A stretch of 64,000 nucleotides of DNA from the NCBI GenBank assembly GCA_965202675.1, contig OZ241842.1, forward strand, positions 2,098,918 through 2,162,917, written 5' to 3'. Each line of letters starts with the position of its first letter. Within the stretch, counting starts at the first letter, position 1. This DNA is from Candidatus Spongiisociaceae bacterium. GTDB lineage: Bacteria > Actinomycetota > Acidimicrobiia > Spongiisociales > Spongiisociaceae. The translations under genes were made by a program, and so were the position numbers. This document shows, piece by piece, positions 1 to 64,000 of this stretch. The notes below the pieces were generated by a model that was not told where the DNA came from, did not search any database, and saw nothing but the letters and a program-made list of their open reading frames with translations.

Positions 1-2
1 CC

Positions 3-437
3 GACCGGGATGTCAACCTCTACATCAACTCCCCGGGCGGCGAGATCACCAGCCTGTTCGCCATCTACGACACCATCCAGTACATCAAGCCGGACGTGAG
101 CACCGTGTGCATGGGAATGGCGGCTTCGGCGGCGGCGGTGATCCTGGCGGGCGGCGCCGAGGGGAAGCGCTTCGCCCTGCCCCACGCCCGGGTGATGCTC
201 CATCAGCCCCACGGCGGGGCGCGCGGCCAGGCCGCCGACATCGAGATACAAGCCCGCCTGATCGTGCAGATGCGGGAGCAGCTCAACCGGATCCTGGCCG
301 ACCACACCGGCCAGGACTACGAGAAGGTGGCCAAGGACACCGACCGCGACTTCTGGATGCTGGCCGCCGAGGCCAAGGACTACGGCATAGTCGACGATGT
401 CCTGACCAGCAGGGACCCGGCCTCCGAGGCCGGGTGA
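3..437 (+). CDS. clpP: ATP-dependent Clp protease proteolytic subunit (5' truncated by window edge)
   Basis: Frame is open from base 3: [18 protein letters not shown] (catalytic Ser), [10 protein letters not shown] (catalytic His), DRDFWM; adjacent to clpX. Confidence 0.97.
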
Positions 438-458
438 ATCCGCGGGAAGCCGGGGAGG

Positions 459-1736
459 ATGACCATCAAGTACGGAGAGGGCATGGAGCTGCTCAAGTGC
501 AGCTTCTGCGGGCACACCCAGAAGCAGGTGCGCAAGCTCATCGCCGGTCCGGGCGTCTACATATGCGACGAGTGCGTGACCCTCTGCGTCGAGATCCTCG
601 AAGACGAGCAGGTACACACCCGCTCCGACCGGGCCCCGGAGCTGCCCAAACCCGCCGAGGTGTTCTCGTTCCTCGGCGATTACGTGATCGGCCAGACGCG
701 GGCGCGCAAGGCCCTGTCGGTGGCGGTCTACAACCATTACAAGCGGGTGCGCACCGCCTCTCCCCGCAGCGACGACGTGGAGCTGTCCAAGTCCAACATC
801 CTGCTGATCGGCCCCACCGGATGCGGCAAGACGCTGATGGCCCAGACCCTGGCCCGCATGCTCGAGGTGCCCTTCGCCATCGCCGACGCCACCGCCCTCA
901 CCGAGGCGGGTTACGTGGGCGAGGACGTAGAGAACATCCTGTTGAAGCTGATACAGGCCGCCGATTACGACGTCAAGCAGGCCGAGCAGGGCATCATCTA
1001 CATAGACGAGATCGACAAGATCGCCCGCAAGGCCGACAACCCCTCCATCACCCGCGACGTGTCGGGGGAGGGGGTGCAGCAGGCGCTGCTGAAGATCCTG
1101 GAGGGGACGGTGGCCTCGGTGCCCCCCCAGGGAGGCCGCAAGCACCCCCATCAGGAGTTCATCCAGATCGACACCACCGACGTGCTGTTCATCTGCGGGG
1201 GCGCCTTCGCCGGCCTCGAAGACGTGATCGGCCGCCGGGTGGGCAACCGCATCGTCGGGTTCGGGGCCGACATCCGCACCCGCCTCGACCGGCCCAAGGA
1301 CGAGCTGATGGCCGAGGTGATCCCGGACGACCTCATCAAATACGGCCTCATCCCGGAGTTCGTCGGCCGCCTGCCGATGGTGGCCACGGTGGACTCCCTC
1401 GACCGGGGCGCCCTGGTCCGCATCCTCCAGGAGCCGCGCAACGCCCTGGTGAAGCAGTACCAACGAATCCTGGAGCTGGACGGGGTGGAGCTGGTGTTCG
1501 AGCCGGACGCCATTTACGCCATCGCCGACCAGGCCATCCTGCGGGGCACGGGCGCCCGCGGGCTGCGGGCGATCATGGAGGAGGTGCTGCTCGAGACCAT
1601 GTATGAGCTGCCCTCCCGCTCCGACGTGGGCCGGGTGGTGATCGACCGGCGGGTGGTGGAGGAGCGGGTCAACCCGGCCCTTCTGCCGCTGCGGGAGCTG
1701 CGGGAGATGGAGAAACCCCAAGAGAGGAGCGCGTAG
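459..1736 (+). CDS. clpX: ATP-dependent Clp protease ATP-binding subunit ClpX
   Basis: N-terminal C4 zinc finger (CSFC...CDEC), Walker [21 protein letters not shown] loop, IVGF loop, GARGLR; GGAGG RBS. Confidence 0.98.
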
Positions 1737-1797
1737 TCGGTCCGGTCCGCCGGGATCGGATCCGACAGGCGCGGGGATGGCCGGGGCGGAGGCGGGC

Positions 1798-4446
1798 ATG
1801 GAGGCCGTACCGCCGGGCGGGGGGCTCGACGGCGGCTACGACCACAAGGCGGTCGAGTCCCGCTGGTATCCGATCTGGGAGGAGTCCGGCGCCTTCCGCC
1901 CGGAGATAAACCCCGGCGGCAAGCCCTTCTCCATCGTCATCCCGCCCCCGAACGTAACCGGGGTGCTGCACATCGGCCACGCCCTCGACCACTCCATCCA
2001 GGACGCCATCATCCGGCGCAAGCGCATGCAGGGCCGCGCCGTCCTGTGGCTGCCCGGAACCGACCACGCCGGGATCGCCACCCAGATGGTGGTGGAGCGG
2101 GAGCTGGCCGAGGAGGGGAAAACCCGGTACGAGCTGGGCCGGGAGCGGTTCGTGGAGCAGGTCTGGAGCTGGAAGGCCCGCTCGGGCGGGGCCATCACCC
2201 AGCAGATGCGGGCGCTGGGGGATTCGTGCGACTGGACCAGGGAGCGCTTCACCCTCGACGACCAGCTGTCCGCCGCGGTGCGCGAGGTGTTCGTGAGCCT
2301 GTACGAGAAGGGCCTCATCTACCGGGGCTACCGGATCATCAACTGGTCGCCGGGGTTGATGACCGCCATCTCCGACATCGAGGTGGAGTACGAGGAAGTG
2401 GAAGGCCGGATGGTCCACATCACCTACCCGTTCGCCGAGGGGGGCGCGGACGGGCGGGAGGGGGTGACGGTGGCCACCACCCGCGCCGAGACCATGCTGG
2501 GCGACACCGGGGTGGCGGTCCATCCCGAAGACGAGCGCTACCGCCATCTGGTGGGGCGGACGGTGCGCCTGCCCCTGATGGACCGCCTCATCCCGATCGT
2601 GGCCGACGAGGCGGTCGATCCCTCCTTCGGCACCGGGGCGGTGAAGGTAACGCCCGCCCACGATCCGCTCGACTTCGAGATCGCCGGGCGGGCCGGACTG
2701 CCCCCCGTGCAGGTCATCGGGGAGGACGGGCGCATGACCGCCGCGGCCGGTTCCTTCGCCGGCCTGGACCGCTTCGAAGCCCGCGAGCAGGTGATAGACG
2801 CCCTGCGGAAGCAGGGTTGCCTGGATCGGATCGAGGAGCACCGCCACTCCGTGGGGCACTGCTCTCGGAGCGGGGCGGCGGTGGAGCCGCTGCTGTCCCA
2901 CCAGTGGTTCGTGCGGGTGGCCGACCTGATCGGGCCGGCGGTGGAGGCGGTGCGCAGCGACGCGGCCCGCTTCGTTCCCAAGCGGTGGGAGAAAAATTAC
3001 TTTCATTGGATGGAGAACCTGCATGACTGGTGCGTCAGCCGCCAGCTGTGGTGGGGCCACCGCATCCCGGCCTGGTACTGCGACATCGACGGGGCGGTGA
3101 TGGTGGCCCGGGAGCGGCCGGCGGGGTGCAGCGAGTGCGGTTCGGAGGAGCTGAGGGCCGACGAGGACGTGCTGGACACCTGGTTCAGCTCGGCGCTGTG
3201 GCCCTTCTCGACGCTGGGCTGGCCGGACGACGCCTCCGACCTGCGGCGCTTCTACCCGACCGATGTGCTGGTTACCGGCTACGACATCATCTTCTTCTGG
3301 GTGGCGCGCATGCTGAAGATGGGAATGGAGTTCGCGGGCGAAGCCCCCTTCCGGGAGATAGTCATCCACGGGCTGGTGCGGGCTTCGGACGGGCGGAAGA
3401 TGTCCAAGTCGCTCAACAACATCGTGGACCCCATGGAGATGATCGACCTCTACGGCGCCGACGCCCTGCGCCTGAGCCTGCTCCGGTCGGCGTCGCCCGG
3501 CCACGACGTGCCCTTCGACGTGCAGTGGGTGGACGCCGCCCGGCGGTTCGGCAACAAGCTGTGGAACGCCGTCCGCTTCGCCCTGATGCATCTGGCGCCG
3601 GGGTCGGTTCCGGCGGCGGGCGGCTATCCGGACGATCCGGGGCCGGTGGACCGGTGGATACTGTCCCGCCTGGCGGAGACGGCGGCCCGGGTGGACGAGC
3701 TCTTCGACCGCCACCGGCTGTCCGACGGGTTCTCCCTGCTGTATTCGTTCGCCTGGTCCGAGGTGTTCGACTGGTATCTGGAGATGTCCAAGCCCACCCT
3801 GGCGGCGGGGGGGCCGGAGGCGGAGGCCGCCCGGCGGACGCTGGGGGCGGTGCTGCGGGACCTGCTGGCCTTCTTCCACCCGGCCATGCCGTTCCTGACC
3901 GAGGAGCTGTACAGTCATCTGGTGGGGGAGGGGCTGCTGATCCTGGCGCCGTGGCCCGCGCCGCCCTCCTATGAGGCGCCCGCCGGGATCGGGGCGCTTC
4001 AGGAGCTGGTGGCGGGGGTGCGGGGGTTCCGCGCCGCCCACGGCCTTGCGGCCCGCCGGGGGCTGGAGGCGGTGGTGCATGATCCGGAAGGGTTGTGGGA
4101 AGAGTGGTGGGGGCCGCAGCTGGCCGCCCTGGCAGGCGCGGCGGCGGAGACGGCCGATGCGCCGCCGGAGGCAGGGGAGGGTTACTCGCGGGCGGCGGCC
4201 GGTCCGGTACAGGCTTTCATCCGGCTGGAAGGGGTGATCGACCTAGAGGCGGAGCGGGGGCGGATCCTGGGGCGCATCGACAAAGCCCGCCGCGTCCTGG
4301 AGAAGTCGGAGCGGAAACTGGCCAACCCGGCCTTCCTGGAGCGCGCCCCCGCCGAGGTGGTGTCCAAGGAGGAACAGAAGGCGGCCGAGGCGAGGAAGCT
4401 CCTGGGGGTGCTGGGGGCCCAGCTGGAAGAGCTGGGTTCGGGGTAG
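1798..4446 (+). CDS. valS: Valine--tRNA ligase
   Basis: PPPNVTGVLHIGH (HIGH), GTDHAGIATQ, WCVSRQLWWGHRIP, KMSKS, C-terminal coiled coil LANPAFLERAP; ATG at 1798 has a GGAGG RBS (the ORF track starts at 1777). Confidence 0.97.
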   Translation: MEAVPPGGGLDGGYDHKAVESRWYPIWEESGAFRPEINPGGKPFSIVIPPPNVTGVLHIGHALDHSIQDAIIRRKRMQGRAVLWLPGTDHAGIATQMVVERELAEEGKTRYELGRERFVEQVWSWKARSGGAITQQMRALGDSCDWTRERFTLDDQLSAAVREVFVSLYEKGLIYRGYRIINWSPGLMTAISDIEVEYEEVEGRMVHITYPFAEGGADGREGVTVATTRAETMLGDTGVAVHPEDERYRHLVGRTVRLPLMDRLIPIVADEAVDPSFGTGAVKVTPAHDPLDFEIAGRAGLPPVQVIGEDGRMTAAAGSFAGLDRFEAREQVIDALRKQGCLDRIEEHRHSVGHCSRSGAAVEPLLSHQWFVRVADLIGPAVEAVRSDAARFVPKRWEKNYFHWMENLHDWCVSRQLWWGHRIPAWYCDIDGAVMVARERPAGCSECGSEELRADEDVLDTWFSSALWPFSTLGWPDDASDLRRFYPTDVLVTGYDIIFFWVARMLKMGMEFAGEAPFREIVIHGLVRASDGRKMSKSLNNIVDPMEMIDLYGADALRLSLLRSASPGHDVPFDVQWVDAARRFGNKLWNAVRFALMHLAPGSVPAAGGYPDDPGPVDRWILSRLAETAARVDELFDRHRLSDGFSLLYSFAWSEVFDWYLEMSKPTLAAGGPEAEAARRTLGAVLRDLLAFFHPAMPFLTEELYSHLVGEGLLILAPWPAPPSYEAPAGIGALQELVAGVRGFRAAHGLAARRGLEAVVHDPEGLWEEWWGPQLAALAGAAAETADAPPEAGEGYSRAAAGPVQAFIRLEGVIDLEAERGRILGRIDKARRVLEKSERKLANPAFLERAPAEVVSKEEQKAAEARKLLGVLGAQLEELGSG

Positions 4447-4496
4447 CGGCCCGCGGAGCTGCTTCTCGGTTTCCCCCGGCTTCTCTGTTTCCTCGG

Positions 4497-4841
4497 CTAC
4501 CCGGCGGGTTGGGCGGCGGCCGGGGCGGCGGCGGATTTGATCCAGTCGGCCAGGTGCGCCTCGGGTATCCCGGTCTTGGCGGCCAGCTCGGCGGCGTCGG
4601 CCTCTACCAGCAGGGCGGCCGTTCCCGCCCCGGCGGTTTCGAGGAGCAGGGCGTCGGCGTTGCCGATCCCTTCTATCGAGGTCAGGTCACCCTCGTAGAC
4701 GGCGGCGGAGGCCGGTTCGGGCGCCGGACGGGGGGCTTCCGGCTCCCGGTTCATGGTGACCGCCACCACCCGGTTGCGGAACAGCCATCCCACCGCCCCG
4801 ATCCCCCCCAGGAAAGCGAATATCTTCAGCAGCCGCTTCAT
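4497..4841 (-). CDS. Small membrane-anchored protein with helix-hairpin-helix domain
   Basis: N-terminal hydrophobic segment, Pro/Ala linker, DLTSIEGIG HhH motif followed by LVEADAAELAAKTGI...WI. Confidence 0.7.
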   Translation of the reverse strand: MKRLLKIFAFLGGIGAVGWLFRNRVVAVTMNREPEAPRPAPEPASAAVYEGDLTSIEGIGNADALLLETAGAGTAALLVEADAAELAAKTGIPEAHLADWIKSAAAPAAAQPAG

Positions 4842-4986
4842 TGCCCTACCTCGTTCCTCCTGTCCCGCTGTTGGTCTGTCTCGTCCGGCCGGCCCCGAAC
4901 TCTACCGGCGCCGCGCCGCGTCCCGAATGCTACCCGCCGCAGGCCGGTATCCTCGCCGGCAGTTCACGGCGCCGGGAGGCAAGAAG

Positions 4987-6006
4987 ATGAAGTTCGATCA
5001 TCATCTGCCCGCCGCCCCCCTCGGAGAGGTGCCGGGCCGGGCGGAATGGGCGCAGCGGATCGGCTGCGACGGGGTTTTCAGCGCCGACACCGCCCGCGAG
5101 CCCTTCCTGCCCGTCGCCCTGGCCGCCTCCGCCGCCCCCGGCCTGGACTTCGGGACGGCCATAGCGGCGGCGTTCGCCCGGTCCCCGATGGTGGCGGCGC
5201 AGACCGCCTGGGCGCTGGCCGAGCTCACCGGGGGCCGCTTCCTGCTGGGGCTCGGCTCGCAGATAAAAGCCCACGTCGAGCGGCGTTTCGCCATGCCCTG
5301 GGGTGCGCCCGCCGACCGTCTGGCCGAGTACATCGGGGCGCTGCGGGCTATATGGGAGGCGTGGCAGACCGGCGGGCGGCTGCGTTTCCGGGGTGGCTTC
5401 TATTCCCACACGCTGATGACCCCCTTCTTCGACCCCGGTCCGATCGAGCACCCGGACATACCGATCTACATAGCCGGAGTCGGGCCGCGCATGTCCCGCC
5501 TGGCGGGCGAGATGTGCGACGGCTTCCACGTCCATCCTTTCCACACCGTCCGCTTCCTGCGGGAAGCAACCCTGCCCGCCATGGCCGAGGGCGCCGCCCG
5601 CGCCGGGCGTCCGCTCGACCGGATCGAGCTGGCGTCGACGGTGTTCGTGATCACCGGCCGCGACGAGGCGGAGCTGACGGACATGCGGCGGCGGGTAAGG
5701 CAACAGATCGCCTTCTACGCCTCCACCCCCGCCTACCGGAGGGTGCTGGAAGTCCACGGCTGGGAGTTCGGCCCCCGGCTCACCGCCCTCTCCAAGCGGG
5801 GCGAATGGACAGAGATGGGCAAGGCCGTCCCCGACGAGGCAGTAGCCGAGATAGCCGTAGAAGCCCCCCTCGACCGGCTCGGCGAAGCAGTACGCGACCG
5901 ATACGCCGGCCTCCTGGACCGAATCGGTTTCTACGGCCTGGGGCCAGGAACCCCCGATATGACCGACGCCGAGTGGACAACCCTGGTCAAGGCAGTCCGA
6001 GGCTGA
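4987..6006 (+). CDS. F420-dependent LLM class oxidoreductase (TIGR03617-like)
   Basis: DFGTAIAAAFARSP, GRFLLGLGSQIKAHVERRF, FYASTPAYRRVLEVHGW; start set at ATG AAG TTC (4987). Confidence 0.88.
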   Translation: MKFDHHLPAAPLGEVPGRAEWAQRIGCDGVFSADTAREPFLPVALAASAAPGLDFGTAIAAAFARSPMVAAQTAWALAELTGGRFLLGLGSQIKAHVERRFAMPWGAPADRLAEYIGALRAIWEAWQTGGRLRFRGGFYSHTLMTPFFDPGPIEHPDIPIYIAGVGPRMSRLAGEMCDGFHVHPFHTVRFLREATLPAMAEGAARAGRPLDRIELASTVFVITGRDEAELTDMRRRVRQQIAFYASTPAYRRVLEVHGWEFGPRLTALSKRGEWTEMGKAVPDEAVAEIAVEAPLDRLGEAVRDRYAGLLDRIGFYGLGPGTPDMTDAEWTTLVKAVRG

Positions 6007-6075
6007 AGCCCGAAGGCCGAGCCGGACACGCCGAGCGGCAGGGCGGGTTGCGCCTTCTCTTCCGTCCCGCATGGT

Positions 6076-6365
6076 CAAATCACGGAATGACAAAAAAATC
6101 CGCCGGATCCGCCTACAAGGGTATTGACTATGTCGCACCGATGCTGTATTAATGGAAGAGCTGCAAGCACCTCCGGTCCGCAGCCGGCGCAGACCGGGAC
6201 AGGGATCATCCTCCGAACGCGATCCTCCGGGGTACTGACCGACCGCGTCCGGGAAACAGGTGGTGGTGGCGGGGGCCGGGCCCGCGAAGCGGGGAGCGGC
6301 GGTGGCGTTTTTCGCGTTCTTGCCGGGTCAGGGGAGGTGGGATAGGTGCTTGAACAGGGGGTTCG
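6076..6365 (+). repeat. Dispersed promoter-bearing structured repeat, copy A
   Basis: High visible identity to 42868-44541 (+, interrupted by IS110) and 45826-46219 (-), from CAAATCACGGAATGACAAAAAAATC through CCCGCGAAGCGGG to TTTTTCGCGTTCTTGCC. Confidence 0.92.
6124..6153 (+). promoter_or_regulatory. Sigma70-type promoter within repeat copy A
   Basis: TTGACT-17 bp-TATTAAT with an upstream A7 tract; the equivalent TTGACT-17-GATAAT is in copies B (42916-42944) and C (46144-46172, minus). Confidence 0.7.
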
Positions 6366-6433
6366 CGGGAAAAGGGTTTGGGCTTACGCGGTGGTTTGTG
6401 TCTTTCTCCGTAAATACGACCGGCGGTAGGAAG

Positions 6434-6612
6434 TCAGGCCCTCGGCCTGTTTGATGACCGTATCGGTTGCCTTCTCCTGCTTGTCGGGCAGGTACCCGTG
6501 CTCCGCGGAAGCCTCTTGACCGCGATGCGCCGCCGGGCGCGCACATCTTCGCGCCGGGTCCAGTCGATGCCGGTGTTGTAGCGCACCGTCTCCACCAGCT
6601 CGCGGCGATCAT
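6434..6612 (-). pseudogene. hsdR: 3' remnant of a second type I restriction subunit gene
   Basis: Diverged copy of the last ~180 bp of hsdR (about 8840-9020): [24 protein letters not shown], with frameshifts. Confidence 0.85.
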
Positions 6613-6722
6613 GATCAGTCATCCCGCAGGTTTTCCCAATTGCTCTCATAATCAGGCACCTCGGTTCTACTCATGATGGATAATACCTCTAGCCAGCTGC
6701 CAATCAAGAGACGCATTCTATA

Positions 6723-6801
6723 CATGCTTGTACTCGGCGGCGTCCATGGTCCTCCGCAGGCTGTCCGCCATCTTCCAAAGCTCAATCTCATACCCCGTGA
6801 T
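6723..6801 (-). pseudogene. hsdM: 5' remnant of a second type I methyltransferase gene
   Basis: Near-identical to about 17004-17082 ([16 protein letters not shown]...DAAEYKH); same position directly after a DUF4276-like gene. Confidence 0.85.
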
Positions 6802-7409
6802 TAGCTTTCATTGTTTGACCTAGTCTGTTGATCTAACTGCTCAAGAAATCGTTTGGCGTATGGAGATGCCTGCTTGATCTTATCCGGGTTGAGAGTTGCT
6901 AGAATATTAAAGCTGTGTGAGCCTTTGCTGTAAGAGCCCTTCTTGGTATTACGAGTTGCTTGACGGAGTTTATCCAGGACATCATCTTTAGGCACTATCT
7001 CGACATTATTGTATTGCGGTATTGCATCTGCCCGAAAACCTTGACCGTAGTATTCCTGCAATGCTTCTTTGTCGGCTAGAAACCATGATTCCATTATCAG
7101 CACCATCATATGGCATTGTTCCTCGGTGGCATTGCTGGGCTTTGACCATCCATCCCGCTTGTTCAAATGTTGCCAAGGTTTATCTCCTGCTTTGATCGAA
7201 TCTTCGGCATCCACAAGCAAAATACAAAGTTTGTTATCCTCATGAGCAGTTTTGAATTTGTCATAAGCATTATCACGGCTGCCGCAAGCCATTATTCTTG
7301 GCATTCTCTCTTCAAATCCTGCCCTTTTTATGAACTCTGTAAAACCCTTACGGCATTTTGGTTTGAGTGAACCTTCGCCGCCTCCTTCCACATATATTGT
7401 GATGCTCAC
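6801..7409 (-). CDS. DUF4276-like TOPRIM-fold protein (copy 1)
   Basis: ITIYVEGGG N-terminal acidic strand, ACGSRDNAY, LLVDAE, MESWFLADKEAL, YSKGSHSF; GTGA overlap with the upstream ATPase; AT-rich. Confidence 0.8.
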   Translation of the reverse strand: MSITIYVEGGGEGSLKPKCRKGFTEFIKRAGFEERMPRIMACGSRDNAYDKFKTAHEDNKLCILLVDAEDSIKAGDKPWQHLNKRDGWSKPSNATEEQCHMMVLIMESWFLADKEALQEYYGQGFRADAIPQYNNVEIVPKDDVLDKLRQATRNTKKGSYSKGSHSFNILATLNPDKIKQASPYAKRFLEQLDQQTRSNNES

Positions 7410-8698
7410 CAGCGATTCCCTCCCAACTCACCAGTTGTCCAGAGATCACCTAGGCGATATTCTTTAAGCCAAGGCTCAAGTTCCTTTTTGTTGAGCCTAC
7501 GAAGTTGTGTACCAGTTTCAGGTTTTTCACAAACTATAATTGATTCTGGGATATCGGTTAGAGAATCCACAAGTATTTCAGAATGAGTTGTAACTATTAT
7601 CTGACTATGCTCGGATGCTTCTATAAGTAGATCTGCCATCTCACAAATTATATCTGGGTGCAATCCGGTTTCGGGTTCCTCTAAGCAAATAATTGATGAA
7701 GGCTCAGGATTACATAACACCGTTAGTAGACATAGATAACGTAAAGTTCCATCAGATAGCCTGTTAGATGATATCGGATGATCTAATCCTTCTTCATGAA
7801 ATTGTAATTGGACGGTACCATCTCTCAGTCTAGAGACAATATCCAGGACATGTGGATAAAAGGATCGTATGTGGGTCATGATCTTTTGCTTTATCAGGGG
7901 TCGGGTAAATAGATCGTTCAAAACCAGGCCAAGGTTAGAAGCATCTTCTAGTAGGAAATTTTGTGTTTGGTCTGTTGATTGTGGGGAGCGTATTGGACCG
8001 CCTCTAGATAAATCCCATTCCCGATAAAATCTGATTCCTTTAAATCTATCTCCCAGATATGTTAATTCTGGATATGCATCTGGATTACGGAGTTGCTCTA
8101 AAATAGATTGCTCAGGAATAACCTCTATTCTTTGTAGACCTCTTTGAGGTGGCGACTGTAGGAATCGTTGAGTATCCTGGGTTAGAAAAGTTAGAGAAGG
8201 ATCCTGGGTTAGAGGGGGAGCTTGATCTCTTATCTCTTCCATAGGTACATCAAGTACAGGTTGACCATTCTGAAAGCTGTAATATGGATAAGGCTCAGTA
8301 TATCCTGTGAAGGGCACTGCTGTTTCTATTGCTTCATCTACAAGTGTAAATCTTTGTTCATATTCTTGAAATGTTAGCCGGTACCTGATGTCCAGTCTTC
8401 CTAGTTGTGGGTGTTTGGTAGTAACTTCTATGGTAGCTGGAGAGGTTGACTCGACTCCTTTCCAAAGCCATTCTCGTGTCCCGCCGCCTAAGCGTATAGG
8501 CTCGAGTATATCTCTAGGCGTAGCGGCAAGAAGAGACAAAGCCTCAATAAGGTTTGACTTACCGGAGGCATTTGGTCCTATTAGGACATTAAGAGGTTGC
8601 AGTTCGAATTCAGGAGTTTCAGGACCGTAGGAAAGGATATTATTCAGGCGGACTGTTCGGATGAAGTGTTTCTTCATCCATTTCTGCTCCTGTCCCAT
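7406..8698 (-). CDS. ABC-type (AAA_21-like) ATPase (copy 1)
   Basis: Walker A GPNASGKSN, signature LSDGTLRYLCLL, Walker B CLEEPETGLHP, H-loop IVTTHS; true start may be 8677. Confidence 0.9.
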   Translation of the reverse strand: MGQEQKWMKKHFIRTVRLNNILSYGPETPEFELQPLNVLIGPNASGKSNLIEALSLLAATPRDILEPIRLGGGTREWLWKGVESTSPATIEVTTKHPQLGRLDIRYRLTFQEYEQRFTLVDEAIETAVPFTGYTEPYPYYSFQNGQPVLDVPMEEIRDQAPPLTQDPSLTFLTQDTQRFLQSPPQRGLQRIEVIPEQSILEQLRNPDAYPELTYLGDRFKGIRFYREWDLSRGGPIRSPQSTDQTQNFLLEDASNLGLVLNDLFTRPLIKQKIMTHIRSFYPHVLDIVSRLRDGTVQLQFHEEGLDHPISSNRLSDGTLRYLCLLTVLCNPEPSSIICLEEPETGLHPDIICEMADLLIEASEHSQIIVTTHSEILVDSLTDIPESIIVCEKPETGTQLRRLNKKELEPWLKEYRLGDLWTTGELGGNRW

Positions 8699-8818
8699 GA
8701 CATCCCCGTTTGTTTTGGGAAGCTTCGACTCGGTCTTTACCGAAGTATTGGCCCTATGCTACCAGAACGAGACGGGGCAGGCACCGGGGATGTTCGATAC
8801 CGGACGGGGCGGCCGGGG

Positions 8819-11800
8819 TCAGGCCAGCCAGACGGAGGTCAGGGCCTCGGCCTGTTCGATGACCGTGGGGGCGGCTTTCTCCCGTTTGTCGGGCGGGTAC
8901 CCGTGCTTGCGCAGGAGCCGTTTGACCGCGATGCGCAGCCGGGCGCGCACGTCTTCGCGCCGGGTCCAGTCGATGCCGGTGTTGGAGCGCACCGTTTCCA
9001 CCAGCTCGCGGGCGATCATGCTCAGCACCTCGTCGCCCATCACCGCCACCGCGCTGTCGTTGGTCTCCAGGGCGTCGTAGAAGGCCAGCTCCTCCTCGGT
9101 GAGGCCGAGCTCCTCCCCCCGCGCGTCGGCCGCCCGCATATCCCGGGCCAGGCCGATCAGCTCCTCGATCACCTGCGCCGCTTCCACGGCCCGGCTCCGG
9201 TAGCGGCGCAGGGCCTGTTCCAGCAGGTCGGAGAAGAGCTCCCCCTGCACCACGTTGCGCCGCCTGCGCCGCTTCACCTCCCCCCGGAGCAGCCTCTGCA
9301 GCAGCTCGACGGCCAGGTTGCGGCGGGGCATCCCCTTCACCTCGGCCAGGAACTCGTCGGAGAGGACGGAGATGTCGGGCCGGTCCAGCCCGGCGGCGGC
9401 GAACACATCCATCACCCCCTCGGCGACCACCGCCCGGGAGAGGATCTGGCGCACCGCGTGGTCCAACGCCTCCTCGGGCGCCACGCCGCCCGGCGTCCGC
9501 TTGACCAGGGCCGCCCGCACCGCCTGGAAGAAGGCCACATCCTCGCGTATCTCCTCGGTGATGCGGTGGGGGACCGCCAGGGCGAACGCCTGCGACAGCT
9601 GCCGCACCGCCTGCAGACAGCGGTCCTTGCCGTCCTGCAGGGCCAGGACGTGCTCCAGGGCGGCGGGCAGCAGCTCCAGCCGCTCCGCCCCGCCCCCGTC
9701 CGCCCACGCCGATCGGTCGAACCCGTGGAACATCCCCAGGCAGACCTCGTACTTCTCCTGCAGCGCCGCCGCCGCCTGCTCCTGGTCCAGCACCGCCTCG
9801 CCCCGCCCGCCTCCGTCCGCGTACACGGCCAGGGCCCGCTTCAGCTCGTGGGCCACCCCCAGGTAGTCCACCACCCGCCCGCCCGGCTTGTCCCTGAACA
9901 CCCGGTTGACCCTGGTGATGGCCTGCATCAGCCCGTGCCCCCGCATCGGCTTGTCCAGGTACATGGTGTGCAGGCTGGGGGCGTCGAACCCGGTCAGCCA
10001 CATGTCCCGCACCAGCACCATCCTGAGCGGGTCGCCCGGGTCGCGGAACCGGTCGCCCAGGGCCTTGCGGCGGCCCTTGGTGCGGATGTGGCGCTGCCAG
10101 TCGGGCGGGTCGGAAGCCGATCCGGTCATGACGATCTTGATCTCGCCCCCGCCGTCGTCCGGATGCTCCCAGCCGGGCCGCAGGCGCACCAGCTCCCGGT
10201 ACATATCCACACAGATGCGCCGGCTCATGCACACCACCAGCGCCTTGCCGTCCATGGCCTCCAGCCGCTCCTCGAAGTGGGCCACGATGTCCTCGGCCAC
10301 CTCCCGCAGGCGGTCCCCGGCGCCGACCAGGGCCTCCACCTGCGCCCATTTGCGCCCGAGGTCGTCCCGGCGCGACGACTCCTCCCCCTCGGTCACCTGC
10401 TCGAAGTCCTCGTCTATCTCCGCCCGCCGCCCTTCGTCGAGTGACAGCCCGACCAGGCGGCTCTCGTAGAAGACGGGGACGGTGGCCTTGTCCTCCACCG
10501 AGCGTTTGATGTCGTAGACGCTGATGTACTCGCCGAACACGGCCCTGGTGTTGGCGTCCTGCTGCTCGATCGGGGTGGCGGTGAAGCCAATGAAAGAGGC
10601 GTGCGGCAGGGCGTCGCGCATGTGGCGGGCGAACCCGTCGATGAAGTCGTACTGGCTGCGGTGGGCCTCGTCGGCGATCACCACGATGTTGCGCCGCTCG
10701 GACAGGACGGGGTGGGCGTCCCCCTTCTCCTCCGGGAAGAACTTCTGGATGGTGGTGAACACCACCCCGCCCGACTCCACCGACAGCCGCTTCCGCAGGT
10801 CGGCCCGGCTCTCCGCCTGGGCGGGCGGCTGGCGCAGCATATCCCGGCAGCGGGAGAAGGTGTCGAACAGCTGGTCGTCGAGGTCGTTGCGGTCGGTGAG
10901 CACGACGACGGTCGGGTTCTTCATGGCCGGCTCGCGGATGATCCGCCCGGCGTAGAACACCATGGTCAGGCTCTTGCCCGCCCCCTGGGTGTGCCAGACC
11001 ACCCCGATCCGCCGGTCGCCCGGCTTCCCGCCCCGCCCGGCCTCCCCGCCGGCGTCGGCGGGCGGCTGCGCACCGACCGCCCGCAGGGTCTCTCGGACGG
11101 CGGCCTGCACCGCGTGGAACTGGTGGTATCCGGACACCTTCTTGGCGGGGCGCTCCCCCTCGTAGCCCTCGAAGACGATGAAGTCCCGCATCAACGACAG
11201 GAAGCGCCGCGGCTCCAGCACCCCTTCGAAGAGCGCCCGCATCTCGTACCGGACCTCTCCGCCCTCCTCCTCGGCGGGGGTGCGCCACGGCTTGAACCAT
11301 TCCCGCCCGGCGGTGAGCGTTCCCACCCGCGCCTCGAGCCCGTCGGAAACGATCATCAGCCCGTTCATCGAGAACAGGTCCGTAAGCTCCGACTTGTAGG
11401 TCTGCAGCTGCTGCCAGGCGGTCCAGATGGTGGCGTCCTCGTCCAGCGGGTTCTTGAACTCGACCACCGCCAGCGGGAGGCCGTTGACGAACAGAACGAA
11501 GTCCGGCCGCCGCTCATGGTCGCCCTCCCTGACGATGAACTCGTCGAGGGCCAGCCAGTCGTTGTTGCCGGGCTCCTCGAAGTCGATCACCCGGGCCTGC
11601 ACCCCCTTGATGCGGTTGTTCCTGGTGCGGTACTCCACCGGCACCCCGTCCACCAGCATCCGGTGGAAGTTGCGGTTGCGGATCTCCGTCAGCGCCCCCT
11701 CGGGCCGGGTCAACCGGCGGAGGGCGTCCTCCCGCGCATAGGCGGGCAGGCCCGGGTTGAGCCGCTCGACGACCGCCCGCAGCCGCCCCTCCAGCACCAC

Positions 11801-11935
11801 CCTGCTGTAATCCGCCCGCTCCGAGTAGAGGCTGCCCGGTCCGTACAGGCCGCCCCCGGTCCGCCACCCCAGTTCCTCCAACACCTCGAGGGCGTGCGCT
11901 TGGACAACCGATTCGTCTATTCCCGATGCGGACAT
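8819..11935 (-). CDS. hsdR: Type I restriction endonuclease subunit R
   Basis: [20 protein letters not shown] nuclease motif, [39 protein letters not shown]3387-like C-terminus. Confidence 0.96.
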
Positions 11936-11979
11936 ACGGTCAAGCAGGCTATCAGTCCCCCGGACGGCCGAGGCTGCGC

Positions 11980-12762
11980 CTATCCGGCCGTGAGCGCCCG
12001 CTCGAGCTCATCGGGCCGGGACCACATCACAGGGAGGGAAGCGCCCCGCAGCATCGCGATGTCCTCCCCCCGCCATACGTCCACGGTGTCGTCGAACAGC
12101 GAGATGATCGGCTTCTGCCAAGCCTCGCCGGACTGGTCCAACAGATCGCAACAAGCCGAGTAGACGTGTTTGCTGGCGAGCCCGGCGGCGGCGCGCGAAC
12201 GGCTGCTCAGGACGAACACCAGCGAGGTGCGTTCGTCTGCGGTTACTCGGTAGTCCACCGTCCAGTCGCGGCCGGACCTTCCGGCGTGGATCGCGCCCTT
12301 GTCGAAGGTGAAGCGATGCCCGCCGAGCCAGTCCTCCAACTCGTCGGCCACCCCTCCCACCGGCCGCACGCGCAGCGTGAACCATATGTCGGCCACGCGC
12401 GCCGCCGCCTGCGCCACCCGATGGACGGCATCAGCCAGCTGCTTGCCGTCCTTGTAGGCGAGCGTTATCGCGCCGTTCTCCATTTCCACCCCAAGGGTCT
12501 GGCAGATGTTGTCGACCATCCACTGCCTGGTGGGGGAGAGGCGGGCCTCTGTGTTTTGCATTCCCAGCCACCCCAAAGCATCACCGAAGTCGGTTATAAC
12601 CCGCCGATCATCGTTGTGATGCACGAAAACTTCGATTATGCCACCGTCCGGATACAGCAGGGGCGTTGCCACCCTCACCACGCCCGGCTTGGGCATGGGA
12701 GAGCACTCGAACATACTGGGCAGACCGCCGCGCAATAATTCACTGATCTGGTCTGTGGTCAT
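11980..12762 (-). CDS. DUF1828-domain protein, R-M accessory gene
   Basis: [15 protein letters not shown]...ITDFGDAL N-terminal motif; C-terminal DWTVDYRV...IISLFDD region; start set at ATG 12762, overlapping the end of hsdS. Confidence 0.7.
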
Positions 12763-14071
12763 CACTTTTCCAATCTGAATCAATCCTAATCTTACCCGAC
12801 AACAGCTTGGGCAGTAGCGCATCGCGCAGTTCTGCTAGTGTGGATGTTTCTCGTCGGTTGGCGAGTATACGATCAAATAAAACCGAAGTATGTTCCCGAA
12901 ATATCTGTAGGATTGAACCTGTAGGTATGATAGTATCAATAGACATGGCATAGTTCACTTGAGCTCGTTGATGGCTTTTAGAAGTTCCTGTAACTAACGA
13001 CTGTAGCTGTTGCCTAAATATGGTAGAGCGTGCCAAACAATAAATATAGGCTGTGGAGAAACATAGTTTGGGTTTCAGAACCAGAAATTCTGTGGAACAC
13101 ACTGCCCTATCACCTCGTTTTAAATCAACCAACCAAACTCTATCAATTGCGGGATTAAGCCTCGATAATAATACTACGCCAGGTGATAGGATTGTCTTAA
13201 TACTTTTTATGTCTTTACCTGGCTCAAGACGAGGCTTGCAATCTTTGTCATAGGCAGGAATGCTAAAATGTTGAAATAAGGTATCTGGAGATAGTATAGG
13301 ATTTTCCTTGTCCGTTAAATTATACGCAATATGGCTTAGCGTCTTTGTTGACCATCCTTCTGGTATCTCGCCTAGCCTGGAAGGTACGAAACGGTCAGGA
13401 AATAGGTCGTATAGTTCAGCAGGCAGTCCAGGGAGTGAATGGCCTGGTTGCCAGCGACCATCCATCTTGGCCCGAACCGGATCAAAATCAATAAACCACG
13501 ACTCGAACAAAGTCCGCGCCATTTCCTCCAGCGTCTCGTTCATCCGCCGATTCAATTCAATCTTGTCATCCAAAGAGCGGAGAATATGTGCTATAGCTCG
13601 TTGTTCTTTAAGCGGAGGAAGAAGGATTTTTAACTTCGCAAGGTCTTTTGGACGGATGGACGGATAGGCAGATGTATTATTTTCGGCAAGAGTTTGAAGA
13701 TATTCAATTATTATATCTTGAGTTAAAAAATAGTAAATATAATCAGTATAAGCTAATTTACCTATCCCCCGTATTGTAGCAAAGCCAGTAGAAACTAAAA
13801 CATTACCTGGTAACGTTTTAAGAATACCAAAATGTCGCATATTCGGTCGAACTGTTGAATAAACAATATCGCCTTGACAAACCTTTCTACGAGCTCTGTT
13901 AGGGAGCATATTCGGATTTGAAAATAATTGATATCTAGAAATATGATTGTCGGTTATGCTACCAGTATCAAGATAATTGATATACGGCCAGTTCTCGTTT
14001 AATGAATACAGATCAGCGTTTATAATAGCGCAATTTTCAAGAGTAACATACTGCCATTGATTAGACTTCAT
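12740..14071 (-). CDS. hsdS: Type I restriction specificity subunit
   Basis: Two AT-rich variable regions (TRDs) separated by conserved LPPLKEQRAIAHILRSLDDKIELNRRMNETLE...GEIPEGW; C-terminal LAELRDALLPKLLSG. Confidence 0.95.
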   Translation of the reverse strand: MKSNQWQYVTLENCAIINADLYSLNENWPYINYLDTGSITDNHISRYQLFSNPNMLPNRARRKVCQGDIVYSTVRPNMRHFGILKTLPGNVLVSTGFATIRGIGKLAYTDYIYYFLTQDIIIEYLQTLAENNTSAYPSIRPKDLAKLKILLPPLKEQRAIAHILRSLDDKIELNRRMNETLEEMARTLFESWFIDFDPVRAKMDGRWQPGHSLPGLPAELYDLFPDRFVPSRLGEIPEGWSTKTLSHIAYNLTDKENPILSPDTLFQHFSIPAYDKDCKPRLEPGKDIKSIKTILSPGVVLLSRLNPAIDRVWLVDLKRGDRAVCSTEFLVLKPKLCFSTAYIYCLARSTIFRQQLQSLVTGTSKSHQRAQVNYAMSIDTIIPTGSILQIFREHTSVLFDRILANRRETSTLAELRDALLPKLLSGKIRIDSDWKSDDHRPDQ

Positions 14072-14276
14072 CGCCGCACCGCCTTGTTGTTGGATTCTAG
14101 ATGTTTATCTATATCCTTGATAAAATCTCGAAGCATATCAATTTTATCTAATTTAGTCCTCTTTATTAGATCCTTTCTTATAACTAAGAATAATTCACCC
14201 AAAAGAAAAACCCCTTCGTGGTCTGGGTTGTTCTGGCCCTGCTCAGCATTTTCTCTAGTATAAAAGTGTTGCATTA

Positions 14277-15237
14277 GAGCATTAGCGGATAGGGGCTGGT
14301 TTGGGGTTCCATCGGTTTCTCCAGTTGATGAGTTTGATGATGATGATCAGAGCGATGGCGAGCCGGAGCTGGGCTTGGCGGTGCTGGGGGCGGCGGTCGG
14401 TGTTGCGTCGGAGTTGCCCGTAGTTCGAGAGCCACGAGTTGGTCCGTTCGACGGTCCAGCGCATCCCGAGCGGTGCGGGCAGTTTCTTGGGCCGGGCTGC
14501 ACCGGGGGGGCGTTTCCGGGCGCATACTATGTCGGTGATTCCGTAGCTGCGGCAGAGGCCGCGGGTTTTGGGGCTGTCGTAGCCCCGGTCGAGGTGGAGG
14601 GTCTCAATGTCGGGGATCAGCCCCCGATCCCGGATGGCTTGGAGGGTGGGGGCCAACAGCACGGTGTCGTGGCGGTTGGCGGCTCCGGCGGCGGAAGCGA
14701 CGGGGATGCCGTTGCGGTCGACGGCCAGGGACCATTTCCAGCCGGATTTGGCCCGGTCGGTGGGGTTTTTCCCGGTTCCGGGACCTCCGCAGGGCGCTTT
14801 GTGGGCGCTGCCGTCGATGGATACTTCGGTTAGGTCGAGTCCGATCATCCGGTCGTAGGCCCGAAGGGCTTCGGCTTCGAGCTGTTTGAACACACCGGCT
14901 TTGATCCATTCATCGCGGCGGTTCCGCAGGGTGGTGTCAGAAACGGCGTAGTCCAGCAGACGCTCCACGGCTTGCCAGGAGCATCCGAGGATCAACCGGA
15001 TGAGAATCCCCCAGAAGCAGAGCCGGTCGGGAACCCGCGGGCGGTGGCAGCCGAGGGGGTGGTTGTCCACTGGCTGGGGGATCAGGTGTTTGACCGCCTC
15101 CCAGACCGCGTTTACGACTTCGGGTTCGAGCGCGCGCATAATATGCCTCCACCGGTTAGGGGATGTGTTCCGCTCGGGGATCCAACCCGAGAAAACACCC
15201 CAACCGGTGGATTTCCCTCACCTATCCGCTAATGCTC
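14277..15237 (-). mobile_element. IS5-family insertion sequence (961 bp)
   Basis: Perfect 17-bp terminal inverted repeats GAGCATTAGCGGATAGG (14277-14293 / 15221-15237); TTA target duplication (14274-14276, 15238-15240). Confidence 0.95.
14282..15139 (-). CDS. IS5-family transposase
   Basis: SIDGSAHKAP, LAVDRNGIP, LHLDRGYDS and RWTVERTNSWL DDE-region motifs; single ORF. Confidence 0.93.
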   Translation of the reverse strand: MRALEPEVVNAVWEAVKHLIPQPVDNHPLGCHRPRVPDRLCFWGILIRLILGCSWQAVERLLDYAVSDTTLRNRRDEWIKAGVFKQLEAEALRAYDRMIGLDLTEVSIDGSAHKAPCGGPGTGKNPTDRAKSGWKWSLAVDRNGIPVASAAGAANRHDTVLLAPTLQAIRDRGLIPDIETLHLDRGYDSPKTRGLCRSYGITDIVCARKRPPGAARPKKLPAPLGMRWTVERTNSWLSNYGQLRRNTDRRPQHRQAQLRLAIALIIIIKLINWRNRWNPKPAPIR

Positions 15238-15546
15238 TTAGTTTGTTCAAAGCTCGCACAACATCATCAGAACCCATAAGTTTCAGTTCAAACGTATTCC
15301 TACGATACTCATAGGACAGAATCTGCTTTAGGTCTTCCTCGGTAAGGTCCTCTTTGTTTACAACCGAATTAAGTAGTCGAATATATGGCTCAAGAGCCTG
15401 CATATATATTTTCCTGCGCTCATCTTGCAGGCGTTCCTGCTCTCTCCTTACAGAATCAAAGTATTGACGAAGGAACCAACCGGTAGGTCCAACTATCAAA
15501 GCGACTACAATCGGAGCTGTAATGTTCATTGCCCAGTCCATGATTA

Positions 15547-17135
<1,589 letters not shown>

Positions 17136-17139
<4 letters not shown>

Positions 17140-17735
17140 GATTGCTCCAGCAGAGCTTTGAAGAAGCGATCGGCATAAGGAGAAGCCCGACGAACCTTTT
17201 CAGGGTCCAATCTGGCTAAGATCTCAAAACCGTGCTTGCCTTTATTGCGTTCGTATACACCCTTTTGCGTTTTGCGTGTAGCTTGATTGAGTCCAGAAAT
17301 AACTGTTTGTTTAGGGATGTTTTCAATATTTGGATCTTTTGGTAGGGCTCCTGCCACAAAATCTTGGCCATAGTATTTCGCAAGCTCCTCTTTATTGGAT
17401 AGAAACCAAGATTCCATAAGTTGCACCATAAGATGATATTGATCATCCGCAGCATCAGCAGGTTTTTTCCAACCCTCCAGCTTTTCTAAGTGTTCCCATG
17501 CGCTATTAGCAGTTACAGGTCCTTCAGCGTCTACAAGAAGCAAAGCCCTTGCTCTGTCGTTGCGCTTATGATGTTTAGTGAACTCTCTATGGGCTCTTGA
17601 GCGGCTCCCACAGGTTGCAACTTTGAAAGATTCGTGATGTGCGCCTGTCTTTTCGATAAAGAGCCCAACAAGTCTACGTATTTCCTTGTCGGATTTTTGT
17701 TTGCTTCCGCCTTCCATATATATCTTATTTACCAT
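17136..17735 (-). CDS. DUF4276-like TOPRIM-fold protein (copy 2)
   Basis: [35 protein letters not shown]; clear paralog of 6801-7409; overlaps the ATPase stop and the hsdM start. Confidence 0.8.
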
Positions 17736-18925
17736 CTTGTCCCACCGATTTGCCCTGCCATCCAAATTTCCCCCAGTCGATAATCTTCAAGCCATGATTC
17801 GATTTCGTCCTTACCGACACGTCGTAATCTAGTAGCACCATTTTGTTTTTCACATATAACGATAGATTCAGGTATATCTGTTAGAGCATCCACCAGAGCA
17901 TCAGAATGGGTTGTCACGATAATCTGACTCCGCTCAGAAGCCTCAATTAAGAGGTCTGCTATTTCTGCTATAATATCAGGGTGCAAACCGACTTCGGGTT
18001 CTTCTATACAGATCACAGGTGGTGGATCTGGATGACACAAAACTGCTAAAAGGCAAAGATAACGCAGGCTACCATCGGACATATTTGTGGCGGAGATCGG
18101 ATGGCGAAGTGGCCCTTCATGGAAGAACATCTGGATACTGTTGCCAATAGACTCAAAAACGATGTCGTTTATGTCAGGATAGAATCTCTTCATCCTGAGC
18201 ATAATATTATTCTTTACGCCGGGGTTTGTTAGCAAGCTGTTCATGACCGAGCTCAGATTGTGACCGAGTTCCGATAAAAAATTTCTTGGCAAATCAAGTC
18301 TTCCTGGCTGACGCGGTGGTTCGGCTTTGGGAAAGTCCCAACTGCGATGAAACTGTATGTGCTCAAAACAGCTTGCCAAATATGTCAGTTCTGGATTGGC
18401 ACCTCGTTGCTGTGCTAAAATGGATAATTCAGTATCTACATCCTCAATTGGAATATCTGATACATAACGCATTTTAGATTCGTTGTCTTGTTTGGATAAA
18501 TACGTTATTTTGGCTTTACCTGCTCGATAACGATAGTAGTGATAAGGCAAACTAGGATCTACCGGTGGTGTAGCCTTTTCAATTACTTCATCTACAAGTA
18601 CGAATCTCCGAGCAGTTTCAGTGAAAGCTAAACGATATCGTATCGGTTCCCATATAGATTCTATAGTAACTTCAACCGAGGATATTCCTAGTTGCTCAGA
18701 ACCTTTCCATATCCATTCGCGTGCGCCGCCGCCTAATAATATCCGATGCTGAATGTTTCTAGGTGCCTCGGCTAAGAGGGCTAGTACTTCAATCAAGTTG
18801 GATTTCCCAGAGGCGTTGGGGCCAATCAAAACATTCAACGGTTCAAGAGCGAATTCGTCATTGCCCGGGCCATATGAAAGAATGTTATCAAGACGGATTG
18901 TATGGATGAATCTGTGGCCATCCAT
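17729..18925 (-). CDS. ABC-type (AAA_21-like) ATPase (copy 2)
   Basis: GPNASGKSN, MSDGSLRYLCLL, CIEEPEVGLHP, IVTTHS, C-terminal [15 protein letters not shown]. Confidence 0.9.
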   Translation of the reverse strand: MDGHRFIHTIRLDNILSYGPGNDEFALEPLNVLIGPNASGKSNLIEVLALLAEAPRNIQHRILLGGGAREWIWKGSEQLGISSVEVTIESIWEPIRYRLAFTETARRFVLVDEVIEKATPPVDPSLPYHYYRYRAGKAKITYLSKQDNESKMRYVSDIPIEDVDTELSILAQQRGANPELTYLASCFEHIQFHRSWDFPKAEPPRQPGRLDLPRNFLSELGHNLSSVMNSLLTNPGVKNNIMLRMKRFYPDINDIVFESIGNSIQMFFHEGPLRHPISATNMSDGSLRYLCLLAVLCHPDPPPVICIEEPEVGLHPDIIAEIADLLIEASERSQIIVTTHSDALVDALTDIPESIVICEKQNGATRLRRVGKDEIESWLEDYRLGEIWMAGQIGGTRW

Positions 18926-18942
18926 TTGTTCGCCTCCAGTAG

Positions 18943-19209
18943 CTAGTTGTAATCGTCTCTGTGCGGCCGGCCGAGGAGCAAGGCCTGTATGGTGCCGCTC
19001 TCACCCCGCGATGTCGCTTCGTGCCTGCCGTTCCACCAGTCGGTGTTCTTGTCCAGGATGATTTCTATCTGCCTGATGTCGCTCGGCTCCAAGTCGTCGA
19101 TGCCGCCCTCGTACCCTTCGACCACCACGCGCAGGTCGGCCGGGTACCGGGAAAGTATCCGCATCAGGTCTCGGACGGTCGTCGGTTTGACCGTGGTGGT
19201 GCTCGCCAT
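18943..19209 (-). CDS. Small hypothetical protein
   Basis: TVRDLMRILSRYPADLRVVVEGYEGGIDDL; plausible codon usage; no function assignable. Confidence 0.6.
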   Translation of the reverse strand: MASTTTVKPTTVRDLMRILSRYPADLRVVVEGYEGGIDDLEPSDIRQIEIILDKNTDWWNGRHEATSRGESGTIQALLLGRPHRDDYN

Positions 19210-19495
19210 GCGGCCAGTGTAATAGAACCACCCGAGATGTGGCAAGGCTCAGGCGCGACCGTCAGGGCCGCAAGCCGATGTCGATACGGATGGGGTTCAC
19301 CCAGGCGTTGCGGGAGGTGATCCGCATCGGGCGGGCGGGTCGTCAAGGGTGTTCCAGGTTCCTCGGATCAGGGGCACCGGTTCTTCCGGCCAAGAGGAGG
19401 GGGGCCGTTTTGGAGAGTGCCGCGTCGGCCAGCCCGCTGTCGAGGAGAGAGCAGAACAGGCGGGCGCCTCCCTCCGCCAATCAGCCGGTCGACGG

Positions 19496-19870
19496 TCAGT
19501 TGGCCGCAGCCGTTGGTTGTTGAAGAAGAACAGCGGCGGGGATTCCGAGGCGCTCGTGAAGGGCGCGCGCCGTCGACATGTTGAGGGCACGTTTGCCGGA
19601 CAGCACATCCGAAACCTCGGAAGGGCTCCCTATGAGCGGGACGAGGTCTTGTCGGGTCAACCCTGCCTGTTCCATACGAAACTCGATAGCGGCAACCGGG
19701 CTCGGATAACCGATTGGATGGTGCTTGGATTCGTAATGTTCAACGAGGTCAACCAGGATTTCTAGTTCCTCGCTCTCCGGAGTGTTCTCTTCGGCATCAA
19801 AGATTTTGTCGATTCTCGCGAGCGCGCGATCAAGATCCTCATCCGTGCGGATCGGCTTGATGTCGGCCAT
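19496..19870 (-). CDS. higA: HigA-family antitoxin / HTH regulator
   Basis: IKPIRTDEDLDRALARID...LVEHYE...FRMEQAGLTRQDL...VLSGKRALN...LHERLGIPA; GAGGAGG RBS. Confidence 0.88.
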   Translation of the reverse strand: MADIKPIRTDEDLDRALARIDKIFDAEENTPESEELEILVDLVEHYESKHHPIGYPSPVAAIEFRMEQAGLTRQDLVPLIGSPSEVSDVLSGKRALNMSTARALHERLGIPAAVLLQQPTAAAN

Positions 19871-19872
19871 CT

Positions 19873-19910
19873 CTACACCTCCTCTGCCTTTGTCCGGTGT
19901 ATTCGCCGTG
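19873..19910 (-). pseudogene. higB: Last ~12 codons of a deleted HigB toxin gene
   Basis: Reads HGEY(D)RTKAEEV* with a one-base deletion, resembling the HigB C-terminus (THxEYDxIDAEEV); stop lies 2 bp before the higA start. Confidence 0.6.
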
Positions 19911-21494
19911 TCAGCTGGCCAGGGCCAGGGCGGTCTCGACCCGGGGGTCGGCGGCCGCTTGGCGCAGGCCGTCCGGTGAGAGCTCGATGGCCGACACGGG
20001 CCCCCATTCTCCCATCCAGGGGCCTCGGATGGATATTCGGTGGTTCCGGTTGCGGAGGGCGTCGGCCGCCGAGGAGCCGAGGCGGGACTCCACGCCTATC
20101 TCAGGCCGGGCGGCGGCTGTCTGGTCGATCGCCCAGCGGGGGATGGTCTGGGCGGCGGCCAGGTCTGCTCCGGCGTAGAAGCGGTGGGCGGCCATCTGGG
20201 CTGCCAGTTGGGGCTGCAGATGCCCTCCTCTGGTGCCCAGCAGCAGGGCGAGGCGGCCCTCTCTGGTCCAGATGGTGGGGGACAGGGTGTGGAGCGGTCG
20301 GCGGCCCGGGGCCAGCTCGTTGGGATGGCCCGGGGCGAGGGTGAATCCGGCCCCCCGGTTGTGGAGCCAGACCCCGGTCCTACCCGCCGAGAGTCCGGAG
20401 CCGATGCCGTGGAAGTTGGACTGGATGAGCGAGACGCCCATCCCCGTCCTGTCGACGGTGCACATGTAGGCGGTGCCGCCAGCGGCCGGAAGCGGGTAGG
20501 GCCATGCGCCGGTTCGATCCGGATCTATCCGGGCGGCCCGGTCGTCCAGCTTGGCGGGGTCGAGCAGGCCGGGGCCGGTCGTTCCGCCGGAGGCCGGGTC
20601 GGCCAGGAGATGGTCCCGTTCCCCCGCCATCGAACGGTACGACTCGATCAGGGCGTGCCAGTAGGCGGGGTGGAGGGGGTCGGCGGGGGCGTCCAGCCGC
20701 TCGAAGACGGACAAGGAGGCCAGGGTCAGGTAGCCCTGGCTGTTGGGCGGGGCGGTCCAGGCGGTGCGCCCGAACAGGTCCAAGGCCAGGGGTTCCACCC
20801 AGTCGGCCTGCGGACGGGCCAGGTCATCGCCGGTAATGACGCCGCCGGTTGCCTCGGTTACGGCGGCGCCGATCCGGTCGAGGTAGAAGGCGTCGCGTCC
20901 GGAGGCGATAGACCGCAGGGTCTCGGCCAGCAAGGGCCGGGCAATCCGCTGCCCCACCGCCGGGCGGCGTCCGTCCGGGAACATGGGCGCCGCCGAGGGT
21001 TGGGCCAGAAGCAGCTCGCGATGGCGGGCCAACGCCTCGGAGAGCTCGACCGAGGCGGGAAACCCTTCCTGCGCCAGGCGGACGGCCGGAGCGAGGGATT
21101 CGGAGAGGGGCAGGCGGCCGAAACGTCCGGCGAGGGCGTACCAGCCGTCCACGCAGCCGGGGACGGTGACCGACGCCGGTCCATGGAGGGGCATAGTTTG
21201 GTGGCCCCGGTCGCGCAGAGCGGCGGCGTCGGCGCCCGATCCGGCTCTCCCCGAGGCGTTCAGGCAGGCGGGGGAGGCGCTGTCCGGGGTCAGGACGAGG
21301 GCGAACAGGTCGCCCCCCACCCCGCAGGTCTCGGGTGCGGCCACCCCCTGGACGGCGTTGGCGGCGACGGCGCCGTCCACCGCATTGCCGCCCGCCCGCA
21401 TGATTTCCAGGGCCGCCAGGGCGGCCAGCTCGTGCGGAGCAACCGCGCAGGCGCCGAAACCGCGGGCGGTGCGGACGGGGGCGGGGGGCCTCAT
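19911..21494 (-). CDS. ggt: Gamma-glutamyltransferase family protein
   Basis: GGNAVDGAVAANAV, CGVGGDLF, GGTAYMCTVDRTGMGVSLIQSNFHGIGSG (Thr nucleophile), RRPLHTLSP. Confidence 0.9.
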   Translation of the reverse strand: MRPPAPVRTARGFGACAVAPHELAALAALEIMRAGGNAVDGAVAANAVQGVAAPETCGVGGDLFALVLTPDSASPACLNASGRAGSGADAAALRDRGHQTMPLHGPASVTVPGCVDGWYALAGRFGRLPLSESLAPAVRLAQEGFPASVELSEALARHRELLLAQPSAAPMFPDGRRPAVGQRIARPLLAETLRSIASGRDAFYLDRIGAAVTEATGGVITGDDLARPQADWVEPLALDLFGRTAWTAPPNSQGYLTLASLSVFERLDAPADPLHPAYWHALIESYRSMAGERDHLLADPASGGTTGPGLLDPAKLDDRAARIDPDRTGAWPYPLPAAGGTAYMCTVDRTGMGVSLIQSNFHGIGSGLSAGRTGVWLHNRGAGFTLAPGHPNELAPGRRPLHTLSPTIWTREGRLALLLGTRGGHLQPQLAAQMAAHRFYAGADLAAAQTIPRWAIDQTAAARPEIGVESRLGSSAADALRNRNHRISIRGPWMGEWGPVSAIELSPDGLRQAAADPRVETALALAS

Positions 21495-21548
21495 GGTAAA
21501 TCAGGATAGGCAGGCCGACCGCTACCCTTCCCGCCGAAGGGAGCGGAC

Positions 21549-22049
21549 TTGACGTCATCATCGGCGGCGCTGCAGGACATATTTCGGGACATCATGTCCA
21601 ACTTCGCGGCCGGCGTGACCATAGTGACGAGCTATGCCGAGGGCCGTCATCACGGGCTCACCGTCTCGGCTTTCACCTCGGTCTCCCTGGAGCCGCCCCT
21701 GGTGCTGATCTGCATCGACCACCGCTCCCACAGCATCGAAGCCCTGCGGACCGCCGGAGGTTTCACCGTCAACATGCTGCGGGAAGGGGCAGAAGAGACG
21801 GCGCTCGTGTTCGCTTCCAAGGCCCCTGACAAGTTCGCCGGCCTGGCGGCCGCCCCGCCGGAATACGAAGCCGCCGGACTGCGCCTCCCCGAACAGTCCT
21901 ACGCCTGCCTGGAGTGCCGCACGGTCGATTCCCTGGAAGCCGGCGACCACACCATCTTCATAGGGCATGTCGAGAACGCCTTCCGCGGCGCCCCCGCCCG
22001 CCCCCTTCTCTACTGGAACCGCAGCTTCACCCGCCTCCAGCCTGCCTGA
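21549..22049 (+). CDS. Flavin reductase family protein
   Basis: FRDIMSNFAAGVTIVT, GLTVSAFTSVSLEPPLVL, AGDHTIFIG, PLLY. Confidence 0.92.
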   Translation: MTSSSAALQDIFRDIMSNFAAGVTIVTSYAEGRHHGLTVSAFTSVSLEPPLVLICIDHRSHSIEALRTAGGFTVNMLREGAEETALVFASKAPDKFAGLAAAPPEYEAAGLRLPEQSYACLECRTVDSLEAGDHTIFIGHVENAFRGAPARPLLYWNRSFTRLQPA

Positions 22050-22109
22050 CCGCCGCCCGCGCCGATGCTCCGGCGGCCCCGGCGGCGGGCGGTTGCCGCG
22101 TTTGACGGG

Positions 22110-22745
22110 TCAGGGGGCGAAGTCGTTGTCGATGAAGGCTTGCAGGGTGGGGGCGTCCAGCTGGCCGTTGACCTGGCGGGCGACGGTTCCGTCGGCGGCG
22201 ATCAGGTAGGTGACCGGCAGGCCCATGAAGGGGTAGTTGTCCGTCACGCTTCCGTTCTCGTCGTAGCCGAGGGGGTACGAGGCTCCTATCTCGGCGGCGA
22301 AGTCCCGGGCGGCGTCCCATACGTCGTCCACCGCCGCCCCTACGAAGGCCACGCCGGGGTTGGCCTCCGCCGCCTCGGAGAACTCGGGGATCTCGCGGCG
22401 GCAGGGAGTGCACCAGCTGGCCCACAGGTTCAACACCAACGGCCGTCCATCTTCGGCCAAATGCTCGGAGAGGGTGAATACGCCCCCGTCGAACAGCGGA
22501 AACGACATCTCGGGGGCCGGTTCGCCGGCCAACGCCCCCTTCGGGAAGCCGGGCGCGTTGAAGGGGGCGATGGTATCGACTCCCTCGATGACGCCTATCG
22601 GTTCGGGGCCGGAGGCCGTTCTCACGACTGCCGCTCCGACGGCGGCCGCCGCCGCGACGGCAACCAGGGCCGAAACGGTCAGCGTCAGGCGCCGGGAAGC
22701 CGGCCGGCCGCCTTCGGACGTTGTTTCTTCATGCGTCTCGGCCAC
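22110..22745 (-). CDS. TlpA/ResA-like thiol-disulfide oxidoreductase
   Basis: N-terminal TM segment, LNLWASWCTPCRRE (CxxC), GLPVTYLI. Confidence 0.9.
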   Translation of the reverse strand: MAETHEETTSEGGRPASRRLTLTVSALVAVAAAAAVGAAVVRTASGPEPIGVIEGVDTIAPFNAPGFPKGALAGEPAPEMSFPLFDGGVFTLSEHLAEDGRPLVLNLWASWCTPCRREIPEFSEAAEANPGVAFVGAAVDDVWDAARDFAAEIGASYPLGYDENGSVTDNYPFMGLPVTYLIAADGTVARQVNGQLDAPTLQAFIDNDFAP

Positions 22746-22876
22746 GACTTTCAGGATAACGAGGGCCGCGGGATACGGGAGGGCGGCGGATTCCTGCGGA
22801 ATCGGGGCCGGTTGAATAGGCCGTCTTCCGGCCTACACTCGGCGGCGCCCGCGCCAGCCGCACGGAAGGAAGGACA

Positions 22877-23650
22877 ATGCCGGACCGAGACGGATACGAA
22901 CACGGGACACCCTGCTGGATCGATCTCAGCTCCGATGACATCGAGGGGGCCAAGGCCTTCTACAGCGGGTTGTTCGGGTGGGAGTGGGACGACCGGGAAG
23001 GTCCGGACGGGAGCTTCATGTACTCGCTCGCCCAGCTGGACGGGCGCAACGCGGCGGGGCTGGGTCCGGCGCCGCCCGAGATGGTCGAGATGGGGCTGCG
23101 GGGGATATGGAACGTCTACATGGCGGTCGATTCTCTCGACGAGGCCTACCAGGCGGCCCTCGACGCCGGCGGGTCAGGGGTGGTTCCTCCCTTCGATGTC
23201 ATGGACTCCGGGCGGATGGCCTACATCGCCGACGACCAGGGCGTCAACGTAGGGTTGTGGCAGGCCGGCGCCCACAAGGGCGCCCAGGTGGTCAACGAGC
23301 CGGGCGCCTTCACGTGGTGCGAGGTCTACCTTCCCGACACCGAGGCAGGGGCGCGCTACTACGGCAGGGTGTTGGGGATGTGCGCCGAGCCGGCCGGGAT
23401 GACCGAGATGGACTACACCCTCCTGAAAGTAGGCGGCAATCCGGTGGCCGGCCTCATGGAGCCCCCGGAGGGCGTGCCCCCCTGCTGGAGCGTCTACTTC
23501 GGTGTGTCCGACGCCGAGCAGGCCGCCGCCCGGATCGCCGAGTTGGGCGGCAAGGTCGTAAACGGCCCCTTCCCGACCCCCATGGGCCCGATGGTCGTCG
23601 CCCAGGACCCCTCGGGCGGGGTGTTCCTGGCCGTCCAGTACAACGGGTAG
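22877..23650 (+). CDS. VOC (glyoxalase/bleomycin resistance) two-domain protein
   Basis: GTPCWIDL, AKAFYSGLFGW, W(N/S)VY(M/F)xV in both halves, QDPSGGVF. Confidence 0.9.
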   Translation: MPDRDGYEHGTPCWIDLSSDDIEGAKAFYSGLFGWEWDDREGPDGSFMYSLAQLDGRNAAGLGPAPPEMVEMGLRGIWNVYMAVDSLDEAYQAALDAGGSGVVPPFDVMDSGRMAYIADDQGVNVGLWQAGAHKGAQVVNEPGAFTWCEVYLPDTEAGARYYGRVLGMCAEPAGMTEMDYTLLKVGGNPVAGLMEPPEGVPPCWSVYFGVSDAEQAAARIAELGGKVVNGPFPTPMGPMVVAQDPSGGVFLAVQYNG

Positions 23651-23693
23651 CCAGGAGTTTCTCCATCCCCTGAATTTTTCGCATTCTGGAACG

Positions 23694-23920
23694 AGGGTAT
23701 TGTATTTGTCATAGGTTTGTGATACTATGTGTGTGCTAAAGCACAAACACCGCCGCCGGGGTTCCGGAGTGTGCGGCGGTCATCATGGGAATCTTTGTCA
23801 GGCCGGGCACCGGCGCCCGAACAGGGTTGCGCGTCCGGCGAAGGGATCCGATGCTGGTGGCGGAGGCGGGGGAGGGCTCCCGGCGTAGCCGGGCGCAAGT
23901 GGGCAGGTTTTTCGCGGTCT
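23694..23920 (+). repeat. Diverged copy D of the promoter-bearing structured repeat
   Basis: Same ordered blocks as copies A-C: AGGGTATTG, AAGCAC, CCGAAC, CGCGTCCGG, GGTGGCGG.GGCGGGGG, GNA-loop hairpin, GTTTTTCGCG.TCT. Confidence 0.72.
23700..23728 (+). promoter_or_regulatory. Sigma70-type promoter of repeat copy D
   Basis: TTGTAT-17 bp-TACTAT with an extended -10 TG; no sense-strand ORF downstream. Confidence 0.65.
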
Positions 23921-24140
23921 CAGCGTTGCGGTCTGTGCGGTCTGTAAGGAACGGGGTTGCTTCGCGGAATGCGTAACGCATTACTTGTTCGATGTACCGG
24001 TTGAGTTCAGCGTCCCATTCTTTGGCTTTCGACGAGTACCCGGGTATGTGGTCGCCGTCGTGGAGTGCGATGTCGACTACGTCGGGTGGGCTGTCCGGTG
24101 GAACCCCACCACAGTGAGGGTTTGAACGCATACCTCGTTT

Positions 24141-25157
24141 TCAAAAGGCGCTTCTCACTATATCCTCCCCGTCCACCCGCACCCGCACCAGAAAGAGCCG
24201 AACGCCGCCATCTAATGCCCTATGCACAACCTCACCGATCCCTTCGAACTGGTACTTTGAGCTACCAGACCTGTTACCTTCTGGCCCCCAGGTACCGTAG
24301 AACCGATGTCCGGTCTTACCCAGGAACAAGGGGAGCGTAGTATCGTTTTCGTAGACCGTGATCTCGGCGGCCTGATCCTTCCGTCCGGAAGGTGCTAGAC
24401 CATCCGGCGTTGGCACTGGTACGGACCCCTTCAGCAAACGGAATTGAATCACTTCAGGCAGTTCTATCTGCGAATCCCGTTGCAAACCTACCTCAACGTA
24501 AGGACTAGTTGTGATATTTACTAGTCGATGGCACTTTCGGCAAATCAGCTCATCACTGTCATTAAACGGCTCTAGCTTATGTTTGCACACCGACCACTGG
24601 AGGTTATGGAGTAAATTGTCTAGACCTTTGACCGATCTCAGATTATCCAGAGGCCGGAGCGATTCCAATAGCCTGTCCTCGAAGGGTATGTCTTCCAGAG
24701 ACTGGTAGTAATCATTCCACCGCAGCTGGTCAAAGTCCTGGGGACGCGATTTCGGACGGAGACGGTGAAACGGCTTGGAACGGTAGTAGTCGTAGCGTAC
24801 CTTGATACGGCACGGTTTTGGCGAACCGCCGGTTTCGTCCAGTTTTTTCAGCCAGTTCCCAAGCTGGAAGGTGGATGTAAGGTCTATGGTTTTGCCCTCT
24901 CCCGGCGCAAGGTTGAACACGGGAGCCCGTCGGGGCGGCTCCAAGAAGTACACTGACCCTGGCGGGTCCAGGAAAGTAACTACCACACGGTGCGCTGAAC
25001 GGCCGCCATGATTATGGAAACGGACACCAGCGTACCGGCCGCCAACGATATCCCAGTTGACGCCTAACCGAGGCCGTTCACGATATAAGCCAGCATACGC
25101 CGCTCCGGCTACAGCCAGTATTTCCAGCATAGGTACTATTAGGTCCAGTGGGCTCAT
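24141..25157 (-). CDS. Hypothetical protein, lower GC (N-terminal TM; Cys/His cluster)
   Basis: 338 aa from ATG 25157 with GAAGGAGG RBS; composition differs from the flanks. Confidence 0.65.
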   Translation of the reverse strand: MSPLDLIVPMLEILAVAGAAYAGLYRERPRLGVNWDIVGGRYAGVRFHNHGGRSAHRVVVTFLDPPGSVYFLEPPRRAPVFNLAPGEGKTIDLTSTFQLGNWLKKLDETGGSPKPCRIKVRYDYYRSKPFHRLRPKSRPQDFDQLRWNDYYQSLEDIPFEDRLLESLRPLDNLRSVKGLDNLLHNLQWSVCKHKLEPFNDSDELICRKCHRLVNITTSPYVEVGLQRDSQIELPEVIQFRLLKGSVPVPTPDGLAPSGRKDQAAEITVYENDTTLPLFLGKTGHRFYGTWGPEGNRSGSSKYQFEGIGEVVHRALDGGVRLFLVRVRVDGEDIVRSAF

Positions 25158-25425
25158 TACCTGTCCTCCTTCTGTCGTGTGCTCTGCTTCCTCAGCCCTC
25201 CAGCGAGCAACCAGGAACGTACCCGTCCGAAGACGGGTTTCAGCTTCAGCACATGTGTCATGCCTCGAACGCCAGATTCTCCATCCGGGACTCAACCGGA
25301 GTGAGATAATACAAATCCCACGAAATCTGGCAACGATCCGTCCGGGCGGGATCTCTGGTAGCCGTGCTACAACGGTCCCTGCCAGGGCCCGTTCGAAGCC
25401 CGGCTGGCTTGTGTGTGTTGCCCGT

Positions 25426-26796
25426 CTAACTGCAGAGTTGGCGGGCCAGGGGGGTGGGGTTGACGGCTTTGCCGCCGCCGGGGAGGAACTCCCAATGCAG
25501 GTGGGGGATGTAGTCGGGGGAGTTGCCGGTGGTTCCTACAGTTCCCAACAGGTCGCCGGCCATTACCTTTTGGTTGACCTCAAGGTCGGGCGCCCAGCTG
25601 TCGAGGTGGGCGTAGTAGTACTCGTCGCCGTTGGCGGCCGCCAGCCACACTGTGATGCCGCCCAGGCCGCCGTTGCGCAGGCGCTTTACCACACCGTCGA
25701 TAACCGCCACCACCGGGGTGCCGCGCGCCGCCAGGAAGTCGACTCCTTCGTGGCGCCGCCCTCCTGAGCGGGGGGCGCCCCAGGTGTCGGTGAAGGTGTG
25801 GAAGCCGTCTACAGGGCACGTCATTCCCGATTCGGTCATGCCTTCGGGTTCCTGGTCCGGCTCCGGGTCGGTCATGCCGTCGGGTTCTTGGTCCGGTTCC
25901 GGGTCGGTCGCGTCTTCGGGTTCCTGGTCCGGTTCCGTTCCGTCGTCGGGGGAAGGTTGGGTTGAGGCGGGGGCAGTGGTTTGGGGGGGTGGTTCTGTTG
26001 TGGTGGTGGGTTCGGCGGCGGGTTCTGTTGTTGTGGTGGTTGTAGATTCGGCGGTGGCTGGTTCTGTTGTTGTGGTGGTTGTAGATTCGGCGGCGGCGGG
26101 TTCTGTTGTAGTGGTAGTGGTGTCTTGGGAAGGCGGCTCGGCGGCGGCTGCTTCGGCGGCGCGGGCTTCTTCCTCTTCTCTGGCCCGTTCCTCTTCTCTG
26201 GCCCGTTCCTCTTCTCTGGCCCGTTCTTCTTCCAGACGCTGCCGCAGCGAGAGATAGACCGCCTGGCCCTCTTCGAGCCGTATTTTGAGGTCGGCGGCCA
26301 CCTCCTCGAAATGGACCAGCGTCCGTTGGTGCTCCTCCTGCTCGGCCCGCAGCTCCTCGCCGGCGGTTTCCAGGCGGCGGGTCAGGGTCTCCAGTCCGTC
26401 GAACATGGCCTGATCCCGCACCCGGATGTCCATCAGGTATTCGGAACGGGTGTCCAGATCGGTGGGCGAGGCGGTGAGAAAGAACGAGGCCAGGTCGCTC
26501 TCGGCGCCGTTCATGTAGAGGTTCACGGCCCGCTCACGGAGCCGGCTGCGCAGCATCCGCAGCTCCACCCCATAGTCGGCTATCGATGATTCGAGCTGGT
26601 CTATCCGGGTCTGCAGCTCTGCGTCGGACACCCATGCCGCCTCGTATTGCTCGGTCAGCTCCCGCGACTCTGCCCGGAGGCGTTCCAGCTCCGCCCTCGC
26701 CCCGGCCAGTTCTTCCTCGGTCGTCTGGGCGGCTGACGGCAGGATCGAAGATGCGGCCGCCAGCCATATTGCCAAGCCGATCTTCCAGGCTCTCAT
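25426..26796 (-). CDS. M23 family metallopeptidase with signal peptide, coiled coil and low-complexity linker
   Basis: RRHEGVDF, YYYAHL, PHLHWE; N-terminal signal sequence and coiled coil. Confidence 0.92.
   Translation of the reverse strand: MRAWKIGLAIWLAAASSILPSAAQTTEEELAGARAELERLRAESRELTEQYEAAWVSDAELQTRIDQLESSIADYGVELRMLRSRLRERAVNLYMNGAESDLASFFLTASPTDLDTRSEYLMDIRVRDQAMFDGLETLTRRLETAGEELRAEQEEHQRTLVHFEEVAADLKIRLEEGQAVYLSLRQRLEEERAREEERAREEERAREEEEARAAEAAAAEPPSQDTTTTTTEPAAAESTTTTTTEPATAESTTTTTTEPAAEPTTTTEPPPQTTAPASTQPSPDDGTEPDQEPEDATDPEPDQEPDGMTDPEPDQEPEGMTESGMTCPVDGFHTFTDTWGAPRSGGRRHEGVDFLAARGTPVVAVIDGVVKRLRNGGLGGITVWLAAANGDEYYYAHLDSWAPDLEVNQKVMAGDLLGTVGTTGNSPDYIPHLHWEFLPGGGKAVNPTPLARQLCS
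25845..26233 (-). repeat. Coding tandem repeats in the M23 linker
   Basis: Three 18-bp units CTGGCCCGTTCCTCTTCT (26180-26233; REEERA), several TTTTTEP units, three PDQEP units. Confidence 0.85.
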
Positions 26797-26803
26797 CGGT
26801 CGT

Positions 26804-27178
26804 TCATTCGATGACGGTGACGCGGCGCTGCCAGAAGCGGTTGCCCAGCCGGCGCAGGCCCTCTCGGACGAAGGGGATCATGAGCAGGAACCCGACCGCA
26901 TCGGTCAGGAAGCCGGGGGTCAGGAGCAGAGCGCCCCCCACCAGCACCATCGCCCCATGCACCAGCTGGCGGCCCGGGACCAGACCGGCCGCCAGGTCCT
27001 CCCTCACGCGCATCCACACCGCCAGGCCCTGCATGCGCACCAGGAAAGCCCCCGCCGCGGCGGTTGCCAGGATCCCGATCAGCATCAGGCCGAGCCCGAT
27101 CCGGTTCTGGACGTAGATGAACAACAGCAGCTCCAGGACCGGAACCAACATGAAGGCGGAGGTCAGTAAAACTCCCAT
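26804..27178 (-). CDS. fxsA: FxsA family membrane protein
   Basis: VPVLELLLFI, GGALLLTPGFLTDAVG. Confidence 0.9.
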   Translation of the reverse strand: MGVLLTSAFMLVPVLELLLFIYVQNRIGLGLMLIGILATAAAGAFLVRMQGLAVWMRVREDLAAGLVPGRQLVHGAMVLVGGALLLTPGFLTDAVGFLLMIPFVREGLRRLGNRFWQRRVTVIE

Positions 27179-27214
27179 GAGGGCCAGCTTATCCGGCCGG
27201 TATCATTATTTCCG

Positions 27215-28570
27215 ATGAATCAGCTGCGCGGCCTGCCCTCCGTTGACGCCCTTGCCGCCCGCATCGCCGCCGGGGCGGGGGCCGGCCTTCCTCCGATACT
27301 GGCCGCCGAGGTGGCCCGCCGCAGCATCGACCGGACCCGCGCGGCGGCCCTCGAGGGGAAGCGGCTGGATCCGGAGGCCCTGGCGGGCCGGGCGGCGAAG
27401 CGCCTGGCCAGGACCAGGATCCGGCGGGTGATCAACGCCACCGGGGTGTTGCTCCACACCAACCTCGGGCGGGCGCCCCTCCATCCCGAGGCCGCCGCCG
27501 CGGCCCGCCGGGCGGCTTCCGGATACGGCAACCTCGAGTTCGACCTTGCCGAAGGGAGGCGCGGATCGAGGGGGGCGTACCTGAACCGCCTGCTGAGCAG
27601 GCTGACGGGGGCGGAGGCGGCGCTGGCGGTCAACAACAACGCCGCCGCCCTGTTTCTCGCCCTTCACGCCCTGGCGGCCGGAGGATCGGTTCCGGTGTCG
27701 CGGGGGGAGCTGATCGAGATAGGCGGGTCGTACCGCCTGCCGGAGCTGATGGCCGCCTCGGGGGTCCGCCTGGCCGAGATCGGCACCACCAACCGCACCC
27801 GGATCGCCGATTACGAACGGGTTCTGGAACCCGATGCCCGGATGCTGCTCAAGGTACATCCTTCCAACTACCGGGTGGTGGGCTTCACCGAGGAGGCCGG
27901 CTTGGAGGAGCTGGCCGGGTTGGGGCGGCGGAGCGGCCTGCCGGTGATGTACGACTCGGGGAGCGGCTTGCTGGACGCCGGGGTTCCCTGGCTGGCCGGG
28001 CCGCCCCCGGCCTGGCTGTCCGGCGAGCCGGGGGTGCGCCAGGCGCTGGCGGCGGGCGCCGACCTGGTCGCCTTCTCCGGCGACAAGCTGTTCGGCGGAT
28101 GCCAGGCGGGGGTTGTGGTCGGGCGGGCCGAGGCGGTGGCCCGGCTCCGGTCTTCCCCGGTGGCGAGGGCGGTGCGGATCGACGGTCCTTCCATCGCCGC
28201 CCTGGGCCGCACCGCCGAGCTGTACGCCGAGGGGAGGGGCGCCGAGATCCCCTTCTGGCGCATGGCCGCCCTGCCGGTCGACCGGCTCCGGGAGCGGTTG
28301 GAGCAGATTGCCCGGACGGCGGGGGCGCCGGGGGAGGTGCGGACATCGGAGGCGATGACCGGGGCGGGGTCGGCGCCCGGAAACGCGGTGCCGTCCCCCG
28401 CCTTGGTGCTCGAGGGAAGGGGGGAGGAGCTGTGGCCCCGCCTGCTGGAGGCCGAGCCGGCGGTGGTGGCCCGCCGCTCGGCCGGCGACCTGCTGATCGA
28501 TGTCCGGGCCGTCCCCGAGGGCGAAGACGGGCTGGTGGCCGCCGCCCTGCGGGACGCATGCCGGTTGTAG
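27215..28570 (+). CDS. selA: L-seryl-tRNA(Sec) selenium transferase
   Basis: VINATGVLLHTNLGRAPL, SRGELIEIGGSYRLP, EIGTTNRT, LKVHPSNY, FSGDKLFGG (PLP Lys). Confidence 0.96.
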   Translation: MNQLRGLPSVDALAARIAAGAGAGLPPILAAEVARRSIDRTRAAALEGKRLDPEALAGRAAKRLARTRIRRVINATGVLLHTNLGRAPLHPEAAAAARRAASGYGNLEFDLAEGRRGSRGAYLNRLLSRLTGAEAALAVNNNAAALFLALHALAAGGSVPVSRGELIEIGGSYRLPELMAASGVRLAEIGTTNRTRIADYERVLEPDARMLLKVHPSNYRVVGFTEEAGLEELAGLGRRSGLPVMYDSGSGLLDAGVPWLAGPPPAWLSGEPGVRQALAAGADLVAFSGDKLFGGCQAGVVVGRAEAVARLRSSPVARAVRIDGPSIAALGRTAELYAEGRGAEIPFWRMAALPVDRLRERLEQIARTAGAPGEVRTSEAMTGAGSAPGNAVPSPALVLEGRGEELWPRLLEAEPAVVARRSAGDLLIDVRAVPEGEDGLVAAALRDACRL

Positions 28571-30363
28571 GCACCGGCGGGCACGTCGACCACGGCAAAT
28601 CCACTCTGGTCGAGGCACTGACCGGGCGCGACCCCGACCGGTGGGCCGAGGAGAAAGATCGCGGCCTCACCATCGACCTGGGCTTCGCCTGGACGGAGCT
28701 GGACGGGCGGGAGGTGTCTTTTGTGGACGTACCCGGCCATGAGCGGTTCATCAAGAACATGCTCGCCGGCACCAGCGGTTTCGACGCCGCCCTGCTGGTG
28801 GTGGCCGCCGACGAGGGGTGGATGCCGCAGTCGGAGGAACACCTGGCGGCGTTGGACCTGCTCGGCGTCCGCCGTGGCCTGGTGGCCCTCACCAAGATCG
28901 ACCGGGCCGATCCGGAGCTGGTGGAGCTGGCCGCATTGGAGGTCGAGGAATACCTGGCCGGAACCACCCTGGAGGGCTGCCCCGTGGTTCCGGTGTCGGC
29001 GGTGACCGGAGAGGGGATGGCCGGGCTGCGGGCCGCCCTTGCGGCGGTGCTGGCGGCGGCGCCCGAGGCGCCCGCCGGCCGCACCCGGCTCTGGGTCGAC
29101 CGGGTGTTTCCGGTGTCGGGGGCGGGCACGGTGGTAACAGGCACTCTGGTGGACGGCCCGCTCTCGGTGGGGGATTCGGTGGAGGTGCTGCCCGGCCGCC
29201 TGCCCGGGCGGGTGCGCTCCCTGCAGGCTCACGAGGCCGAACGGCGGACGATCCCGCCCGGAACCAGGGCGGCGGCCGGGATAGCCGGGCTGGACCGCGG
29301 CCGGGTGGCCAGGGGATCCATGCTCGGCCGGCCGGGGGAGTGGGCGCCGAGCGGGCGCTTCCTGGCGGCGGTCCGGTCCGCCCGTTACGTGAAGCGGCCC
29401 CTCTCCCGGCGTGGGGCCTACCAGCTTCATATCGGCAGCGGGGCCTGGCCGGTGCGCCTGGTGACGGCCGGGACGGTCGGGGAAGACGAGACGGCGGTGG
29501 TGATGCGCACCGAGCGGCCGGTTCCCATCCGGATGGGCGACCGCTTCGTGCTGCGGGACGTGGGGAGGCGGTTGATCGTGGCCGGGGGGAGGGTGTTGGA
29601 GCCCGTCGCCCCCCGCAAGGGCCGGGACGCCCGCCGGGCGGCCTCCCAGCTCTACCCGGCCTTCGGACGCAGCCCTGCCCGCCGGGCCGCCGCCCTGCTG
29701 GAGTGGAGGGGGAGCGAGCGACCGGAGATCCTGGCCGCCCACGCGGGGGGAGGGTACCCCGAGGGGGCGGTGGAAGCCGGGGAGGAGGTCATGGCGTCCG
29801 GATATGTTGCCCGCCTGGCCGTCGAGGCGCGCCGTCTCACCGCTCGGTTCCACGCCGACAATCCGCTGCGCCCCGGCATTCCCAAGGCCAGCCTGGCCAG
29901 CCGGCTGCGGGTGGGCCTCGGCGCCCTGAGCGCGGTGTTGGACGCCGCCGACGATCTGGAGCCGCAGGGGTCGATGGTCGCGCAGAAGGGGTTTTCCCCC
30001 GTCCTGAGCGAGGAAGACGAAGCCGAATGGGGCCGGATCAGGGCGGCGCTGGAGGCGGCGGGGCCCCTGGCGCCCGGGCTGAAGGAGCTGGCCGTAGACA
30101 CCGAGCTGCTCCACGCCCTGGTCAGGGAGGGCCGCTTGGTGCGCGTCTCCGAAGATCTGGTCTACCTGCCGGAACAGATCGAGGCGCTGACCGGGCGGCT
30201 GGAGGAGCTTCCGCCCCGCTTCACGGTGGCGGCCTTCCGCGACCTGACCGGACTGACCCGCAAGTACGCGGTGCCCCTGCTGGAGTGGATGGACCGGGCC
30301 GGGGCGACGGTCCGAACCGGCGACGAGCGCTCGATCGGGGCCGGGCGCCGAACCGGAATGTGA
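28558..30363 (+). CDS. selB: Selenocysteine-specific elongation factor
   Basis: GTGGHVDHGKSTL, EEKDRGLTIDLGF, DVPGHERF, C-terminal LTRKYAVPLLEWMD; ATG 28558 overlaps the end of selA. Confidence 0.96.
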   Translation: MPVVGTGGHVDHGKSTLVEALTGRDPDRWAEEKDRGLTIDLGFAWTELDGREVSFVDVPGHERFIKNMLAGTSGFDAALLVVAADEGWMPQSEEHLAALDLLGVRRGLVALTKIDRADPELVELAALEVEEYLAGTTLEGCPVVPVSAVTGEGMAGLRAALAAVLAAAPEAPAGRTRLWVDRVFPVSGAGTVVTGTLVDGPLSVGDSVEVLPGRLPGRVRSLQAHEAERRTIPPGTRAAAGIAGLDRGRVARGSMLGRPGEWAPSGRFLAAVRSARYVKRPLSRRGAYQLHIGSGAWPVRLVTAGTVGEDETAVVMRTERPVPIRMGDRFVLRDVGRRLIVAGGRVLEPVAPRKGRDARRAASQLYPAFGRSPARRAAALLEWRGSERPEILAAHAGGGYPEGAVEAGEEVMASGYVARLAVEARRLTARFHADNPLRPGIPKASLASRLRVGLGALSAVLDAADDLEPQGSMVAQKGFSPVLSEEDEAEWGRIRAALEAAGPLAPGLKELAVDTELLHALVREGRLVRVSEDLVYLPEQIEALTGRLEELPPRFTVAAFRDLTGLTRKYAVPLLEWMDRAGATVRTGDERSIGAGRRTGM

Positions 30364-30397
30364 GCCCCCGTCTGCGGCGGCGGCGGGCCGGGAATGC

Positions 30398-30646
30398 TCA
30401 GAAGGCGGCCAGCAGCTGCCTCCGCTCCGACTCGGTGCAGCCGCCCCAGATGCCGTAGGGTTCCTTGATCTGGAGGGCGTACTCGAGGCATTCCCTCTTG
30501 ACTGCGCAGGCATTGCATACAGCCCTGGCCCGGGATTCCCTCCGCTCGCGGTCGTCCTTGCGTTCGAAGGTGGTGGGGGGGAAGAAAAGATGAGAAAAGT
30601 TGTTGCGGCACTTGGCGTGTAGATGCCACGAGTCTTCATGGGTCAC
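30398..30646 (-). CDS. whiB: WhiB family transcriptional regulator
   Basis: Four Cys (C...CNAC...C) and a GIWGG motif. Confidence 0.93.
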   Translation of the reverse strand: MTHEDSWHLHAKCRNNFSHLFFPPTTFERKDDRERRESRARAVCNACAVKRECLEYALQIKEPYGIWGGCTESERRQLLAAF

Positions 30647-30832
30647 GGTGGACCGCCTCCCTGCTCCGCCTTGGGTTGTTCCCTAAAGCTACCACCGGAA
30701 ACGGGGCCGGGCCGGAGGCAACAGTCATTTCTGCCAGGTTTTTTTCGCGTACCGCTAGGACGGCGGTCCGGGGACCGGGCGGGTCCTTTCTTTCCCCGGG
30801 GCGGGGGCCTCCCGATCCGGCCGGGGCCGGCC

Positions 30833-32113
30833 TCAGGGCGGCGGGGCGGGGGGTTCGGGAGCCTCTTCGGGGGGTTCCACTTCCAGGATCAGGCCGTCCA
30901 GCCCTCTCACCGCCACCGGGTCGCCGGGTCCGATCCGCGCCTCCCGGTGGGCGGTCGCTTTCCAGCGGGCGCCGTCCACTTCAGCCACCCCATCGGGGTC
31001 GAAGGCGGTGACGGCCGTTCCCCGCCGCCCCACCAGGCGGCCCCGGCCGAGGGTGGGGGTGGAGAAGCGGGCTCTGGCCACCGTTCGCATCCCCAGCGCG
31101 TAGAAGGCCGCCGCGGAGACCGAGATCATCAGCATGATCCCCCAGGAGGGAACTATCTGGGGGGCGGCGTCGGTGAAGTAGAGGCCGCCCAAGAACACGG
31201 AGGCGGTCCCCGCCGCGGTGAGGAATCCGGTGCGGCCCCGCTGGAAGTCGGCCGTCATCAGCCAGATTCCGGCCAGGGCGGCCGCCAACGCCCAGCCCCG
31301 CACCGGGAGGGCGGTGAGGCCGTAACCTCCGATCAACAGGCAGACCGCGGCGACCGCGGCGGCAAGGCCGGGGCCGAGCGCGTAGAACTCGAGGGCCGCC
31401 GCCGCCAACCCGATGATCAGGAAGAAGAAGGCGGCTTCGGCCCCGGTGGTTGTCCGCAGCAGCCGGATTCCCGGGCCCGGTTCCGAGAACAGGGTCTGCA
31501 CCGCCGCCGCTCCGCCGTCCGTGCGGCGAAGGGTGTTCAGGAGAGTCAGGTCGCCCCGGACCCGGATGATCCGTCCGTCCATCTCCACCAGAAGGTTGTT
31601 GATCGACGGCGCCGCAATGTCCACCAGGCCTTCGACGGGTCCGGCCACTGTTACCGCCCGGTCGGCGTATTCGGCCGGCGGGTAGGCCGGTCCGGAGGAA
31701 GGGGGCCCGCCGGCGACCGCCGGAAGGCCGTAACCCAGCTTCGCTCCGGGCGCGGCGGCTTTGACGGGGGCGGCGGCCAGGAGATGCAGGGCTCCTCCGT
31801 AGGCCGCCGCCGGGGCAGGCCCCACCCACACCGCCAGCGGCAGGGGAGGGTCGGCGATGCGGGCGGCCAGGTGATGGACCGAATCCGACAGGGCGGCGCG
31901 CGAGTCGAGCTGGACGACGGCGGCCGCCGCCCCGGCTTCCGCGGCGGCGTCGATGCGGCGGGAAACGAAGTCGACCGCCCACCGGTCGAGGTTGCCCTCG
32001 ACGGCGATGATCTCTATGTGCCCTCCCTCCTCGACCGGGGCCGCCTCCCCGCACGCAACGGCGAGCAACGCGGCGGCCAGAAGCGCGAGGGGGGCCAGGA
32101 TCCGGGTTTTCAC
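30833..32113 (-). CDS. NfeD family membrane protein
   Basis: Lipoprotein-like N-terminus, ClpP-like domain, TM bundle, C-terminal OB fold (GVAEVDGARWKA...VRGLDGLILEV). Confidence 0.85.
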   Translation of the reverse strand: MKTRILAPLALLAAALLAVACGEAAPVEEGGHIEIIAVEGNLDRWAVDFVSRRIDAAAEAGAAAAVVQLDSRAALSDSVHHLAARIADPPLPLAVWVGPAPAAAYGGALHLLAAAPVKAAAPGAKLGYGLPAVAGGPPSSGPAYPPAEYADRAVTVAGPVEGLVDIAAPSINNLLVEMDGRIIRVRGDLTLLNTLRRTDGGAAAVQTLFSEPGPGIRLLRTTTGAEAAFFFLIIGLAAAALEFYALGPGLAAAVAAVCLLIGGYGLTALPVRGWALAAALAGIWLMTADFQRGRTGFLTAAGTASVFLGGLYFTDAAPQIVPSWGIMLMISVSAAAFYALGMRTVARARFSTPTLGRGRLVGRRGTAVTAFDPDGVAEVDGARWKATAHREARIGPGDPVAVRGLDGLILEVEPPEEAPEPPAPPP

Positions 32114-32193
32114 AGCATCGGGGATGTTAGATAGCGCGGGCGCCTCGACCCGCCGGGGCCGGTCGAGCCGGCGGAGCGGCTAAAGTCGGGGGC

Positions 32194-32550
32194 GTGAAGG
32201 TGCTAGTGGTGTCCGACGCCTCGTGGGTGCGGAACCAGGTGAGGGCCGCGCTCAGCGGGTCTGTCGATATCGTCGAGACAGCCGATCCGCACCGGGCCGA
32301 GCAGGCGGCCGAATCGGTGGACGCCGCCGTAATCGACATGCAGGTCGGTTCGATGGGCGGCATGGCCCTGACCCGCGCCCTGAAGGGAACCCTCCCCGCC
32401 GGGGCCCCCATCGTCCTGCTGCTGGACCGCCAAGCGGACGGGTTCATCGCCAAGCGGGCGGGGGCCGATGCCTGGCTGTCCAAACCCTTCAGCGCCCAGG
32501 CCCTGCGTTCGGTGCTGGCCTCCGTCCTGGCAGTGGGGGCAGAAGGCTGA
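32194..32550 (+). CDS. Stand-alone receiver-domain protein
   Basis: KVLVVSD, AVIDMQVGSMGG, AGADAWLSKPF. Confidence 0.85.
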   Translation: MKVLVVSDASWVRNQVRAALSGSVDIVETADPHRAEQAAESVDAAVIDMQVGSMGGMALTRALKGTLPAGAPIVLLLDRQADGFIAKRAGADAWLSKPFSAQALRSVLASVLAVGAEG

Positions 32551-32617
32551 CCGACCCGCCCGATCCGACCGATTCCCCCGGGCGCCCTCCCGGCAGCGGC
32601 CGTGCAGGGGCGTACGC

Positions 32618-33865
32618 ATGACCTTCCGGCCGGCTTTGCTGGCGGTGTTCGTCGTGTGCCTGCTGTTCTCCGGTTTTCTCTCCGGCAGCGAGACCGCCTT
32701 CACCGCCCTTCCGAAGGAACGCCTCCCCCAGCTGGCCGGGACCGGGCGGCGGGGCCGTCTTCTGGAAAGGCTGGTGGAGGACCTGGAGGGGACGATCGGC
32801 GTCATCCTGGTGGCCAACAACTTCGTCAACATTCTGGCCACGTCGGTGGCCGCCCTCCTGGCGATCGGCCTGGTGGGGGAGAGCCTGGGCACTGTCCTGT
32901 CCACAGCAACGGTAACCGTCCTCGTGCTCATATTCGGCGAGGTGACCCCCAAGATGCTGGCCGCCCGCCACCCCGAACGGTACGGGTTGGTTGCCGCCGG
33001 CCCGGTCTGGACGCTCAGGTCGGCGCTGCGGCCGGTCTCTCGGCTGTTCACGGGGGTGGGGCGGGCCATCATCCGCCTGCTCCGGGTGCCTCCCCCCGCC
33101 GCCCAGGGCGCCACTCTGGCCGATGTCCGGGCTCTGGCCATCCTCGGGGAGCGGAGCGGTGAGATCGAGTCGGGGGAGCGGGAGATCATCGAGCGGCTGT
33201 TCGAGACCGCCGACCAGCCGGTGCGGGGCGTGATGACTCCCCGGATGGACATAACCGCCCTGGTCATGCCGGTTGCGGCGGATGCGGTGCGGGCGGCGGC
33301 GGCGGATACGGCCCATTCCCGGTTCCCGGTGGTGAGCGAGGAGGGAAATCTGGATTCCATCCTGGGCGTCCTCTATGCCAAGGACGTTCTGAGCCGGGGC
33401 GGCGCCCTGTCCGAAGAGGAGATGCTGGCCCTGCTGCGGCCCCCTCATTACGTCCCGGAGAGCGCACCGGTGATGAAGGTGCTCAACGACCTGAGATCGC
33501 GGCGCACCGGTTTGGCGGTGGTGATGGACGAGCACGGGGGTGTGGAGGGGTTGGTGACGGTCAAAGACCTGGTAGGGGAGCTGGTGGGGCAGCTCCAGGA
33601 CGAATACGACCCCCGGGCGCCGGTCATCCTGCCGGTGGGCCGGGGCGCCTGGCTGGCCGACGGGCGCACCCCCATCGATGAGTTCGAGGCCGCCACGGGC
33701 GCGCCGGTCGAGGACGGCCCCTACTCCACGGTGGCGGGGCTGTTCCTCTACCTGTCCGGCCACATCCCGTCGTTGGGGGACGGGGTGGAGTACGGCGGCC
33801 TGGCCCTCACCGTGCTGGCCATGGACCGGCGCCAGATATCCAAGCTCCGGGTGCGCAGGCTGTAG
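32618..33865 (+). CDS. CNNM/CBS/CorC-HlyC (hemolysin-family) transporter
   Basis: [54 protein letters not shown]. Confidence 0.92.
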
Positions 33866-33912
33866 GTGTAGGGAGTAGAAGTTCCCCCCGCCGGCGGGTA
33901 CACTCTCCGCGA

Positions 33913-33989
33913 CGGGCAGTGGCGCAGCTTGGCAGCGCGCTTCGTTCGGGACGAAGAGGTCGCGGGTTCAAATCCCGCCTGCCCGACCA
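33913..33989 (+). tRNA. tRNA-Pro (anticodon CGG)
   Basis: Acceptor stem CGGGCAG/CTGCCCG, D arm GCGCAGCTTGGCAGCGC, anticodon arm CTTCG-TTCGGGA-CGAAG, T loop GGTTCAAATCC, encoded CCA. Confidence 0.97.
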
Positions 33990-34040
33990 ACACCCTCGCA
34001 ACATCCCCGCAGGAGCATAGGGCAAGCGCGGCGGCGGGTG

Positions 34041-35084
34041 TCAGACGACGCGGAGGCGGGTCCCGCCGCTCAGAAACGGGTTGTCGGATTTATCGGCGGC
34101 GTACCCCGATATCGCCGCTATTTCGGACTCGGTGAGGCCGCGGTCGAGCATGGCTCGGCCGATGTCCGATACCAGACGGGGTTTTTCCGGTGCCAGCTCA
34201 TCGCTGACCGGTTCATGGGTGCGCCAACCCAGGGCGCTGAACCTCTTGTACAGGTTGGTTCGTTGTTTGGCGGCGACCACTCCCAGGTGATATCCCCTTT
34301 CGATCAGCGCCTGCATCGACACCCCCCAGTAGCGCTTGAGATCATGGAGGCGGCCGGTGGTGAGGTTGCGCAGTTGGGGCCGTATCACCTCGGCCGGCAT
34401 CAGGAACTCGGCGGCGAAGGCCGTGGCGTCGGCCTCATAGTCATCCGGGACTCCCTGACCGTGAAGGCACAGGTGCCCCAGCTCGTGCGCGAGCGTCAAT
34501 CTCCGGCGGTCGGTCGGGAGCGCCTGGTTGAGCATCACCACCGGATAGGGGTTGTCCCCCCACTGCGACAGCCCGTCGACGCGCCTGGTGCCGAAGTCGC
34601 TGTCGAATACCAGACAACCTGCTGCTTCCATCCATCCGACCAGGTCGCGCACCGGTCCGGCCGGCAGCCGCCACTGGGCCCGCAGCAGGCGGGCCGCCGC
34701 GGCGGGGTAGACATCAAAGGGGTCAAACCAGGGGAGGGTCAGCTCGGCCTGCAGGTCTACCTCGTCCAATAGGTGTGCGGAATGGAGTCGATGGAGGTTG
34801 AGTTGGGCCTCGAGACGGCGCCATACGGTCGGACGGGCTGTCGCTCGTCGCCGCATGTGAGCGCCGCCGGCGAGTGCGCCCTCCATCCGCTTCGCTTTGC
34901 GCAGTAGCTCCGCTGTTACCCCCAACGCCGTTGCGATTTCTTCCAGCATGAGGTCGGTCGGCTCGCACAGGTCGTTCTCATGACGGGACAGAGCCGCCTG
35001 CGTTATACCCAGCCGCCCGGCGAGATCTTTCTGGGTCAGGCCGCCGGCCCGCCGCGCCGTGGCTATGGCCTCTCCCAGGCTCAC
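34041..35084 (-). CDS. Xre-HTH fused to ImmA/IrrE-family metallopeptidase
   Basis: N-terminal HTH (GLTQKDLAGRLGITQAALSRHEND), LAHELGH (HExxH), EADATAFAAEFLMP. Confidence 0.93.
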   Translation of the reverse strand: MSLGEAIATARRAGGLTQKDLAGRLGITQAALSRHENDLCEPTDLMLEEIATALGVTAELLRKAKRMEGALAGGAHMRRRATARPTVWRRLEAQLNLHRLHSAHLLDEVDLQAELTLPWFDPFDVYPAAAARLLRAQWRLPAGPVRDLVGWMEAAGCLVFDSDFGTRRVDGLSQWGDNPYPVVMLNQALPTDRRRLTLAHELGHLCLHGQGVPDDYEADATAFAAEFLMPAEVIRPQLRNLTTGRLHDLKRYWGVSMQALIERGYHLGVVAAKQRTNLYKRFSALGWRTHEPVSDELAPEKPRLVSDIGRAMLDRGLTESEIAAISGYAADKSDNPFLSGGTRLRVV

Positions 35085-35449
35085 CGTTGCCCTGCGGCAG
35101 ACGAGTCGGTGTCGTCATAGGGCAGTTTCACCTGGGGTCGGGCGGGCAGGGATGGGCCTTTAATGTCCACTACATCAAGGGAAGAAATGGATTCCTCCAG
35201 TTCGATGAGCCATATCACATTGTTCGCGCCGTCGCGAGTGTTTACGAGCGTCCGATTATGGAGTACCCACCCCGATTCCGTGGATACCTCTACCCCTCTC
35301 AGCCCGCACTCCCCCCTCAGTCCCGAAGAGCACATTAGTTCTCCGCTGAGCGGCAAGCCTGCGGTTGAGTCGCTCAACACCAGCGAGGTCCGTAGTAGGA
35401 TGGTCGACACGGTAAAGGATGTCTTAACCGAACACCCATGTGATAGCAA
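35081..35449 (-). pseudogene. Degenerate or truncated partner gene upstream of Xre-ImmA
   Basis: C-terminal TRDGANNVIWLIEL...PARPQVKL resembles partners I recall upstream of actinobacterial Xre-ImmA genes; the N-terminal part looks out of frame; GTGA overlap with Xre-ImmA. Confidence 0.45.
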
Positions 35450-36062
35450 GTAACATAGTTCCTATGAGAAGGAACATTATTGCTATCCGGAAAATAGCAG
35501 ACCGGGTTACTAAGGTATTTTCACCTGGTATAACATATTCTAAATAAGCTTGTGCTACTGCTAGTTTACGGGGAGGCTCGACATTACTAAGGAGTGTTAT
35601 ATCGATGGTTCCAAGCAGGTTTTTGGCCGCTACATTCGATGCAACTCCTAGAGCACCTATAAACAGGAACAAGATGGCAGAAATCAACAAAATGGTCCAA
35701 ATAATGGCGTTGTTGGATTCTGATTGGAGGATATCACTGAGGCGATTGACGGCAAAGAGTAATGCACCGAGAGCAGTGGTGAGTAAAAATTGGCTGCGGG
35801 TCTGAAGGTCTGTGAGTTGATTGCGTTGTCGTTCGAGTTGATACTTTCCTTGTTCGATCAGTAGTTCCAGCTCATCATGATCCCAACTTGCAAGGTCGCT
35901 GTGCTCTGTCGTTTGGGCATATTTCACAAACTGTGGAGTCATGCCAGGTCTAATAAGAGCTAAGCAATGATTAATGTACAATATAATACTGAGCTTAATA
36001 ATACTGAGCTTAATCCCTGTTAGCTCCTTCTTTGATCGTATATCATTCATGGCTATTTCCAT
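35424..36062 (-). CDS. Multi-TM membrane protein, Pycsar-effector-like architecture
   Basis: Helix QLERQRNQLTDLQTRSQFLL followed by hydrophobic segments, a loop and a C-terminal TM (FRIAIMFLLIGTMLLAITWVFG); AT-rich; overlaps both neighbours. Confidence 0.7.
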   Translation of the reverse strand: MEIAMNDIRSKKELTGIKLSIIKLSIILYINHCLALIRPGMTPQFVKYAQTTEHSDLASWDHDELELLIEQGKYQLERQRNQLTDLQTRSQFLLTTALGALLFAVNRLSDILQSESNNAIIWTILLISAILFLFIGALGVASNVAAKNLLGTIDITLLSNVEPPRKLAVAQAYLEYVIPGENTLVTRSAIFRIAIMFLLIGTMLLAITWVFG

Positions 36063-36972
36063 TCAACCATTCCGCGATCGCAACAGTGATTTCATGGGAC
36101 CGTTCGCCGAGGAACAACCATTGACCGCCCGGGTTAATATCAACAACCCAGGTAGTGTTACTGTCATCTATCCAGTCCTGGCTAGAGTATCCAACAGCTA
36201 ATTCTCTAGCAAGAGAAACTGCTAGTTTTTCTATTTCCATAGACTTAGTCCAGCGGAAATTGCTATGGGCATCGTTTAGGAAGCGCCAATCTATAGGCTC
36301 ACCTTCCACAACGGCGCGACTGAAACACCAGGACCGATCCCCAACCGTCACGACGCGCAGATGCCGAACAGCCTCAACACGATGTTGATATAGGAAGGGT
36401 TCAGGTTGAAGCTCAATATCAATTAGCTGAGACACATCGCTGGTGGGAGTCGAAACATAATCACTATCCGACAAAAAGCTAGACGGACCTATCGGTTTTG
36501 CTATTAGCTGGTCTGTTCCCAGGATTTCAGCCGCGATGGTTGGAGAACAAGCCAAAGCCGTCTCGGGACTCGCGGCGCCAACAGCCTGCGCCGCCTTCTT
36601 GAGCAACAACTTATTCTCCGCGATAAGGAGTCGATCAAGGTCGGTGAGCCAATCCACACTACTCGTACGTATGAAAGAAACGAGCATTGCCAGCCAATTC
36701 GCCTGTTGGTAAGCGCGACGGGTATGCGCTTCTGTTCCGAGCATCCATCCTGGAGGGGCCAATCGTCGGATCCAGCCGCGGCCCAACCCGCGTATGGACA
36801 TCCAACCATTCCGGCGTTTATGCAACGGTCCATCTACCGATAGAGCTAAGGAGTTGGTCTGCAGGGACTGGACATCAACCACCAACGGGCCGCTCACAAG
36901 GCTCGCTACTGCTGAGAAATGTGGGTCATCGGGCGCGCCGATGAGTACGCACCTCTGCCCTCTGTCATCCAC
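36043..36972 (-). CDS. ATP-grasp ligase, graspetide-synthetase (MvdC/MvdD-like) type
   Basis: AENKLLLKKAA, LIAKPIG, PFLYQHRVEAVRHLRVVTVGD, IDWR, DINPGGQWLFL; the GTG start overlaps the precursor stop by 1 nt (TAGTG). Confidence 0.85.
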   Translation of the reverse strand: MDDRGQRCVLIGAPDDPHFSAVASLVSGPLVVDVQSLQTNSLALSVDGPLHKRRNGWMSIRGLGRGWIRRLAPPGWMLGTEAHTRRAYQQANWLAMLVSFIRTSSVDWLTDLDRLLIAENKLLLKKAAQAVGAASPETALACSPTIAAEILGTDQLIAKPIGPSSFLSDSDYVSTPTSDVSQLIDIELQPEPFLYQHRVEAVRHLRVVTVGDRSWCFSRAVVEGEPIDWRFLNDAHSNFRWTKSMEIEKLAVSLARELAVGYSSQDWIDDSNTTWVVDINPGGQWLFLGERSHEITVAIAEWLNGNSHE

Positions 36973-37142
36973 TACGCGGGAGGAAGCACACCCAAGAACC
37001 ACATCAGGCGGTCATTGTCAATCGTTTCTATGGCGCGGGTCTCGAGGGTGCCTGGGCTTGGGATCGGCTTGGGGTCGGCTTCGCGAGGGGAGCGGACTCC
37101 TATGAGGTCGGTCAACCGCTGGACTCTGTCGCTATTAGGCAT
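36972..37142 (-). CDS. Putative graspetide (RiPP) precursor peptide, 56 aa
   Basis: AAAAGGAG RBS; MPNSDRVQRLTDLIGVRSPREADPKPIPSPGTLETRAIETIDNDRLMWFLGVLPPA; T-x-E-T-R-x-x-E-T-x-D-x-D core; directly upstream of the ATP-grasp gene. Confidence 0.78.
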   Translation of the reverse strand: MPNSDRVQRLTDLIGVRSPREADPKPIPSPGTLETRAIETIDNDRLMWFLGVLPPA

Positions 37143-37168
37143 GTCGCTCCTTTTCACGGTGCCAGGAT

Positions 37169-37177
37169 ATATTACCA
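37169..37177 (-). promoter_or_regulatory. Extended -10 promoter for the peptide/ATP-grasp operon
   Basis: TGGTAATAT (TGn plus TAATAT) about 27 bp upstream of the precursor ATG. Confidence 0.5.
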
Positions 37178-37302
37178 CAACGGACGCGGCATTGGGACAT
37201 ACACGGTGTCGGAGCTTGACAAAACTATCAGTATCCTTCTGGTAGAACGCGCAGTAGAATGAGGGCAAAGCGCGCGATAGAGTGTCGGGAGGGGTAGCTT
37301 TG

Positions 37303-38541
37303 ATGCGGGATCGTCATCTGGAGCGGGTGATCCGCGATGCGCTGGGTTCATTCCGGGTGGTGATGATCCAGGGCGCCCGCCAGACGGGCAAGACCACCCT
37401 GGCTCGGCGGATAGGCTCGTCCGGGACCTTCCTCGGGCTCGACGACGACGGGCTGTTACAGGCAGCCCGCGACGATCCGATCGGGCTCCTGGCCGAGATT
37501 CCCAGGCCCGTGGTGATAGACGAGGTGCAGCGGGCGGGCGACTCCTTGGTGCGAGCGATCAAGATGGCCGTGGACAGGGATCCGAAGCCGGGGGGATTCC
37601 TGCTGACCGGATCGGCCGACTTTCTGACCGTTCCCGTTATCAGCGAGTCCCTGGCCGGCCGGGTGGCGATATTCGAGCTGCACCCTTTCTCACAGGGCGA
37701 GGTCGAGGGCCGTGAGGAGGGGTTGCTGGGTCGGTTGTTCCGGGAGCCCGATTCCCTGCGGTCTGTTTCGGCTTCCGCATTGCCCGCCTCGGAATACGCC
37801 CGCCGCGTCTGTACGGGCGGGTACCCCGAGCCTCTGGAAATGGATGACCGCAACCGCCGCCGATGGTTCGACGCCTATGTGAACACGAGCGTTTCCCGCG
37901 ACGTGGCCGAGATCACGGGGGCGCGCCGAACCCGGGAGATGCCCCGGCTTCTCCGGTCGCTGGCCGCCCGCACCGCCAATGAACTGGTGGTGAGTGCGGT
38001 CCACAACGATATCGGCTTGGGCAGCATCAACACTACTTCCGACTACCTCGCCTACCTGGAGATGATCCGCCTCGTTGCGCTGCTGCCCGCCTGGTCCGCC
38101 AATCTGGGCGCCCGTGTGAAGCGCCGTCCCAAGGTCTACACATCAGACACCGGGCTCGCCGCTTCCCTCCTCGGAAAAGACCCGGTGGCGCTGGCCAGAC
38201 CCACCGACCGGGCCCGCGGCCAGATGTTCGAGACCTTTGCCGTCAACGAGCTGCGCCGTCAGGCGGGCTGGTCGGACCTCGGGGTGGACTTCTTCCATTA
38301 CCGGGACCGCAACGGCAGGGAGATCGACCTCGTTTGCGAAGCGCCCGACGGACGGGTCGCCGCCGTCGAGGTGAAGGCCTCCGCCACCGTCCGGCCCGGT
38401 CACGCCGCCCATATCGCCTGGTTGAGGGACAGGCTCGGCGACCGATTTACGGCGGGGGCGGTTTTCTACACCGGTTCCCTGTCACTGCCCCTCGGCGACC
38501 GAATCTCGGCGCTGCCTTTATCGGCTCTCTGGGAGGCGTAG
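37303..38541 (+). CDS. AAA_14 plus DUF4143 ATP-binding protein
   Basis: QGARQTGKTT, VIDEVQR, FLLTGSA, GGYPE, KRRPKVYTSDTGL, YRDRNGREIDLV...EVKAS. Confidence 0.9.
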   Translation: MRDRHLERVIRDALGSFRVVMIQGARQTGKTTLARRIGSSGTFLGLDDDGLLQAARDDPIGLLAEIPRPVVIDEVQRAGDSLVRAIKMAVDRDPKPGGFLLTGSADFLTVPVISESLAGRVAIFELHPFSQGEVEGREEGLLGRLFREPDSLRSVSASALPASEYARRVCTGGYPEPLEMDDRNRRRWFDAYVNTSVSRDVAEITGARRTREMPRLLRSLAARTANELVVSAVHNDIGLGSINTTSDYLAYLEMIRLVALLPAWSANLGARVKRRPKVYTSDTGLAASLLGKDPVALARPTDRARGQMFETFAVNELRRQAGWSDLGVDFFHYRDRNGREIDLVCEAPDGRVAAVEVKASATVRPGHAAHIAWLRDRLGDRFTAGAVFYTGSLSLPLGDRISALPLSALWEA

Positions 38542-38585
38542 TCGGTCACGATGAACCTGCCGACAGCGTTGGCCCGACCCGACTT

Positions 38586-40157
38586 CTACCAGCGGGTGCC
38601 TCGGCCGGTTACTTCTTCCACGGGCAGGGCGATGGGGTAGCGGCTGCGGATCCATTCGTCCTGTTCTCGGGTGATGTGGGACGGGAAGTGGTTGCGCATG
38701 ACCTCGGTGACGTGTTTGCGGGCCCGTTCGGCGGCGTTGGATGCGCCCAGGTCTTTCCAGTCGTCGGGGCTGTTGCGGTCGCCGATCACCGGGTACAGGT
38801 ATTCGCTCTGCATGAGCCGGAGGGTCTGCTCGCTGCCCAGGAAGTGGCCCGGTCCGGCGATGGTGTCGCGGATCACCTGAGCCGAGAGGGAGCCTTCGTC
38901 GATGTCCACGCCCCGGATGGTGCGTACCGCGGCGCCCAGCATGTCGTTGTCGATCGCCAGGGCTTCGAGCGAGCAGGCCAGCAGGGAGGCCAGCATCCCC
39001 GCCGACTCGTACACCACGTTGGCGCCCGCCAGGCCGGCCAGGACGGTGGTTATGCCCTTCTCGTAGCCGGCTTGGTTGTCGGGCAGTTTCGAGTCGGCCA
39101 TTCCCGCCGCCACCCCGGAGGGAAGGCCCAGCCAGTTGACCACCTGGGCGGCGGCGGCGTTGAGCACCGCCGCCTCGCCCGACCCGCCGCTCATGGCCCC
39201 GGTGCGCAGGTCCGACACGAACGGCCACAACCCCATCACGCACGGATGCCCGGGGCTGATCAGGTTGACGCTGGTGAGGCCGGCCAGGCATTCGGCCAGG
39301 GCTTGGACCAGCGACCCCCCCAAGGCGGCGGGCGAGGTGGCCCCGGCCTGCCCCGCCGACAGCAGGTTGATGGGCATCCCCGTGTGGATCTGGGCCGCCA
39401 TGCACTCGGCGGATTCGTAGGCGAAGCGGAGGGGCGGCACCACGAAGGTGTTGTTGGCGCAGGCGAAGGGCCGCCGCCGGAACTCGCCCTTCCCGCCCAG
39501 CACATGGTCGTACATATCCACCACCTCGTGGACGTGTTCGGGCCGGAAGAAGGAGGTCCCCTGGGGTTTGTCGGTGCCCATCATCACCGCATAGGCCGTG
39601 TTGATGTCAACCTCGCGGGAGGATTCCACGTCCCTGGTAACCACGGTGCGCATGAAGATGTGGATGTGCTCCAGCGTGTCGACCAGGCGGGCCGCGTCGT
39701 AGAGGTCGGCGGTGGTGGAGGGGCGGAACTCCCGGCTGCCGCAGTCCAGCATCAGCACCGCCGCCCCCGCCGTGCTGTAGTGGACCCTGCGGTCGGACAG
39801 CTCGAGGCTCTTGTCCTCGTCCAGGCCGTGCCACACCCACGACTTGGCGGCGGTGCTCTCGATCACCCGCTCCACCACCGCCCGGGGATAATGAAGCCGC
39901 CCGCCGTCGTCCATGCGCCCCCCGGCCCCGGTTACCGCCTTGACGAACTCGGGGATCGGGTCGCCCATCCCCACCTCGTCGATCAGCTCCAGGGCGGTGT
40001 CGTACACCCGCTGCATGTCGGACTCGGTGAGGGGGGCGAAGGCGCCGCCCTCCAGACCCGGGCGGACGGCGCGCTCGCCGGGCGCGGGGCCCGCCGCCCG
40101 GGCCGCCACCCTGGCGGCCCGCCCTCCGGCGCGTCTCCGGCGGGTCGCGTCAGCCAT
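38586..40157 (-). CDS. Trimethylamine methyltransferase family protein (MttB superfamily, no pyrrolysine)
   Basis: PLRF...P...SAGQAGATSPAALGGSLVQALAE, SDLRTGAMSGGSGE, YESAGMLASLL, GPGHFLG; no in-frame TAG. Confidence 0.92.
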   Translation of the reverse strand: MADATRRRRAGGRAARVAARAAGPAPGERAVRPGLEGGAFAPLTESDMQRVYDTALELIDEVGMGDPIPEFVKAVTGAGGRMDDGGRLHYPRAVVERVIESTAAKSWVWHGLDEDKSLELSDRRVHYSTAGAAVLMLDCGSREFRPSTTADLYDAARLVDTLEHIHIFMRTVVTRDVESSREVDINTAYAVMMGTDKPQGTSFFRPEHVHEVVDMYDHVLGGKGEFRRRPFACANNTFVVPPLRFAYESAECMAAQIHTGMPINLLSAGQAGATSPAALGGSLVQALAECLAGLTSVNLISPGHPCVMGLWPFVSDLRTGAMSGGSGEAAVLNAAAAQVVNWLGLPSGVAAGMADSKLPDNQAGYEKGITTVLAGLAGANVVYESAGMLASLLACSLEALAIDNDMLGAAVRTIRGVDIDEGSLSAQVIRDTIAGPGHFLGSEQTLRLMQSEYLYPVIGDRNSPDDWKDLGASNAAERARKHVTEVMRNHFPSHITREQDEWIRSRYPIALPVEEVTGRGTRW

Positions 40158-40158
40158 A

Positions 40159-50082: not shown

Positions 50083-50245
50083 ACCCCATTAGTTATCGCT
50101 GGACGTGGATGTACACCCGATCCATAGACCGGCGAAGCTACACGGAGACTCGGTAGGCATCCCGGGTAGGATACAGCAAGGGCGATTACCGTCGTCTTCC
50201 TGAGATAGGCGGCTCCTGTTCGGGTTTGTTTCTATAGGAGGGCGG

Positions 50246-51436
50246 TCAGGCGGCGGCGATAGCCTCCGCGATCCATGCGTCTACCTGGTCCTGATTTCTG
50301 GCGATCCACTCAGTTACCAGTTCGCCGAGGTCCGCCCCGTTCTCCTGTTCGACGATTTGCAGTGATACATCCACGATGTTCAGTTTCATGACTTCGAACA
50401 ACTTGGCGGCGGCCGGGTTCTCGGCCAGGAAGTCATGGCGGGCTGATACCAGGATGTCGGCCACCACCCAACCGAGCCGGCAGGTTCCCTGCTCGGCGGC
50501 GGCGGGGCATTCTTCGGGGCCGATTTCAGCGGTGCCGGGCCTCTGGTCCCATTCCTCGCCTCCCTCTCGGCCGAGGGGGTTGGAATTGTCGATGACTTCC
50601 TCGACCCCCACCCAGACCACGTTGTCGCCCGGACGGAGCTGGGTGATGTACGAGCTCGGCGCCCATGTGTAGGCGACCATCGGCTCGCTGGCGCTTGCCT
50701 TGGCGATGGCTTCGGCCATCATGGCATCGTATCCGGCCAGTATCTGCTGGATGTTTTCCCAGCCGGAGAAGGCGATCTGGCTCTCGATCACGTCGTCGCA
50801 GGTCCAGCTCTCCGGACATCCGTATATATCCGCTATGCCGTTGCCGGGGTTGGCGTCGTCTGCATCGTATGCGGCGAGAGCCTCGGGGTTGTTGTTCAGG
50901 TCGTCAAGAGTGTTGATTCCGAACTCCTCGGCGAACGGCTTGGTGATCAGGTATCCCTGCAAAGCGCTTTTGGCCAACAAGCCGCCGACCCGACCGACGT
51001 GCTCTCCGACCAAGGAGCCGTCAGCCGTTTCATGTTTTAGCCAGCTGTTATGGAGGGGATACCAGCTGTTTGCCCAGAAATCGACATCACCCTGGGCCAT
51101 AGCCAGGTAGGCCAGCGACGGTCCCAGCTCGGCGTCGGCCGGGTCGCTCACCTCGTACCCCAGCATCTGCATGAGCCGGTGCACCAGCTCGGCCTGGAAG
51201 TAGCCGGTCGCCCAATTGGCGCGGGCCATGGTGACGCTGACGCCTTCACCCGGGAGCGTTTCTTCCGTCATGGTGGTGGAGGTCTCCATCAGGGCGGTTG
51301 TCGTTGTTGATGGGGAGGCGGTAGTGGTGGTGATGCGCGATGTGGTGGTTGATGTATCGGCGCTGTTGCCGTCGCTGCAGGCCGCAACCAGCAGAGCAAA
51401 CACCATCGCCGCGATAAGCCTCTGGCTTAGTTTCAT
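50246..51436 (-). CDS. proX: Glycine betaine/proline ABC transporter substrate-binding lipoprotein (1)
   Basis: Lipobox LVAAC, MARANWATGYFQAE, YGCPESWTCD, YTWAPS. Confidence 0.88.
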   Translation of the reverse strand: MKLSQRLIAAMVFALLVAACSDGNSADTSTTTSRITTTTASPSTTTTALMETSTTMTEETLPGEGVSVTMARANWATGYFQAELVHRLMQMLGYEVSDPADAELGPSLAYLAMAQGDVDFWANSWYPLHNSWLKHETADGSLVGEHVGRVGGLLAKSALQGYLITKPFAEEFGINTLDDLNNNPEALAAYDADDANPGNGIADIYGCPESWTCDDVIESQIAFSGWENIQQILAGYDAMMAEAIAKASASEPMVAYTWAPSSYITQLRPGDNVVWVGVEEVIDNSNPLGREGGEEWDQRPGTAEIGPEECPAAAEQGTCRLGWVVADILVSARHDFLAENPAAAKLFEVMKLNIVDVSLQIVEQENGADLGELVTEWIARNQDQVDAWIAEAIAAA

Positions 51437-51555
51437 GTTGGTTCCCCTCGGCTTGTTGACTTGGTATCCAATATAACAGACGGCACTCTATTTAATGAGC
51501 CCCCAGGTTTGATCGGTTAGAACTCGCAGGCGCGTCGAGAGGACCGGTTGAATAA

Positions 51556-51585
51556 GTGAAGGGGCGCCCGGCGGCGCCCCTTCAC
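51556..51585 (-). terminator. Intrinsic terminator-like hairpin after proX (2)
   Basis: 13-bp perfect stem GTGAAGGGGCGCC/GGCGCCCCTTCAC, 4-nt loop, followed by TTATT on the minus strand. Confidence 0.7.
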
Positions 51586-51605
51586 GCAGTTCGGGCGGTG
51601 GTTTA

Positions 51606-52811
51606 TCAGGCGGCGGCCATCGCCTCTGTGATCCACGCGTCGACCTTGTCCTGGTTGTCGGCGATCCATTGGGTTACGAGGCCGCCGATATCCGCTCCGC
51701 CGTCTTGTTCGACGATCTGGAGGGATACGTCTACGACGTTCAGCTCCATGATCTCGAGCAGTTTGGCAGCGGCCGGATTCTCGTCCAGGAAATCATTGCG
51801 GGCCGAAGCCAGGATGTCGGCGGCGACCCAGCCGAGCTGGCAGATTCCCCGCTCCGCGGCGTCGGGGCACGACTCGGCGCCGATCGCGGCGGTGCCGGGC
51901 CTCTGATCCCATGCTTCTCCGCCTTCGCGGCCGAGGGGGTTGGAGTCGTCGACGACTTCCTCGACCCCCACCCAGACCACGTTGTCGCCCGGACGGAGTT
52001 GGGTGATGTACGAGCTCGGCGTCCATGTGTAGGCGACCATCGGCTCGCCGGCGTCTGCCTTGGCGATGGCCTCGGCAAGCATGGCATCGTAGCCGGCCAG
52101 TACCTGCTGGATGTTTTCCCAGCCGGAGAAGGCGATCTGGCTGGCGAGGATGTCGTCGCAGGTCCAGCTCTCCGGGCATCCGTAGATATCGGCTATGCCG
52201 TTGCCGGGGTTGGCGTCGTCGGCGTCGTAAGCGGCGATGGCGTCGGCGTTGCTGTTCAGATCATCGAGTGTGTTGATCCCGTACTGCTCGGCGAAGGACT
52301 TGGTGATCAACAACCCCTGTAGTCCGCCTGCGGTCATCAGATTGCCGACCGCCCTGACATGGTCACCTACCTGGGAGCCGTCCGGCATTTCGGCCTCGAG
52401 CCAGCTGTTGTGGCCCGGATACCAGCTGTTGACCCAGAAATCGGCGTCACCCTGCGCCATCGCCAGATAGGCCAGCGACGGTCCCAGCTCGACGTCGGCC
52501 GGGTCGCTCACCTCGTATCCCAGCATCTGCATGAGCTGACGCGCCAGCTCGGCCTGGAAGTAGCCGGTCGACCAGTTGGCGCGGGCCATGGTGACGCTGA
52601 CGCCCTCACCCGGGAGCATTGGTTCCTCCATCATGGTGGTGGTCGTTTCCTCCATTGTGGTGGTGGTCGTGGTCTCCTCCATCATGGTGGTCGTCGTGGA
52701 CGGGGCGGCGGCTTGTGTCGTCGATGGCTCGTCGCTGCCGTTGCCTCCACAGGCCGCGGCCAGCAGAGCGAACACCGCCAACACCGACATGATCCTCTTA
52801 CTGTGTCTCAT
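51606..52811 (-). CDS. proX: Glycine betaine/proline ABC transporter substrate-binding lipoprotein (2)
   Basis: Lipobox LAAAC; close paralog of 50246-51436. Confidence 0.88.
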   Translation of the reverse strand: MRHSKRIMSVLAVFALLAAACGGNGSDEPSTTQAAAPSTTTTMMEETTTTTTMEETTTTMMEEPMLPGEGVSVTMARANWSTGYFQAELARQLMQMLGYEVSDPADVELGPSLAYLAMAQGDADFWVNSWYPGHNSWLEAEMPDGSQVGDHVRAVGNLMTAGGLQGLLITKSFAEQYGINTLDDLNSNADAIAAYDADDANPGNGIADIYGCPESWTCDDILASQIAFSGWENIQQVLAGYDAMLAEAIAKADAGEPMVAYTWTPSSYITQLRPGDNVVWVGVEEVVDDSNPLGREGGEAWDQRPGTAAIGAESCPDAAERGICQLGWVAADILASARNDFLDENPAAAKLLEIMELNVVDVSLQIVEQDGGADIGGLVTQWIADNQDKVDAWITEAMAAA

Positions 52812-52887
52812 GGTTGATGTCCTTCTTTCCGTTTGGTCCCGGTGAAGGGACCCTAGCTAGAGATTGAATTATCGTTTGAGCCGGTGC

Positions 52888-55047
52888 TCATCCGGCCTTT
52901 CTATCTGTTCCGCCGACAGGCCCGCCTGCCGGGTTGGCAACCAAGGTGAGGGGATCGCTGTAAACCCTGGCGCGCCTGTACTCCCTTAGAACCGCCATAG
53001 TAGAGGCCAGGATGGATATCCCGCCGATCAGAGCCAGGAAGGAGCCTACTCCGCTCACAAAGCTGGGGTGGCCGGAGCGCACATGGGTGAGTATCCACGC
53101 GAGGGCGATGCCGGCAATTCCCCCTCCGATACCGGCGGCGGCGGCGCTCCACCGCCATCTCCGCTGCTCACCGCCGCCCAATACACCCGCGGCGGGAAGA
53201 CCGGCAAGGGCGGCAACCAGACCTGCCGCCAAAGCCCAGAGGCCGAGCCGGGCGCCGCGGGTGCTGATCCCATCAATTTTGATCTCCTCCCGGGCGGATG
53301 TCCGCAAGTCCAGTACTTTGGCGCCGATCGCCGCTCTTTCATCAGGGTATTCATCCGCCCTCCGCTCGAGCTCCTCGATCTCCGCTTGGATATCCGGCGG
53401 TATTTCGGTATCTCCCCGGTCTTCGATGCTCCAGACGGAGAAAAGGCCGATCAGCAGGACAAGAGCGGCGGCTATGTTCCCTATCAAACTGCCCCAGCTG
53501 ATCCCGGACGGCAGAGGGTGGAGGGGCTTGTGATCCGCAACCCTTATCCATAGCACCGCTCCGACCGCGGCTATCAGCCCTCCCGCTATTGCCGTATACA
53601 CCCCGACGCCTTGACCGGGATCAACTGCTCCGGTCACATTGGAATCGCTCATCGGACTGGCCAAGAAGTGCGAGGCGGCCACGATCAGCGCGGCGAAGGA
53701 GGCGATGACCGCCCCGTCAGGGGCCAGCCATCGCGGTGCCCGGCCGGGCCGGGATGCGCCGGCTGCTGCCAGCACCGCGAACAATCCGAGCGCCAGCACC
53801 GTGATACCGAACCAGGATCCTCCGGAGGCCGCCAGCCCGTTGAAAACCTGACCCACCAGCTCGCCGTTGAGGGAGGCGTCAGCCCATCTGCTCCACGCGC
53901 TCATCTTGCCCGCGTTCGATGTCCAGGGGAGAAAGACAGATACAATGGCTGTCAGGCCCCCTGTTAGGGTCAACGCTATAGGAAGGCGCTCGGCGTCGAC
54001 AATAGGTGCATAGGTAATTTCGGTCTCTTTGTGTTCTACAACTGCTGAGGCATCCTGGCTGGGAATCAGCATCTCGGGGTCGCGCCGATGCTTCCATGCC
54101 AACTGGATGCGTTTCAGCAGGCTGCGCCTTTCGGCCTCTTCACGCTGGGATATCCGGTCGAGGATCACCGCCAGCAGGAAGAAGGCAAGCCCCCCGGACG
54201 CACCTAGGCCGACATCCTGGTTGTTGATTGCTCGAAAAAGCAACGCTCCGTAACCACCGGCGCCCATCAGTCCTGCTATTCCGAGCATCGAGATGGCTAA
54301 CAACAGGGTTTGGTTGATGCCGGTCATTATGGCAGGCCGCGCCAGTGGGATCTGAACGTCGAAGAGCACCCGGCTCTCCGAGGCGCCGTAAGCGCGGGCG
54401 GCTTCTACCACGTCGGGCGGTACCTGGCGGATTCCGAGGTTGGTGAGGCGGATCAGGGGAGGAATGGCGAACACCATGGTCACCATCGTGGCCGAAACCT
54501 CGCCGATGCCAAAGAACCAGATGAACGGCAACATGTACACAAACGAATGGACTACCTGCATGGCGTCGAGAATGGGTCGGCTTACCTTCCAGATCCCATC
54601 TATCCGTCCACAGGCGATGCCGATCGGAATCCCGATCACCACACTCAGCAATACGGCCACCCCGATGAAGCCGAGTGTATCAGTCGTCGCCGTCCAGTAG
54701 CCCTCCCCCATGAGTCCGCAGACCGTCAGGGACACCGCGACGAAGGCGGCCACCTTGAGGTTGCGGACCAGCCAGGCGATCAGCGCTATCGCCAGTACCA
54801 CCCAAATCCAAGGGATATCCCTCAAGATATCCCTGACGACTGTACGGATCAGAAAATCAAAGGGCCATTCCATTATATTGAGCACCGGGCCGGCCTCGTT
54901 GTAGATCCAGCGGGCGCTCTGCTTCATCCAGTCGCCGAACGGTATCCGCCACTGGTCGAGGAAACGGTTGTCCAGGAAGCCTAGATTCTCGGCGTCTCCC
55001 TCAGCCCCTTGGGCGAGGAAGACGCCGGCTTGATGCAGGAAGCTCAT
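52888..55047 (-). CDS. proW: ProW-type permease with long C-terminal membrane extension (1)
   Basis: PILDAMQ, PPLIRLTNLGIRQVP, EAARAYGAS (EAA loop), GINQTLLLA; about 400 extra aa. Confidence 0.85.
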   Translation of the reverse strand: MSFLHQAGVFLAQGAEGDAENLGFLDNRFLDQWRIPFGDWMKQSARWIYNEAGPVLNIMEWPFDFLIRTVVRDILRDIPWIWVVLAIALIAWLVRNLKVAAFVAVSLTVCGLMGEGYWTATTDTLGFIGVAVLLSVVIGIPIGIACGRIDGIWKVSRPILDAMQVVHSFVYMLPFIWFFGIGEVSATMVTMVFAIPPLIRLTNLGIRQVPPDVVEAARAYGASESRVLFDVQIPLARPAIMTGINQTLLLAISMLGIAGLMGAGGYGALLFRAINNQDVGLGASGGLAFFLLAVILDRISQREEAERRSLLKRIQLAWKHRRDPEMLIPSQDASAVVEHKETEITYAPIVDAERLPIALTLTGGLTAIVSVFLPWTSNAGKMSAWSRWADASLNGELVGQVFNGLAASGGSWFGITVLALGLFAVLAAAGASRPGRAPRWLAPDGAVIASFAALIVAASHFLASPMSDSNVTGAVDPGQGVGVYTAIAGGLIAAVGAVLWIRVADHKPLHPLPSGISWGSLIGNIAAALVLLIGLFSVWSIEDRGDTEIPPDIQAEIEELERRADEYPDERAAIGAKVLDLRTSAREEIKIDGISTRGARLGLWALAAGLVAALAGLPAAGVLGGGEQRRWRWSAAAAGIGGGIAGIALAWILTHVRSGHPSFVSGVGSFLALIGGISILASTMAVLREYRRARVYSDPLTLVANPAGGPVGGTDRKAG

Positions 55048-55222
55048 CGGCGCTTCATCTGACTCTCCTCGCGGGTCATGGAAGAGGATACTCCATTCAA
55101 CGGGCCGCCTCCTCCGGCTCGACCCTGGCCGCCGACCAAGCGGTCTTTCGCGCCTCAGGCGGCCGGGAGCAACTCAGATCGCGGCCAGCCCCTACCCGGA
55201 CAACGGCCGGGTGAAAGGATGG

Positions 55223-55255
55223 GGGAAGGGGCGCCCGTACCGGGTGCCCCTTCCC
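55223..55255 (-). terminator. Hairpin after proX (3)
   Basis: Stem GGGAAGGGGCGCCC/GGGTGCCCCTTCCC, related to the 51556 hairpin. Confidence 0.6.
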
Positions 55256-55280
55256 TCTCCACAAGGGCCGGACGAAACGC

Positions 55281-57599
55281 TTATCCGGCGACGCGGGCCG
55301 CGAGCAGCCAGGAATTGGCCAGATCGCGGTTGTTTGCGATCCAGGCGGCGGCGTGGTCTCGTACGTCGGCTTCGCTGTCCTCGCCGAGGCTGTACCGCAC
55401 GTTCTGTAGGGCTACGTCTACCGGGCTGATGGTGAACAGCTCGAGCAGACGCGCCGCGGCCGGGTTGGCGGCCAGGAAGTCGTTGTTGGCGACCACCCGG
55501 ATGTCGGCGGCGTCCCAACCCAGGTTGCAAGGCGTGGCCGAGCACTGGTCTTTCCCGAGAACGGCCGGTCCCCCCACCTGGGTGGGTGAAACCGATTCCT
55601 CGGAGGTGGACAGCCAGACGGCGTTGTCGCCGGGCCGCAGGTCGCCCACGTAGGCGCTGGGCGCCCAGGTGTAGACCAGGTAGGCCTCGCCGGCGGCGTC
55701 GCGGCTGATGGCGTCGGCGATCAGGGCGTCGTAGGAACCCACCGGCAACTGCTCGATGTTCTCCCAGCCGGCGTTGGCGATCCACGAGTTGATGTTGTCG
55801 TGGCATCCCCACCCTTCGGGGCATCCCAACAGCTGGATCACCCCGTCGTCGGGAGTGCTGTCATCGGCGTCGTAGAGGGCGAACAGAGCCGGATCGTTGA
55901 CGATCTGGTCGAGCGTGGCGATGCCGTGCTCTTCGGTCAGGCTCTTGTTGGTCAAGATGCCTTGCAGACCGCCGGTCCGCATCTCGAACCCGATGGAGGT
56001 TACGTGGTCGCTGACCAGGGACCCGTCGGGCATGGCGCCCGCCACGAAGCTGTTGTGGTTGGGGAACCAGCCGTTGGGCCAGAAGTCGAACTCGCCGTTG
56101 GCCATCGCTACATAGGCGTTGGACGGCGCCAGTTCCAGATCGGACGGATCGCTCACCTCGTAGCCGAGCTCTTCCAGCAGAGCCGCAAAGATAGCCGCCT
56201 GCATATAACCGGTAGACCAGTTAGCCCGCGCCATCGTCACGCTGACGCCCGCGCCCGGCGTCGGGTTCGGCGGCACCTGGGCGACTGCCAGCCATTCGTC
56301 GACGGTAGACCGGTTGTTTGCGATCCAGGCGGCGGCGTGGTCTCGTACGTCGGCTTCGCTGTCCTCGCCGAGGCTGTACCGCACGTTCTGTAGGGCTACG
56401 TCTACCGGGCTGATGGTGAACAGCTCGAGCAGACGCGCCGCGGCCGGGTTGGCGGCCAGGAAGTCGTTGTTGGCGACCACCCGGATGTCGGCGGCGTCCC
56501 AACCCAGGTTGCAAGGCGTGGCCGAGCACTGGTCTTTCCCGAGAACGGCCGGTCCCCCCACCTGGGTGGGTGAAACCGATTCCTCGGAGGTGGACAGCCA
56601 GACGGCGTTGTCGCCGGGCCGCAGGTCGCCCACGTAGGCGCTGGGCGCCCAGGTGTAGACCAGGTAGGCCTCGCCGGCGGCGTCGCGGCTGATGGCGTCG
56701 GCGATCAGGGCGTCGTAGGAACCCACCGGCAACTGCTCGATGTTCTCCCAGCCGGCGTTGGCGATCCACGAGTTGATGTTGTCGTGGCATCCCCACCCTT
56801 CGGGGCATCCCAACAGCTGGATCACCCCGTCGTCGGGAGTGCTGTCATCGGCGTCGTAGAGGGCGAACAGAGCCGGATCGTTGACGATCTGGTCGAGCGT
56901 GGCGATGCCGTGCTCTTCGGTCAGGCTCTTGTTGGTCAAGATGCCTTGCAGACCGCCGGTCCGCATCTCGAACCCGATGGAGGTTACGTGGTCGCTGACC
57001 AGGGACCCGTCGGGCATGGCGCCCGCCACGAAGCTGTTGTGGTTGGGGAACCAGCCGTTGGGCCAGAAGTCGAACTCGCCGTTGGCCATCGCTACATAGG
57101 CGTTGGACGGCGCCAGTTCCAGATCGGACGGATCGCTCACCTCGTAGCCGAGCTCTTCCAGCAGAGCCGCAAAGATAGCCGCCTGCATATAACCGGTAGA
57201 CCAGTTAGCCCGCGCCATCGTCACCGACACGCCGTCGCCGGGGCGGGCGGTGGCCGCCGCAACGGCTTCCTGGGCTTCCTCCAGGTCCTGCAGGGCTTGC
57301 GCTACGGCCGCCTCGGCCGCGGCCCTGATCTCTTCCAGCGCCTCCTGGGCCTCCGCGTCGCTGGCGGCGGCGGCCGCTTCGGCGGCCGCTTCGGCGTCTG
57401 CCAGGGCCTCCCGGGCCGCTTCCAGCTCGGCCCGGGCTGCCTCGGCCTCGGCCCGGGCTTCCTCGGCGGCGCTGGTGTCTATGATCGTGACCGGCGCAGC
57501 AGTGGTGGTCGGGGCGTCATCTGCGGTGCTGCCGCAGGCCGCCGCCAGCAACCCCAGCACGGCCAGCCCCGCGATCGCGGTTCTTGTTCTTCTCGTCAT
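55281..57599 (-). CDS. proX: Substrate-binding lipoprotein with two identical ProX-like domains
   Basis: Lipobox LAAAC, Ala/Glu coiled coil, then the MARANWSTGY... domain twice. Confidence 0.88.
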   Translation of the reverse strand: MTRRTRTAIAGLAVLGLLAAACGSTADDAPTTTAAPVTIIDTSAAEEARAEAEAARAELEAAREALADAEAAAEAAAAASDAEAQEALEEIRAAAEAAVAQALQDLEEAQEAVAAATARPGDGVSVTMARANWSTGYMQAAIFAALLEELGYEVSDPSDLELAPSNAYVAMANGEFDFWPNGWFPNHNSFVAGAMPDGSLVSDHVTSIGFEMRTGGLQGILTNKSLTEEHGIATLDQIVNDPALFALYDADDSTPDDGVIQLLGCPEGWGCHDNINSWIANAGWENIEQLPVGSYDALIADAISRDAAGEAYLVYTWAPSAYVGDLRPGDNAVWLSTSEESVSPTQVGGPAVLGKDQCSATPCNLGWDAADIRVVANNDFLAANPAAARLLELFTISPVDVALQNVRYSLGEDSEADVRDHAAAWIANNRSTVDEWLAVAQVPPNPTPGAGVSVTMARANWSTGYMQAAIFAALLEELGYEVSDPSDLELAPSNAYVAMANGEFDFWPNGWFPNHNSFVAGAMPDGSLVSDHVTSIGFEMRTGGLQGILTNKSLTEEHGIATLDQIVNDPALFALYDADDSTPDDGVIQLLGCPEGWGCHDNINSWIANAGWENIEQLPVGSYDALIADAISRDAAGEAYLVYTWAPSAYVGDLRPGDNAVWLSTSEESVSPTQVGGPAVLGKDQCSATPCNLGWDAADIRVVANNDFLAANPAAARLLELFTISPVDVALQNVRYSLGEDSEADVRDHAAAWIANNRDLANSWLLAARVAG
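55327..57224. repeat. 914-bp direct repeat (55327-56240 and 56311-57224), period 984 bp
   Basis: The two units appear base-for-base identical by eye, separated by a unique 70-bp in-frame linker. Confidence 0.93.
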
Positions 57600-57707
57600 C
57601 GGAATCGACCTCCTTGTTGCTCCCTTGCCCTTTTCTCTGTCCAGGGTAACCCGTCTCTGTTCAGGGTAACCCGGCCGGGCACCCTATGGGCCATTTTTCG
57701 GCGGCCC

Positions 57708-59795
57708 CTATCTGGGATCATCAGCGTAAACCTTCGCCCGCCGGAACTCTCTTATAACCCTTCGTGAGGACATGAACAGGAAGAACCCGGCCATCAGGCA
57801 CAGGAACGCCCCCGGTCCACTCGAGAAGTTGGGGTCGGACACCCGCACCAGAGAGGCGATCCATCCACCCGATACCAGCATGATTCCCCCCCCGAGAGCT
57901 GCGGCCAAAAGGTTCCAACGCCAGCGCCGCCGCTCGTCGTAGCCGAACAGCCCCACCGCCGGCAGGGTGGCCAGGAACCCCGCGATCCCCATGCTCAGCG
58001 CCAGCCAGCCGAACCGGGTTCCGGTTGCGGTGAAACCGTCGGTGTGGACCGACTGCTGCCGTCGGGCGGCGGCCGTGGTCCCGATAGTGACGGCTTGCGC
58101 GGCGGTGCCCTGCTGGTTTCCCAGGTCCTCCTCTAGTTGATCGATCTCGGCCAGCATCTCCTGGGCCGACACCCGTCCGTCCACCGACCAGGACGACACA
58201 CCGGCTACCACCAGCATGACCCCCGCGATGGCCGCCGCGGCGATGATGCGCACAACCGAGATGCGGTTCGCCAAGGGGCGGCCCGGGCTGTACGGGGCGT
58301 TTTTGATCCAGACGGCTGCCCCGGCGAGGCATACCAGCCCGGCGGCCAACGCCGTCCACGCTCCGGCCCCGTCGGCGTAGGCCGCCGCCTCGGCGGCGGG
58401 TTTGAGCCACAGGTAGGCGCCGGCCGCCGCCGCTAAGCCCGCCGAGGCGAGGAAGGCTCCGTCGGCCCCGAACCAGCGGGCGACCCGGCCCGGTCTGAGG
58501 AGGGTGGTGAGGGCGGCGCCCAGGATCACGAGGCACATTCCCAGGACAGCGACGCCGTAGAAGCTTCCTCCTTCGGCGGCCAGTCCTCCGAAGGACTGCC
58601 CGGCCAGGTTCAGATCCGCCTGCCGGCCGTATCCCGATACCAGGCCCGATTCCCGTCCCCACGGCAGGAAAAGCGACACCAGGGCGAGCCCCGCTCCGGC
58701 CAAGGCGATTACCGCCCCGGTCCGCTCGGCTTTTTCCACCGGGGCCAGGACGCCGTCTTTGTGTTCTTCTTCTTCCTTCGCCTGCGCCGCCTCGGCCCGG
58801 TCGGCTTCGATCTCCTCGAGGAGCGCGGCGGGGTCGCGTCGGTGCACCCAGGCCTGGCGGATGCGGGCGAACAGGCCGATCCGTCCGGGTTCGGTCTGGG
58901 AGATGCGGTCCAGCACCACCGCCACGATGAACAGGGCCAGCCCCGACGCGGACGACAGGGGGGTGTTGAGGTTGGTGAGCGCCCGGAATACCAGAAGGCC
59001 CAGCCCGCTGGCCCCCATGATGGCCGCGACCCCCAGCATGGAGATGGACAGCAACAGGGTTTGGTTGAGGCCGGTCATGATGGCGGGGCGGGCCAAGGGC
59101 AGCTGCACGTCGAACAGCACCCGCCACTCCGAGGCTCCGTAGGCGCGGCTGGCCTCCACCACATCGGCGGGCACTTGGCGGATTCCCAGATTGGTGAGGC
59201 GGATCAAGGGGGGGATCGAGAACACCATAATCACCATGGTGGCCGGCTCCGATCCGAGGCCGAAGAAGAAAATGACCGGGATCAGGTAGACGAAGGCGTG
59301 CACTACTTGCATGGCGTCGAGGGCAGGGCGCACCGCCTTCCACACCCCGTCGAAGCGGCCGCACAGCACTCCCAGAGGGATGCCGATGATGGTGCACATG
59401 ACCACCGACACCACGATCAGGCCGATGGTGATGGCGGTCTCTTCCCAGAACTCGTTGCCCAGCAGCCCGCATCCGGCCAGTATCAGCGACAGGCCTATAC
59501 CTACCCGCAGGTTGCGGGTGACAGCCGCCACCACCAGCACGATGCCGCACACCAGCACCCAGGGCATGTCGGTGATCTCCCACCAGGGGTGGTATTCGGG
59601 TCCGACCACGAAGTTGCGGAACAGCAGCGAGAAGGGCCATTTGATGACGTCGAGCACCGGTTTGAGGTTGAGGGTGATCCAATTTATCATGATGGTGATC
59701 CATTCCCCGAAGGGGATCTCCCAGCTGTCGAGGACCGCGTTGTTCCAGAAGGGGATGGACTCCTCGGCGGGGGCGGTCTGGGCGAGCCGGATCAT
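57708..59795 (-). CDS. proW: ProW-type permease with long C-terminal membrane extension (2)
   Basis: PALDAMQ, PPLIRLTNLGIRQVP, EASRAYGAS, GLNQTLLLS; extension paralogous to 52888-55047. Confidence 0.85.
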   Translation of the reverse strand: MIRLAQTAPAEESIPFWNNAVLDSWEIPFGEWITIMINWITLNLKPVLDVIKWPFSLLFRNFVVGPEYHPWWEITDMPWVLVCGIVLVVAAVTRNLRVGIGLSLILAGCGLLGNEFWEETAITIGLIVVSVVMCTIIGIPLGVLCGRFDGVWKAVRPALDAMQVVHAFVYLIPVIFFFGLGSEPATMVIMVFSIPPLIRLTNLGIRQVPADVVEASRAYGASEWRVLFDVQLPLARPAIMTGLNQTLLLSISMLGVAAIMGASGLGLLVFRALTNLNTPLSSASGLALFIVAVVLDRISQTEPGRIGLFARIRQAWVHRRDPAALLEEIEADRAEAAQAKEEEEHKDGVLAPVEKAERTGAVIALAGAGLALVSLFLPWGRESGLVSGYGRQADLNLAGQSFGGLAAEGGSFYGVAVLGMCLVILGAALTTLLRPGRVARWFGADGAFLASAGLAAAAGAYLWLKPAAEAAAYADGAGAWTALAAGLVCLAGAAVWIKNAPYSPGRPLANRISVVRIIAAAAIAGVMLVVAGVSSWSVDGRVSAQEMLAEIDQLEEDLGNQQGTAAQAVTIGTTAAARRQQSVHTDGFTATGTRFGWLALSMGIAGFLATLPAVGLFGYDERRRWRWNLLAAALGGGIMLVSGGWIASLVRVSDPNFSSGPGAFLCLMAGFFLFMSSRRVIREFRRAKVYADDPR

Positions 59796-59808
59796 GGGCG
59801 GTTCCGCC

Positions 59809-61032
59809 TCATAGGTAGGTCTGCCGCTCGAAACCGTCTATCAGCTGCTCCACCCGGCCCATCTCCTCCATGATGTTTTGCGGGTCGAGGTTGCCCGCCA
59901 ATACGCCCTCGCCGTCCACCACCGCGATGGGAAGCCCCCGCCCCGCCGCCGCGTACACGTTGTTGAGGGTGGTCTCGGGTGACGCCGTGTCGAAGTCGGA
60001 GCGGAGCGAGGCAATCAGGTTCTTGGCCCCTTCCGCCATGGCCTTCATGGCGGCTGAAGCCGTGAGCAGTCCGGTGGGGCGGCCCTGGGGGTCGCAGACG
60101 AAGGCCCCGGTCCGGTCGCCTAGCAGGGTCAGGGCTTCGGCCGGGGCCAAGGCGGGGTCGATCGGATCGGGCGGGGTCATGACCTCGTGGCATTCGATCA
60201 CCCGCCCCTGATCGACGTCCTGGACGAACTCGGCCACGTAGGCAGTGGCAGGCTCGGTGAGGATCTCCTCCGGAGTGCCGATCTGCACCACCGCCCCGTC
60301 CTTCATGATGCAAACCCGGTCGCCGATGCGCAGGGCCTCGTTCAGGTCGTGGGTGATGAACAGGATGGTTTTGTGCACCTCGCTCTGGATATCCATGAGC
60401 TCGTCCTGCATCTGGCGGCGGATGAGGGGGTCGAGGGCCGAGAAGGCCTCGTCCATCAGCAGGATGTCCGGGTCCGAGGCCAGCGCTCGAGCCAGCCCCA
60501 CCCGCTGCTGCATGCCGCCCGACAGCTCCCGCGGCAGGCTGAGCGCATAGGGCTGGAGGCCTACCAGGGCGAGAGCCTTCATGGAGGCTTCGTCCCGTTC
60601 CTCCTTGCTCACGCCCTGTACCTTGAGGCCGTAACCGACGTTGTAAATCACGTTGCGGTGCGGAAACAGGGCGAAATGCTGGAACACCATGCCCATCTTC
60701 TCCCGGCGGAAGGCCTGGAGCGGGGCGCCGAACAGCTGTTGAACGTCGGTTCCGTCCACCCACACCCGGCCGGCGGTGGCCTCGAACAGTTTGTTGACGG
60801 TGCGCAGGACGGTGGACTTGCCGGACCCGGAGAGGCCCATCACCACGAAGATTTCGCCCCGAGGGACCGAGAAGGACACGTCGCTGATTCCCACCACGTG
60901 GCCCGACTGGCGGAGCACTTCATCTTTCCCCACCCCGGCCTTGACGAGGTCGAAGGCGCGTCCGTGCGGCTGGGGGCCGAATATCTTGTAGACACTTTCG
61001 AGGCGGATCAGGTCGTTGCCGTTTTCCTCCAA
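59809..61032 (-). CDS. proV: Glycine betaine ABC transporter ATP-binding subunit
   Basis: GLSGSGKST, LSGGMQQRVGLARAL, LMDEAFSALDP, FITHDLNEA, C-terminal CBS pair; start set at TTG 61032 (the ORF track starts at 61083). Confidence 0.93.
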   Translation of the reverse strand: MEENGNDLIRLESVYKIFGPQPHGRAFDLVKAGVGKDEVLRQSGHVVGISDVSFSVPRGEIFVVMGLSGSGKSTVLRTVNKLFEATAGRVWVDGTDVQQLFGAPLQAFRREKMGMVFQHFALFPHRNVIYNVGYGLKVQGVSKEERDEASMKALALVGLQPYALSLPRELSGGMQQRVGLARALASDPDILLMDEAFSALDPLIRRQMQDELMDIQSEVHKTILFITHDLNEALRIGDRVCIMKDGAVVQIGTPEEILTEPATAYVAEFVQDVDQGRVIECHEVMTPPDPIDPALAPAEALTLLGDRTGAFVCDPQGRPTGLLTASAAMKAMAEGAKNLIASLRSDFDTASPETTLNNVYAAAGRGLPIAVVDGEGVLAGNLDPQNIMEEMGRVEQLIDGFERQTYL

Positions 61033-61164
61033 ACCGCTTCCTTCCCGCTCGCCTGGGGTCCAAGGGGCGCCGCGCCGAAACATCTAGACGGGGCCGAGCC
61101 CGCCCAAGACTCTACTAGCAGAGATGCGCCCGCCGCGCCTGCCGAAAAATCGGAGCTTTTCTAC

Positions 61165-61185
61165 AAGTTCCGCACTGTGGAACTT
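61165..61185. promoter_or_regulatory. Inverted repeat, possible operator between divergent proV and fhs
   Basis: AAGTTCC-gCAcTGt-GGAACTT. Confidence 0.45.
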
Positions 61186-61260
61186 TTCCGTATCATGGTA
61201 GCACAGGGCCGGGTTGGTATGAAAGTCCGACCGGGCAGAACCTACATCTAGGAGTCCCTG

Positions 61261-63030
61261 ATGAGCGCCCAATCCGGTTTTCCATCGGATCTGGAGATCG
61301 CCCAGGCGGCCGTCCCCAGACCCATCGCCGAGGTGGCCGAGTCGATCGGCGTCCGTCCGGAGGAGCTGATTCCCTACGGCGAGACCAAGGCCAAGGTGCA
61401 CCTCGACATCCTCCGCCGGATCGGCGGCCGTCCGCCCGGCAAGTACATCGACGTGACCGCCGTTACCCCTACCCCGCTGGGGGAGGGCAAGACCACCACC
61501 ACCATCGGTCTGGTGCAGGGCCTCGGAGTGCTCGGACGCAAGGCAATCGCCGCCATTCGCCAACCTTCGATGGGGCCCACCTTCGGCATCAAGGGGGGGG
61601 CGGCGGGCGGCGGATACAGCCAGGTCATCCCCATGGACGAGTTCAACCTGCACCTCACCGGCGACATGCACGCCCTCGGCGTGGCCCACAACCTGGCGGC
61701 CGCCGCCCTTGACGCCCGTTGGTACCACGAGCAGCGGATGAGCGATGAAGCGCTCGAGGCCCTGGGGCTGGAACGCCTGGACATCGACATGTTCCGCACC
61801 CAGTGGCGGCGGGTGGTGGACGTCAACGACCGGGCGCTGCGCAATGTGGTGGTGGGGCTGGGGGGCCGCCTGGACGGACGCCCCCGCGAGACCGGCTACG
61901 ACATCACGGTGGCCTCCGAGCTGATGGCCATCCTGGCCCTGGCCGACGGGGAGGACTACGCCTCGGCTCTGCGCGACCTGCGCCGCCGCTGCGCCCGCGT
62001 GGTGGTCGGCGCCGACGGATCGGGCCGCCCCCTCACCCTCGAAGACCTGGGCGCGGCGGGGGCGGCAACCGTGCTGATGAAGGACACCCTCCATCCCAAC
62101 CTGATGCAGACCCTGGAAGGCCAGGCCGCCTTTGTGCACGCCGGGCCGTTCGCCAACATCGCCCACGGCAACTCCTCCATCCTGGCCGACCGGGTGGCCC
62201 TCCTCCTGGGCGACTACGTGGTTACCGAGTCCGGTTTCGGCGCCGACATGGGCGCCGAGAAGTTCTTCCACATCAAATGCCGCACCTCCGGCCTGGTCCC
62301 CGACGCCGTGGTGCTGGTGGCCACCGTCCGGGCCCTCAAGACCCACGGCGGGGGGCCCAGGGTGGTTCCGGGGCGGCCGCTGGACGAGGCCTACACCAGC
62401 GAGAACCTGCCCCTGCTGTCGGCCGGCCTCGACAACCTGGCCGCCCATATCGAGATGATCCGCCGGTTCGGGATTCCGGTGGTGGCGGCCGTCAACACCT
62501 TCCCCACCGATACGCGCCGGGAGACCGACGCGGTCATGGCGGCGGCGCTCGAGGCGGGCGCAACGGCCGCCGCGCCCGCATCCCATTGGGCGGAGGGCGG
62601 TCCTGGGGCCGTGGAGCTGGCCGGGGCGGTGGTAGAGGCCTGCGAGCAGCCCAACGACTTCCGCTTCCTCTACCCGCTGGACTGGTCGATCAAGGAGAAG
62701 ATCGAGGCCGTGGCGGCCTCTGTCTACGGCGCGGGAGGGGTGGACTACTCAAAGGAGGCGGAGGGCCAGATCGCCCGGTTCGAGCAGGACGGGTACGGCG
62801 GCCTGCCTATTTGCATGGCCAAGACGCACCTGTCGATCTCCCACGATCCGGCGTTGAAGGGCCGCCCGACCGGATACCGGCTTCCGGTGCGTGAAGTGCG
62901 GGCGTCGGCGGGGGCCGGGTTCATCGTGCCGCTGCTGGGAGAGGTCCGCACCATGCCCGGCCTCGGCGCCCGGCCTGCCTATATGAACGTGGACATCGAC
63001 GAAGACGGCCGGATCGTGGGGCTGTTCTGA
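61261..63030 (+). CDS. fhs: Formate--tetrahydrofolate ligase
   Basis: TPTPLGEGKTTT, RQPSMGPTFGIKGGAAGGGYSQV, FNLHLTGD, HAGPFANIAHG, CMAKTHLS, TMPGL. Confidence 0.97.
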   Translation: MSAQSGFPSDLEIAQAAVPRPIAEVAESIGVRPEELIPYGETKAKVHLDILRRIGGRPPGKYIDVTAVTPTPLGEGKTTTTIGLVQGLGVLGRKAIAAIRQPSMGPTFGIKGGAAGGGYSQVIPMDEFNLHLTGDMHALGVAHNLAAAALDARWYHEQRMSDEALEALGLERLDIDMFRTQWRRVVDVNDRALRNVVVGLGGRLDGRPRETGYDITVASELMAILALADGEDYASALRDLRRRCARVVVGADGSGRPLTLEDLGAAGAATVLMKDTLHPNLMQTLEGQAAFVHAGPFANIAHGNSSILADRVALLLGDYVVTESGFGADMGAEKFFHIKCRTSGLVPDAVVLVATVRALKTHGGGPRVVPGRPLDEAYTSENLPLLSAGLDNLAAHIEMIRRFGIPVVAAVNTFPTDTRRETDAVMAAALEAGATAAAPASHWAEGGPGAVELAGAVVEACEQPNDFRFLYPLDWSIKEKIEAVAASVYGAGGVDYSKEAEGQIARFEQDGYGGLPICMAKTHLSISHDPALKGRPTGYRLPVREVRASAGAGFIVPLLGEVRTMPGLGARPAYMNVDIDEDGRIVGLF

Positions 63031-63076
63031 GGTGCGGGGCGCAGGGCCCGGGGCCGCTGAGTAGATATTGCCTAAC

Positions 63077-63107
63077 GCAATAATTAACCTGCCGCATAAA
63101 TTATTGC
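63077..63107. promoter_or_regulatory. AT-rich inverted repeat upstream of fdh
   Basis: GCAATAATT-13 bp-AATTATTGC. Confidence 0.45.
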
Positions 63108-63133
63108 ACCGGAGCGCGAAGGGAGGTTGATTG

Positions 63134-64000
63134 ATGCCTAAGACGGCGCTCCCCCGTTTGACCACCCCGTACATCCGACGGGACGGCGAGCTGGCGGCGG
63201 CTTCCTGGGACGAGGCGCTGGCGGCGGCCGCGGCCGGCTTGGCCGGCCATCGCGTCGACTCGTACGCGATGCTCTCGTGTTCCAAGGCCTCCAACGAGGT
63301 GAACTACCTCGCCCAGAAGTTCGCCCGGGTGGTCATGGGTTCCAACAACATCGATTCGTGCAACCGCACCTGACACGCTCCTTCGGTCGCCGGTCTGGCG
63401 TCCATGCTGGGAGCGGGGGGAGGGACCTCCTCCTACGAAGAGATCGAGAACACGGATGTGATCCTCCTGTGGGGATCCAACGCCCGCGAGACGCATCCGA
63501 TCTTCTTCCACCACATCATGAAGGGCGTGCGCAACGGCGCGTCCTTGTATGCGATAGATCCGAGGCGCACCTCCTCGGCCATGTGGGCGGACGTATGGCT
63601 CGGGATCGATGTGGGCGCCGACATCGCCCTGGCCAACACGGTTGCGCGCGAGATCATCGCCGCCGGCCTCCACAACCGGGAGTTCATCGACCGGGTCACC
63701 TACGGGTTCGACGTCTACGCCGGGCGGATCGACCACTGGACCCTGGAGCGGGGGGAGGAGGTAACCGGCGTCCCCGCCGAGGTTATCCGCCGCATGGCGC
63801 ACGACTACGCCTCGGCCGACCGCGCCCAGATCTGCTGGACGCTGGGCATCACCGAGCACCACACGGGCACCGACAATGTAAGGGCGCTCATCGACCTGGC
63901 TCTTATCACCGGCCATGTAGGCCGTTACGGATCCGGCTTGGTGCCGATTCGCGGCCAGAACAACGTTCAGGGCGGGGGGGACATGGGGGCTCTCCCCGAC
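63134..64000 (+). CDS. fdhF: Selenocysteine-containing formate dehydrogenase alpha subunit (3' truncated by window edge)
   Basis: NIDSCNRT-UGA-HAPSVAGL; the frame continues through WGSNARETHPIFFHH and RGQNNVQGGGDMG; UGA at 63371-63373. Confidence 0.93.
63385..63403 (+). promoter_or_regulatory. Bacterial SECIS hairpin
   Basis: GGTCGCC-GGTCT-GGCGTCC starting 11 nt after UGA; same spacing and loop as the E. coli fdhF SECIS. Confidence 0.85.

Follow-up and report, generated by a model that had tools for sequence, protein, structure and literature searches.

Why would a type I restriction-modification (R-M) operon that is falling apart be held between two intact gene pairs, each encoding an ABC ATPase and a small TOPRIM-like protein? 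A preliminary description of this locus took the pairs for a PARIS-like guard module dedicated to type I R-M and kept after the R-M genes decayed. We followed up that reading in a window of 64,000 nt from Candidatus Spongiisociaceae bacterium (contig OZ241842.1 of GCA_965202675.1, forward-strand positions 2,098,918 to 2,162,917). The earlier account of the sequence proved accurate, and its interpretation is upheld in part. The module is not new: a PADLOC check showed that it is already catalogued as HEC-01, a candidate phage-defense module.

Two diverged HEC-01 pairs bracket a decaying type I R-M operon

On the minus strand, the genes run from an 88-aa ORF through ATPase2, DUF4276_2, an hsdM with two frameshifts and a small ORF cut by an insertion sequence (IS), and then through hsdS, a DUF1828 gene, hsdR, ATPase1 and DUF4276_1 to a 5' stub of hsdM and a 3' stub of hsdR (Table 1). 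A decaying type I R-M operon is therefore bracketed by two diverged HEC-01 pairs, each an ABC ATPase gene followed by a gene for a small TOPRIM nuclease. Both ATPase-DUF4276-hsdM units lie where they had been placed, exactly or within a few bases, and the pairs are AT-rich as described, with a GC content of 0.41-0.46 compared to about 0.70 in the flanks. The layout recurs at the same chromosomal site in six sibling strains. The pairs are indeed paralogous, with 50% identity between the ATPases and 44% between the DUF4276 proteins, and because they are not sisters in the tree, a recent duplication is ruled out.

Table 1. Features of the HEC-01 and type I R-M island, in minus-strand order (window coordinates)
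Feature	Coordinates	Strand	Evidence and remarks
Candidate operon promoter, TTGCCA-18-TACACT	19216..19245	-	Consensus scan only; just upstream of 88-aa ORF
88-aa acidic ORF, pI about 5, GC-rich	18943..19209	-	Family unassigned; zero matches in Pfam, NCBIfam and PDB comparisons
ATPase2 (HEC-01A), ABC ATPase, 398 aa	17729..18925	-	PADLOC PDLC04177, E 2.9e-142, full length
DUF4276_2 (HEC-01B), TOPRIM-like, 199 aa	17136..17735	-	PDLC04201 at 1.2e-65; Pfam DUF4276
hsdM pseudogene, type I methyltransferase	15547..17139	-	+1 near 16887, -1 near 16160 (as assembled)
107-aa ORF, AT-rich, N-terminal hydrophobic segment	15218..15541	-	Last 8 codons within IS; zero matches in Pfam, PADLOC and NCBIfam
967-bp IS between hsdM and hsdS	14276..15242	-	DDE_Tnp_1/DUF4096 transposase at 14282-15139 (Pfam)
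hsdS, 443 aa, intact ORF, AT-rich	12740..14071	-	Pfam Methylase_S; PADLOC Specificity_I 3.8e-87
DUF1828 protein, PADLOC candidate PDC-M24B	11980..12822	-	Pfam DUF1828 9e-13; PDLC04540 2e-68
hsdR, 1038 aa, intact ORF	8819..11935	-	HSDR_N, SWI2_SNF2, T1RH-like_C; PADLOC REase_I E 0
ATPase1 (HEC-01A), ABC ATPase, 423-430 aa	7406..8698 (start 8698/8677)	-	PDLC04177 at 2.6e-157, full length
DUF4276_1 (HEC-01B), TOPRIM-like, 202 aa	6801..7409	-	PDLC04201 at 6.8e-82
hsdM 5' remnant, ~85 nt, frameshifted and truncated	6722..6811	-	Directly after DUF4276_1
hsdR 3' remnant	6429..6618	-	85% nt identity to 8834-9025 (3' end) of full hsdR

A complete, intact type I R-M system is ruled out, as hsdM carries two frameshifts, an IS separates it from hsdS and the second operon consists of stubs. 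The frameshifting of hsdM had been recognized before; measured against the intact 515-533-aa HsdM proteins of relatives L009, L089, L095 and L096, it comes down to an extra A and a missing T, both unique to this genome in a comparison with six relatives. The gene has been frameshifted independently in L093, and both pairs are intact in each of these two genomes. The IS is absent from L009, L089, L093, L095 and L096, and a second copy, 99.9% identical, lies at genome positions 2311871-2312837. Of the other genes of the operon, hsdR has a dN/dS of 0.17-0.22, and the DUF1828 gene embedded between hsdS and hsdR is conserved in L009, L089, L091, L093 and L095.

The stubs behind DUF4276_1 speak for a second operon. 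Aligned with the 5' ends of the other hsdM and of the hsdM genes of relatives, the hsdM remnant shows 89-95% identity; L089 and L091 carry it too, and L093 lacks it. The hsdR remnant also occurs in L089 and L091, and its similarity to the full hsdR confirms the proposal that one R-M operon has been deleted. At the opposite end of the island, the 88-aa ORF probably started out as the leader gene of the type I operon. It is kept in L089, L093-L096 and L009 with a dN/dS of 0.14-0.39, and in L038 its homologue sits between the pair and hsdM, immediately before the latter.

Coupling of the pairs to hsdM, another part of the preliminary description, also stands. The true start of DUF4276_2 is an ATG at 17735 that overlaps the ATPase2 stop, and its own stop overlaps the hsdM start as ATGA at 17139-17136, preceded by GGAG. 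In pair 1, the GTG start of DUF4276_1 overlaps the TGA stop of ATPase1, and the ATG of the hsdM remnant begins 8 nt ahead of the DUF4276_1 stop. The pair-2 lineage is found at hsdM in seven of seven loci (the window, L009, L089 and L093-L096), with the 4-nt DUF4276/hsdM overlap in all six that retain DUF4276. In this lineage, conserved translational coupling could mean that the pair is functionally tied to R-M and not autonomous. L089 has lost the TOPRIM gene by a clean deletion and retained ATPase2, so at least one strain can do without pair 2.

Each pair resembles a split OLD enzyme and is under purifying selection

Pfam places both ATPases in AAA_21/AAA_15 (ATPase2 matches AAA_21 at 2e-38) and both small proteins in DUF4276, and PADLOC identifies both pairs over their full length as HEC-01A and HEC-01B (E 1e-157 to 1e-65). 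The conserved ATPase motifs comprise a Walker A (GPNASGKSN), a Walker B/D-loop (CLEEPE) and an H-loop (THS). An AF2 model of ATPase1 (pLDDT 80) has the ABC fold of SMC, Rad50, OLD and PtuA, with the OLD structure 6p74 ranking third. The DUF4276_1 model (pLDDT 94.6) has the C-terminal TOPRIM regions of OLD proteins as its top PDB matches (Foldseek: 6njv at E 1.4e-4, then 6nk8 and 6p74; probability 1.0). The acidic motifs that had suggested a TOPRIM protein are real: E8 (YVEGGG), D67/E69 (LLVDAE) and E107 (MESWF) are invariant across 48 homologues. Sequence families and predicted folds thus bear out the pairing of an ABC ATPase with a TOPRIM-like partner, and they directly support the view that the module is in effect a "split OLD" enzyme, with an AAA_15/21 ABC-type ATPase and a DUF4276 protein carrying an OLD-type TOPRIM metal-binding site. 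OLD nucleases (P2 Old and those of Burkholderia, Xanthomonas and Thermus; Schiltz et al. 2019-2020) share the logic of an ATPase-coupled TOPRIM nuclease and similar folds; they are single polypeptides, whereas the window has two overlapping ORFs. A natural ATPase-DUF4276 fusion does exist (P0192, 605 aa), but it is rare.

Two segments of the pairs stand out as variable. In ATPase1, an insert at residues ~148-190, between helix 1 and strand 2, is hypervariable; its length differs by 0-45 aa across relatives that are 85-90% identical, and its pLDDT is below 50. In DUF4276_2, residues ~112-165 are mosaic, with about 50% nucleotide identity at 17250-17399 compared to 90-100% in the flanks.

All four pair genes have dN/dS values of 0.09-0.38 across a dS of 0.1-0.5, and every catalytic motif is retained. 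ATPase2 reaches 0.09-0.16 against sibling strains, ATPase1 0.19-0.31 and DUF4276_1 0.15-0.25, so that pair 1 as a whole spans 0.15-0.31, compared to 0.12-0.22 for ValRS. Purifying selection also acts on pair 1 in three strains from which the R-M operon belonging to it has already disappeared, in line with the earlier observation that the pairs stay intact while R-M decays.

The module is only sometimes embedded in type I R-M

The idea of a module dedicated to type I R-M fared less well. We surveyed the 80 closest loci and scored type I R-M within 10 kb, finding it at about 7-10 of them; the others, about 88-91%, are stand-alone, amid mostly housekeeping genes in near-random orientation. The ATPase gene lies directly upstream of DUF4276 at all 80 loci, a search around them for a third conserved neighbor found none, and the immediate downstream gene is a type I methyltransferase in at most 5 of 78. 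L011, the nearest relative of pair 1 in the genome collection, is solitary, flanked by ogt/ribD_C and a PGA_cap gene, and R-M linkage requires at least six changes on the ATPase tree. With R-M near so few loci, the module appears autonomous and embedded in R-M only occasionally.

The context of the window pairs differs from the one in which HEC-01 (Hma-embedded candidate 01, PADLOC-DB v2) was defined (Payne, Hughes, Fineran and Jackson, bioRxiv 10.1101/2024.01.29.577857). The window shares with it an ABC ATPase gene and a TOPRIM/DUF4276 gene, adjacent on the same strand and oriented alike within a methylation-based defense system. Its definition was drawn from Hma systems, however, whereas the host here is type I R-M with the pair between the leader ORF and hsdM, the hsdM overlap is conserved and one operon is flanked by two diverged modules. 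We conclude that each pair is probably a self-contained two-gene HEC-01 module, selected independently of functional R-M and with a putative role in defense. A point against this reading is that the single HEC-01 representative tried in E. coli stopped none of the phages used.

Alternative roles for the pairs

The Pseudomonas aeruginosa system MADS offers one alternative. Its MAD3 and MAD4 assemble 2:2 into a complex that has ATPase activity and that nicks and cleaves plasmids in a Mg-dependent manner (Maestri et al., bioRxiv 10.1101/2023.03.30.534895; Zhang et al., NAR 2026, PMC13662399). Like the window pairs, they are a split ABC ATPase and DUF4276 TOPRIM protein of the same Pfam families, with equivalent acidic metal-site residues, and they adjoin a type I-like methyltransferase and S subunit. 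By analogy with Mad3-Mad4 working with Mad2 (methyltransferase) and Mad5 (S-like), the pair might join HsdM and HsdS to read methylation at the type I site, as a second or alternative nuclease beside HsdR. The translational coupling to hsdM fits this reading, as do PADLOC matches of mad2 to the L009 HsdM (1e-54) and of mad5 to HsdS of this operon type (4e-27), and the gene order at L012, L015, L016 and L017 (hsdM, ATPase, DUF4276, ..., hsdS) resembles mad2-3-4-5. In MADS itself, mad5 can be deleted only alongside mad2 or mad3, linking the ATPase to self-toxicity that depends on methylation. Such a partnership predicts that the pairs would be lethal or useless next to a frameshifted hsdM, yet both are intact; purifying selection acts on pair 1 in the absence of M and S genes of its own, and most relatives are solitary, with no methyltransferase or S gene nearby. 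The operon also differs, running hsdM-hsdS-DUF1828-hsdR with a classical HsdR and without mad1, mad6, mad7 and mad8. The relationship is distant: the window ATPase misses the NCBIfam MAD3 cut-off widely (NF047739, 88.8 bits against 420), and neither DUF4276 protein matches MAD4 in PADLOC or NCBIfam, so the MAD3-MAD4 biochemistry carries over as an analogy. We consider this role unlikely.

The guard originally proposed is, in our judgment, quite improbable. Here the ATPase would sense a blocked type I enzyme or phage anti-restriction proteins (Ocr, ArdA, Stp-like) and release a TOPRIM effector that aborts infection, possibly by cutting tRNA, and two pairs would provide two trigger specificities. 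That embedded ABC-ATPase systems back up host R-M against anti-restriction proteins is a published speculation (bioRxiv 10.1101/2024.01.29.577857), and PARIS, PrrC and Gabija are precedents. In PARIS, the ABC ATPase AriA and the TOPRIM protein AriB form an AriA6:AriB3 complex that responds to Ocr-type triggers by cleaving tRNA (Rousset et al. 2022; Burman et al., Nature 2024, PMC11464382). The window likewise pairs an AAA15/21-type ABC ATPase with a separate TOPRIM-superfamily effector, and AriA is the best, if weak, solved-structure sequence match to the ATPase profile (E 1.4e-6). The conserved codon overlap with hsdM suits a guard, the variable segments of ATPase1 and DUF4276_2 fit the published idea that inserts set trigger specificity, and the survival of a pair whose R-M is gone is consistent with direct sensing of a phage protein.

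A specifically PARIS-like identity fails at the effector, which is DUF4276 with an OLD-type fold and not DUF4435. AriB itself is ruled out, as Pfam finds DUF4276 only, PADLOC gives no AriB match and AriB falls outside the top 50 structures. AriA models do match the window ATPases in PADLOC (6e-34 and 4e-36), far below HEC-01A at 1e-157, and the ATPase fold is equally near SMC, Rad50, OLD and PtuA, with AriA outside the top 50. RloA/RloB and PrrC/RloC are likewise passengers of hsd operons that include an ATPase. PrrC, the established guard that the R-M enzyme keeps silent, is seldom seen outside type I R-M, unlike the mostly stand-alone family here, and Pfam finds neither RloB (PF13707) nor an anticodon-nuclease domain in the window pairs (E <= 0.01). 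The scarcity of R-M among the closest loci weighs against a guard as well, the sole DUF4276 biochemistry is cleavage of DNA rather than tRNA, and the one HEC-01 representative tested failed to protect E. coli from BASEL and classic coliphages (bioRxiv 10.1101/2024.01.29.577857).

Finally, the pairs could lack a current host function, as selfish or addictive passengers or not-yet-decayed remnants of an island being lost, a reading that fits the visible decay (stubs, hsdM frameshifts, IS), the loss of DUF4276_2 in L089, the foreign, AT-rich composition and the negative result with the tested HEC-01, but that we regard as very improbable given the low dN/dS of all four genes, their retained catalytic motifs, the spread of homologues over many phyla (about 1,660 for DUF4276 and more than 7,990 for the ATPase), and five HEC-01 pairs kept in this one 3-Mb genome.

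A model for the HEC-01 modules of the island

In the self-contained module that we favor, the ATPase and the DUF4276 protein would form an ATPase-nuclease complex, by analogy with MAD3-MAD4, in which the ATPase may sense or license and the TOPRIM subunit would cut nucleic acid, most probably DNA, in a likely defense against phage or mobile genetic elements. The module may be a mobile, AT-rich cassette that is usually solitary. In this Acidimicrobiia lineage, copies would have entered type I R-M operons at the point between the small leader ORF and hsdM, where they would be co-transcribed and translationally coupled with hsdM. Two modules from different sublineages would now stand at the two ends of one hsd operon, head and tail, and the one at the tail would be the relic of a second operon reduced to its hsdM and hsdR stubs. 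The modules would work, or at least be selected, without dependence on functional R-M.

The two pairs are HEC-01 modules of different origin

The island carries two gene pairs, each consisting of an ABC-type ATPase and a small DUF4276 protein (pair 1, ATPase1 and DUF4276_1; pair 2, ATPase2 and DUF4276_2). Both ATPases match the PADLOC model for HEC-01A (PDLC04177; E 2.6e-157 and 2.9e-142), and both small proteins match that for HEC-01B over their full length (PDLC04201; E 6.8e-82 and 1.2e-65); in Pfam, the ATPases fall into AAA_21/AAA_15 and the small proteins into DUF4276. [quoted passage not shown] Mad4 is also a DUF4276 protein, and the literature places the family in the TOPRIM superfamily.

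An AF2 model of DUF4276_1 (pLDDT 94.6) has as its top PDB fold matches the C-terminal TOPRIM regions of the OLD proteins of Xanthomonas, Burkholderia and Thermus (probability 0.98-1.0; query TM-scores 0.51, 0.54 and 0.40, respectively). The likeness to OLD came from the fold search only, and a PDB sequence search with DUF4276_1, either singly or as a 48-sequence profile, gave nothing significant and did not recover MAD4. The catalytic residues E8, D67, E69 and E107 are invariant among 48 homologues and are carried by both copies in the window. The predicted fold and these acidic residues bear out the earlier reading of the small subunit as a TOPRIM protein. For ATPase1, the AF2 model (pLDDT 80) resembles the heads of SMC and Rad50, Thermus OLD and PtuA. 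Its best solved relative by sequence profile is AriA, at an E-value of only 1.4e-6, and AriB is absent among the top 50 PDB fold matches of the DUF4276_1 model. With the NCBIfam model for MAD3 the score reached 88.8 bits, below its cut-off of 420, and NCBIfam gave no match for MAD4. Taken together, the PADLOC and Pfam matches, the fold checks and the MAD3 score establish the domain identity of the pairs as HEC-01, and neither as PARIS, to which the preliminary description had likened them, nor as MADS. In a 605-aa metagenomic protein (P0192), an ATPase of this family and DUF4276 are naturally fused in one chain, which bridges the split pair and the single-chain OLD architecture.

Between pair 1 and pair 2, the identity of the two proteins is 50% and 44%, and a tree of 82 ATPases places pair 2 as sister to the pair of relative L009 (support 100) and pair 1 as sister to that of relative L011 (support 99). 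Low identity and separate foreign sisters exclude a recent tandem duplication in situ. The 3.0-Mb genome, a single contig, holds five HEC-01 pairs from three or four subfamilies. The pair at locus L007 directly follows a gene for a 1139-aa SNF2 helicase (DrmD/HmaA-like), three AT-rich ORFs and a gene for an 872-aa type IIG/DrmMI-like methyltransferase, and at locus L006 an AT-rich type II restriction-modification (R-M) system (L006 6001-7869) is found 2.3 kb away from the pair.

Organization of the island

The window has a GC content of about 70%, interrupted by sharp AT-rich troughs at 6.5-8.5, 12.5-14.5 and 17-19 kb. The island spans about 13.7 kb, bordered by a luciferase-like monooxygenase and ValRS at one end and by a gamma-glutamyltranspeptidase at the other. 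Its operon structure agrees with the preliminary description, which was accurate in its coordinates, overlapping codons, frameshifted hsdM and the deletion of one R-M operon.

Features of the island and further HEC-01 pairs of the same genome
Feature	Position	Strand	Remark
Promoter-like site	19245-19216	-	consensus match only
88-aa ORF	19209-18943	-	acidic, pI ~5; no family match
ATPase2	18925-17729	-	
DUF4276_2	17735-17136	-	
hsdM	17139-15547	-	two frameshifts in assembled sequence
107-aa ORF	15541-15218	-	AT-rich; final 8 codons within IS
IS	15242-14276	-	967 bp
hsdS	14071-12740	-	
DUF1828 protein	12822-11980	-	
hsdR	11935-8819	-	
ATPase1	8698/8677-7406	-	
DUF4276_1	7409-6801	-	
hsdM 5' stub	6811-6722	-	
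hsdR 3' stub	6618-6429	-	
HEC-01 pair, own genome	L006 10189-12071		
HEC-01 pair, own genome	L007 9499-11460		
HEC-01 pair, own genome	L008 9543-11344		

In both pairs, the ATPase stop overlaps the DUF4276 start (ATGGTAA in pair 2, GTGA in pair 1). The hsdM ATG in turn overlaps the stop of DUF4276_2 (ATGA), with a GGAG upstream. Behind pair 1, the ATG of the hsdM stub begins 8 nt ahead of the DUF4276_1 stop, as it does in relative L031; the one extra base and the truncation after about 28 codons mark this stub as a relic. At the island edge lies a gene for a 124-aa HTH_3 (Xre/HigA-like) protein (19496-19870, minus strand) with no obvious toxin partner, and the ORF at the corresponding position of the sibling scaffold L094 (149 aa) matches HTH_3 faintly.

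Conservation of the island in sibling strains

The same island occupies the same chromosomal site in six scaffolds of sibling strains (L089, L091 and L093-L096), at 88-98% nucleotide identity. In the pair-2 lineage, the pair stands directly at hsdM in all seven loci (the window, L009, L089, L093, L094, L095 and L096), and the 4-nt stop/start overlap with hsdM is found in each of the six that retain DUF4276. R-M linkage is thus much tighter within this lineage than across the family. The 88-aa ORF precedes the ATPase in 7/7 of these loci; the homologue in relative L038 follows the pair and stands directly before hsdM. The order in L038 suggests that the operon originally began with the 88-aa ORF, probably the leader gene in this family of type I operons, and that insertion placed the AT-rich pair between this ORF and hsdM. 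Neither this ORF nor the 107-aa ORF has a match in Pfam, PADLOC, NCBIfam or PDB.

The window, L089, L091 and L093 all carry pair 1 behind hsdR, and all of them except L093 also have the hsdM and hsdR stubs. Between its stubs, L089 holds a 319-aa ORF (10725-11684) with EPFAGS and NPPW motifs, which appears methyltransferase-like in sequence; the window has no such ORF. L089 also carries an in-frame deletion of DUF4276_2 (1740-1860) that joins the first four codons of this gene to codon 10 of hsdM, so that ATPase2 is coupled straight to hsdM.

The type I operon is a hotspot for embedded cargo. The 107-aa ORF, which begins 5 nt after the hsdM stop, has an N-terminal hydrophobic segment and loses its last 8 codons to the IS, may be another embedded passenger gene that has since been disrupted. 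The DUF1828 protein, a PADLOC candidate (PDC-M24B, E 2e-68), is encoded between hsdS and hsdR, and its gene is kept in L009, L089, L091, L093 and L095 (dN/dS 0.35-0.49). The slot between hsdS/DUF1828 and hsdR differs by strain: L091 has three extra ORFs with no Pfam match (3469-5457), and L095 and L096 have a DUF6978 gene (5293-5739 and 5375-5821).

The pairs are retained while the R-M genes decay

In the assembled sequence, the hsdM gene of the window shows two private single-base indels, an extra A at ~16887 and a missing T at ~16160, and that of L093 has two different private indels; hsdM is intact in L089, L095, L096 and L009. The IS (ends GAGCATTAGCGGATAGG, flanks TTAG/TAG) is recent, since another copy in the genome matches it at 99.9% identity and all relatives lack it. 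A reciprocal pattern, with R-M broken where the pair is intact and vice versa, is rejected because both are intact in L009, L095 and L096.

Nei-Gojobori dN/dS values were 0.19-0.31 for ATPase1, 0.15-0.25 for DUF4276_1, 0.09-0.16 for ATPase2 and 0.36-0.38 for DUF4276_2, beside 0.17-0.22 for HsdR and 0.12-0.22 for ValRS. Given the stubs, the values for pair 1 imply purifying selection since before the strains diverged, after its own R-M had been reduced to remnants. Selection on the pairs is independent of a working R-M system.

Across the family, R-M linkage is the exception

Homologues number about 1,660 for DUF4276_1 and more than 7,990 for ATPase1. Scanning 185,579 species genomes yielded 400 relatives, and the linkage counts that follow cover the best 80 of these 400. 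They come from Chloroflexota, Acidimicrobiia, Acidobacteriota, Nitrospirota, Gemmatimonadota, Myxococcota, Latescibacterota and others, and many are suggested to be sponge-symbiont MAGs. In high-GC Acidimicrobiia hosts, the pair has a GC fraction of 0.40-0.45 against 0.70 in its flanks. Pairing is obligate, with the ATPase directly 5' of DUF4276 in 80/80 loci.

Only 7-10 of these best 80 loci have, within 10 kb, a type I hsdM like that of the window. In L009 and L031 it directly follows the pair, and in L038 it comes 800 nt after it; L012, L015, L016 and L017 have the pair between hsdM and hsdS, and L020, L027 and L030 are weaker cases. The dedication to type I R-M once proposed for these pairs does not hold for the family, although linkage is tight in the pair-2 lineage, with its junction at hsdM. 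On the ATPase tree, R-M linkage requires at least six gains or losses. All-against-all ORF clustering of the 80 loci found no other family in more than 10, and a third gene as obligate partner is rejected on this ground; the genes around the pair are of the usual housekeeping kind. Their orientation is near random (same strand in 45/78 downstream and 43/75 upstream), and among the 78 genes immediately downstream, PADLOC models picked out at most five type I methyltransferases and nothing else enriched. Rare hsdM linkage, the lack of a recurrent neighbour and random orientation characterize the family as a two-gene cassette that is autonomous and only in some cases sits within R-M operons, which is the picture given for HEC-01 by Payne et al.

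Two hypervariable segments

The insert after the FQNGxPVLN motif of ATPase1 differs in length by 0-45 residues between relatives with 85-90% identity elsewhere, and AF2 pLDDT falls below 50 over residues 148-179. Judging from the order of secondary-structure elements, the insert would lie between helix 1 and strand 2, a region proposed in the literature as a tuner of trigger specificity. The second segment, residues ~112-165 of DUF4276_2 (17250-17399), has about 50% nucleotide identity to L093, L095 and L096 between flanks of 90-100% and is, by this profile, a recombination mosaic. Synonymous divergence in ATPase1 (0.23-0.47) is several-fold above that of the neighbouring hsdR and ValRS (0.04-0.08), which points to allele exchange.

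Discussion

MAD3 and MAD4 assemble into a 2:2 complex and thereby gain ATPase activity, and the complex nicks and cleaves DNA in a Mg-dependent manner (Zhang et al., NAR 2026, PMC13662399). By analogy, the ATPase and DUF4276 would form a 2:2 complex, with assembly enabling ATPase activity; the complex would nick or cleave DNA with Mg, and the pair would be an ATPase-regulated nuclease serving defence.

In this lineage of Acidimicrobiia, which is apparently sponge-associated, HEC-01 modules may have been integrated into type I R-M operons. They may be placed between the leader ORF and hsdM, translated via the conserved 4-nt overlap, and may serve as nucleases in reserve, set off by inhibition or loss of the R-M enzyme. 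Their trigger may be set by the recombining ATPase insert and the C-terminal subdomain of DUF4276, and different specificities set by these segments would explain why two modules are kept at one locus even after R-M decay. As a whole, comprising integration, back-up role, recombining specificity and dual retention, this reading is doubtful.

A pair that serves as an integral nuclease arm working with HsdM and HsdS, as Mad3-Mad4 does in MADS, is unlikely. The best argument that a DUF4276 pair can couple to a methylation read-out is genetic: mad5 can be deleted only jointly with mad2 or mad3 (Maestri et al., bioRxiv 10.1101/2023.03.30.534895). Strict dependence of this kind sits poorly with a family that mostly stands alone and with pairs kept beside a broken hsdM. 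The first interpretation, that the ATPase senses anti-restriction proteins and a TOPRIM effector aborts infection in the manner of PARIS or PrrC, was right about the ATPase/TOPRIM pairs retained beside decayed R-M but not about a specific likeness to PARIS or family-wide dedication to R-M, and such a guard is quite improbable.

Whichever role they play, HEC-01 modules are among the commonest gene pairs embedded in methylation-based defence systems. The module itself is the known HEC-01; what this locus adds is a natural experiment at the level of strains, together with the two hypervariable segments. In the window and its six siblings, a small natural experiment on HEC-01, the pairs are intact and under purifying selection despite independent hsdM loss in two strains and the loss of a whole operon. 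Retention during R-M decay, the deletion of the TOPRIM gene alone and the two variable segments argue that the module serves a function in its own right, and these segments are the regions to which the comparison points for trigger or partner specificity.

Follow-up and report, generated by a model that had tools for sequence, protein, structure and literature searches.

Copy D is best read as an intact member of subfamily S2 in a high-copy family of self-contained small-RNA cassettes, which appear to be mobile and are probably DNA-damage-inducible. We consider this reading likely. Copy D lies in a stretch of 64,000 nucleotides (the window) from a Candidatus Spongiisociaceae bacterium (GCA_965202675.1 OZ241842.1:2098918-2162917), and the genome around it is a single contig of 3.008 Mb with 66.6% G+C. 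The reading is carried by homology, copy number, the division into subfamilies, covariation in hairpin P1, a match in motif and spacing to recA-type promoters, and pafBC-like genes. In the model that we propose, each cassette would join a promoter to a structured RNA of roughly 190-200 nt that is followed by an end module. The promoter of most types would combine a -10 hexamer with TGTC(A/G)N exactly 10 bp upstream, the layout read by PafBC, the DNA-damage activator of Actinobacteria, with RNA polymerase-SigA. The RNA part would contain hairpin P1, a CGCG core and an invariant G-tract, and the end module a GC hairpin followed by UUUUCGCGNUCU. Upon DNA damage, PafBC would switch on many cassettes at once and cassette RNA would be made. 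The conserved promoter and fold would reflect what the element needs to persist or spread. The positions of all copies and parts are given in Table 1.

Table 1. Cassette copies in the window, the parts of copy D and neighboring features.
Feature	Position	Strand	Remarks
Copy A	6077-6326	+	S1 cassette; promoter TTGACT-17-TATTAA; 193.5 bits with covariance model R1
Copy D, full cassette	23674-23920	+	Intact S2 member
Upstream "T-box"-like motif ATTTTTCGCATTCT	23674-23687	+	5' edge of the S2 core; kept in 38 S2 copies; resembles the 3' end motif
Shared upstream element AGGGTATTG	23694-23702	+	23694-23705 when the -35-like hexamer is included
Weak -35-like hexamer TTGTAT	23700-23705	+	17-bp spacer to the -10
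PafBC-type -26 element TGTCAT	23707-23712	+	10 bp 5' of the -10; layout of the published consensus
-10 hexamer TACTAT	23723-23728	+	Predicted transcription start near 23735, from spacing
Hairpin P1	23749-23780	+	ACCGCCGC (23749-23756) pairs with GCGGCGGT (23773-23780); inner CCGG/CCGG stem, GGTT loop
Conserved core CGCGTCCGG	23830-23838	+	CGCG nearly invariant in all subfamilies and genera (alignments)
G-tract GGTGGCGGAGGCGGGGGAGGG	23856-23876	+	G positions nearly invariant; single spacer bases free to vary
3' hairpin CCCGGC-GTA-GCCGGG	23879-23893	+	Hairpin described in the initial annotation
3' "T-box" GTTTTTCGCGGTCT	23907-23920	+	U-run plus conserved CGCGNTCT; most conserved block across genera
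131-codon ORF	24131-23736	-	Runs antisense into cassette D
Orphan gene in the low-GC DNA linked to D	24141 to 25157 or 25295	-	No Pfam match
Copy B, 5' part	42869-43053	+	S1 cassette
IS110-family element	43054-44348	-	1295 bp; splits copy B in the G-tract; Pfam DEDD_Tnp_IS110 and Transposase_20
IS110 transposase ORF	43064-44104	-	346 aa, DEDD transposase
Copy B, 3' part	44349-44413	+	52.4 bits with R1
Copy B, tail modules	44414-44560	+	Shared with copy C
Copy C, tail modules	45783-45960	-	Shared with copy B; extend to about 45783
Copy C	45970-46219	-	S1 cassette; 198.5 bits with R1

The shared upstream element AGGGTATTG occurs four times in the window compared to 0.21 expected, and its sites other than the one in D belong to copies A, B and C. 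A sequence reading of 23400-24300 recovered every motif of the initial annotation on the plus strand and where it had been placed, and the same motif order runs throughout S1 and D, as had been claimed. A whole-unit profile HMM, extending from promoter through end motif and built from S1 copies only, gave D about 31 bits (E = 2e-7 genome-wide, model positions 11-221), compared to 1.8 bits for the best of 1000 dinucleotide shuffles of D. The check proposed at the outset was thus run in two forms, of which this whole-unit profile sets D clearly apart from background and a covariance model gave a marginal result. Covariance model R1, built from 41 S1 copies and covering the RNA part only, scored D at 16.9 bits (E = 0.0037 by a rough calibration); the best background in the window was 13.1 bits, and D was the top non-S1 match there. 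Chimeric copies exist in both directions, one with an S1 body and an S2 3' end (p219981) and one with an S2 body and an S1 3' end (p2880302). Because of these chimeras and a profile-HMM score far above the shuffles, the homology of D to copies A-C is secure.

Blastn with copy A found about 100 full-length copies in the genome at 80-90% identity, and D was absent from its matches at E <= 1e-5. The expectation that simple BLAST would miss D was thus correct for this search, but the S1-only profile HMM does find it. With D as the query, blastn returned 38 full-length copies elsewhere in the genome (78-87% identity) and weaker relatives. A search by nhmmer with a profile from the cross-genus alignment gave 173 genome matches, 160 of them near full length. 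Clustering of the ~160 copies produced 16 clusters: S1 with 99 copies plus 4 that are IS-interrupted, S2 with 38 copies including D, and 14 minor clusters that together hold 19 copies. D had been described as a highly diverged fourth copy, a description that has to be given up, since D is a typical representative of S2, a subfamily of at least 38 copies that are about 80-87% identical. Since S2 has itself multiplied, what separates A-C from D is the distance between two subfamilies of an element that proliferates. What looks like a "diverged copy" within one window may be a glimpse of an entire second subfamily.

The spacing of the predicted promoter is kept among these types. The -35-like and -10 hexamers are 17 bp apart in S1 (TTGACT with GATAAT or TATTAA), in S2 (TTGNNN with TACTAT) and in other genera (TTGAAC with CATACT), which upholds the claim of a kept promoter geometry for S1, S2 and the cross-genus types measured. 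In a third promoter type of this genome (TAGACG ... TAYAAA, about 14 copies) the spacing appears to be the same, as read from the consensus only. D's TTGTAT-17-TACTAT had also been called consensus-like, and here the claim is true in part: both hexamers and the 17-bp spacing are present, but TTGTAT matches TTGACA at 3 of 6 positions and a simple sigma-70 scan was silent.

A conserved spacer motif, TGTC(A/G)N, starts two bases after the -35-like hexamer and lies exactly 10 bp from the -10. The PafBC binding consensus is tGTCgg(N10)tA(N3)T and is read with RNA polymerase-SigA at promoters without a -35 element (PMC8635444). D has TGTCAT-N10-TACTAT, with the spacing of the PafBC -26 element to the -10, and its first hexamer is the same as that of the comM promoter. 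The pattern TGTCRN-N10-NANNNT is found in 31 of the 38 copies of S2 and 54 of the 99 of S1, as well as in 16 of 20 relatives. TGTC itself is present in about 130 of 160 copies, and about 90 keep the full TGTC-N10-NANNNT spacing. The strict motif does not fit 45 of the 99 S1 copies or the about 14 copies of the TAGACG ... TATAAA type. In addition, a TTGNNN hexamer stands one base 5' of TGTC in most copies (88/99 S1, 31/38 S2), so the cassettes depart from PafBC promoters in the lack of a -35 element that marks the latter.

The same TGTC motif was found 20-100 nt 5' of recA, ssb, rmuC, comM, yraN and a DUF222-HNH gene of this genome, and several methyltransferase genes are also preceded by TGTC-N10. 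At recA, TGTCAC-N10-TACCTT lies 43 nt upstream, beside a LexA-type box. None of the PafBC-type sites at recA, ssb, rmuC, comM and the other genes has a -35-like hexamer. Two adjacent WYL-domain ORFs (genome positions 370856-371982) have the form expected of pafB and pafC. Given the poor -35 match of D, the silent sigma-70 scan and a TGTC-N10 layout like that of recA-type promoters, the D promoter is better read as PafBC-type, with a -26 and a -10 element, than as a near-consensus -35/-10 promoter; the -35-like hexamer would be an addition found in most copies. Read this way, the cassettes are predicted to depend on PafBC and to be induced by DNA damage, and promoter spacing would place the transcription start of D near 23735. 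The recA region itself (genome 443470-443700, outside the window) has two promoter-like sites, of which the PafBC-type site is nearer the start codon and the other has TTGACA overlapping the LexA-type box CGAACATCTGTTCG. Mycobacterial recA likewise has two promoters.

At the other end of the cassette, 160 of the 290 TTTTCGCG-type sites in the genome fall at cassette 3' ends. A simple terminator scan called no canonical intrinsic terminator in 23400-24300. In D, 14 nt lie between the end of the 3' hairpin and the U-run, whereas an intrinsic terminator has a GC stem followed immediately by the U-run. Many S2 copies carry an extra hairpin module 5' of ATTTTTCGCATTCT, and D is without it. Transcription of the cassette, the start and end of its RNA and any function of that RNA are predicted from the DNA sequence.

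Hairpin P1 provides evidence for a conserved fold. Among 27 S2-like sequences, 98% of the cells are paired, and double-sided changes have occurred at three pairs (CG to UA, found in five sequences; GC to AU; and CG to UA). The 24 S1 and cross-genus sequences are paired in 87% of cells, with 6 of 8 pairs altered on both sides; slid controls for this second group were far lower. Shuffles matched the observed values in 0 of 500 cases in each of the two groups, a significance that is overstated because the copies belong to one family and are related by descent. The P1 loop of the S1 and cross-genus group contains a 6-nt palindrome that changes in sequence and stays palindromic (GACGTC, GGTACC, GGCGCC, GCCGGC, GGGCCC). 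The G-U pairs in P1 fit the sense strand.

The 3' hairpin has at least five different stems at the same place across the family (CCCGC, CCCGGC, CGGGC, GCGGGC, CCGCCG), and 26 of 51 representatives have a GNA triloop. The S1 form CCCGC-GAA-GCGGG differs from that of D by one inserted G-C pair. On its own, the hairpin of D does not surpass shuffled GC-rich sequence (6 bp, where shuffles average 4.6), so the evidence for this hairpin lies at the level of the family and not of the single copy. The claim that the hairpin is kept through compensatory change therefore stands for the family, with its different stems, mostly GNA loops and P1 covariation, but not for D by itself.

An additional hairpin of the S2-like sequences bears CGCG in the loop, and its stems covary by eye (GGGCC/GGCCC, GGGTC/GACCC, GGTCC/GGACC, GCCAG/CTGGC). 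RNAalifold paired part of the G-tract with the 5' end (P0), and the columns 114/248 show GC 9, AU 8 and GU 3; a G-quadruplex in the G-tract is equally possible. For S1 alone, RNAalifold found covariation in 1 of 38 pairs, a set with too little variation for this test, and the S1 consensus RNA had a minimum free energy no lower than shuffles (z = +1.17). Pairing of the linker with the region before the U-run is perfect in one relative (G019b), and was rejected as a general feature since it is not general across relatives. A small protein or type I toxin encoded across the G-tract and T-box was also rejected, as the frame differs between the S1, G019 and G008 types and the indels are not multiples of three. 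No Rfam family matched the cassettes of the window at gathering score, and D and A gave only noise at E <= 10. One Rfam match of 54.7 bits, to PYLIS_3 (39002-39101, minus strand), was seen within an uninterrupted 523-codon ORF (38586-40157, minus strand). PYLIS_3 is the pyrrolysine insertion element of mttB; as there is no in-frame stop at the match, the ORF looks like an MttB-family gene without pyrrolysine and is not evidence of pyrrolysine use.

The cassettes are intergenic. Among 98 copies, 13 lie between divergent, 33 between convergent and 52 between tandem genes, so that divergent promoter regions are disfavored. Comparison with a sister species (G002) shows sites without the cassette. 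In G002, the glyoxalase and M23 peptidase genes that flank D abut stop to stop; here they are separated by 1775 bp (23651-25425), made up of D and 1.5 kb of low-GC DNA (46-58% G+C). Cassette C and its tail modules are likewise absent from G002, where the PEP carboxylase and ornithine cyclodeaminase genes are 32 nt apart compared to 580 nt here. Copies B and C flank the ornithine cyclodeaminase gene and point toward each other, and their shared tail modules consist of GCTTGACCNGNGGGTTCG sub-repeats and a module ending in TATCCGCGCAC. Such tails vary among S1 copies, 59 of 99 of which end in the TATCCGCGCAC module. With ~160 copies, subfamilies, an intergenic position and absence at the same sites in the sister species, the cassette behaves like a non-autonomous mobile element, and we infer that it is mobile.

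Several candidates for the means of movement were tried. In 50 complete S1 units, no consistent signal of a target-site duplication or inverted repeats was found (maximum z = 3.4 over about 1200 boundary/length combinations); the ends of S1 cassettes are weakly inverted, and a 9-bp repeat around copy C, ACGGTATAA, is an isolated case. No transposase partner for the cassette was found in the genome. An autonomous parent element was rejected, since the large repeats proved to be paralogous genes for surface proteins and LRR proteins, along with ISL3 and IS110 elements, none of which shares the cassette ends. A link to TnpB and omega-RNA was rejected because PF07282 has no match in the genome and, in relatives, does not track cassette presence. 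A link to a reverse transcriptase and a retron msr-msd was rejected as well, with no PF00078 match in the genome.

Several other repeats and gene neighborhoods were observed. Copy A is followed directly by a convergent gene pair (6801-8698, minus strand), in which the gene for an AAA_21/AAA_15 ATPase (430 aa) overlaps that for a DUF4276 protein (202 aa) by 4 nt. Segments 6429-6605 and 6722-6801 recur at 8834-9011 and 17003-17082. Nine or more paralogous stretches of ~6 kb were seen; the one that was checked (L074 655-7095, minus strand; genome 1443355-1449795) encodes a ~2146-aa Calx-beta and SLH protein, and several S1 cassettes lie within 20-2000 bp of these giant Calx-beta/SLH genes. The genome also has a multicopy gene for a 683-aa leucine-rich-repeat protein. 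In 50246-57599 (minus strand), several adjacent ORFs have long internal direct repeats in common (300 identical nt at an offset of 984 bp, and 79% identity at an offset of 1360 bp), which suggests tandemly duplicated paralogous genes.

The IS110-family element in copy B is one of a set. An insert of ~1.3 kb was found at one position of the G-tract (CAGGTG/GNGG, cut at "/") in six S1 copies genome-wide, B included; the other sites are at 1031.5-1033.1, 1073.2-1074.9, 1269.7-1271.4, 1456.7-1458.3 and 1461.5-1463.1 kb. Its recurrence at the same position in six cassettes indicates that the cassette is a preferred landing site. The upstream non-coding end of the element (44105-44348, minus strand) contains a perfect hairpin, CCGGATTTGCTCCAGCATGCTGGAGCAAATCCGG, that may belong to a bridge RNA.

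A first, exact gapped pattern of the cassette had no match in 185,000 species genomes. A looser pattern of the 3' module in the same set gave five records, all from Acidimicrobiia, one of them Candidatus Spongiisocius. Most sampled genomes of two genera of the same family (g2 and g7) gave between 5 and 52 full-length R1 matches each, at 50-67 bits, and a few matches came from the two other species of the cassette's own genus; sampled genomes of genera g3-g6 gave no full-length match. Since three genera of a single bacterial family have it, with dozens of copies to a genome, the cassette family is old, as the initial annotation had held, and the spread of R1 matches indicates that different lineages have expanded in different genomes. 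Some named relatives of the host group are sponge-associated.

It had further been proposed that structure and transcription are under selection. The kept promoter spacing and helices agree with this, but selection may act on features for the spread or persistence of the element and not on a service to the host at each copy. A wider role for the cassettes can be put forward as an extension of the cassette reading, though we regard it as doubtful. The ~160 PafBC-type promoters would then form a damage-wired RNA regulon, with about ten times as many promoters as the repair genes have. Firing together upon single-stranded DNA, they would flood the cell with one structured RNA, which would act through the invariant G-tract and the self-complementary P1 loop. 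This RNA might aid the copying of cassettes or the capture of foreign DNA beside them, as at D and A; alternatively, the RNA and the binding sites might buffer the threshold of the PafBC response. If true, this would make the cassettes a novel class of mobile bacterial RNA genes, ones that have co-opted the damage sensor of their host.

Another possible explanation is that the cassette works as DNA, like a MITE or a REP/BIME, with hairpins that a recombinase or transposase would read as DNA or ssDNA, a promoter that is incidental or tolerated, and no functional RNA. The modular mosaic with its variable tails would suit such a repeat, as would the terminal TTTTCGCG at both ends of S2 (inverted in some copies), the P1 loop that changes and remains palindromic, the unexceptional folding energy, and the fixed IS110 site, a behavior that also links IS110 elements with REPs. 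However, promoter spacing that is kept in several sequence types and genera is hard to explain if transcription is irrelevant, and the G-U pairs of P1 favor one strand. The cassettes also have neither terminal inverted repeats nor a target-site duplication that we could find, and the genome is without TnpB or reverse transcriptase. We consider this explanation improbable.

The cassette could instead be a portable cis-regulatory module, combining a terminator for the upstream gene with a promoter (possibly damage-inducible) or an insulator, so that the 200-nt segment would be a leader. Three observations speak for this: a co-oriented gene stands immediately upstream of 62 of the 98 copies, its stop codon often no more than 100 bp away; many S2 copies start with a hairpin and U-run; and in two relatives a glyoxalase gene on the same strand directly follows the cassette. 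However, the downstream gene is convergent in 56 of 98 copies, including A and D (D has the minus-strand neighbors 23736-24131 and 24141-25295), the genes that follow the cassettes show no relation to one another, and the cassette has a conserved hairpin and U-run at its own 3' end. This makes the module quite improbable, and a self-contained RNA cassette remains the preferred reading. The idea that D came to look like S1 by chance, or because GC-rich, low-complexity sequence converged, with no homology to A-C, could draw on the narrow covariance-model lead over background and the silence of blastn with copy A, but it is refuted by the full-length profile match, the common motif order, the clustering with its intermediate and chimeric copies, and a cross-genus alignment that joins the S1 and S2 types, and we give it practically no weight.

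If the preferred reading is true, an uncultured group of Acidimicrobiia gives close to 2% of a 3-Mb genome to one self-copying structured RNA gene, and that gene carries the promoter logic of recA. It would add a new RNA family with clear covariation, a mobile non-coding element linked to the PafBC damage response, and a natural example of an IS110 element landing in a repeat. To our knowledge, the PafBC damage response has so far been described only for protein-coding repair genes.

The cassette was compared with several known systems, and feature tests rejected it as a canonical MITE, REP, retron RNA, omega-RNA or bridge RNA. Targeting of REP sequences is known for IS110-family elements, as with IS621 in the REPs of E. 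coli, and the six S1 copies with IS110 at one position resemble such landing sites. However, REPs are palindromes of 20-40 nt without a promoter, while the cassette is a gene-like unit of about 250 nt. Near to the general idea are MITEs that carry a promoter or sRNA, such as Correia/NEMIS of Neisseria and the QMITEs of Coxiella (review PMC10969869). Like these, the cassette is a short, non-coding, high-copy intergenic repeat with subfamilies and a promoter (here predicted); it differs in lacking terminal inverted repeats, a consistent target-site duplication and a recognizable parent IS, and in forming a complete unit of promoter, RNA and end with covarying internal helices. HEARO/omega-RNA and the PATEs derived from IS200/IS605 are also multicopy structured RNAs of about 200 nt, often without an adjacent ORF. 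In contrast, the cassette has no Rfam HEARO match, its genome has no TnpB-type gene by the PF07282 search, and its RNA would end in a conserved motif and not in a variable guide.

Also near to the general idea, sibling or multicopy trans-acting sRNAs such as LhrC1-5 and Qrr1-5 share with the cassette a complete small-RNA gene in each copy, with its own promoter, end and conserved elements of fold. They number 2-7 copies compared to ~160 for the cassette, whose dispersal looks like that of a mobile element. For the front end, the nearest known system is the PafBC promoters, which share the TGTC placed exactly 10 bp 5' of TANNNT, and the cassettes use the same TGTCAC/TGTCAT variant as recA, ssb, rmuC and comM of this genome. 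The PafBC promoters described front protein-coding repair genes and lack a -35, whereas here the motif fronts a non-coding cassette, mostly with TTGNNN.

What the first reader, a model, noticed from the sequence alone, without database searches (positions are those of the whole stretch)
34041..37142. Peptide, ATP-grasp, Pycsar-effector-like membrane protein and Xre-ImmA form one overlapping operon: candidate peptide-signalled defence system
Seen: five ORFs on one strand, each overlapping the next (1, 20, 26 and 4 bp), mostly AT-rich, next to tRNA-Pro. The membrane protein has an amphipathic helix (LTDLQTRSQFLL), hydrophobic segments, a loop and a C-terminal TM helix. Established: Pycsar/CBASS systems pair a signal-synthesising enzyme with a membrane cell-death effector of broadly this layout. 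Inference: a cyclised peptide could be the ligand, inhibitor or trigger of a membrane effector, giving an abortive-infection system, possibly controlled by the Xre-ImmA protease switch. I know of no described system with this composition.
Basis: inference. Interest (0 to 1): 0.78.

Follow-up and report, generated by a model that had tools for sequence, protein, structure and literature searches.

The report
Mobile peptide–ligase–membrane protein defence candidate
A horizontally acquired three-gene unit (a small peptide, the enzyme predicted to tie it into rings, and a membrane protein distantly related to a phage-defence cell-killing effector) is conserved across Actinomycetota and usually sits among mobile and anti-phage genes, which makes it a testable but unproven defence candidate; the neighbouring Xre-ImmA gene is a separate insertion.

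Summary
The ORFs exist, but comparison splits the "five-gene operon" into two modules.

**Core trio (minus strand):**
- 56-aa precursor, 37142-36972
- graspetide-type ATP-grasp, 36972-36043
- 208-212-aa membrane protein, 36062/36050-35424

The trio recurs across Actinomycetota. The membrane gene is present in 74 of 80 loci and a precursor is detected in 62 of 80. The precursor core is T-x2-T-x3-E-T-x-D-x-D.

The modelled ATP-grasp matches only graspetide macrocyclases at the top of a PDB fold search (E 1.8e-18). The membrane protein has no direct family hit. Its profile aligns end to end with Pfam PycTM proteins, the Pycsar effector family (hhalign 89.7%, E 1.8e-6; controls much lower).

Neighbouring genes are mostly integrases, transposases, Thoeris, Lamassu, Gabija-like and KAP or STAND NTPase genes. 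Both congeneric species have an empty site at tRNA-Pro.

**Second module.** Xre-ImmA is RmrA-like (E 7.5e-50). It and the small ORF upstream are a separate 1.35-kb insertion that a sister genome lacks. The "122-aa ORF" is an artefact built around an 84-aa ORF that is probably 5'-deleted.

**Verdict.** The PycTM-like partner and the defence setting hold; the Xre-ImmA control does not. No function has been tested. The main rival is an ordinary thuringinin-like graspetide cluster with an exporter or immunity protein.

The parts
33913..33989 (+). tRNA-Pro(CGG). It marks the edge of the island; in congeners the MTTB gene follows within 40 bp.
   Evidence: ARAGORN and Rfam. Empty sites are seen in L126 and L127.
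33990..38585 (.). A 4.6-kb island between tRNA-Pro and the MTTB gene. It holds three independent modules: the RmrA-like pair, the peptide/ATP-grasp/membrane trio, and a PDC-S01 ATPase.
   Evidence: Two same-genus species have CNNM, tRNA-Pro and MTTB adjacent with nothing in between. L001 has the trio and the ATPase but no Xre-ImmA.
34041..35084 (-). Xre-type HTH fused to an ImmA/IrrE (M78) peptidase, 347 aa, resembling RosmerTA RmrA. It is a separate module and not part of the trio.
   Evidence: Pfam HTH_3 at 4.7e-11 and Peptidase_M78 at 1.3e-19. PADLOC RmrA at 7.5e-50. It is absent from L001. In L090 it is paired with the small ORF at the same chromosomal site, at 333 of 348 identical residues.
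35081..35335 (-). An 84-aa ORF translationally coupled to Xre-ImmA through a GTGA overlap. It is probably a 5'-deleted remnant of a 106-aa partner gene. The 122-aa ORF 35449-35081 is an over-extension of it.
   Evidence: Gene callers call an identical 84-aa protein. The L090 homologue is 106 aa, and the window lacks about 185 nt, including that gene's start. There is no family hit in any library.
35424..36062 (-). Membrane protein of 212 aa, or 208 aa from the ATG at 36050. It has an N-terminal hydrophobic helix, a long amphipathic helix running into TM1, then TM2, a cytosolic helical segment and TM3. It is a remote relative of PycTM (PF18967).
   Evidence: AlphaFold2 model with pLDDT 91.3 and pTM 0.83. 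hhalign of A2 against A3 gave 89.7% and E 1.8e-6, with controls. PycTM models matched 13 times across the 39 members scanned (three models), best E 0.003. There is no direct Pfam hit and no PDB or BFVD fold match. A homologue is present in 74 of 80 loci.
35983..36012 (.). A perfect 15-nt tandem duplication inside the membrane gene. It is in frame and adds IKLSI to the N-terminal helix.
   Evidence: the repeat finder family D7. Homologues carry a single copy.
36043..36972 (-). ATP-grasp ligase of the graspetide macrocyclase type, 309 aa. Its nucleotide and Mg motifs are intact (K159, D278-x-N280-P-G-G-Q-W).
   Evidence: NCBIfam TIGR04187 at 2.4e-20, MvdC at 2.6e-13 and MvdD at 2.4e-8, all below the family cut-offs. 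PDB sequence hits to PruB, AMdnB and MdnB at about 1e-9. AlphaFold2 pLDDT 88.9. The top 25 Foldseek matches are all graspetide ligases, led by CdnC 7mgv at E 1.8e-18 with TM 0.75. Invariant columns are listed.
36972..37142 (-). Precursor peptide gene of 56 aa, with AAGGAG 6 nt upstream of the ATG. The leader motif RLTDLI corresponds to LYxxL in relatives, and the C-terminal tail WFLGVLPPA is hydrophobic.
   Evidence: Sequence. Orthologues in L001 and L003-L005. The family HMM finds it beside the ATP-grasp in 62 of 80 loci.
37008..37052 (-). Predicted core GTLETRAIETIDNDR. The conserved residues are Thr32, Thr35, Glu39, Thr40, Asp42 and Asp44, matching the family consensus T-x2-T-x3-E-T-x-D-x-D.
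   Evidence: Column frequencies over 137 distinct cores: T 67%, T 81%, T 90%, D 88%, D 75%. The cross-links themselves are inferred.
37143..37281 (.). A 139-bp divergent intergenic region between the precursor gene and the PDC-S01 ATPase gene. It is the likely promoter region; TGgTAATAT lies about 25 nt before the ribosome-binding site.
   Evidence: Read from the sequence. The consensus scan found nothing above chance, so this is inference only.
37282..38541 (+). AAA_14/DUF4143 ATPase of 419 aa, a PADLOC candidate defence gene (PDC-S01). It neighbours the trio here and in L001.
   Evidence: Pfam AAA_14 at 6.6e-20 and DUF4143 at 1.2e-40. PADLOC PDC-S01 at 1.2e-148. Also present in L001.

Best explanation
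The real unit is a self-contained, horizontally mobile three-gene cassette. It consists of one or more small precursor peptides, a graspetide-type ATP-grasp ligase, and a small membrane protein of the PycTM (Pycsar effector) superfamily.

**Shown**
- The three genes are inherited together across Actinomycetota.
- The ligase has the fold and motifs of peptide macrocyclases.
- The precursor carries a strongly conserved Thr/Glu/Asp core.
- The cassette lies in variable islands rich in mobile and anti-phage genes.
- In this genome it sits in a 4.6-kb tRNA-Pro island that congeners lack.

**Inferred mechanism**
1. The ligase uses ATP to join Thr hydroxyls to Asp/Glu carboxylates of the core. Nested ester rings such as T32-D44 and T35-D42 are likely.
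2. The cross-linked peptide stays in the producer cell. No exporter or leader protease is linked to the cassette.
3. The peptide binds the conserved cytosolic juxtamembrane helices of the PycTM-like protein and controls it.
4. The peptide either holds a membrane-damaging effector shut, so that infection or loss of the cassette releases it, or opens it when infection switches on or unmasks cyclisation.
5. Either way the cassette would work as an abortive-infection or addiction-type conflict module. A ribosomal cyclised peptide would play the part that cCMP or cUMP plays in Pycsar.

Xre-ImmA plus its truncated upstream ORF is a separate RosmerTA-like module that landed between the cassette and tRNA-Pro.
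For: **Linkage.** A membrane homologue lies directly beside the ATP-grasp in 74 of 80 genomes. A precursor is detected in 62 of 80, with up to four genes per locus and multi-core precursors. Ligase and membrane-protein identities correlate at r 0.87; none of 999 Mantel permutations reached the observed value.

**Ligase.** TIGR04187, MvdC and MvdD hits. PDB sequence hits. The top 25 Foldseek matches are all graspetide macrocyclases. Catalytic columns are invariant.

**Membrane protein.**
- hhalign against 17 Actinomycetota PycTM proteins, 15 of which hit PF18967: 89.7%, E 1.8e-6, spanning the whole PycTM domain.
- Controls: reversed profiles scored 19, and block shuffles averaged 19.8 with a maximum of 29.7, against 44.6 for the real comparison.
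- PycTM was the only PADLOC family that recurred in member-by-member scans.
- The most conserved polar residues lie in the juxtamembrane helices, not in the membrane-spanning helices.

**Context.**
- Eight annotated loci: Thoeris next door, an integrase (33), NB-ARC (34), serine recombinase/HEPN/PemK (35), SNF2/AAA_15/Fic/RelA_SpoT (12), M78/MazG/SNF2-DUF1156 (13), insertion sequences (11) and PDC-S01 (10).
- The immediate neighbours of 70 loci are topped by integrase, DDE transposases, HTH_17, ThsA, KAP NTPase, ResIII, UvrD and N6_Mtase, and by ThsA, PifA, QatA, LmuA, GajB and PDC-S28 in PADLOC.
- Distribution is patchy: of 41 genomes (own plus 40 relatives) only the window's own has a strong match (E 5.7e-128); two same-family genomes give weak ATP-grasp matches (E 1e-21 to 1e-30) with no membrane homologue nearby.
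- Congeners have an empty site.
- Cassette GC is lower than its flanks.

**Other points.**
- A Streptomyces/Frankia subclade carries an EcsC-family glycine-zipper protein in place of the PycTM-like one, beside NACHT and STAND genes.
- No protease or transporter recurs among the neighbours.
- Xre-ImmA is separate.
Against: - Nothing has been tested at the bench.
- The PycTM link rests on profile-profile comparison only. Direct HMM hits are absent or insignificant (Pfam none; PADLOC E 0.33). No solved or viral structure matches. Helical membrane proteins are prone to spurious profile matches.
- The neighbour analysis has no matched control set. Accessory biosynthetic and bacteriocin loci also collect in genomic islands.
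- Multi-copy and multi-core precursors are the hallmark of secreted protease-inhibitor graspetides such as plesiocin and thuringinin. Thuringinin loci are already known to carry an uncharacterised membrane protein, which Makarova et al. read as a transporter (PMC8939145).
- Ester-cross-linked peptides are typically stable, which fits poorly with a labile-antitoxin role.
- Neither the ATP-grasp nor the precursor matches any PADLOC model, and the membrane protein gives only weak PycTM hits, so PADLOC does not recognise the trio.
Confidence: 0.5

Rival explanations
1. This is an ordinary graspetide natural-product cluster of the thuringinin-like kind. The ligase makes a cross-linked peptide, probably a protease inhibitor, that acts outside the cell. 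The membrane protein exports it or protects the producer. The island location only reflects horizontal transfer of an accessory biosynthetic cassette.
For: - The ligase fold and motifs are those of graspetide macrocyclases.
- The precursor has a conserved Thr/Asp/Glu core, with several precursor genes and multi-core precursors as in plesiocin and thuringinin.
- All characterised graspetides are protease inhibitors. Thuringinin loci carry an uncharacterised membrane protein that has been proposed to be a transporter (PMC8939145).
- Minimal clusters without a protease or ABC transporter are common among graspetide groups (PMC13097080).
Against: - The partner aligns with a cell-killing effector family, not with any transporter family.
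- A three-helix protein of about 200 aa is an unlikely peptide exporter.
- No leader peptidase or cleavage motif is linked to the cassette.
- The neighbours are overwhelmingly mobile and defence genes rather than biosynthetic or regulatory genes.
- In one subclade the partner is replaced by a different small membrane-active protein, a pattern typical of effector swapping.
Confidence: 0.33
2. This is the first reader's model: all five ORFs form one operon, and the Xre-ImmA protease switch controls a peptide-signalled membrane effector.
For: The ORFs are co-directional with overlapping or closely spaced reading frames, and no terminator was recognised between the membrane gene and the small ORF. 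Read-through transcription is possible in this genome.
Against: - The sister genome L001 has the trio at the same site without window 35344-33993.
- L090 carries the small ORF and Xre-ImmA as a pair of their own.
- None of the other annotated contexts has an adjoining fused Xre-ImmA. L005 has separate HTH and M78 genes two genes away.
- Peptidase_M78 is not among the recurrent neighbours.
- GC content differs between the two parts.
- Xre-ImmA matches RosmerTA RmrA.
Confidence: 0.04
3. The cassette is a toxin-antitoxin-like addiction module that only stabilises the island. The PycTM-like protein is the toxin and the ligase-matured peptide neutralises it. It has no role against phages.
For: - The three genes are tightly co-inherited.
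- The cassette is carried by islands, one large plasmid and one predicted viral contig.
- It sits next to other toxin-antitoxin-type modules.
Against: - Many toxin-antitoxin modules in such islands turn out to defend against phages, so this rival is hard to separate from the best explanation.
- The cassette is rare on plasmids: 1 of 72,556 records has a full-length match.
- A stable cross-linked peptide is an odd antitoxin.
Confidence: 0.1

Closest known systems
Thuringinin-type graspetide loci (Bacillus thuringiensis TgnA/TgnB; omega-ester peptide groups 3, 5 and 6 of Lee et al. 2020; precursor cluster 13 plus membrane-protein cluster 18 of Makarova et al. 2022, PMC8939145)
   Same: - A precursor (often with repeated cores), a single ATP-grasp and an uncharacterised membrane protein, with no dedicated transporter or protease.
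- A Thr...Thr...Glu/Asp...Asp arrangement in the core that fits nested ester rings.
   Different: - This family is a distinct Actinomycetota lineage. Its invariant ligase motifs and ETIDN or ETVDN cores do not occur in the held supplementary text of that census.
- Homology of its membrane protein to cluster 18 could not be tested here.
- The partner had previously been read as a transporter, not as a relative of a defence effector.
Pycsar (pyrimidine cyclase system for anti-phage resistance): PycC cyclase plus PycTM effector (Pfam PF18967)
   Same: - A small membrane protein with an amphipathic helix, TM1, TM2, a cytosolic helical segment and TM3. It aligns profile-to-profile over the whole PycTM domain.
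- A compact module in which an enzyme is paired with a membrane protein, located in defence islands.
   Different: - There is no nucleotide cyclase. The enzyme is an ATP-grasp peptide ligase and the presumed ligand is a ribosomal peptide.
- The membrane protein has about 55 extra N-terminal residues.
- It does not reach any PycTM model threshold directly.
RosmerTA (RmrT toxin / RmrA antitoxin; PADLOC models)
   Same: The window's Xre-ImmA protein matches RmrA models over its full length (E 7.5e-50). It follows a small, translationally coupled upstream gene, as in toxin-then-antitoxin operons.
   Different: - The upstream ORF matches no RmrT or other model, and appears 5'-deleted in this genome.
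- This resemblance applies only to the inserted module, not to the trio.
Structurally characterised graspetide macrocyclases: CdnC (7mgv), PruB (9bou), MdnC/MdnB (5ig9/5ig8), AMdnB (7m4s), PsnB (7drm)
   Same: The fold matches (TM up to 0.75, E down to 1.8e-18), including the N-terminal pre-ATP-grasp region that binds leader peptides in those enzymes.
   Different: Identity is only 12-22%, scores fall below every NCBIfam family cut-off, and the core motif and partner differ.

Membership tests
Graspetide (ATP-grasp-modified RiPP) gene cluster | An ATP-grasp ligase of the MdnC/PsnB macrocyclase clade | tested here: met
   TIGR04187 at 2.4e-20, MvdC at 2.6e-13 and MvdD at 2.4e-8, all as sub-threshold relatives. 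PDB sequence hits at about 1e-9. The top 25 Foldseek matches are all graspetide ligases, ranking ahead of RimK.
Graspetide (ATP-grasp-modified RiPP) gene cluster | An adjacent small precursor with conserved Thr/Ser donors and Asp/Glu acceptors, plus a leader motif | tested here: met
   A 56-aa ORF with the core GTLETRAIETIDNDR. The family consensus is T-x2-T-x3-E-T-x-D-x-D and the leader motif is LYxxL (RLTDLI here). A precursor is present in 62 of 80 loci.
Graspetide (ATP-grasp-modified RiPP) gene cluster | Side-chain macrolactone or macrolactam cross-links actually installed | not testable with these tools
   This needs mass spectrometry of the co-expressed precursor and ligase.
Thuringinin branch (groups 3/5/6) with its cluster-18 membrane protein | Repeated-core precursors with a Thr/Glu/Asp hairpin motif | tested here: met
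   Single ORFs with 2-3 core repeats occur in L031, L038, L045, L059, L064, L068 and L077. The window's own precursor has one core.
Thuringinin branch (groups 3/5/6) with its cluster-18 membrane protein | Ligase and membrane protein homologous to TgnB and the cluster-18 proteins | not testable with these tools
   No thuringinin-locus sequence could be fetched. The motifs of this family are absent from the held supplements of PMC8939145.
Pycsar | An effector belonging to PycTM (PF18967 or the PADLOC PycTM models) | tested here: inconclusive
   Direct scans gave no Pfam hit and PADLOC E 0.33. PycTM models matched 13 times across the 39 family members scanned (three models), best E 0.003. Profile-profile comparison gave 89.7% and E 1.8e-6 with clean controls. 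This indicates a remote relative, not a family member by threshold.
Pycsar | A pyrimidine cyclase (PycC) encoded next to the effector | tested here: not met
   No cyclase is present in the island or in any of the annotated loci. The only enzyme is the ATP-grasp.
RosmerTA | An RmrA antitoxin (Xre HTH plus M78 peptidase) | tested here: met
   14 RmrA models matched, the best at 7.5e-50 over residues 6-316.
RosmerTA | A recognisable RmrT toxin upstream | tested here: not met
   The upstream ORF has no PADLOC, Pfam, NCBIfam or PHROG hit. It lacks the N-terminal part seen in L090.
   Xre-ImmA is absent from syntenic L001. It is not among the recurrent neighbours of 70 loci. It forms its own pair in L090.

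The most novel reading that the evidence does not exclude
The trio would be a new class of abortive-infection system in which a ribosomally made peptide, cyclised by an ATP-grasp enzyme, replaces the cyclic-nucleotide second messenger of Pycsar and CBASS. The ligase would act as the infection-responsive signal generator, or as the continuously required keeper. The cross-linked peptide would gate a PycTM-superfamily membrane effector, which is exchangeable for an EcsC-type protein in some lineages. Related peptide, ATP-grasp and membrane-protein trios in other phyla may work in the same way.
Probability: 0.25. Interest if true: 0.88.

Novelty: new variant of a known kind. Interest (0 to 1): 0.66.

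Why it matters
**If the defence reading is right.** This would be the first immune module in which post-translational cyclisation of a gene-encoded peptide controls a membrane effector. It would join two fields that have not met, RiPP biosynthesis and anti-phage signalling. It would also give a function to the unexplained membrane protein that accompanies several graspetide families.

The system is small (about 1.7 kb), has clear catalytic and core residues to mutate, and has members in culturable Streptomyces, Glutamicibacter, Microbacterium, Rhodococcus and Nocardioides. It can therefore be tested directly.

**If the natural-product reading is right.** The cassette still defines an apparently uncatalogued, phylum-wide graspetide family with a very strongly conserved core.

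**For annotation.** The result separates a RosmerTA-like insertion from the cassette. It also shows that the tRNA-Pro site is a strain-variable landing pad for defence-type modules.

Tried and rejected
**Searches that found nothing**
- Direct family searches of the membrane protein, the precursor and the small ORF in Pfam, NCBIfam and PHROGs gave nothing significant; PADLOC gave only a PycTM hit at E 0.33 for the membrane protein.
- Foldseek of the membrane model against PDB and BFVD gave nothing below E 0.15. The NINJ1 and SLATT rows are not significant.
- tblastn of the ligase against phage records found nothing, and only one plasmid matched.
- IMG/VR gave one contig with the full trio.
- Promoter, terminator and Rfam scans of the island were uninformative.

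**Literature**
- No paper links PycTM with ATP-grasp, and none contains ETIDND.
- The family's motifs are absent from the held supplements of Makarova 2022 and Carter 2026, though some files were cut.
- I could not assign the family to a numbered RODEO graspetide group. Searches for thuringinin and OEP details and for Iyer 2009 led nowhere.

**Unavailable**

**Readings considered and rejected**
- The 122-aa ORF as a gene.
- Xre-ImmA as part of the system.
- The cassette as a pseudogenised relic. All three frames are intact and the 15-nt duplication is in frame.
- A true Pycsar system, because there is no cyclase.

Full report
**1. What is in the window**

- **Precursor peptide.** 56 codons, 37142-36972, with AAGGAG 6 nt before the ATG.
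- **ATP-grasp.** 309 codons. Its GTG start at 36972 shares one base with the peptide's TAG stop.
- **Membrane protein.** 36062-35424. The second ATG at 36050 is the start most homologues use.
- **TTG ORF.** 35449-35081.
- **Xre-ImmA.** 347 codons, 35084-34041, starting in a GTGA overlap.

GC falls to 0.43-0.58 over the peptide-to-membrane stretch against about 0.70 around it. Xre-ImmA is at 0.63-0.67.

**2. Two modules, not one operon**

- A sister metagenomic genome (L001) aligns with the window at 92-97% on both sides. It lacks window 35344-33993, which is most of the TTG ORF plus Xre-ImmA. In L001 the membrane gene is followed directly by the spacer and tRNA-Pro.
- A third relative (L090) has Xre-ImmA next to the same CNNM and tRNA-Pro genes, at 333 of 348 identical residues. 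There it is preceded by a 106-aa ORF.
- Against that copy, the window lacks about 185 nt, including the ORF's start and N-terminal half. The 84-aa product that gene callers take from ATG 35335 is therefore probably a remnant. The 122-aa ORF is an over-extension into the 3' end of the membrane gene.
- Xre-ImmA has HTH_3 and Peptidase_M78 domains. It matches 14 PADLOC RmrA models over its full length, the best at E 7.5e-50. Its upstream ORF matches nothing. It is therefore a RosmerTA-like pair with an unrecognised and here truncated partner.
- Two species of the same genus have CNNM, tRNA-Pro and MTTB adjacent with fewer than 40 bp after the tRNA.

Window 33990-38585 is thus a 4.6-kb strain-variable island made of three independent modules: the RmrA-like pair, the trio, and the PDC-S01 ATPase (E 1.2e-148).

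**3. The trio is a conserved unit**

- *Ligase family size.* The ATP-grasp has 377 or more relatives in the protein collection. It has relatives in 222 species genomes, and the best 80 are nearly all from Actinomycetota: Acidimicrobiia, Thermoleophilia and Actinomycetes.
- *Precursor.* An HMM of the peptide finds precursor genes right beside the ligase in 62 of 80 loci. They lie upstream, or in Streptomyces after the membrane gene. There are often 2-4 copies, and some single ORFs carry 2-3 core repeats.
- *Core motif.* The consensus over 137 distinct cores is (G/P)-x-T-x-x-T-x-x-x-E-T-(I/V)-D-N-D-R. It is preceded by a short LYxxL leader motif and followed by a short hydrophobic tail. In the window the core is GTLETRAIETIDNDR.
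- *Membrane partner.* A homologue of the membrane protein sits next to the ligase in 74 of 80 loci. Pairwise identities of the two proteins correlate at r 0.87, and none of 999 Mantel permutations reached that value.
- *Partner swap.* Of the six loci without it, four (L008, L019, L020, L036: Streptomyces and Frankia) form a subclade, joined by the Streptomyces plasmid locus L119, that carries an EcsC-family glycine-zipper protein instead (PF12787, E 3.9e-8). On the Streptomyces plasmid this lies beside NACHT and AAA_16/TPR STAND genes. The other two (L082, L083) are a truncated and a weak match.

**4. The enzyme**

- NCBIfam places it nearest the RiPP ATP-grasp maturases: TIGR04187 at 2.4e-20, MvdC at 2.6e-13 and MvdD at 2.4e-8. 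All are far below the family cut-offs.
- phmmer against PDB finds PruB, AMdnB and MdnB at about 1e-9.
- A confident model (pLDDT 88.9, pTM 0.87) has only graspetide macrocyclases as its top 25 PDB matches: CdnC, PruB, MdnC/B, AMdnB and PsnB. E values run from 1.8e-18 to about 5e-13 and TM reaches 0.75. RimK ranks below them.
- The lysine of the AKP(I/L)GP strand and the D-x-N-P-G-G-Q-W motif are invariant.

The enzyme is a peptide macrocyclase by every test available here. The rings themselves are inferred.

**5. The membrane protein**

- *Direct searches.* There is no significant direct hit in Pfam, NCBIfam or PHROGs. No fold match appears in PDB or BFVD.
- *Model.* The model is confident (pLDDT 91.3, pTM 0.83). 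It shows a hydrophobic N-terminal helix, a long helix whose amphipathic first half runs into TM1, then TM2, a cytosolic helical segment, and a long helix ending in TM3.
- *Conserved motifs.* The best-conserved motifs, LLIEEGRRQLDRQ...IR.RAQ and GE.T.ATR.TVFR.A, lie in the juxtamembrane parts.
- *Member-by-member scan.* Among the 39 members, PycTM was the only recurrent PADLOC family. It gave 13 hits over three models, the best at E 0.003.
- *Reference set.* I collected PycTM proteins from 20 of 301 Actinomycetota genomes. Fifteen of the 17 used hit Pfam PF18967.
- *Profile comparison.* hhalign gave 89.7% probability, E 1.8e-6, and 137 collinear columns covering the whole PycTM domain.
- *Controls.* Reversed profiles scored 19. 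Thirty block-shuffles averaged 19.8 with a maximum of 29.7, against 44.6 for the real comparison.

I read this as probable remote homology, not membership. The family is small: 434 clusters at 50% identity among 1.84 billion representatives. Every named member is annotated as a hypothetical protein.

**6. Context**

*Eight annotated loci:*
- Thoeris ThsA/ThsB next door
- a tyrosine integrase and helicases
- NB-ARC STAND proteins
- serine recombinase, relaxase, HEPN and PemK
- SNF2, AAA_15/AAA_21, Fic, DUF488 and RelA_SpoT
- HTH/M78, MazG and SNF2-DUF1156
- IS110 and ISL3, the latter inserted between two precursor copies
- PDC-S01

*Immediate neighbours.* I took the nearest called gene on each side of 70 loci, 136 proteins in all.
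- The commonest Pfam families are Phage_integrase (5), HTH_31 (5), DDE transposases (4 and 3), HTH_3 (4), HTH_17 (4), ThsA_Macro (3), KAP_NTPase (3), AAA_19 (3), ResIII (3), UvrD, primase/Toprim, the ABC-3C CTD6 domain and N6_Mtase.
- The commonest PADLOC families are ThsA, PifA, QatA, PDC-S28, LmuA, GajB and an RT-helicase.
- No protease, ABC transporter or biosynthetic family recurs.
- No matched control set was run, so "enriched" rests on general knowledge of how rare such genes are.

*Distribution.*
- Among 41 genomes (own plus 40 relatives), only the window's own gives a strong match (E 5.7e-128); two same-family genomes give weak ATP-grasp matches without the membrane partner.
- Cassette GC is below its flanks in 19 loci and above in 1, at a cut-off of 0.03.
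- One 708-kb Streptomyces plasmid carries the EcsC-partner variant and one IMG/VR contig carries the full trio. No deposited phage genome does.

**7. Literature**

- Makarova et al. 2022 (PMC8939145) note that all characterised graspetides are protease inhibitors. They also note that thuringinin-type loci carry an uncharacterised membrane protein, cluster 18, which they suggest is a transporter. A second membrane family, cluster 40, is left unexplained.
- Carter et al. 2026 (PMC13097080) list 43 graspetide groups. Several have partners without any HMM. Their co-occurrence table shows integrase, relaxase, AAA_15 and PcrA-type helicases beside groups 4 and 10.
- The motifs of this family (NPGGQWLF, SSQDWI, ETIDN, ETVDN) do not occur in the held supplementary text of either paper, though some files were cut.
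- No paper in the library combines PycTM with ATP-grasp, or describes an ATP-grasp-based defence system.
- Earlier notes of this scan describe analogous trios of other graspetide families in other phyla, with the same weak PycTM resemblance. These are leads that agree with my result, not independent evidence.

**8. Interpretation**

*Shown:*
- a mobile, co-inherited trio of precursor, macrocyclase and membrane protein
- a probable PycTM-superfamily partner
- a setting in mobile and defence islands
- Xre-ImmA as a separate module

*Inferred:*
- The ligase installs nested Thr-to-Asp/Glu esters.
- The product stays in the cell and controls the membrane protein.
- The cassette therefore acts as an abortive-infection or addiction-type module. 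I put this at about 0.5.

The main rival, at about 0.33, is a conventional thuringinin-like graspetide cluster whose membrane protein exports the peptide or protects the producer. Multi-core precursors and the precedent of protease-inhibitor graspetides favour it. The nature of the partner, its replacement by another small membrane-active protein, the lack of processing and export genes, and the neighbourhood favour the conflict reading.

**9. Verdict**

- As chemistry, the cassette is a new, apparently uncatalogued member of the graspetide world.
- As a system, pairing it with a PycTM-like protein in defence islands is a new variant of a known kind. It is worth a bench test.

Noticed in passing
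window 35983-36012: A perfect 15-nt tandem duplication (ATAATACTGAGCTTA, twice) lies inside the membrane gene. It adds an in-frame IKLSI to the N-terminal helix, and close homologues carry one copy. It is probably a recent slippage event; its effect is unknown.
   Followed up: partly
window 35081-35335 versus L090:182-502: The small ORF upstream of Xre-ImmA is 106 aa in L090. In the window about 185 nt are missing, including its start and N-terminal half, and sequence that is non-coding in L090 supplies a new start. This looks like a decayed toxin partner beside an intact RmrA-like antitoxin.
   Followed up: partly
window 33990-38585; L126:1573-1687; L127:1431-1524: Both same-genus species have tRNA-Pro followed within 40 bp by the MTTB gene. 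The tRNA-Pro 3' side is therefore a strain-variable landing site. It holds one to three defence-type modules in different relatives (L001, L090, window).
   Followed up: yes
window 37282-38541: The AAA_14/DUF4143 ATPase matches the PADLOC candidate defence gene PDC-S01 at E 1.2e-148. It is transcribed divergently from the precursor gene and accompanies the trio in L001 as well.
   Followed up: partly
L008, L019, L020, L036; L119:8156-8704: A Streptomyces/Frankia subclade of the same ATP-grasp and precursor family carries an EcsC-family glycine-zipper protein in place of the PycTM-like protein. On the Streptomyces sp. NBC_00015 plasmid it sits between a NACHT protein and an AAA_16/TPR/LuxR STAND protein.
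   Followed up: partly
L003:4047-6001: An ISL3 transposase is inserted between two precursor gene copies, separating one copy from the ATP-grasp.
   Followed up: no
PMC13097080, supplementary file 111 (Table S4): Other graspetide groups also co-occur with mobile or defence-type genes. Group 10 co-occurs with AAA_15, PcrA helicase, integrase and relaxase. Group 4 co-occurs with integrase, DUF4238, DUF2971 and Tn7-like genes. The authors read such neighbours as self-resistance genes; a link between graspetide cassettes and defence islands may be general.
   Followed up: no
L130:7616-9589 (IMGVR_UViG_2814123535_000003): One predicted viral contig of 52.7 kb carries the complete trio near its end. 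This could be prophage cargo or host DNA at a prophage boundary.
   Followed up: partly

What the first reader, a model, noticed from the sequence alone, without database searches (positions are those of the whole stretch)
35424..37177. Graspetide-like RiPP cassette (56-aa precursor plus ATP-grasp ligase) with no transporter or protease, in the tRNA-Pro island
Seen: an extended -10 promoter, a strong RBS and a 56-aa ORF containing GTLETRAIETIDND. Its stop overlaps the GTG start of a 309-aa ATP-grasp protein with graspetide-synthetase motifs (AENK, KP, Q..V...LRV, DWR, NP.GQW). The usual metal-binding EIN is DIN here, and there is no microviridin PFFARFL leader. Established: graspetide ligases form Thr/Ser-Asp/Glu esters in such cores. 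Inference: an uncharacterised graspetide class. The core is followed by a hydrophobic tail, and there is no exporter or leader peptidase, which points to an intracellular role rather than a secreted inhibitor.
Basis: partly seen in the sequence, partly recalled or inferred. Interest (0 to 1): 0.85.

Follow-up and report, generated by a model that had tools for sequence, protein, structure and literature searches.

The report
Mobile graspetide cassette with membrane partner

Summary
On the minus strand lie a 56-aa precursor (36972-37142), an ATP-grasp ligase (36043-36972) and a third, overlapping gene (35424-36062) for a 212-aa three-helix membrane protein.

The ligase groups with graspetide synthetases, not RimK. 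This holds by profile (AMdnB 2e-34, MdnC 1e-29, RimK 2.5e-3) and by fold (the 28 best PDB matches).

Relatives occur in at least 231 species genomes, almost all Actinomycetota.
- 67 of 83 loci have upstream peptides with the core TxxTxxxETxDxD, usually followed by an 11-15 residue tail.
- 79 of 83 loci have the same membrane protein directly downstream.

[quoted passage not shown] None of the three proteins reaches a curated model. I did not find the family in the held, truncated parts of two graspetide censuses.

The cassette lies in a 4.6-kb island at tRNA-Pro that two same-genus genomes lack. At least 35 of 254 neighbouring ORFs across the family match anti-phage models.

"No transporter, hence intracellular" is not supported as argued. 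A defence role is open but unproven.

The parts
37143..37190 (-). Upstream expression signals of the cassette: AAGGAG Shine-Dalgarno 5 nt before the ATG, and a TGGTAATAT extended -10-like element
   Evidence: Read directly. The strict -35/-10 scan finds nothing here, so promoter function is inferred only.
36972..37142 (-). Precursor peptide gene (56 aa). Leader has RLTDLI; core is T32-x2-T35-x3-E39-T40-x-D42-x-D44; a 12-residue tail RLMWFLGVLPPA follows.
   Evidence: Translation. Orthologous peptides in L001, L003, L004, L006 and L007. Family-wide consensus T..T...ET.D.D from 97 candidate peptides in 61 loci. Synonymous exceeds non-synonymous change against L001 and L004.
36043..36972 (-). ATP-grasp ligase (graspetide synthetase-like), 309 aa from the GTG that overlaps the peptide's TAG by one base. 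The alternative GTG at 37002 gives 319 aa.
   Evidence: NCBIfam TIGR04187 2.6e-20, MvdC 2.8e-13, MvdD 2.7e-8, all below the curated cut-offs. Family profile against PDB: AMdnB 2.4e-34, MdnC 1.3e-29, PruB 3e-22, CdnC 5.6e-20, PsnB 5e-11, RimK 2.5e-3. AF2 pLDDT 87.9, with the top 28 Foldseek hits all graspetide synthetases. Conserved catalytic motifs.
35424..36062 (-). Membrane partner gene (212 aa). It has a cytoplasmic N-terminal helical part, a TM hairpin, a ~45-residue cytoplasmic loop and a third TM helix. Its start overlaps the ligase's last 20 nt.
   Evidence: Homolog directly downstream of the ligase in 79 of 83 loci. No Pfam match. AF2 pLDDT 88.7, all helical. No PDB fold match below E 0.2. 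K+R distribution places the N-terminus and loop 2 inside the cell. 459 clusters at 50% identity in 1.84 billion representatives.
33996..38586 (.). The whole inserted island between tRNA-Pro and the MTTB-family gene. It carries the cassette plus two neighbour genes that are not part of the cassette: an XRE-HTH/M78 peptidase gene (34041-35084, -) and an AAA_14/DUF4143 ATPase gene (37282-38541, +).
   Evidence: Empty site in same-genus genomes G002 and G001. PADLOC RmrA 7.5e-50 and PDC-S01 1.2e-148. L001 has the same backbone and cassette but no XRE/M78 gene.
33913..33989 (+). tRNA-Pro (CGG), the insertion hot spot
   Evidence: ARAGORN and Rfam, 64.8 bits.

Best explanation
This is a horizontally acquired, self-contained three-gene graspetide cassette.

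1. The 56-aa peptide is the substrate. Its leader (RLTDLI here, SLYxxL in most relatives) is bound by the N-terminal domain of the ATP-grasp ligase.
2. The ligase phosphorylates side-chain carboxylates of the core (E39, D42, D44). It joins them to Thr hydroxyls (T32, T35, T40) as omega-ester rings. I expect two to three rings, each costing 18 Da, most likely nested into a hairpin.
3. The co-translated membrane protein has both of its soluble parts facing the cytoplasm. I infer that it takes the modified peptide, probably by its conserved hydrophobic tail, and passes it through or anchors it at the membrane.
4. Like every characterised graspetide, the product most likely blocks a protease in some microbial conflict.

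Shown here: gene content, coupling, conservation, the ligase's family and fold, and mobility.
Inferred: ring chemistry and number, tail-to-partner contact, export, and target.

My confidence in the chemistry is about 0.75. My confidence in the export or anchor role of the partner is about 0.4.
For: - Ligase family. It groups with graspetide synthetases by sequence and fold, and its ATP-binding, Mg-binding and D(W/F)R motifs are conserved. The 'DFR' motif is cited as critical in PMC13097080.
- Precursors. E[TS]x[DE]x[DE] cores are 44 times denser on the coding strand upstream of the ligase than elsewhere in the loci, and occur in 67 of 83 loci. The consensus is T..T...ET.D.D, with tails mostly 11-15 residues.
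- Partner. It is present in 79 of 83 loci, always directly downstream on the same strand.
- Tail-partner link. The four loci that lack the partner (L008, L019, L037, L020) have precursors with only 4-6 residue tails.
- Topology. The K+R distribution gives N-terminus in and loop 2 in.
- Precedent. [quoted passage not shown] Makarova et al. proposed peptide transport for the thuringinin-locus membrane protein (PMC8939145).
- Mobility. There is a GC drop, an empty site in same-genus genomes, the cassette is absent from relatives, and it sits in different contexts in L001-L005.
Against: - No chemistry has been measured for any member of this family.
- A 3-TM protein with no ATPase and no known fold is not a recognisable exporter.
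- There is no leader peptidase.
- The short-tail/no-partner correlation covers only four loci (three Streptomyces, one Frankia), which may share a single loss event.
- None of the three proteins reaches a curated family threshold.
- The genomic company is anti-phage rather than biosynthetic.
Confidence: 0.6

Rival explanations
1. The trio is itself an anti-phage or anti-mobile-element module, a graspetide counterpart of lanthiphages. One version: the cross-linked peptide acts inside the cell, for example on a phage protease. Another version: the peptide controls the membrane protein, which would then be a membrane-damaging effector. The chemistry is the same as in the best explanation; the role and the job of the partner differ.
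For: - In this window the cassette sits in a 4.6-kb island with two PADLOC-matching genes.
- Across the family, at least 35 of 254 ORFs within two genes of the cassette match PADLOC models at 1e-10. They include ThsA/B/C, LmuA/B, DpdA/B, PifA, DrmB, dGTPase, RM genes, an RT and PDC candidates. Many integrase, relaxase and transposase genes are also present.
- L004 and L005 lie among SNF2, AAA_15/21, Fic, MazG and DUF1156 genes.
- A similarly built Rhizobium plasmid cassette lies between ABC-3C and AbiE.
- The only PADLOC hits of the partner family are to PycTM and CBASS 2TM effectors.
- Lanthiphages show that a RiPP cluster family in actinobacterial defence islands can protect against phage (10.1101/2024.06.26.600839).
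- There are 1-4 diversified precursor copies per locus.
Against: - Association only; I computed no matched background rate.
- The loci are phylogenetically related; the Thoeris-linked ones, for example, are one group.
- PycTM and 2TM hits are faint (best E 0.0016; P0003 itself 0.33) and could be due to composition.
- The ligase and the peptide match no PADLOC model.
- Mobile islands also carry bacteriocins and other cargo.
- No phage assay exists for any member.
Confidence: 0.25
2. The membrane protein is neither exporter nor effector. It is an obligatory partner or scaffold of the ligase, holding it at the membrane or presenting the substrate, as MirC does for the rosaritide ligase MirB.
For: - Gene overlap and 95% co-occurrence.
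- Both soluble parts of the partner face the cytoplasm, where the ligase works.
- Partner-dependent graspetide synthesis has been demonstrated (PMC13097080).
- A membrane-protein scaffold is proposed for microviridin, according to a title in the reference list seen.
Against: - According to the literature as I recall it, plesiocin and thuringinin ligases modify their substrates without their membrane proteins.
- Four loci of this family do without the partner.
- The partner has no resemblance to MirC.
Confidence: 0.15
3. Peptide, ligase, membrane protein and the XRE/M78 (ImmA-like) gene form one operon, a peptide-signalled system.
For: All four genes are co-oriented on the minus strand. L005 also has HTH and M78 genes nearby.
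Against: - There is a 339-bp gap between the genes.
- GC differs: about 0.65 for the XRE/M78 gene against 0.43-0.58 for the cassette.
- L001 shares an 84-88%-identical cassette and a near-identical flanking backbone, yet lacks the XRE/M78 gene entirely.
- It is not a recurrent neighbour across 80 loci.
Confidence: 0.04
4. The ATP-grasp is a RimK/GshB-type amidoligase unrelated to ring formation, and the small ORF is incidental.
For: Some database names for relatives read 'glutathione synthase/RimK-type ligase-like' or 'RimK-like protein'.
Against: - Profile E-values are 2.4e-34 to 5e-11 for graspetide synthetases against 2.5e-3 for RimK.
- Fold ranking puts the graspetide synthetases first.
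- The small ORF is conserved with a fixed Thr/Glu/Asp pattern.
Confidence: 0.03

Closest known systems
Thuringinin (group 3) and plesiocin (group 2) graspetide clusters: precursor, single ATP-grasp (TgnB / PsnB), membrane protein of unknown function
   Same: - The same three-gene layout, with no protease, no ABC exporter and no tailoring enzyme (10.1101/2021.05.19.444834).
- Thr donors and Glu/Asp acceptors in a compact core.
- Some relatives of this family also have tandem-repeat cores (L060, L063, L072, L074, L076).
- Group 3 clusters likewise co-occur with mobile-element genes (PMC13097080 Table S4).
- PsnB is a fold and profile match.
   Different: - The ligase is only distantly related (PsnB 5e-11 by profile).
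- The hosts are Actinomycetota.
- Here there is a single core followed by a conserved 11-15 residue hydrophobic tail.
- Homology of the membrane proteins was not tested, because I had no TgnC or PsnC sequence.
- A proteobacterial analogue I could test aligns only weakly (hhalign probability 43%, E 2.4e-4).
Microviridin ligases MdnC/MdnB and AMdnB, CdnC, and PruB (prunipeptin, PDB 9bou)
   Same: These are the best sequence and structure matches of the ligase. The AENK, KP, D(F/W)R and (D/E)xNPxG(Q/E)W motifs are shared.
   Different: - There is no PFFARFL leader, no TxKxPSD core, no second ligase, no GNAT and no ABC transporter.
- The precursor matches none of PF12559 or PF14404-PF14409.
- NCBIfam scores are far below the cut-offs (72.8 against 350).
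Graspimiditides (group 13; TIGR04187 ligase, TIGR04186 precursor, TIGR04188 methyltransferase)
   Same: The best NCBIfam hit of the ligase is TIGR04187. The hosts are actinobacterial.
   Different: The score is a fifth of the cut-off. There is no methyltransferase gene in the island, and the precursor does not match.
Lanthiphages (class I lanthipeptide clusters of Actinobacteria with anti-phage function)
   Same: A RiPP cluster family of Actinobacteria that sits in defence islands (10.1101/2024.06.26.600839).
   Different: The chemistry and enzymes differ. Protection has been shown for lanthiphages and not tested here.
Rosaritide MirB-MirC (partner-protein-dependent graspetide synthesis)
   Same: An actinobacterial graspetide ligase with a strictly co-occurring non-enzymatic partner (PMC13097080).
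   Different: MirC is a soluble SurA-like protein, not a 3-TM protein. There is no sequence relation.

Membership tests
Graspetide (omega-ester/amide RiPP) cluster, class level | ATP-grasp ligase of the MdnB/MdnC/PsnB clade rather than RimK/GshB | tested here: met
   Profile against PDB: 2.4e-34 to 5e-11 for six graspetide synthetases, 2.5e-3 for RimK. The top 28 Foldseek hits are graspetide synthetases. NCBIfam hits are to TIGR04187, TIGR04185 and TIGR04184.
Graspetide (omega-ester/amide RiPP) cluster, class level | Adjacent co-oriented short precursor with conserved donor (Thr/Ser/Lys) and acceptor (Asp/Glu) residues in a C-terminal core, plus a conserved leader | tested here: met
   Core T..T...ET.D.D in 97 peptides from 61 loci. 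Core motif enriched 44-fold upstream of the ligase. Leader SLYxxL or RLTDLI.
Graspetide (omega-ester/amide RiPP) cluster, class level | Intact ATP-binding, Mg-binding and D(F/W)R catalytic motifs | tested here: met
   K169, Q206, D238-W239-R240 and D288-x-N290 are invariant or nearly so in 20 family members.
Graspetide (omega-ester/amide RiPP) cluster, class level | Side-chain macrolactone or macrolactam rings in the product | not testable with these tools
   Needs mass spectrometry of the co-expressed peptide.
Microviridin (group 1) | PFFARFL leader, TxKxPSD core matching PF12559, two ligases, GNAT and ABC transporter | tested here: not met
   No Pfam or NCBIfam hit for the peptide. There is one ligase and no GNAT or ABC gene in the island.
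Graspimiditide (group 13, TIGR04187 system) | Ligase above the TIGR04187 cut-off, TIGR04186 precursor, TIGR04188 O-methyltransferase | tested here: not met
   72.8 bits against a cut-off of 350. The peptide has no hit, and no methyltransferase gene is present.
Thuringinin/plesiocin-type three-gene cluster | Precursor, single ligase and membrane protein of unknown function as the whole cluster | tested here: met
   Layout in the window and in 79 of 83 related loci.
Thuringinin/plesiocin-type three-gene cluster | Sequence homology of ligase and membrane protein to TgnB/PsnB and their membrane partners (same SSN group) | tested here: inconclusive
   PsnB matches at 5e-11 by profile, so it is the same superfamily but clearly another group. 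No thuringinin or plesiocin membrane-protein sequence was on hand. A proteobacterial analogue gives hhalign probability 43%.
Known anti-phage defence system (PADLOC v2) | Component proteins match a defence-system model | tested here: not met
   No hit for the peptide or the ligase. P0003 against PycTM gives E 0.33. Across 35 partner proteins there are only faint PycTM and 2TM hits, best 0.0016.
Known anti-phage defence system (PADLOC v2) | Habitual location in defence islands | tested here: met
   At least 35 of 254 flanking ORFs hit PADLOC at 1e-10. This covers the window island, L004/L005 and L087. No matched background was computed.

The most novel reading that the evidence does not exclude
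The precursor, ATP-grasp and 3-TM trio is a stand-alone anti-phage (or anti-mobile-element) system of Actinomycetota. A ribosomal peptide, knotted by the ligase, would either inhibit a phage protein inside the cell or gate the membrane partner. The conserved tail would be the handle that couples the peptide to that partner. Similar trios from other graspetide groups sit in mobile or defence contexts in other phyla. That comes from earlier notes of this scan and from Table S4 of PMC13097080. If the reading holds, it would make membrane-partnered graspetide cassettes a general immune module rather than natural-product clusters.
Probability: 0.25. Interest if true: 0.85.

Novelty: new member of a known kind. 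Interest (0 to 1): 0.5.

Why it matters
Graspetides are studied as secreted protease inhibitors. Yet the membrane protein that accompanies the plesiocin- and thuringinin-type clusters has never been given a function.

This family offers a clean test case, for four reasons:
- It is large, with at least 231 species genomes carrying the ligase and 459 partner clusters at 50% identity.
- It is strictly three-gene.
- It has culturable Streptomyces, Micromonospora, Nocardioides and Microbacterium members.
- It shows a possible peptide-tail-to-partner dependency.

Its steady company of Thoeris, Lamassu, Dpd, DISARM, RM and TA genes makes the question 'are these cassettes immune modules?' directly testable. 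A positive answer would add a second RiPP class, after lanthiphages, to bacterial immunity.

If the answer is no, it remains an ordinary new graspetide group with an unusual follower tail.

Tried and rejected
- Pfam, NCBIfam and PADLOC on all three proteins. Only sub-threshold ligase hits were found, and nothing for the peptide or the partner.
- Foldseek of the partner model against the PDB. Nothing below E 0.2. The NINJ1 match (probability 0.93, TM-score 0.29/0.55) is too weak to use.
- Placing the family in the published graspetide groups:
  - Ramesh 2021 (PMC8688276) is not held.
  - Representative precursors of the new groups whose legends I could read (25, 27-29, 34-39) in PMC13097080 do not resemble this one.
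  - The strings ETIDND, ETVDND, ETLDND, ETVDGD, ETLDGD and ETTDGD are absent from the held supplements of PMC8939145 and PMC13097080. Those files are truncated, so absence is not proven.
  - A full-text search for the motif strings found nothing.
- tblastn of the ligase against plasmids. It did not reach the enterobacterial or Bacillus group 3 clusters. Only one family member (a Streptomyces plasmid) and distant ligases were found.
- I wanted the PsnB sequence from PDB alignments, to fetch the plesiocin locus. PsnB never ranked among the five printed alignments, so I dropped this.
- The one-operon-with-Xre/ImmA idea was rejected on L001.
- Fusion proteins of the partner family (P0277, P0286) gave no informative domain.
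- Direct repeats flanking the island: none convincing.
- One literature search was badly chosen and returned noise.
Full report
WHAT IS THERE

All features lie on the minus strand.

- A 56-aa ORF (36972-37142) reads MPNSDRVQRLTDLIGVRSPREADPKPIPSPGTLETRAIETIDNDRLMWFLGVLPPA.
- It is preceded by AAGGAG, 5 nt before the ATG, and by a TGGTAATAT extended -10-like element (read). The strict -35/-10 scan finds nothing there.
- Its TAG shares one base with a GTG that opens a 309-aa ATP-grasp gene. The longest ORF, from GTG 37002, is 319 aa.
- Homologs are called at 305-309 aa. Residues 1-13 of the long form have pLDDT below 50. I therefore take 36043-36972 as the gene.
- A third gene (35424-36062) starts 20 nt before the ligase stop. 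It encodes a 212-aa membrane protein.

THE LIGASE

- Pfam finds nothing.
- NCBIfam gives TIGR04187 (2.6e-20, 72.8 bits against a cut-off of 350), MvdC (2.8e-13) and MvdD (2.7e-8).
- A profile of 20 family members hits PDB chains as follows: AMdnB 2.4e-34, MdnC 1.3e-29, MdnB 1.3e-23, PruB (9bou) 3e-22, CdnC 5.6e-20 and PsnB 5e-11. RimK scores 2.5e-3.
- The AF2 model has pLDDT 87.9 and pTM 0.85. Its 28 best Foldseek matches are graspetide synthetases; RimK follows.
- The 'DFR' motif is described as critical for these enzymes (PMC13097080); here it is DWR.
- D in place of E before the Asn is a trait of the whole family.

THE FAMILY AND ITS PEPTIDES

- The word-indexed search gave 377 clusters.
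- A pattern scan of one genome per species found 231 loci, almost all in Actinomycetota. Examples are Streptomyces, Frankia, Micromonospora, Nocardioides, Microbacteriaceae, Solirubrobacterales, Acidimicrobiia and the sponge-associated Candidatus Poriferisocius and Poriferisodalis.
- In 83 fetched loci the motif E[TS]x[DE]x[DE] is 44 times denser on the coding strand in the 760 nt upstream of the ligase than elsewhere. It occurs there in 67 loci, in 1-4 copies. Most of the remaining loci carry near variants such as ETTDEG.
- Ninety-seven candidate precursors anchored on the core give the consensus T..T...ET.D.D. The tail after it is mostly 11-15 residues. The leader is SLYxxL, or RLTDLI in the window's subgroup.
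- Some relatives have tandem-repeat cores.
- The window's peptide and its orthologs differ mainly by synonymous change in the core and tail: 7 against 2 differing codons versus L001, and 11 against 5 versus L004.
- No Pfam or NCBIfam precursor model matches these peptides.

THE THIRD GENE

- An HMM built from the window's protein and its downstream counterparts finds a homolog in 79 of 83 loci. It is always on the ligase strand and directly downstream.
- The four exceptions are three Streptomyces loci and one Frankia locus. Their precursors end only 4-6 residues after the core (ETTDGDPFCL and similar). This is the only hint that the tail and the partner belong together, and it may reflect a single loss event.
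- The partner family has 459 clusters at 50% identity among 1.84 billion representatives. It has no Pfam domain and only 'hypothetical protein' names.
- The AF2 model is confident (pLDDT 88.7) and all helical. One long helix (62-112) runs from a soluble part into TM1. Then come TM2, a ~45-residue loop, and a helix that runs into TM3.
- The distribution of Lys and Arg puts the N-terminal part and the long loop in the cytoplasm.
- No PDB fold match falls below E 0.2.
- Against PADLOC, the only hits among 35 members are faint ones to PycTM and CBASS 2TM effectors (best 0.0016; the window's protein 0.33). I do not count these as evidence of homology.

MOBILITY AND COMPANY

- GC falls to 0.43-0.58 in the cassette, against about 0.70 around it.
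- Two same-genus genomes join the end of tRNA-Pro to the end of the MTTB-family gene, with 12-30 bp between. The window therefore carries a 4.6-kb insertion (33996-38586).
- The island also holds an XRE-HTH/M78 gene (PADLOC RmrA 7.5e-50) and an AAA_14/DUF4143 ATPase (PDC-S01, 1.2e-148).
- A metagenome contig with the same backbone (L001) has the cassette and the ATPase but not the XRE/M78 gene.
- Among 30 relatives, only the window's genome has the cassette.
- Elsewhere the cassette sits next to an ISL3 transposase (L003); SNF2, AAA_15/21 and Fic genes (L004); and HTH, M78, MazG, SNF2 and DUF1156 genes (L005).
- I scanned 254 ORFs within two genes of the cassette in 80 loci. At least 35 hit PADLOC models at 1e-10. 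These include ThsA, ThsB, ThsC, LmuA/B, DpdA/B, PifA, DrmB, dGTPase, RM enzymes, an RT and several PDC candidates.
- Pfam adds integrases, TrwC relaxases, transposases, ArdC, RES and SIR2 domains.
- I computed no matched background, and many of the loci are related. The enrichment is therefore qualitative.
- On a Rhizobium plasmid, a similarly built trio (62-aa peptide, 'RimK-like' ligase, 227-aa membrane protein) lies between an ABC-3C system and AbiE. Its membrane protein aligns with the actinobacterial profile only weakly: 19.5 bits by HMM, and hhalign probability 43% with E 2.4e-4.

COMPARISON WITH WHAT IS KNOWN

- The layout of precursor, single ligase and membrane protein of unknown function is that of the plesiocin and thuringinin clusters (10.1101/2021.05.19.444834).
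- Makarova et al. noted an uncharacterised membrane protein specific to thuringinin loci. They guessed peptide transport, because those loci lack known exporters (PMC8939145).
- Carter et al. list 43 graspetide groups. Groups 3, 4 and 10 co-occur with integrase, conjugation and AAA_15/PcrA genes, and group 5 with His-Xaa-Ser system genes (PMC13097080 Table S4). The same paper shows that a graspetide ligase can depend on a partner protein.
- I could not assign this family to a numbered group; see 'tried and rejected'.
- Lanthiphages are the precedent for a RiPP family in actinobacterial defence islands that protects against phage.
- Earlier notes of this scan describe comparable trios in other genomes. 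They agree with this reading but are not independent evidence.

VERDICT

- The cassette is a genuine, intact, mobile graspetide unit of a family that has no curated description. Its architecture, however, is already known.
- The most likely mechanism is ring formation on the TxxTxxxETxDxD core, followed by handling of the peptide at the membrane by the partner.
- A defence role is a live alternative, at about one in four.

Noticed in passing
window 35983-36012: A perfect 15-bp tandem duplication (ATAATACTGAGCTTA twice) lies inside the membrane-partner gene. It adds five residues in frame (IKLSIIKLSII, against IKLSII in the 85%-identical L001 protein) to the N-terminal helix.
   Followed up: partly
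window 34041-35084 (-): An XRE-HTH plus M78 peptidase fusion gene (PADLOC RmrA 7.5e-50; NCBIfam spr1629-family repressor/antitoxin) sits between tRNA-Pro and the cassette. It is absent from the otherwise collinear L001, so it is a second, nested insertion at the same tRNA.
   Followed up: partly
window 37282-38541 (+): An AAA_14/DUF4143 ATPase matches the PADLOC candidate PDC-S01 at 1.2e-148. It belongs to the same 4.6-kb insertion and accompanies the cassette in L001 too. One further family locus also has a PDC-S01 neighbour.
   Followed up: no
L044, L045, L049, L050, L053, L054, L084 (about 6100-7500 in each locus): In these loci (Leucobacter, Gulosibacter, Rarobacter, Actinotalea, Microbacterium and an uncultured Microbacteriaceae MAG), two conserved reverse-strand ORFs of 283 and 169 aa lie about 500 bp downstream of the cassette. 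The pooled scans of all flanking ORFs count Thoeris ThsA-Macro and ThsB-TIR matches that I attribute to these ORFs. The cassette and these genes appear to travel together.
   Followed up: no
L087 3525-5343; L094 2818-4741: Rhizobiales plasmids carry a similarly built trio with a Lys-containing core (...TTKKNDLETGEDQKGE). In L087 it lies between an ABC-3C system and AbiEi/AbiEii. Its ligase is annotated only as 'RimK-like protein'.
   Followed up: partly
L008, L019, L037, L020; L086 4156-4704: The clade without the membrane partner has short-tailed precursors. On the one plasmid locus I read (L086), a 182-aa glycine-rich gene lies just upstream of the precursor. Two of the pooled flanking ORFs in the first batch match Pfam EcsC. 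This may be a replacement partner.
   Followed up: no
L005 / L006 (Candidatus Poriferisocius chromosome): There are two precursor copies upstream of the ligase, and only the distal one was called by the gene caller. Neighbours are HTH, M78 peptidase, papain-like peptidase C1, MazG, an SNF2 helicase and DUF1156.
   Followed up: no
L003 4700-5003: The precursor ORF was not called in the public gene calls, and an ISL3 transposase lies directly upstream. Small precursors of this family are probably under-annotated in general.
   Followed up: no
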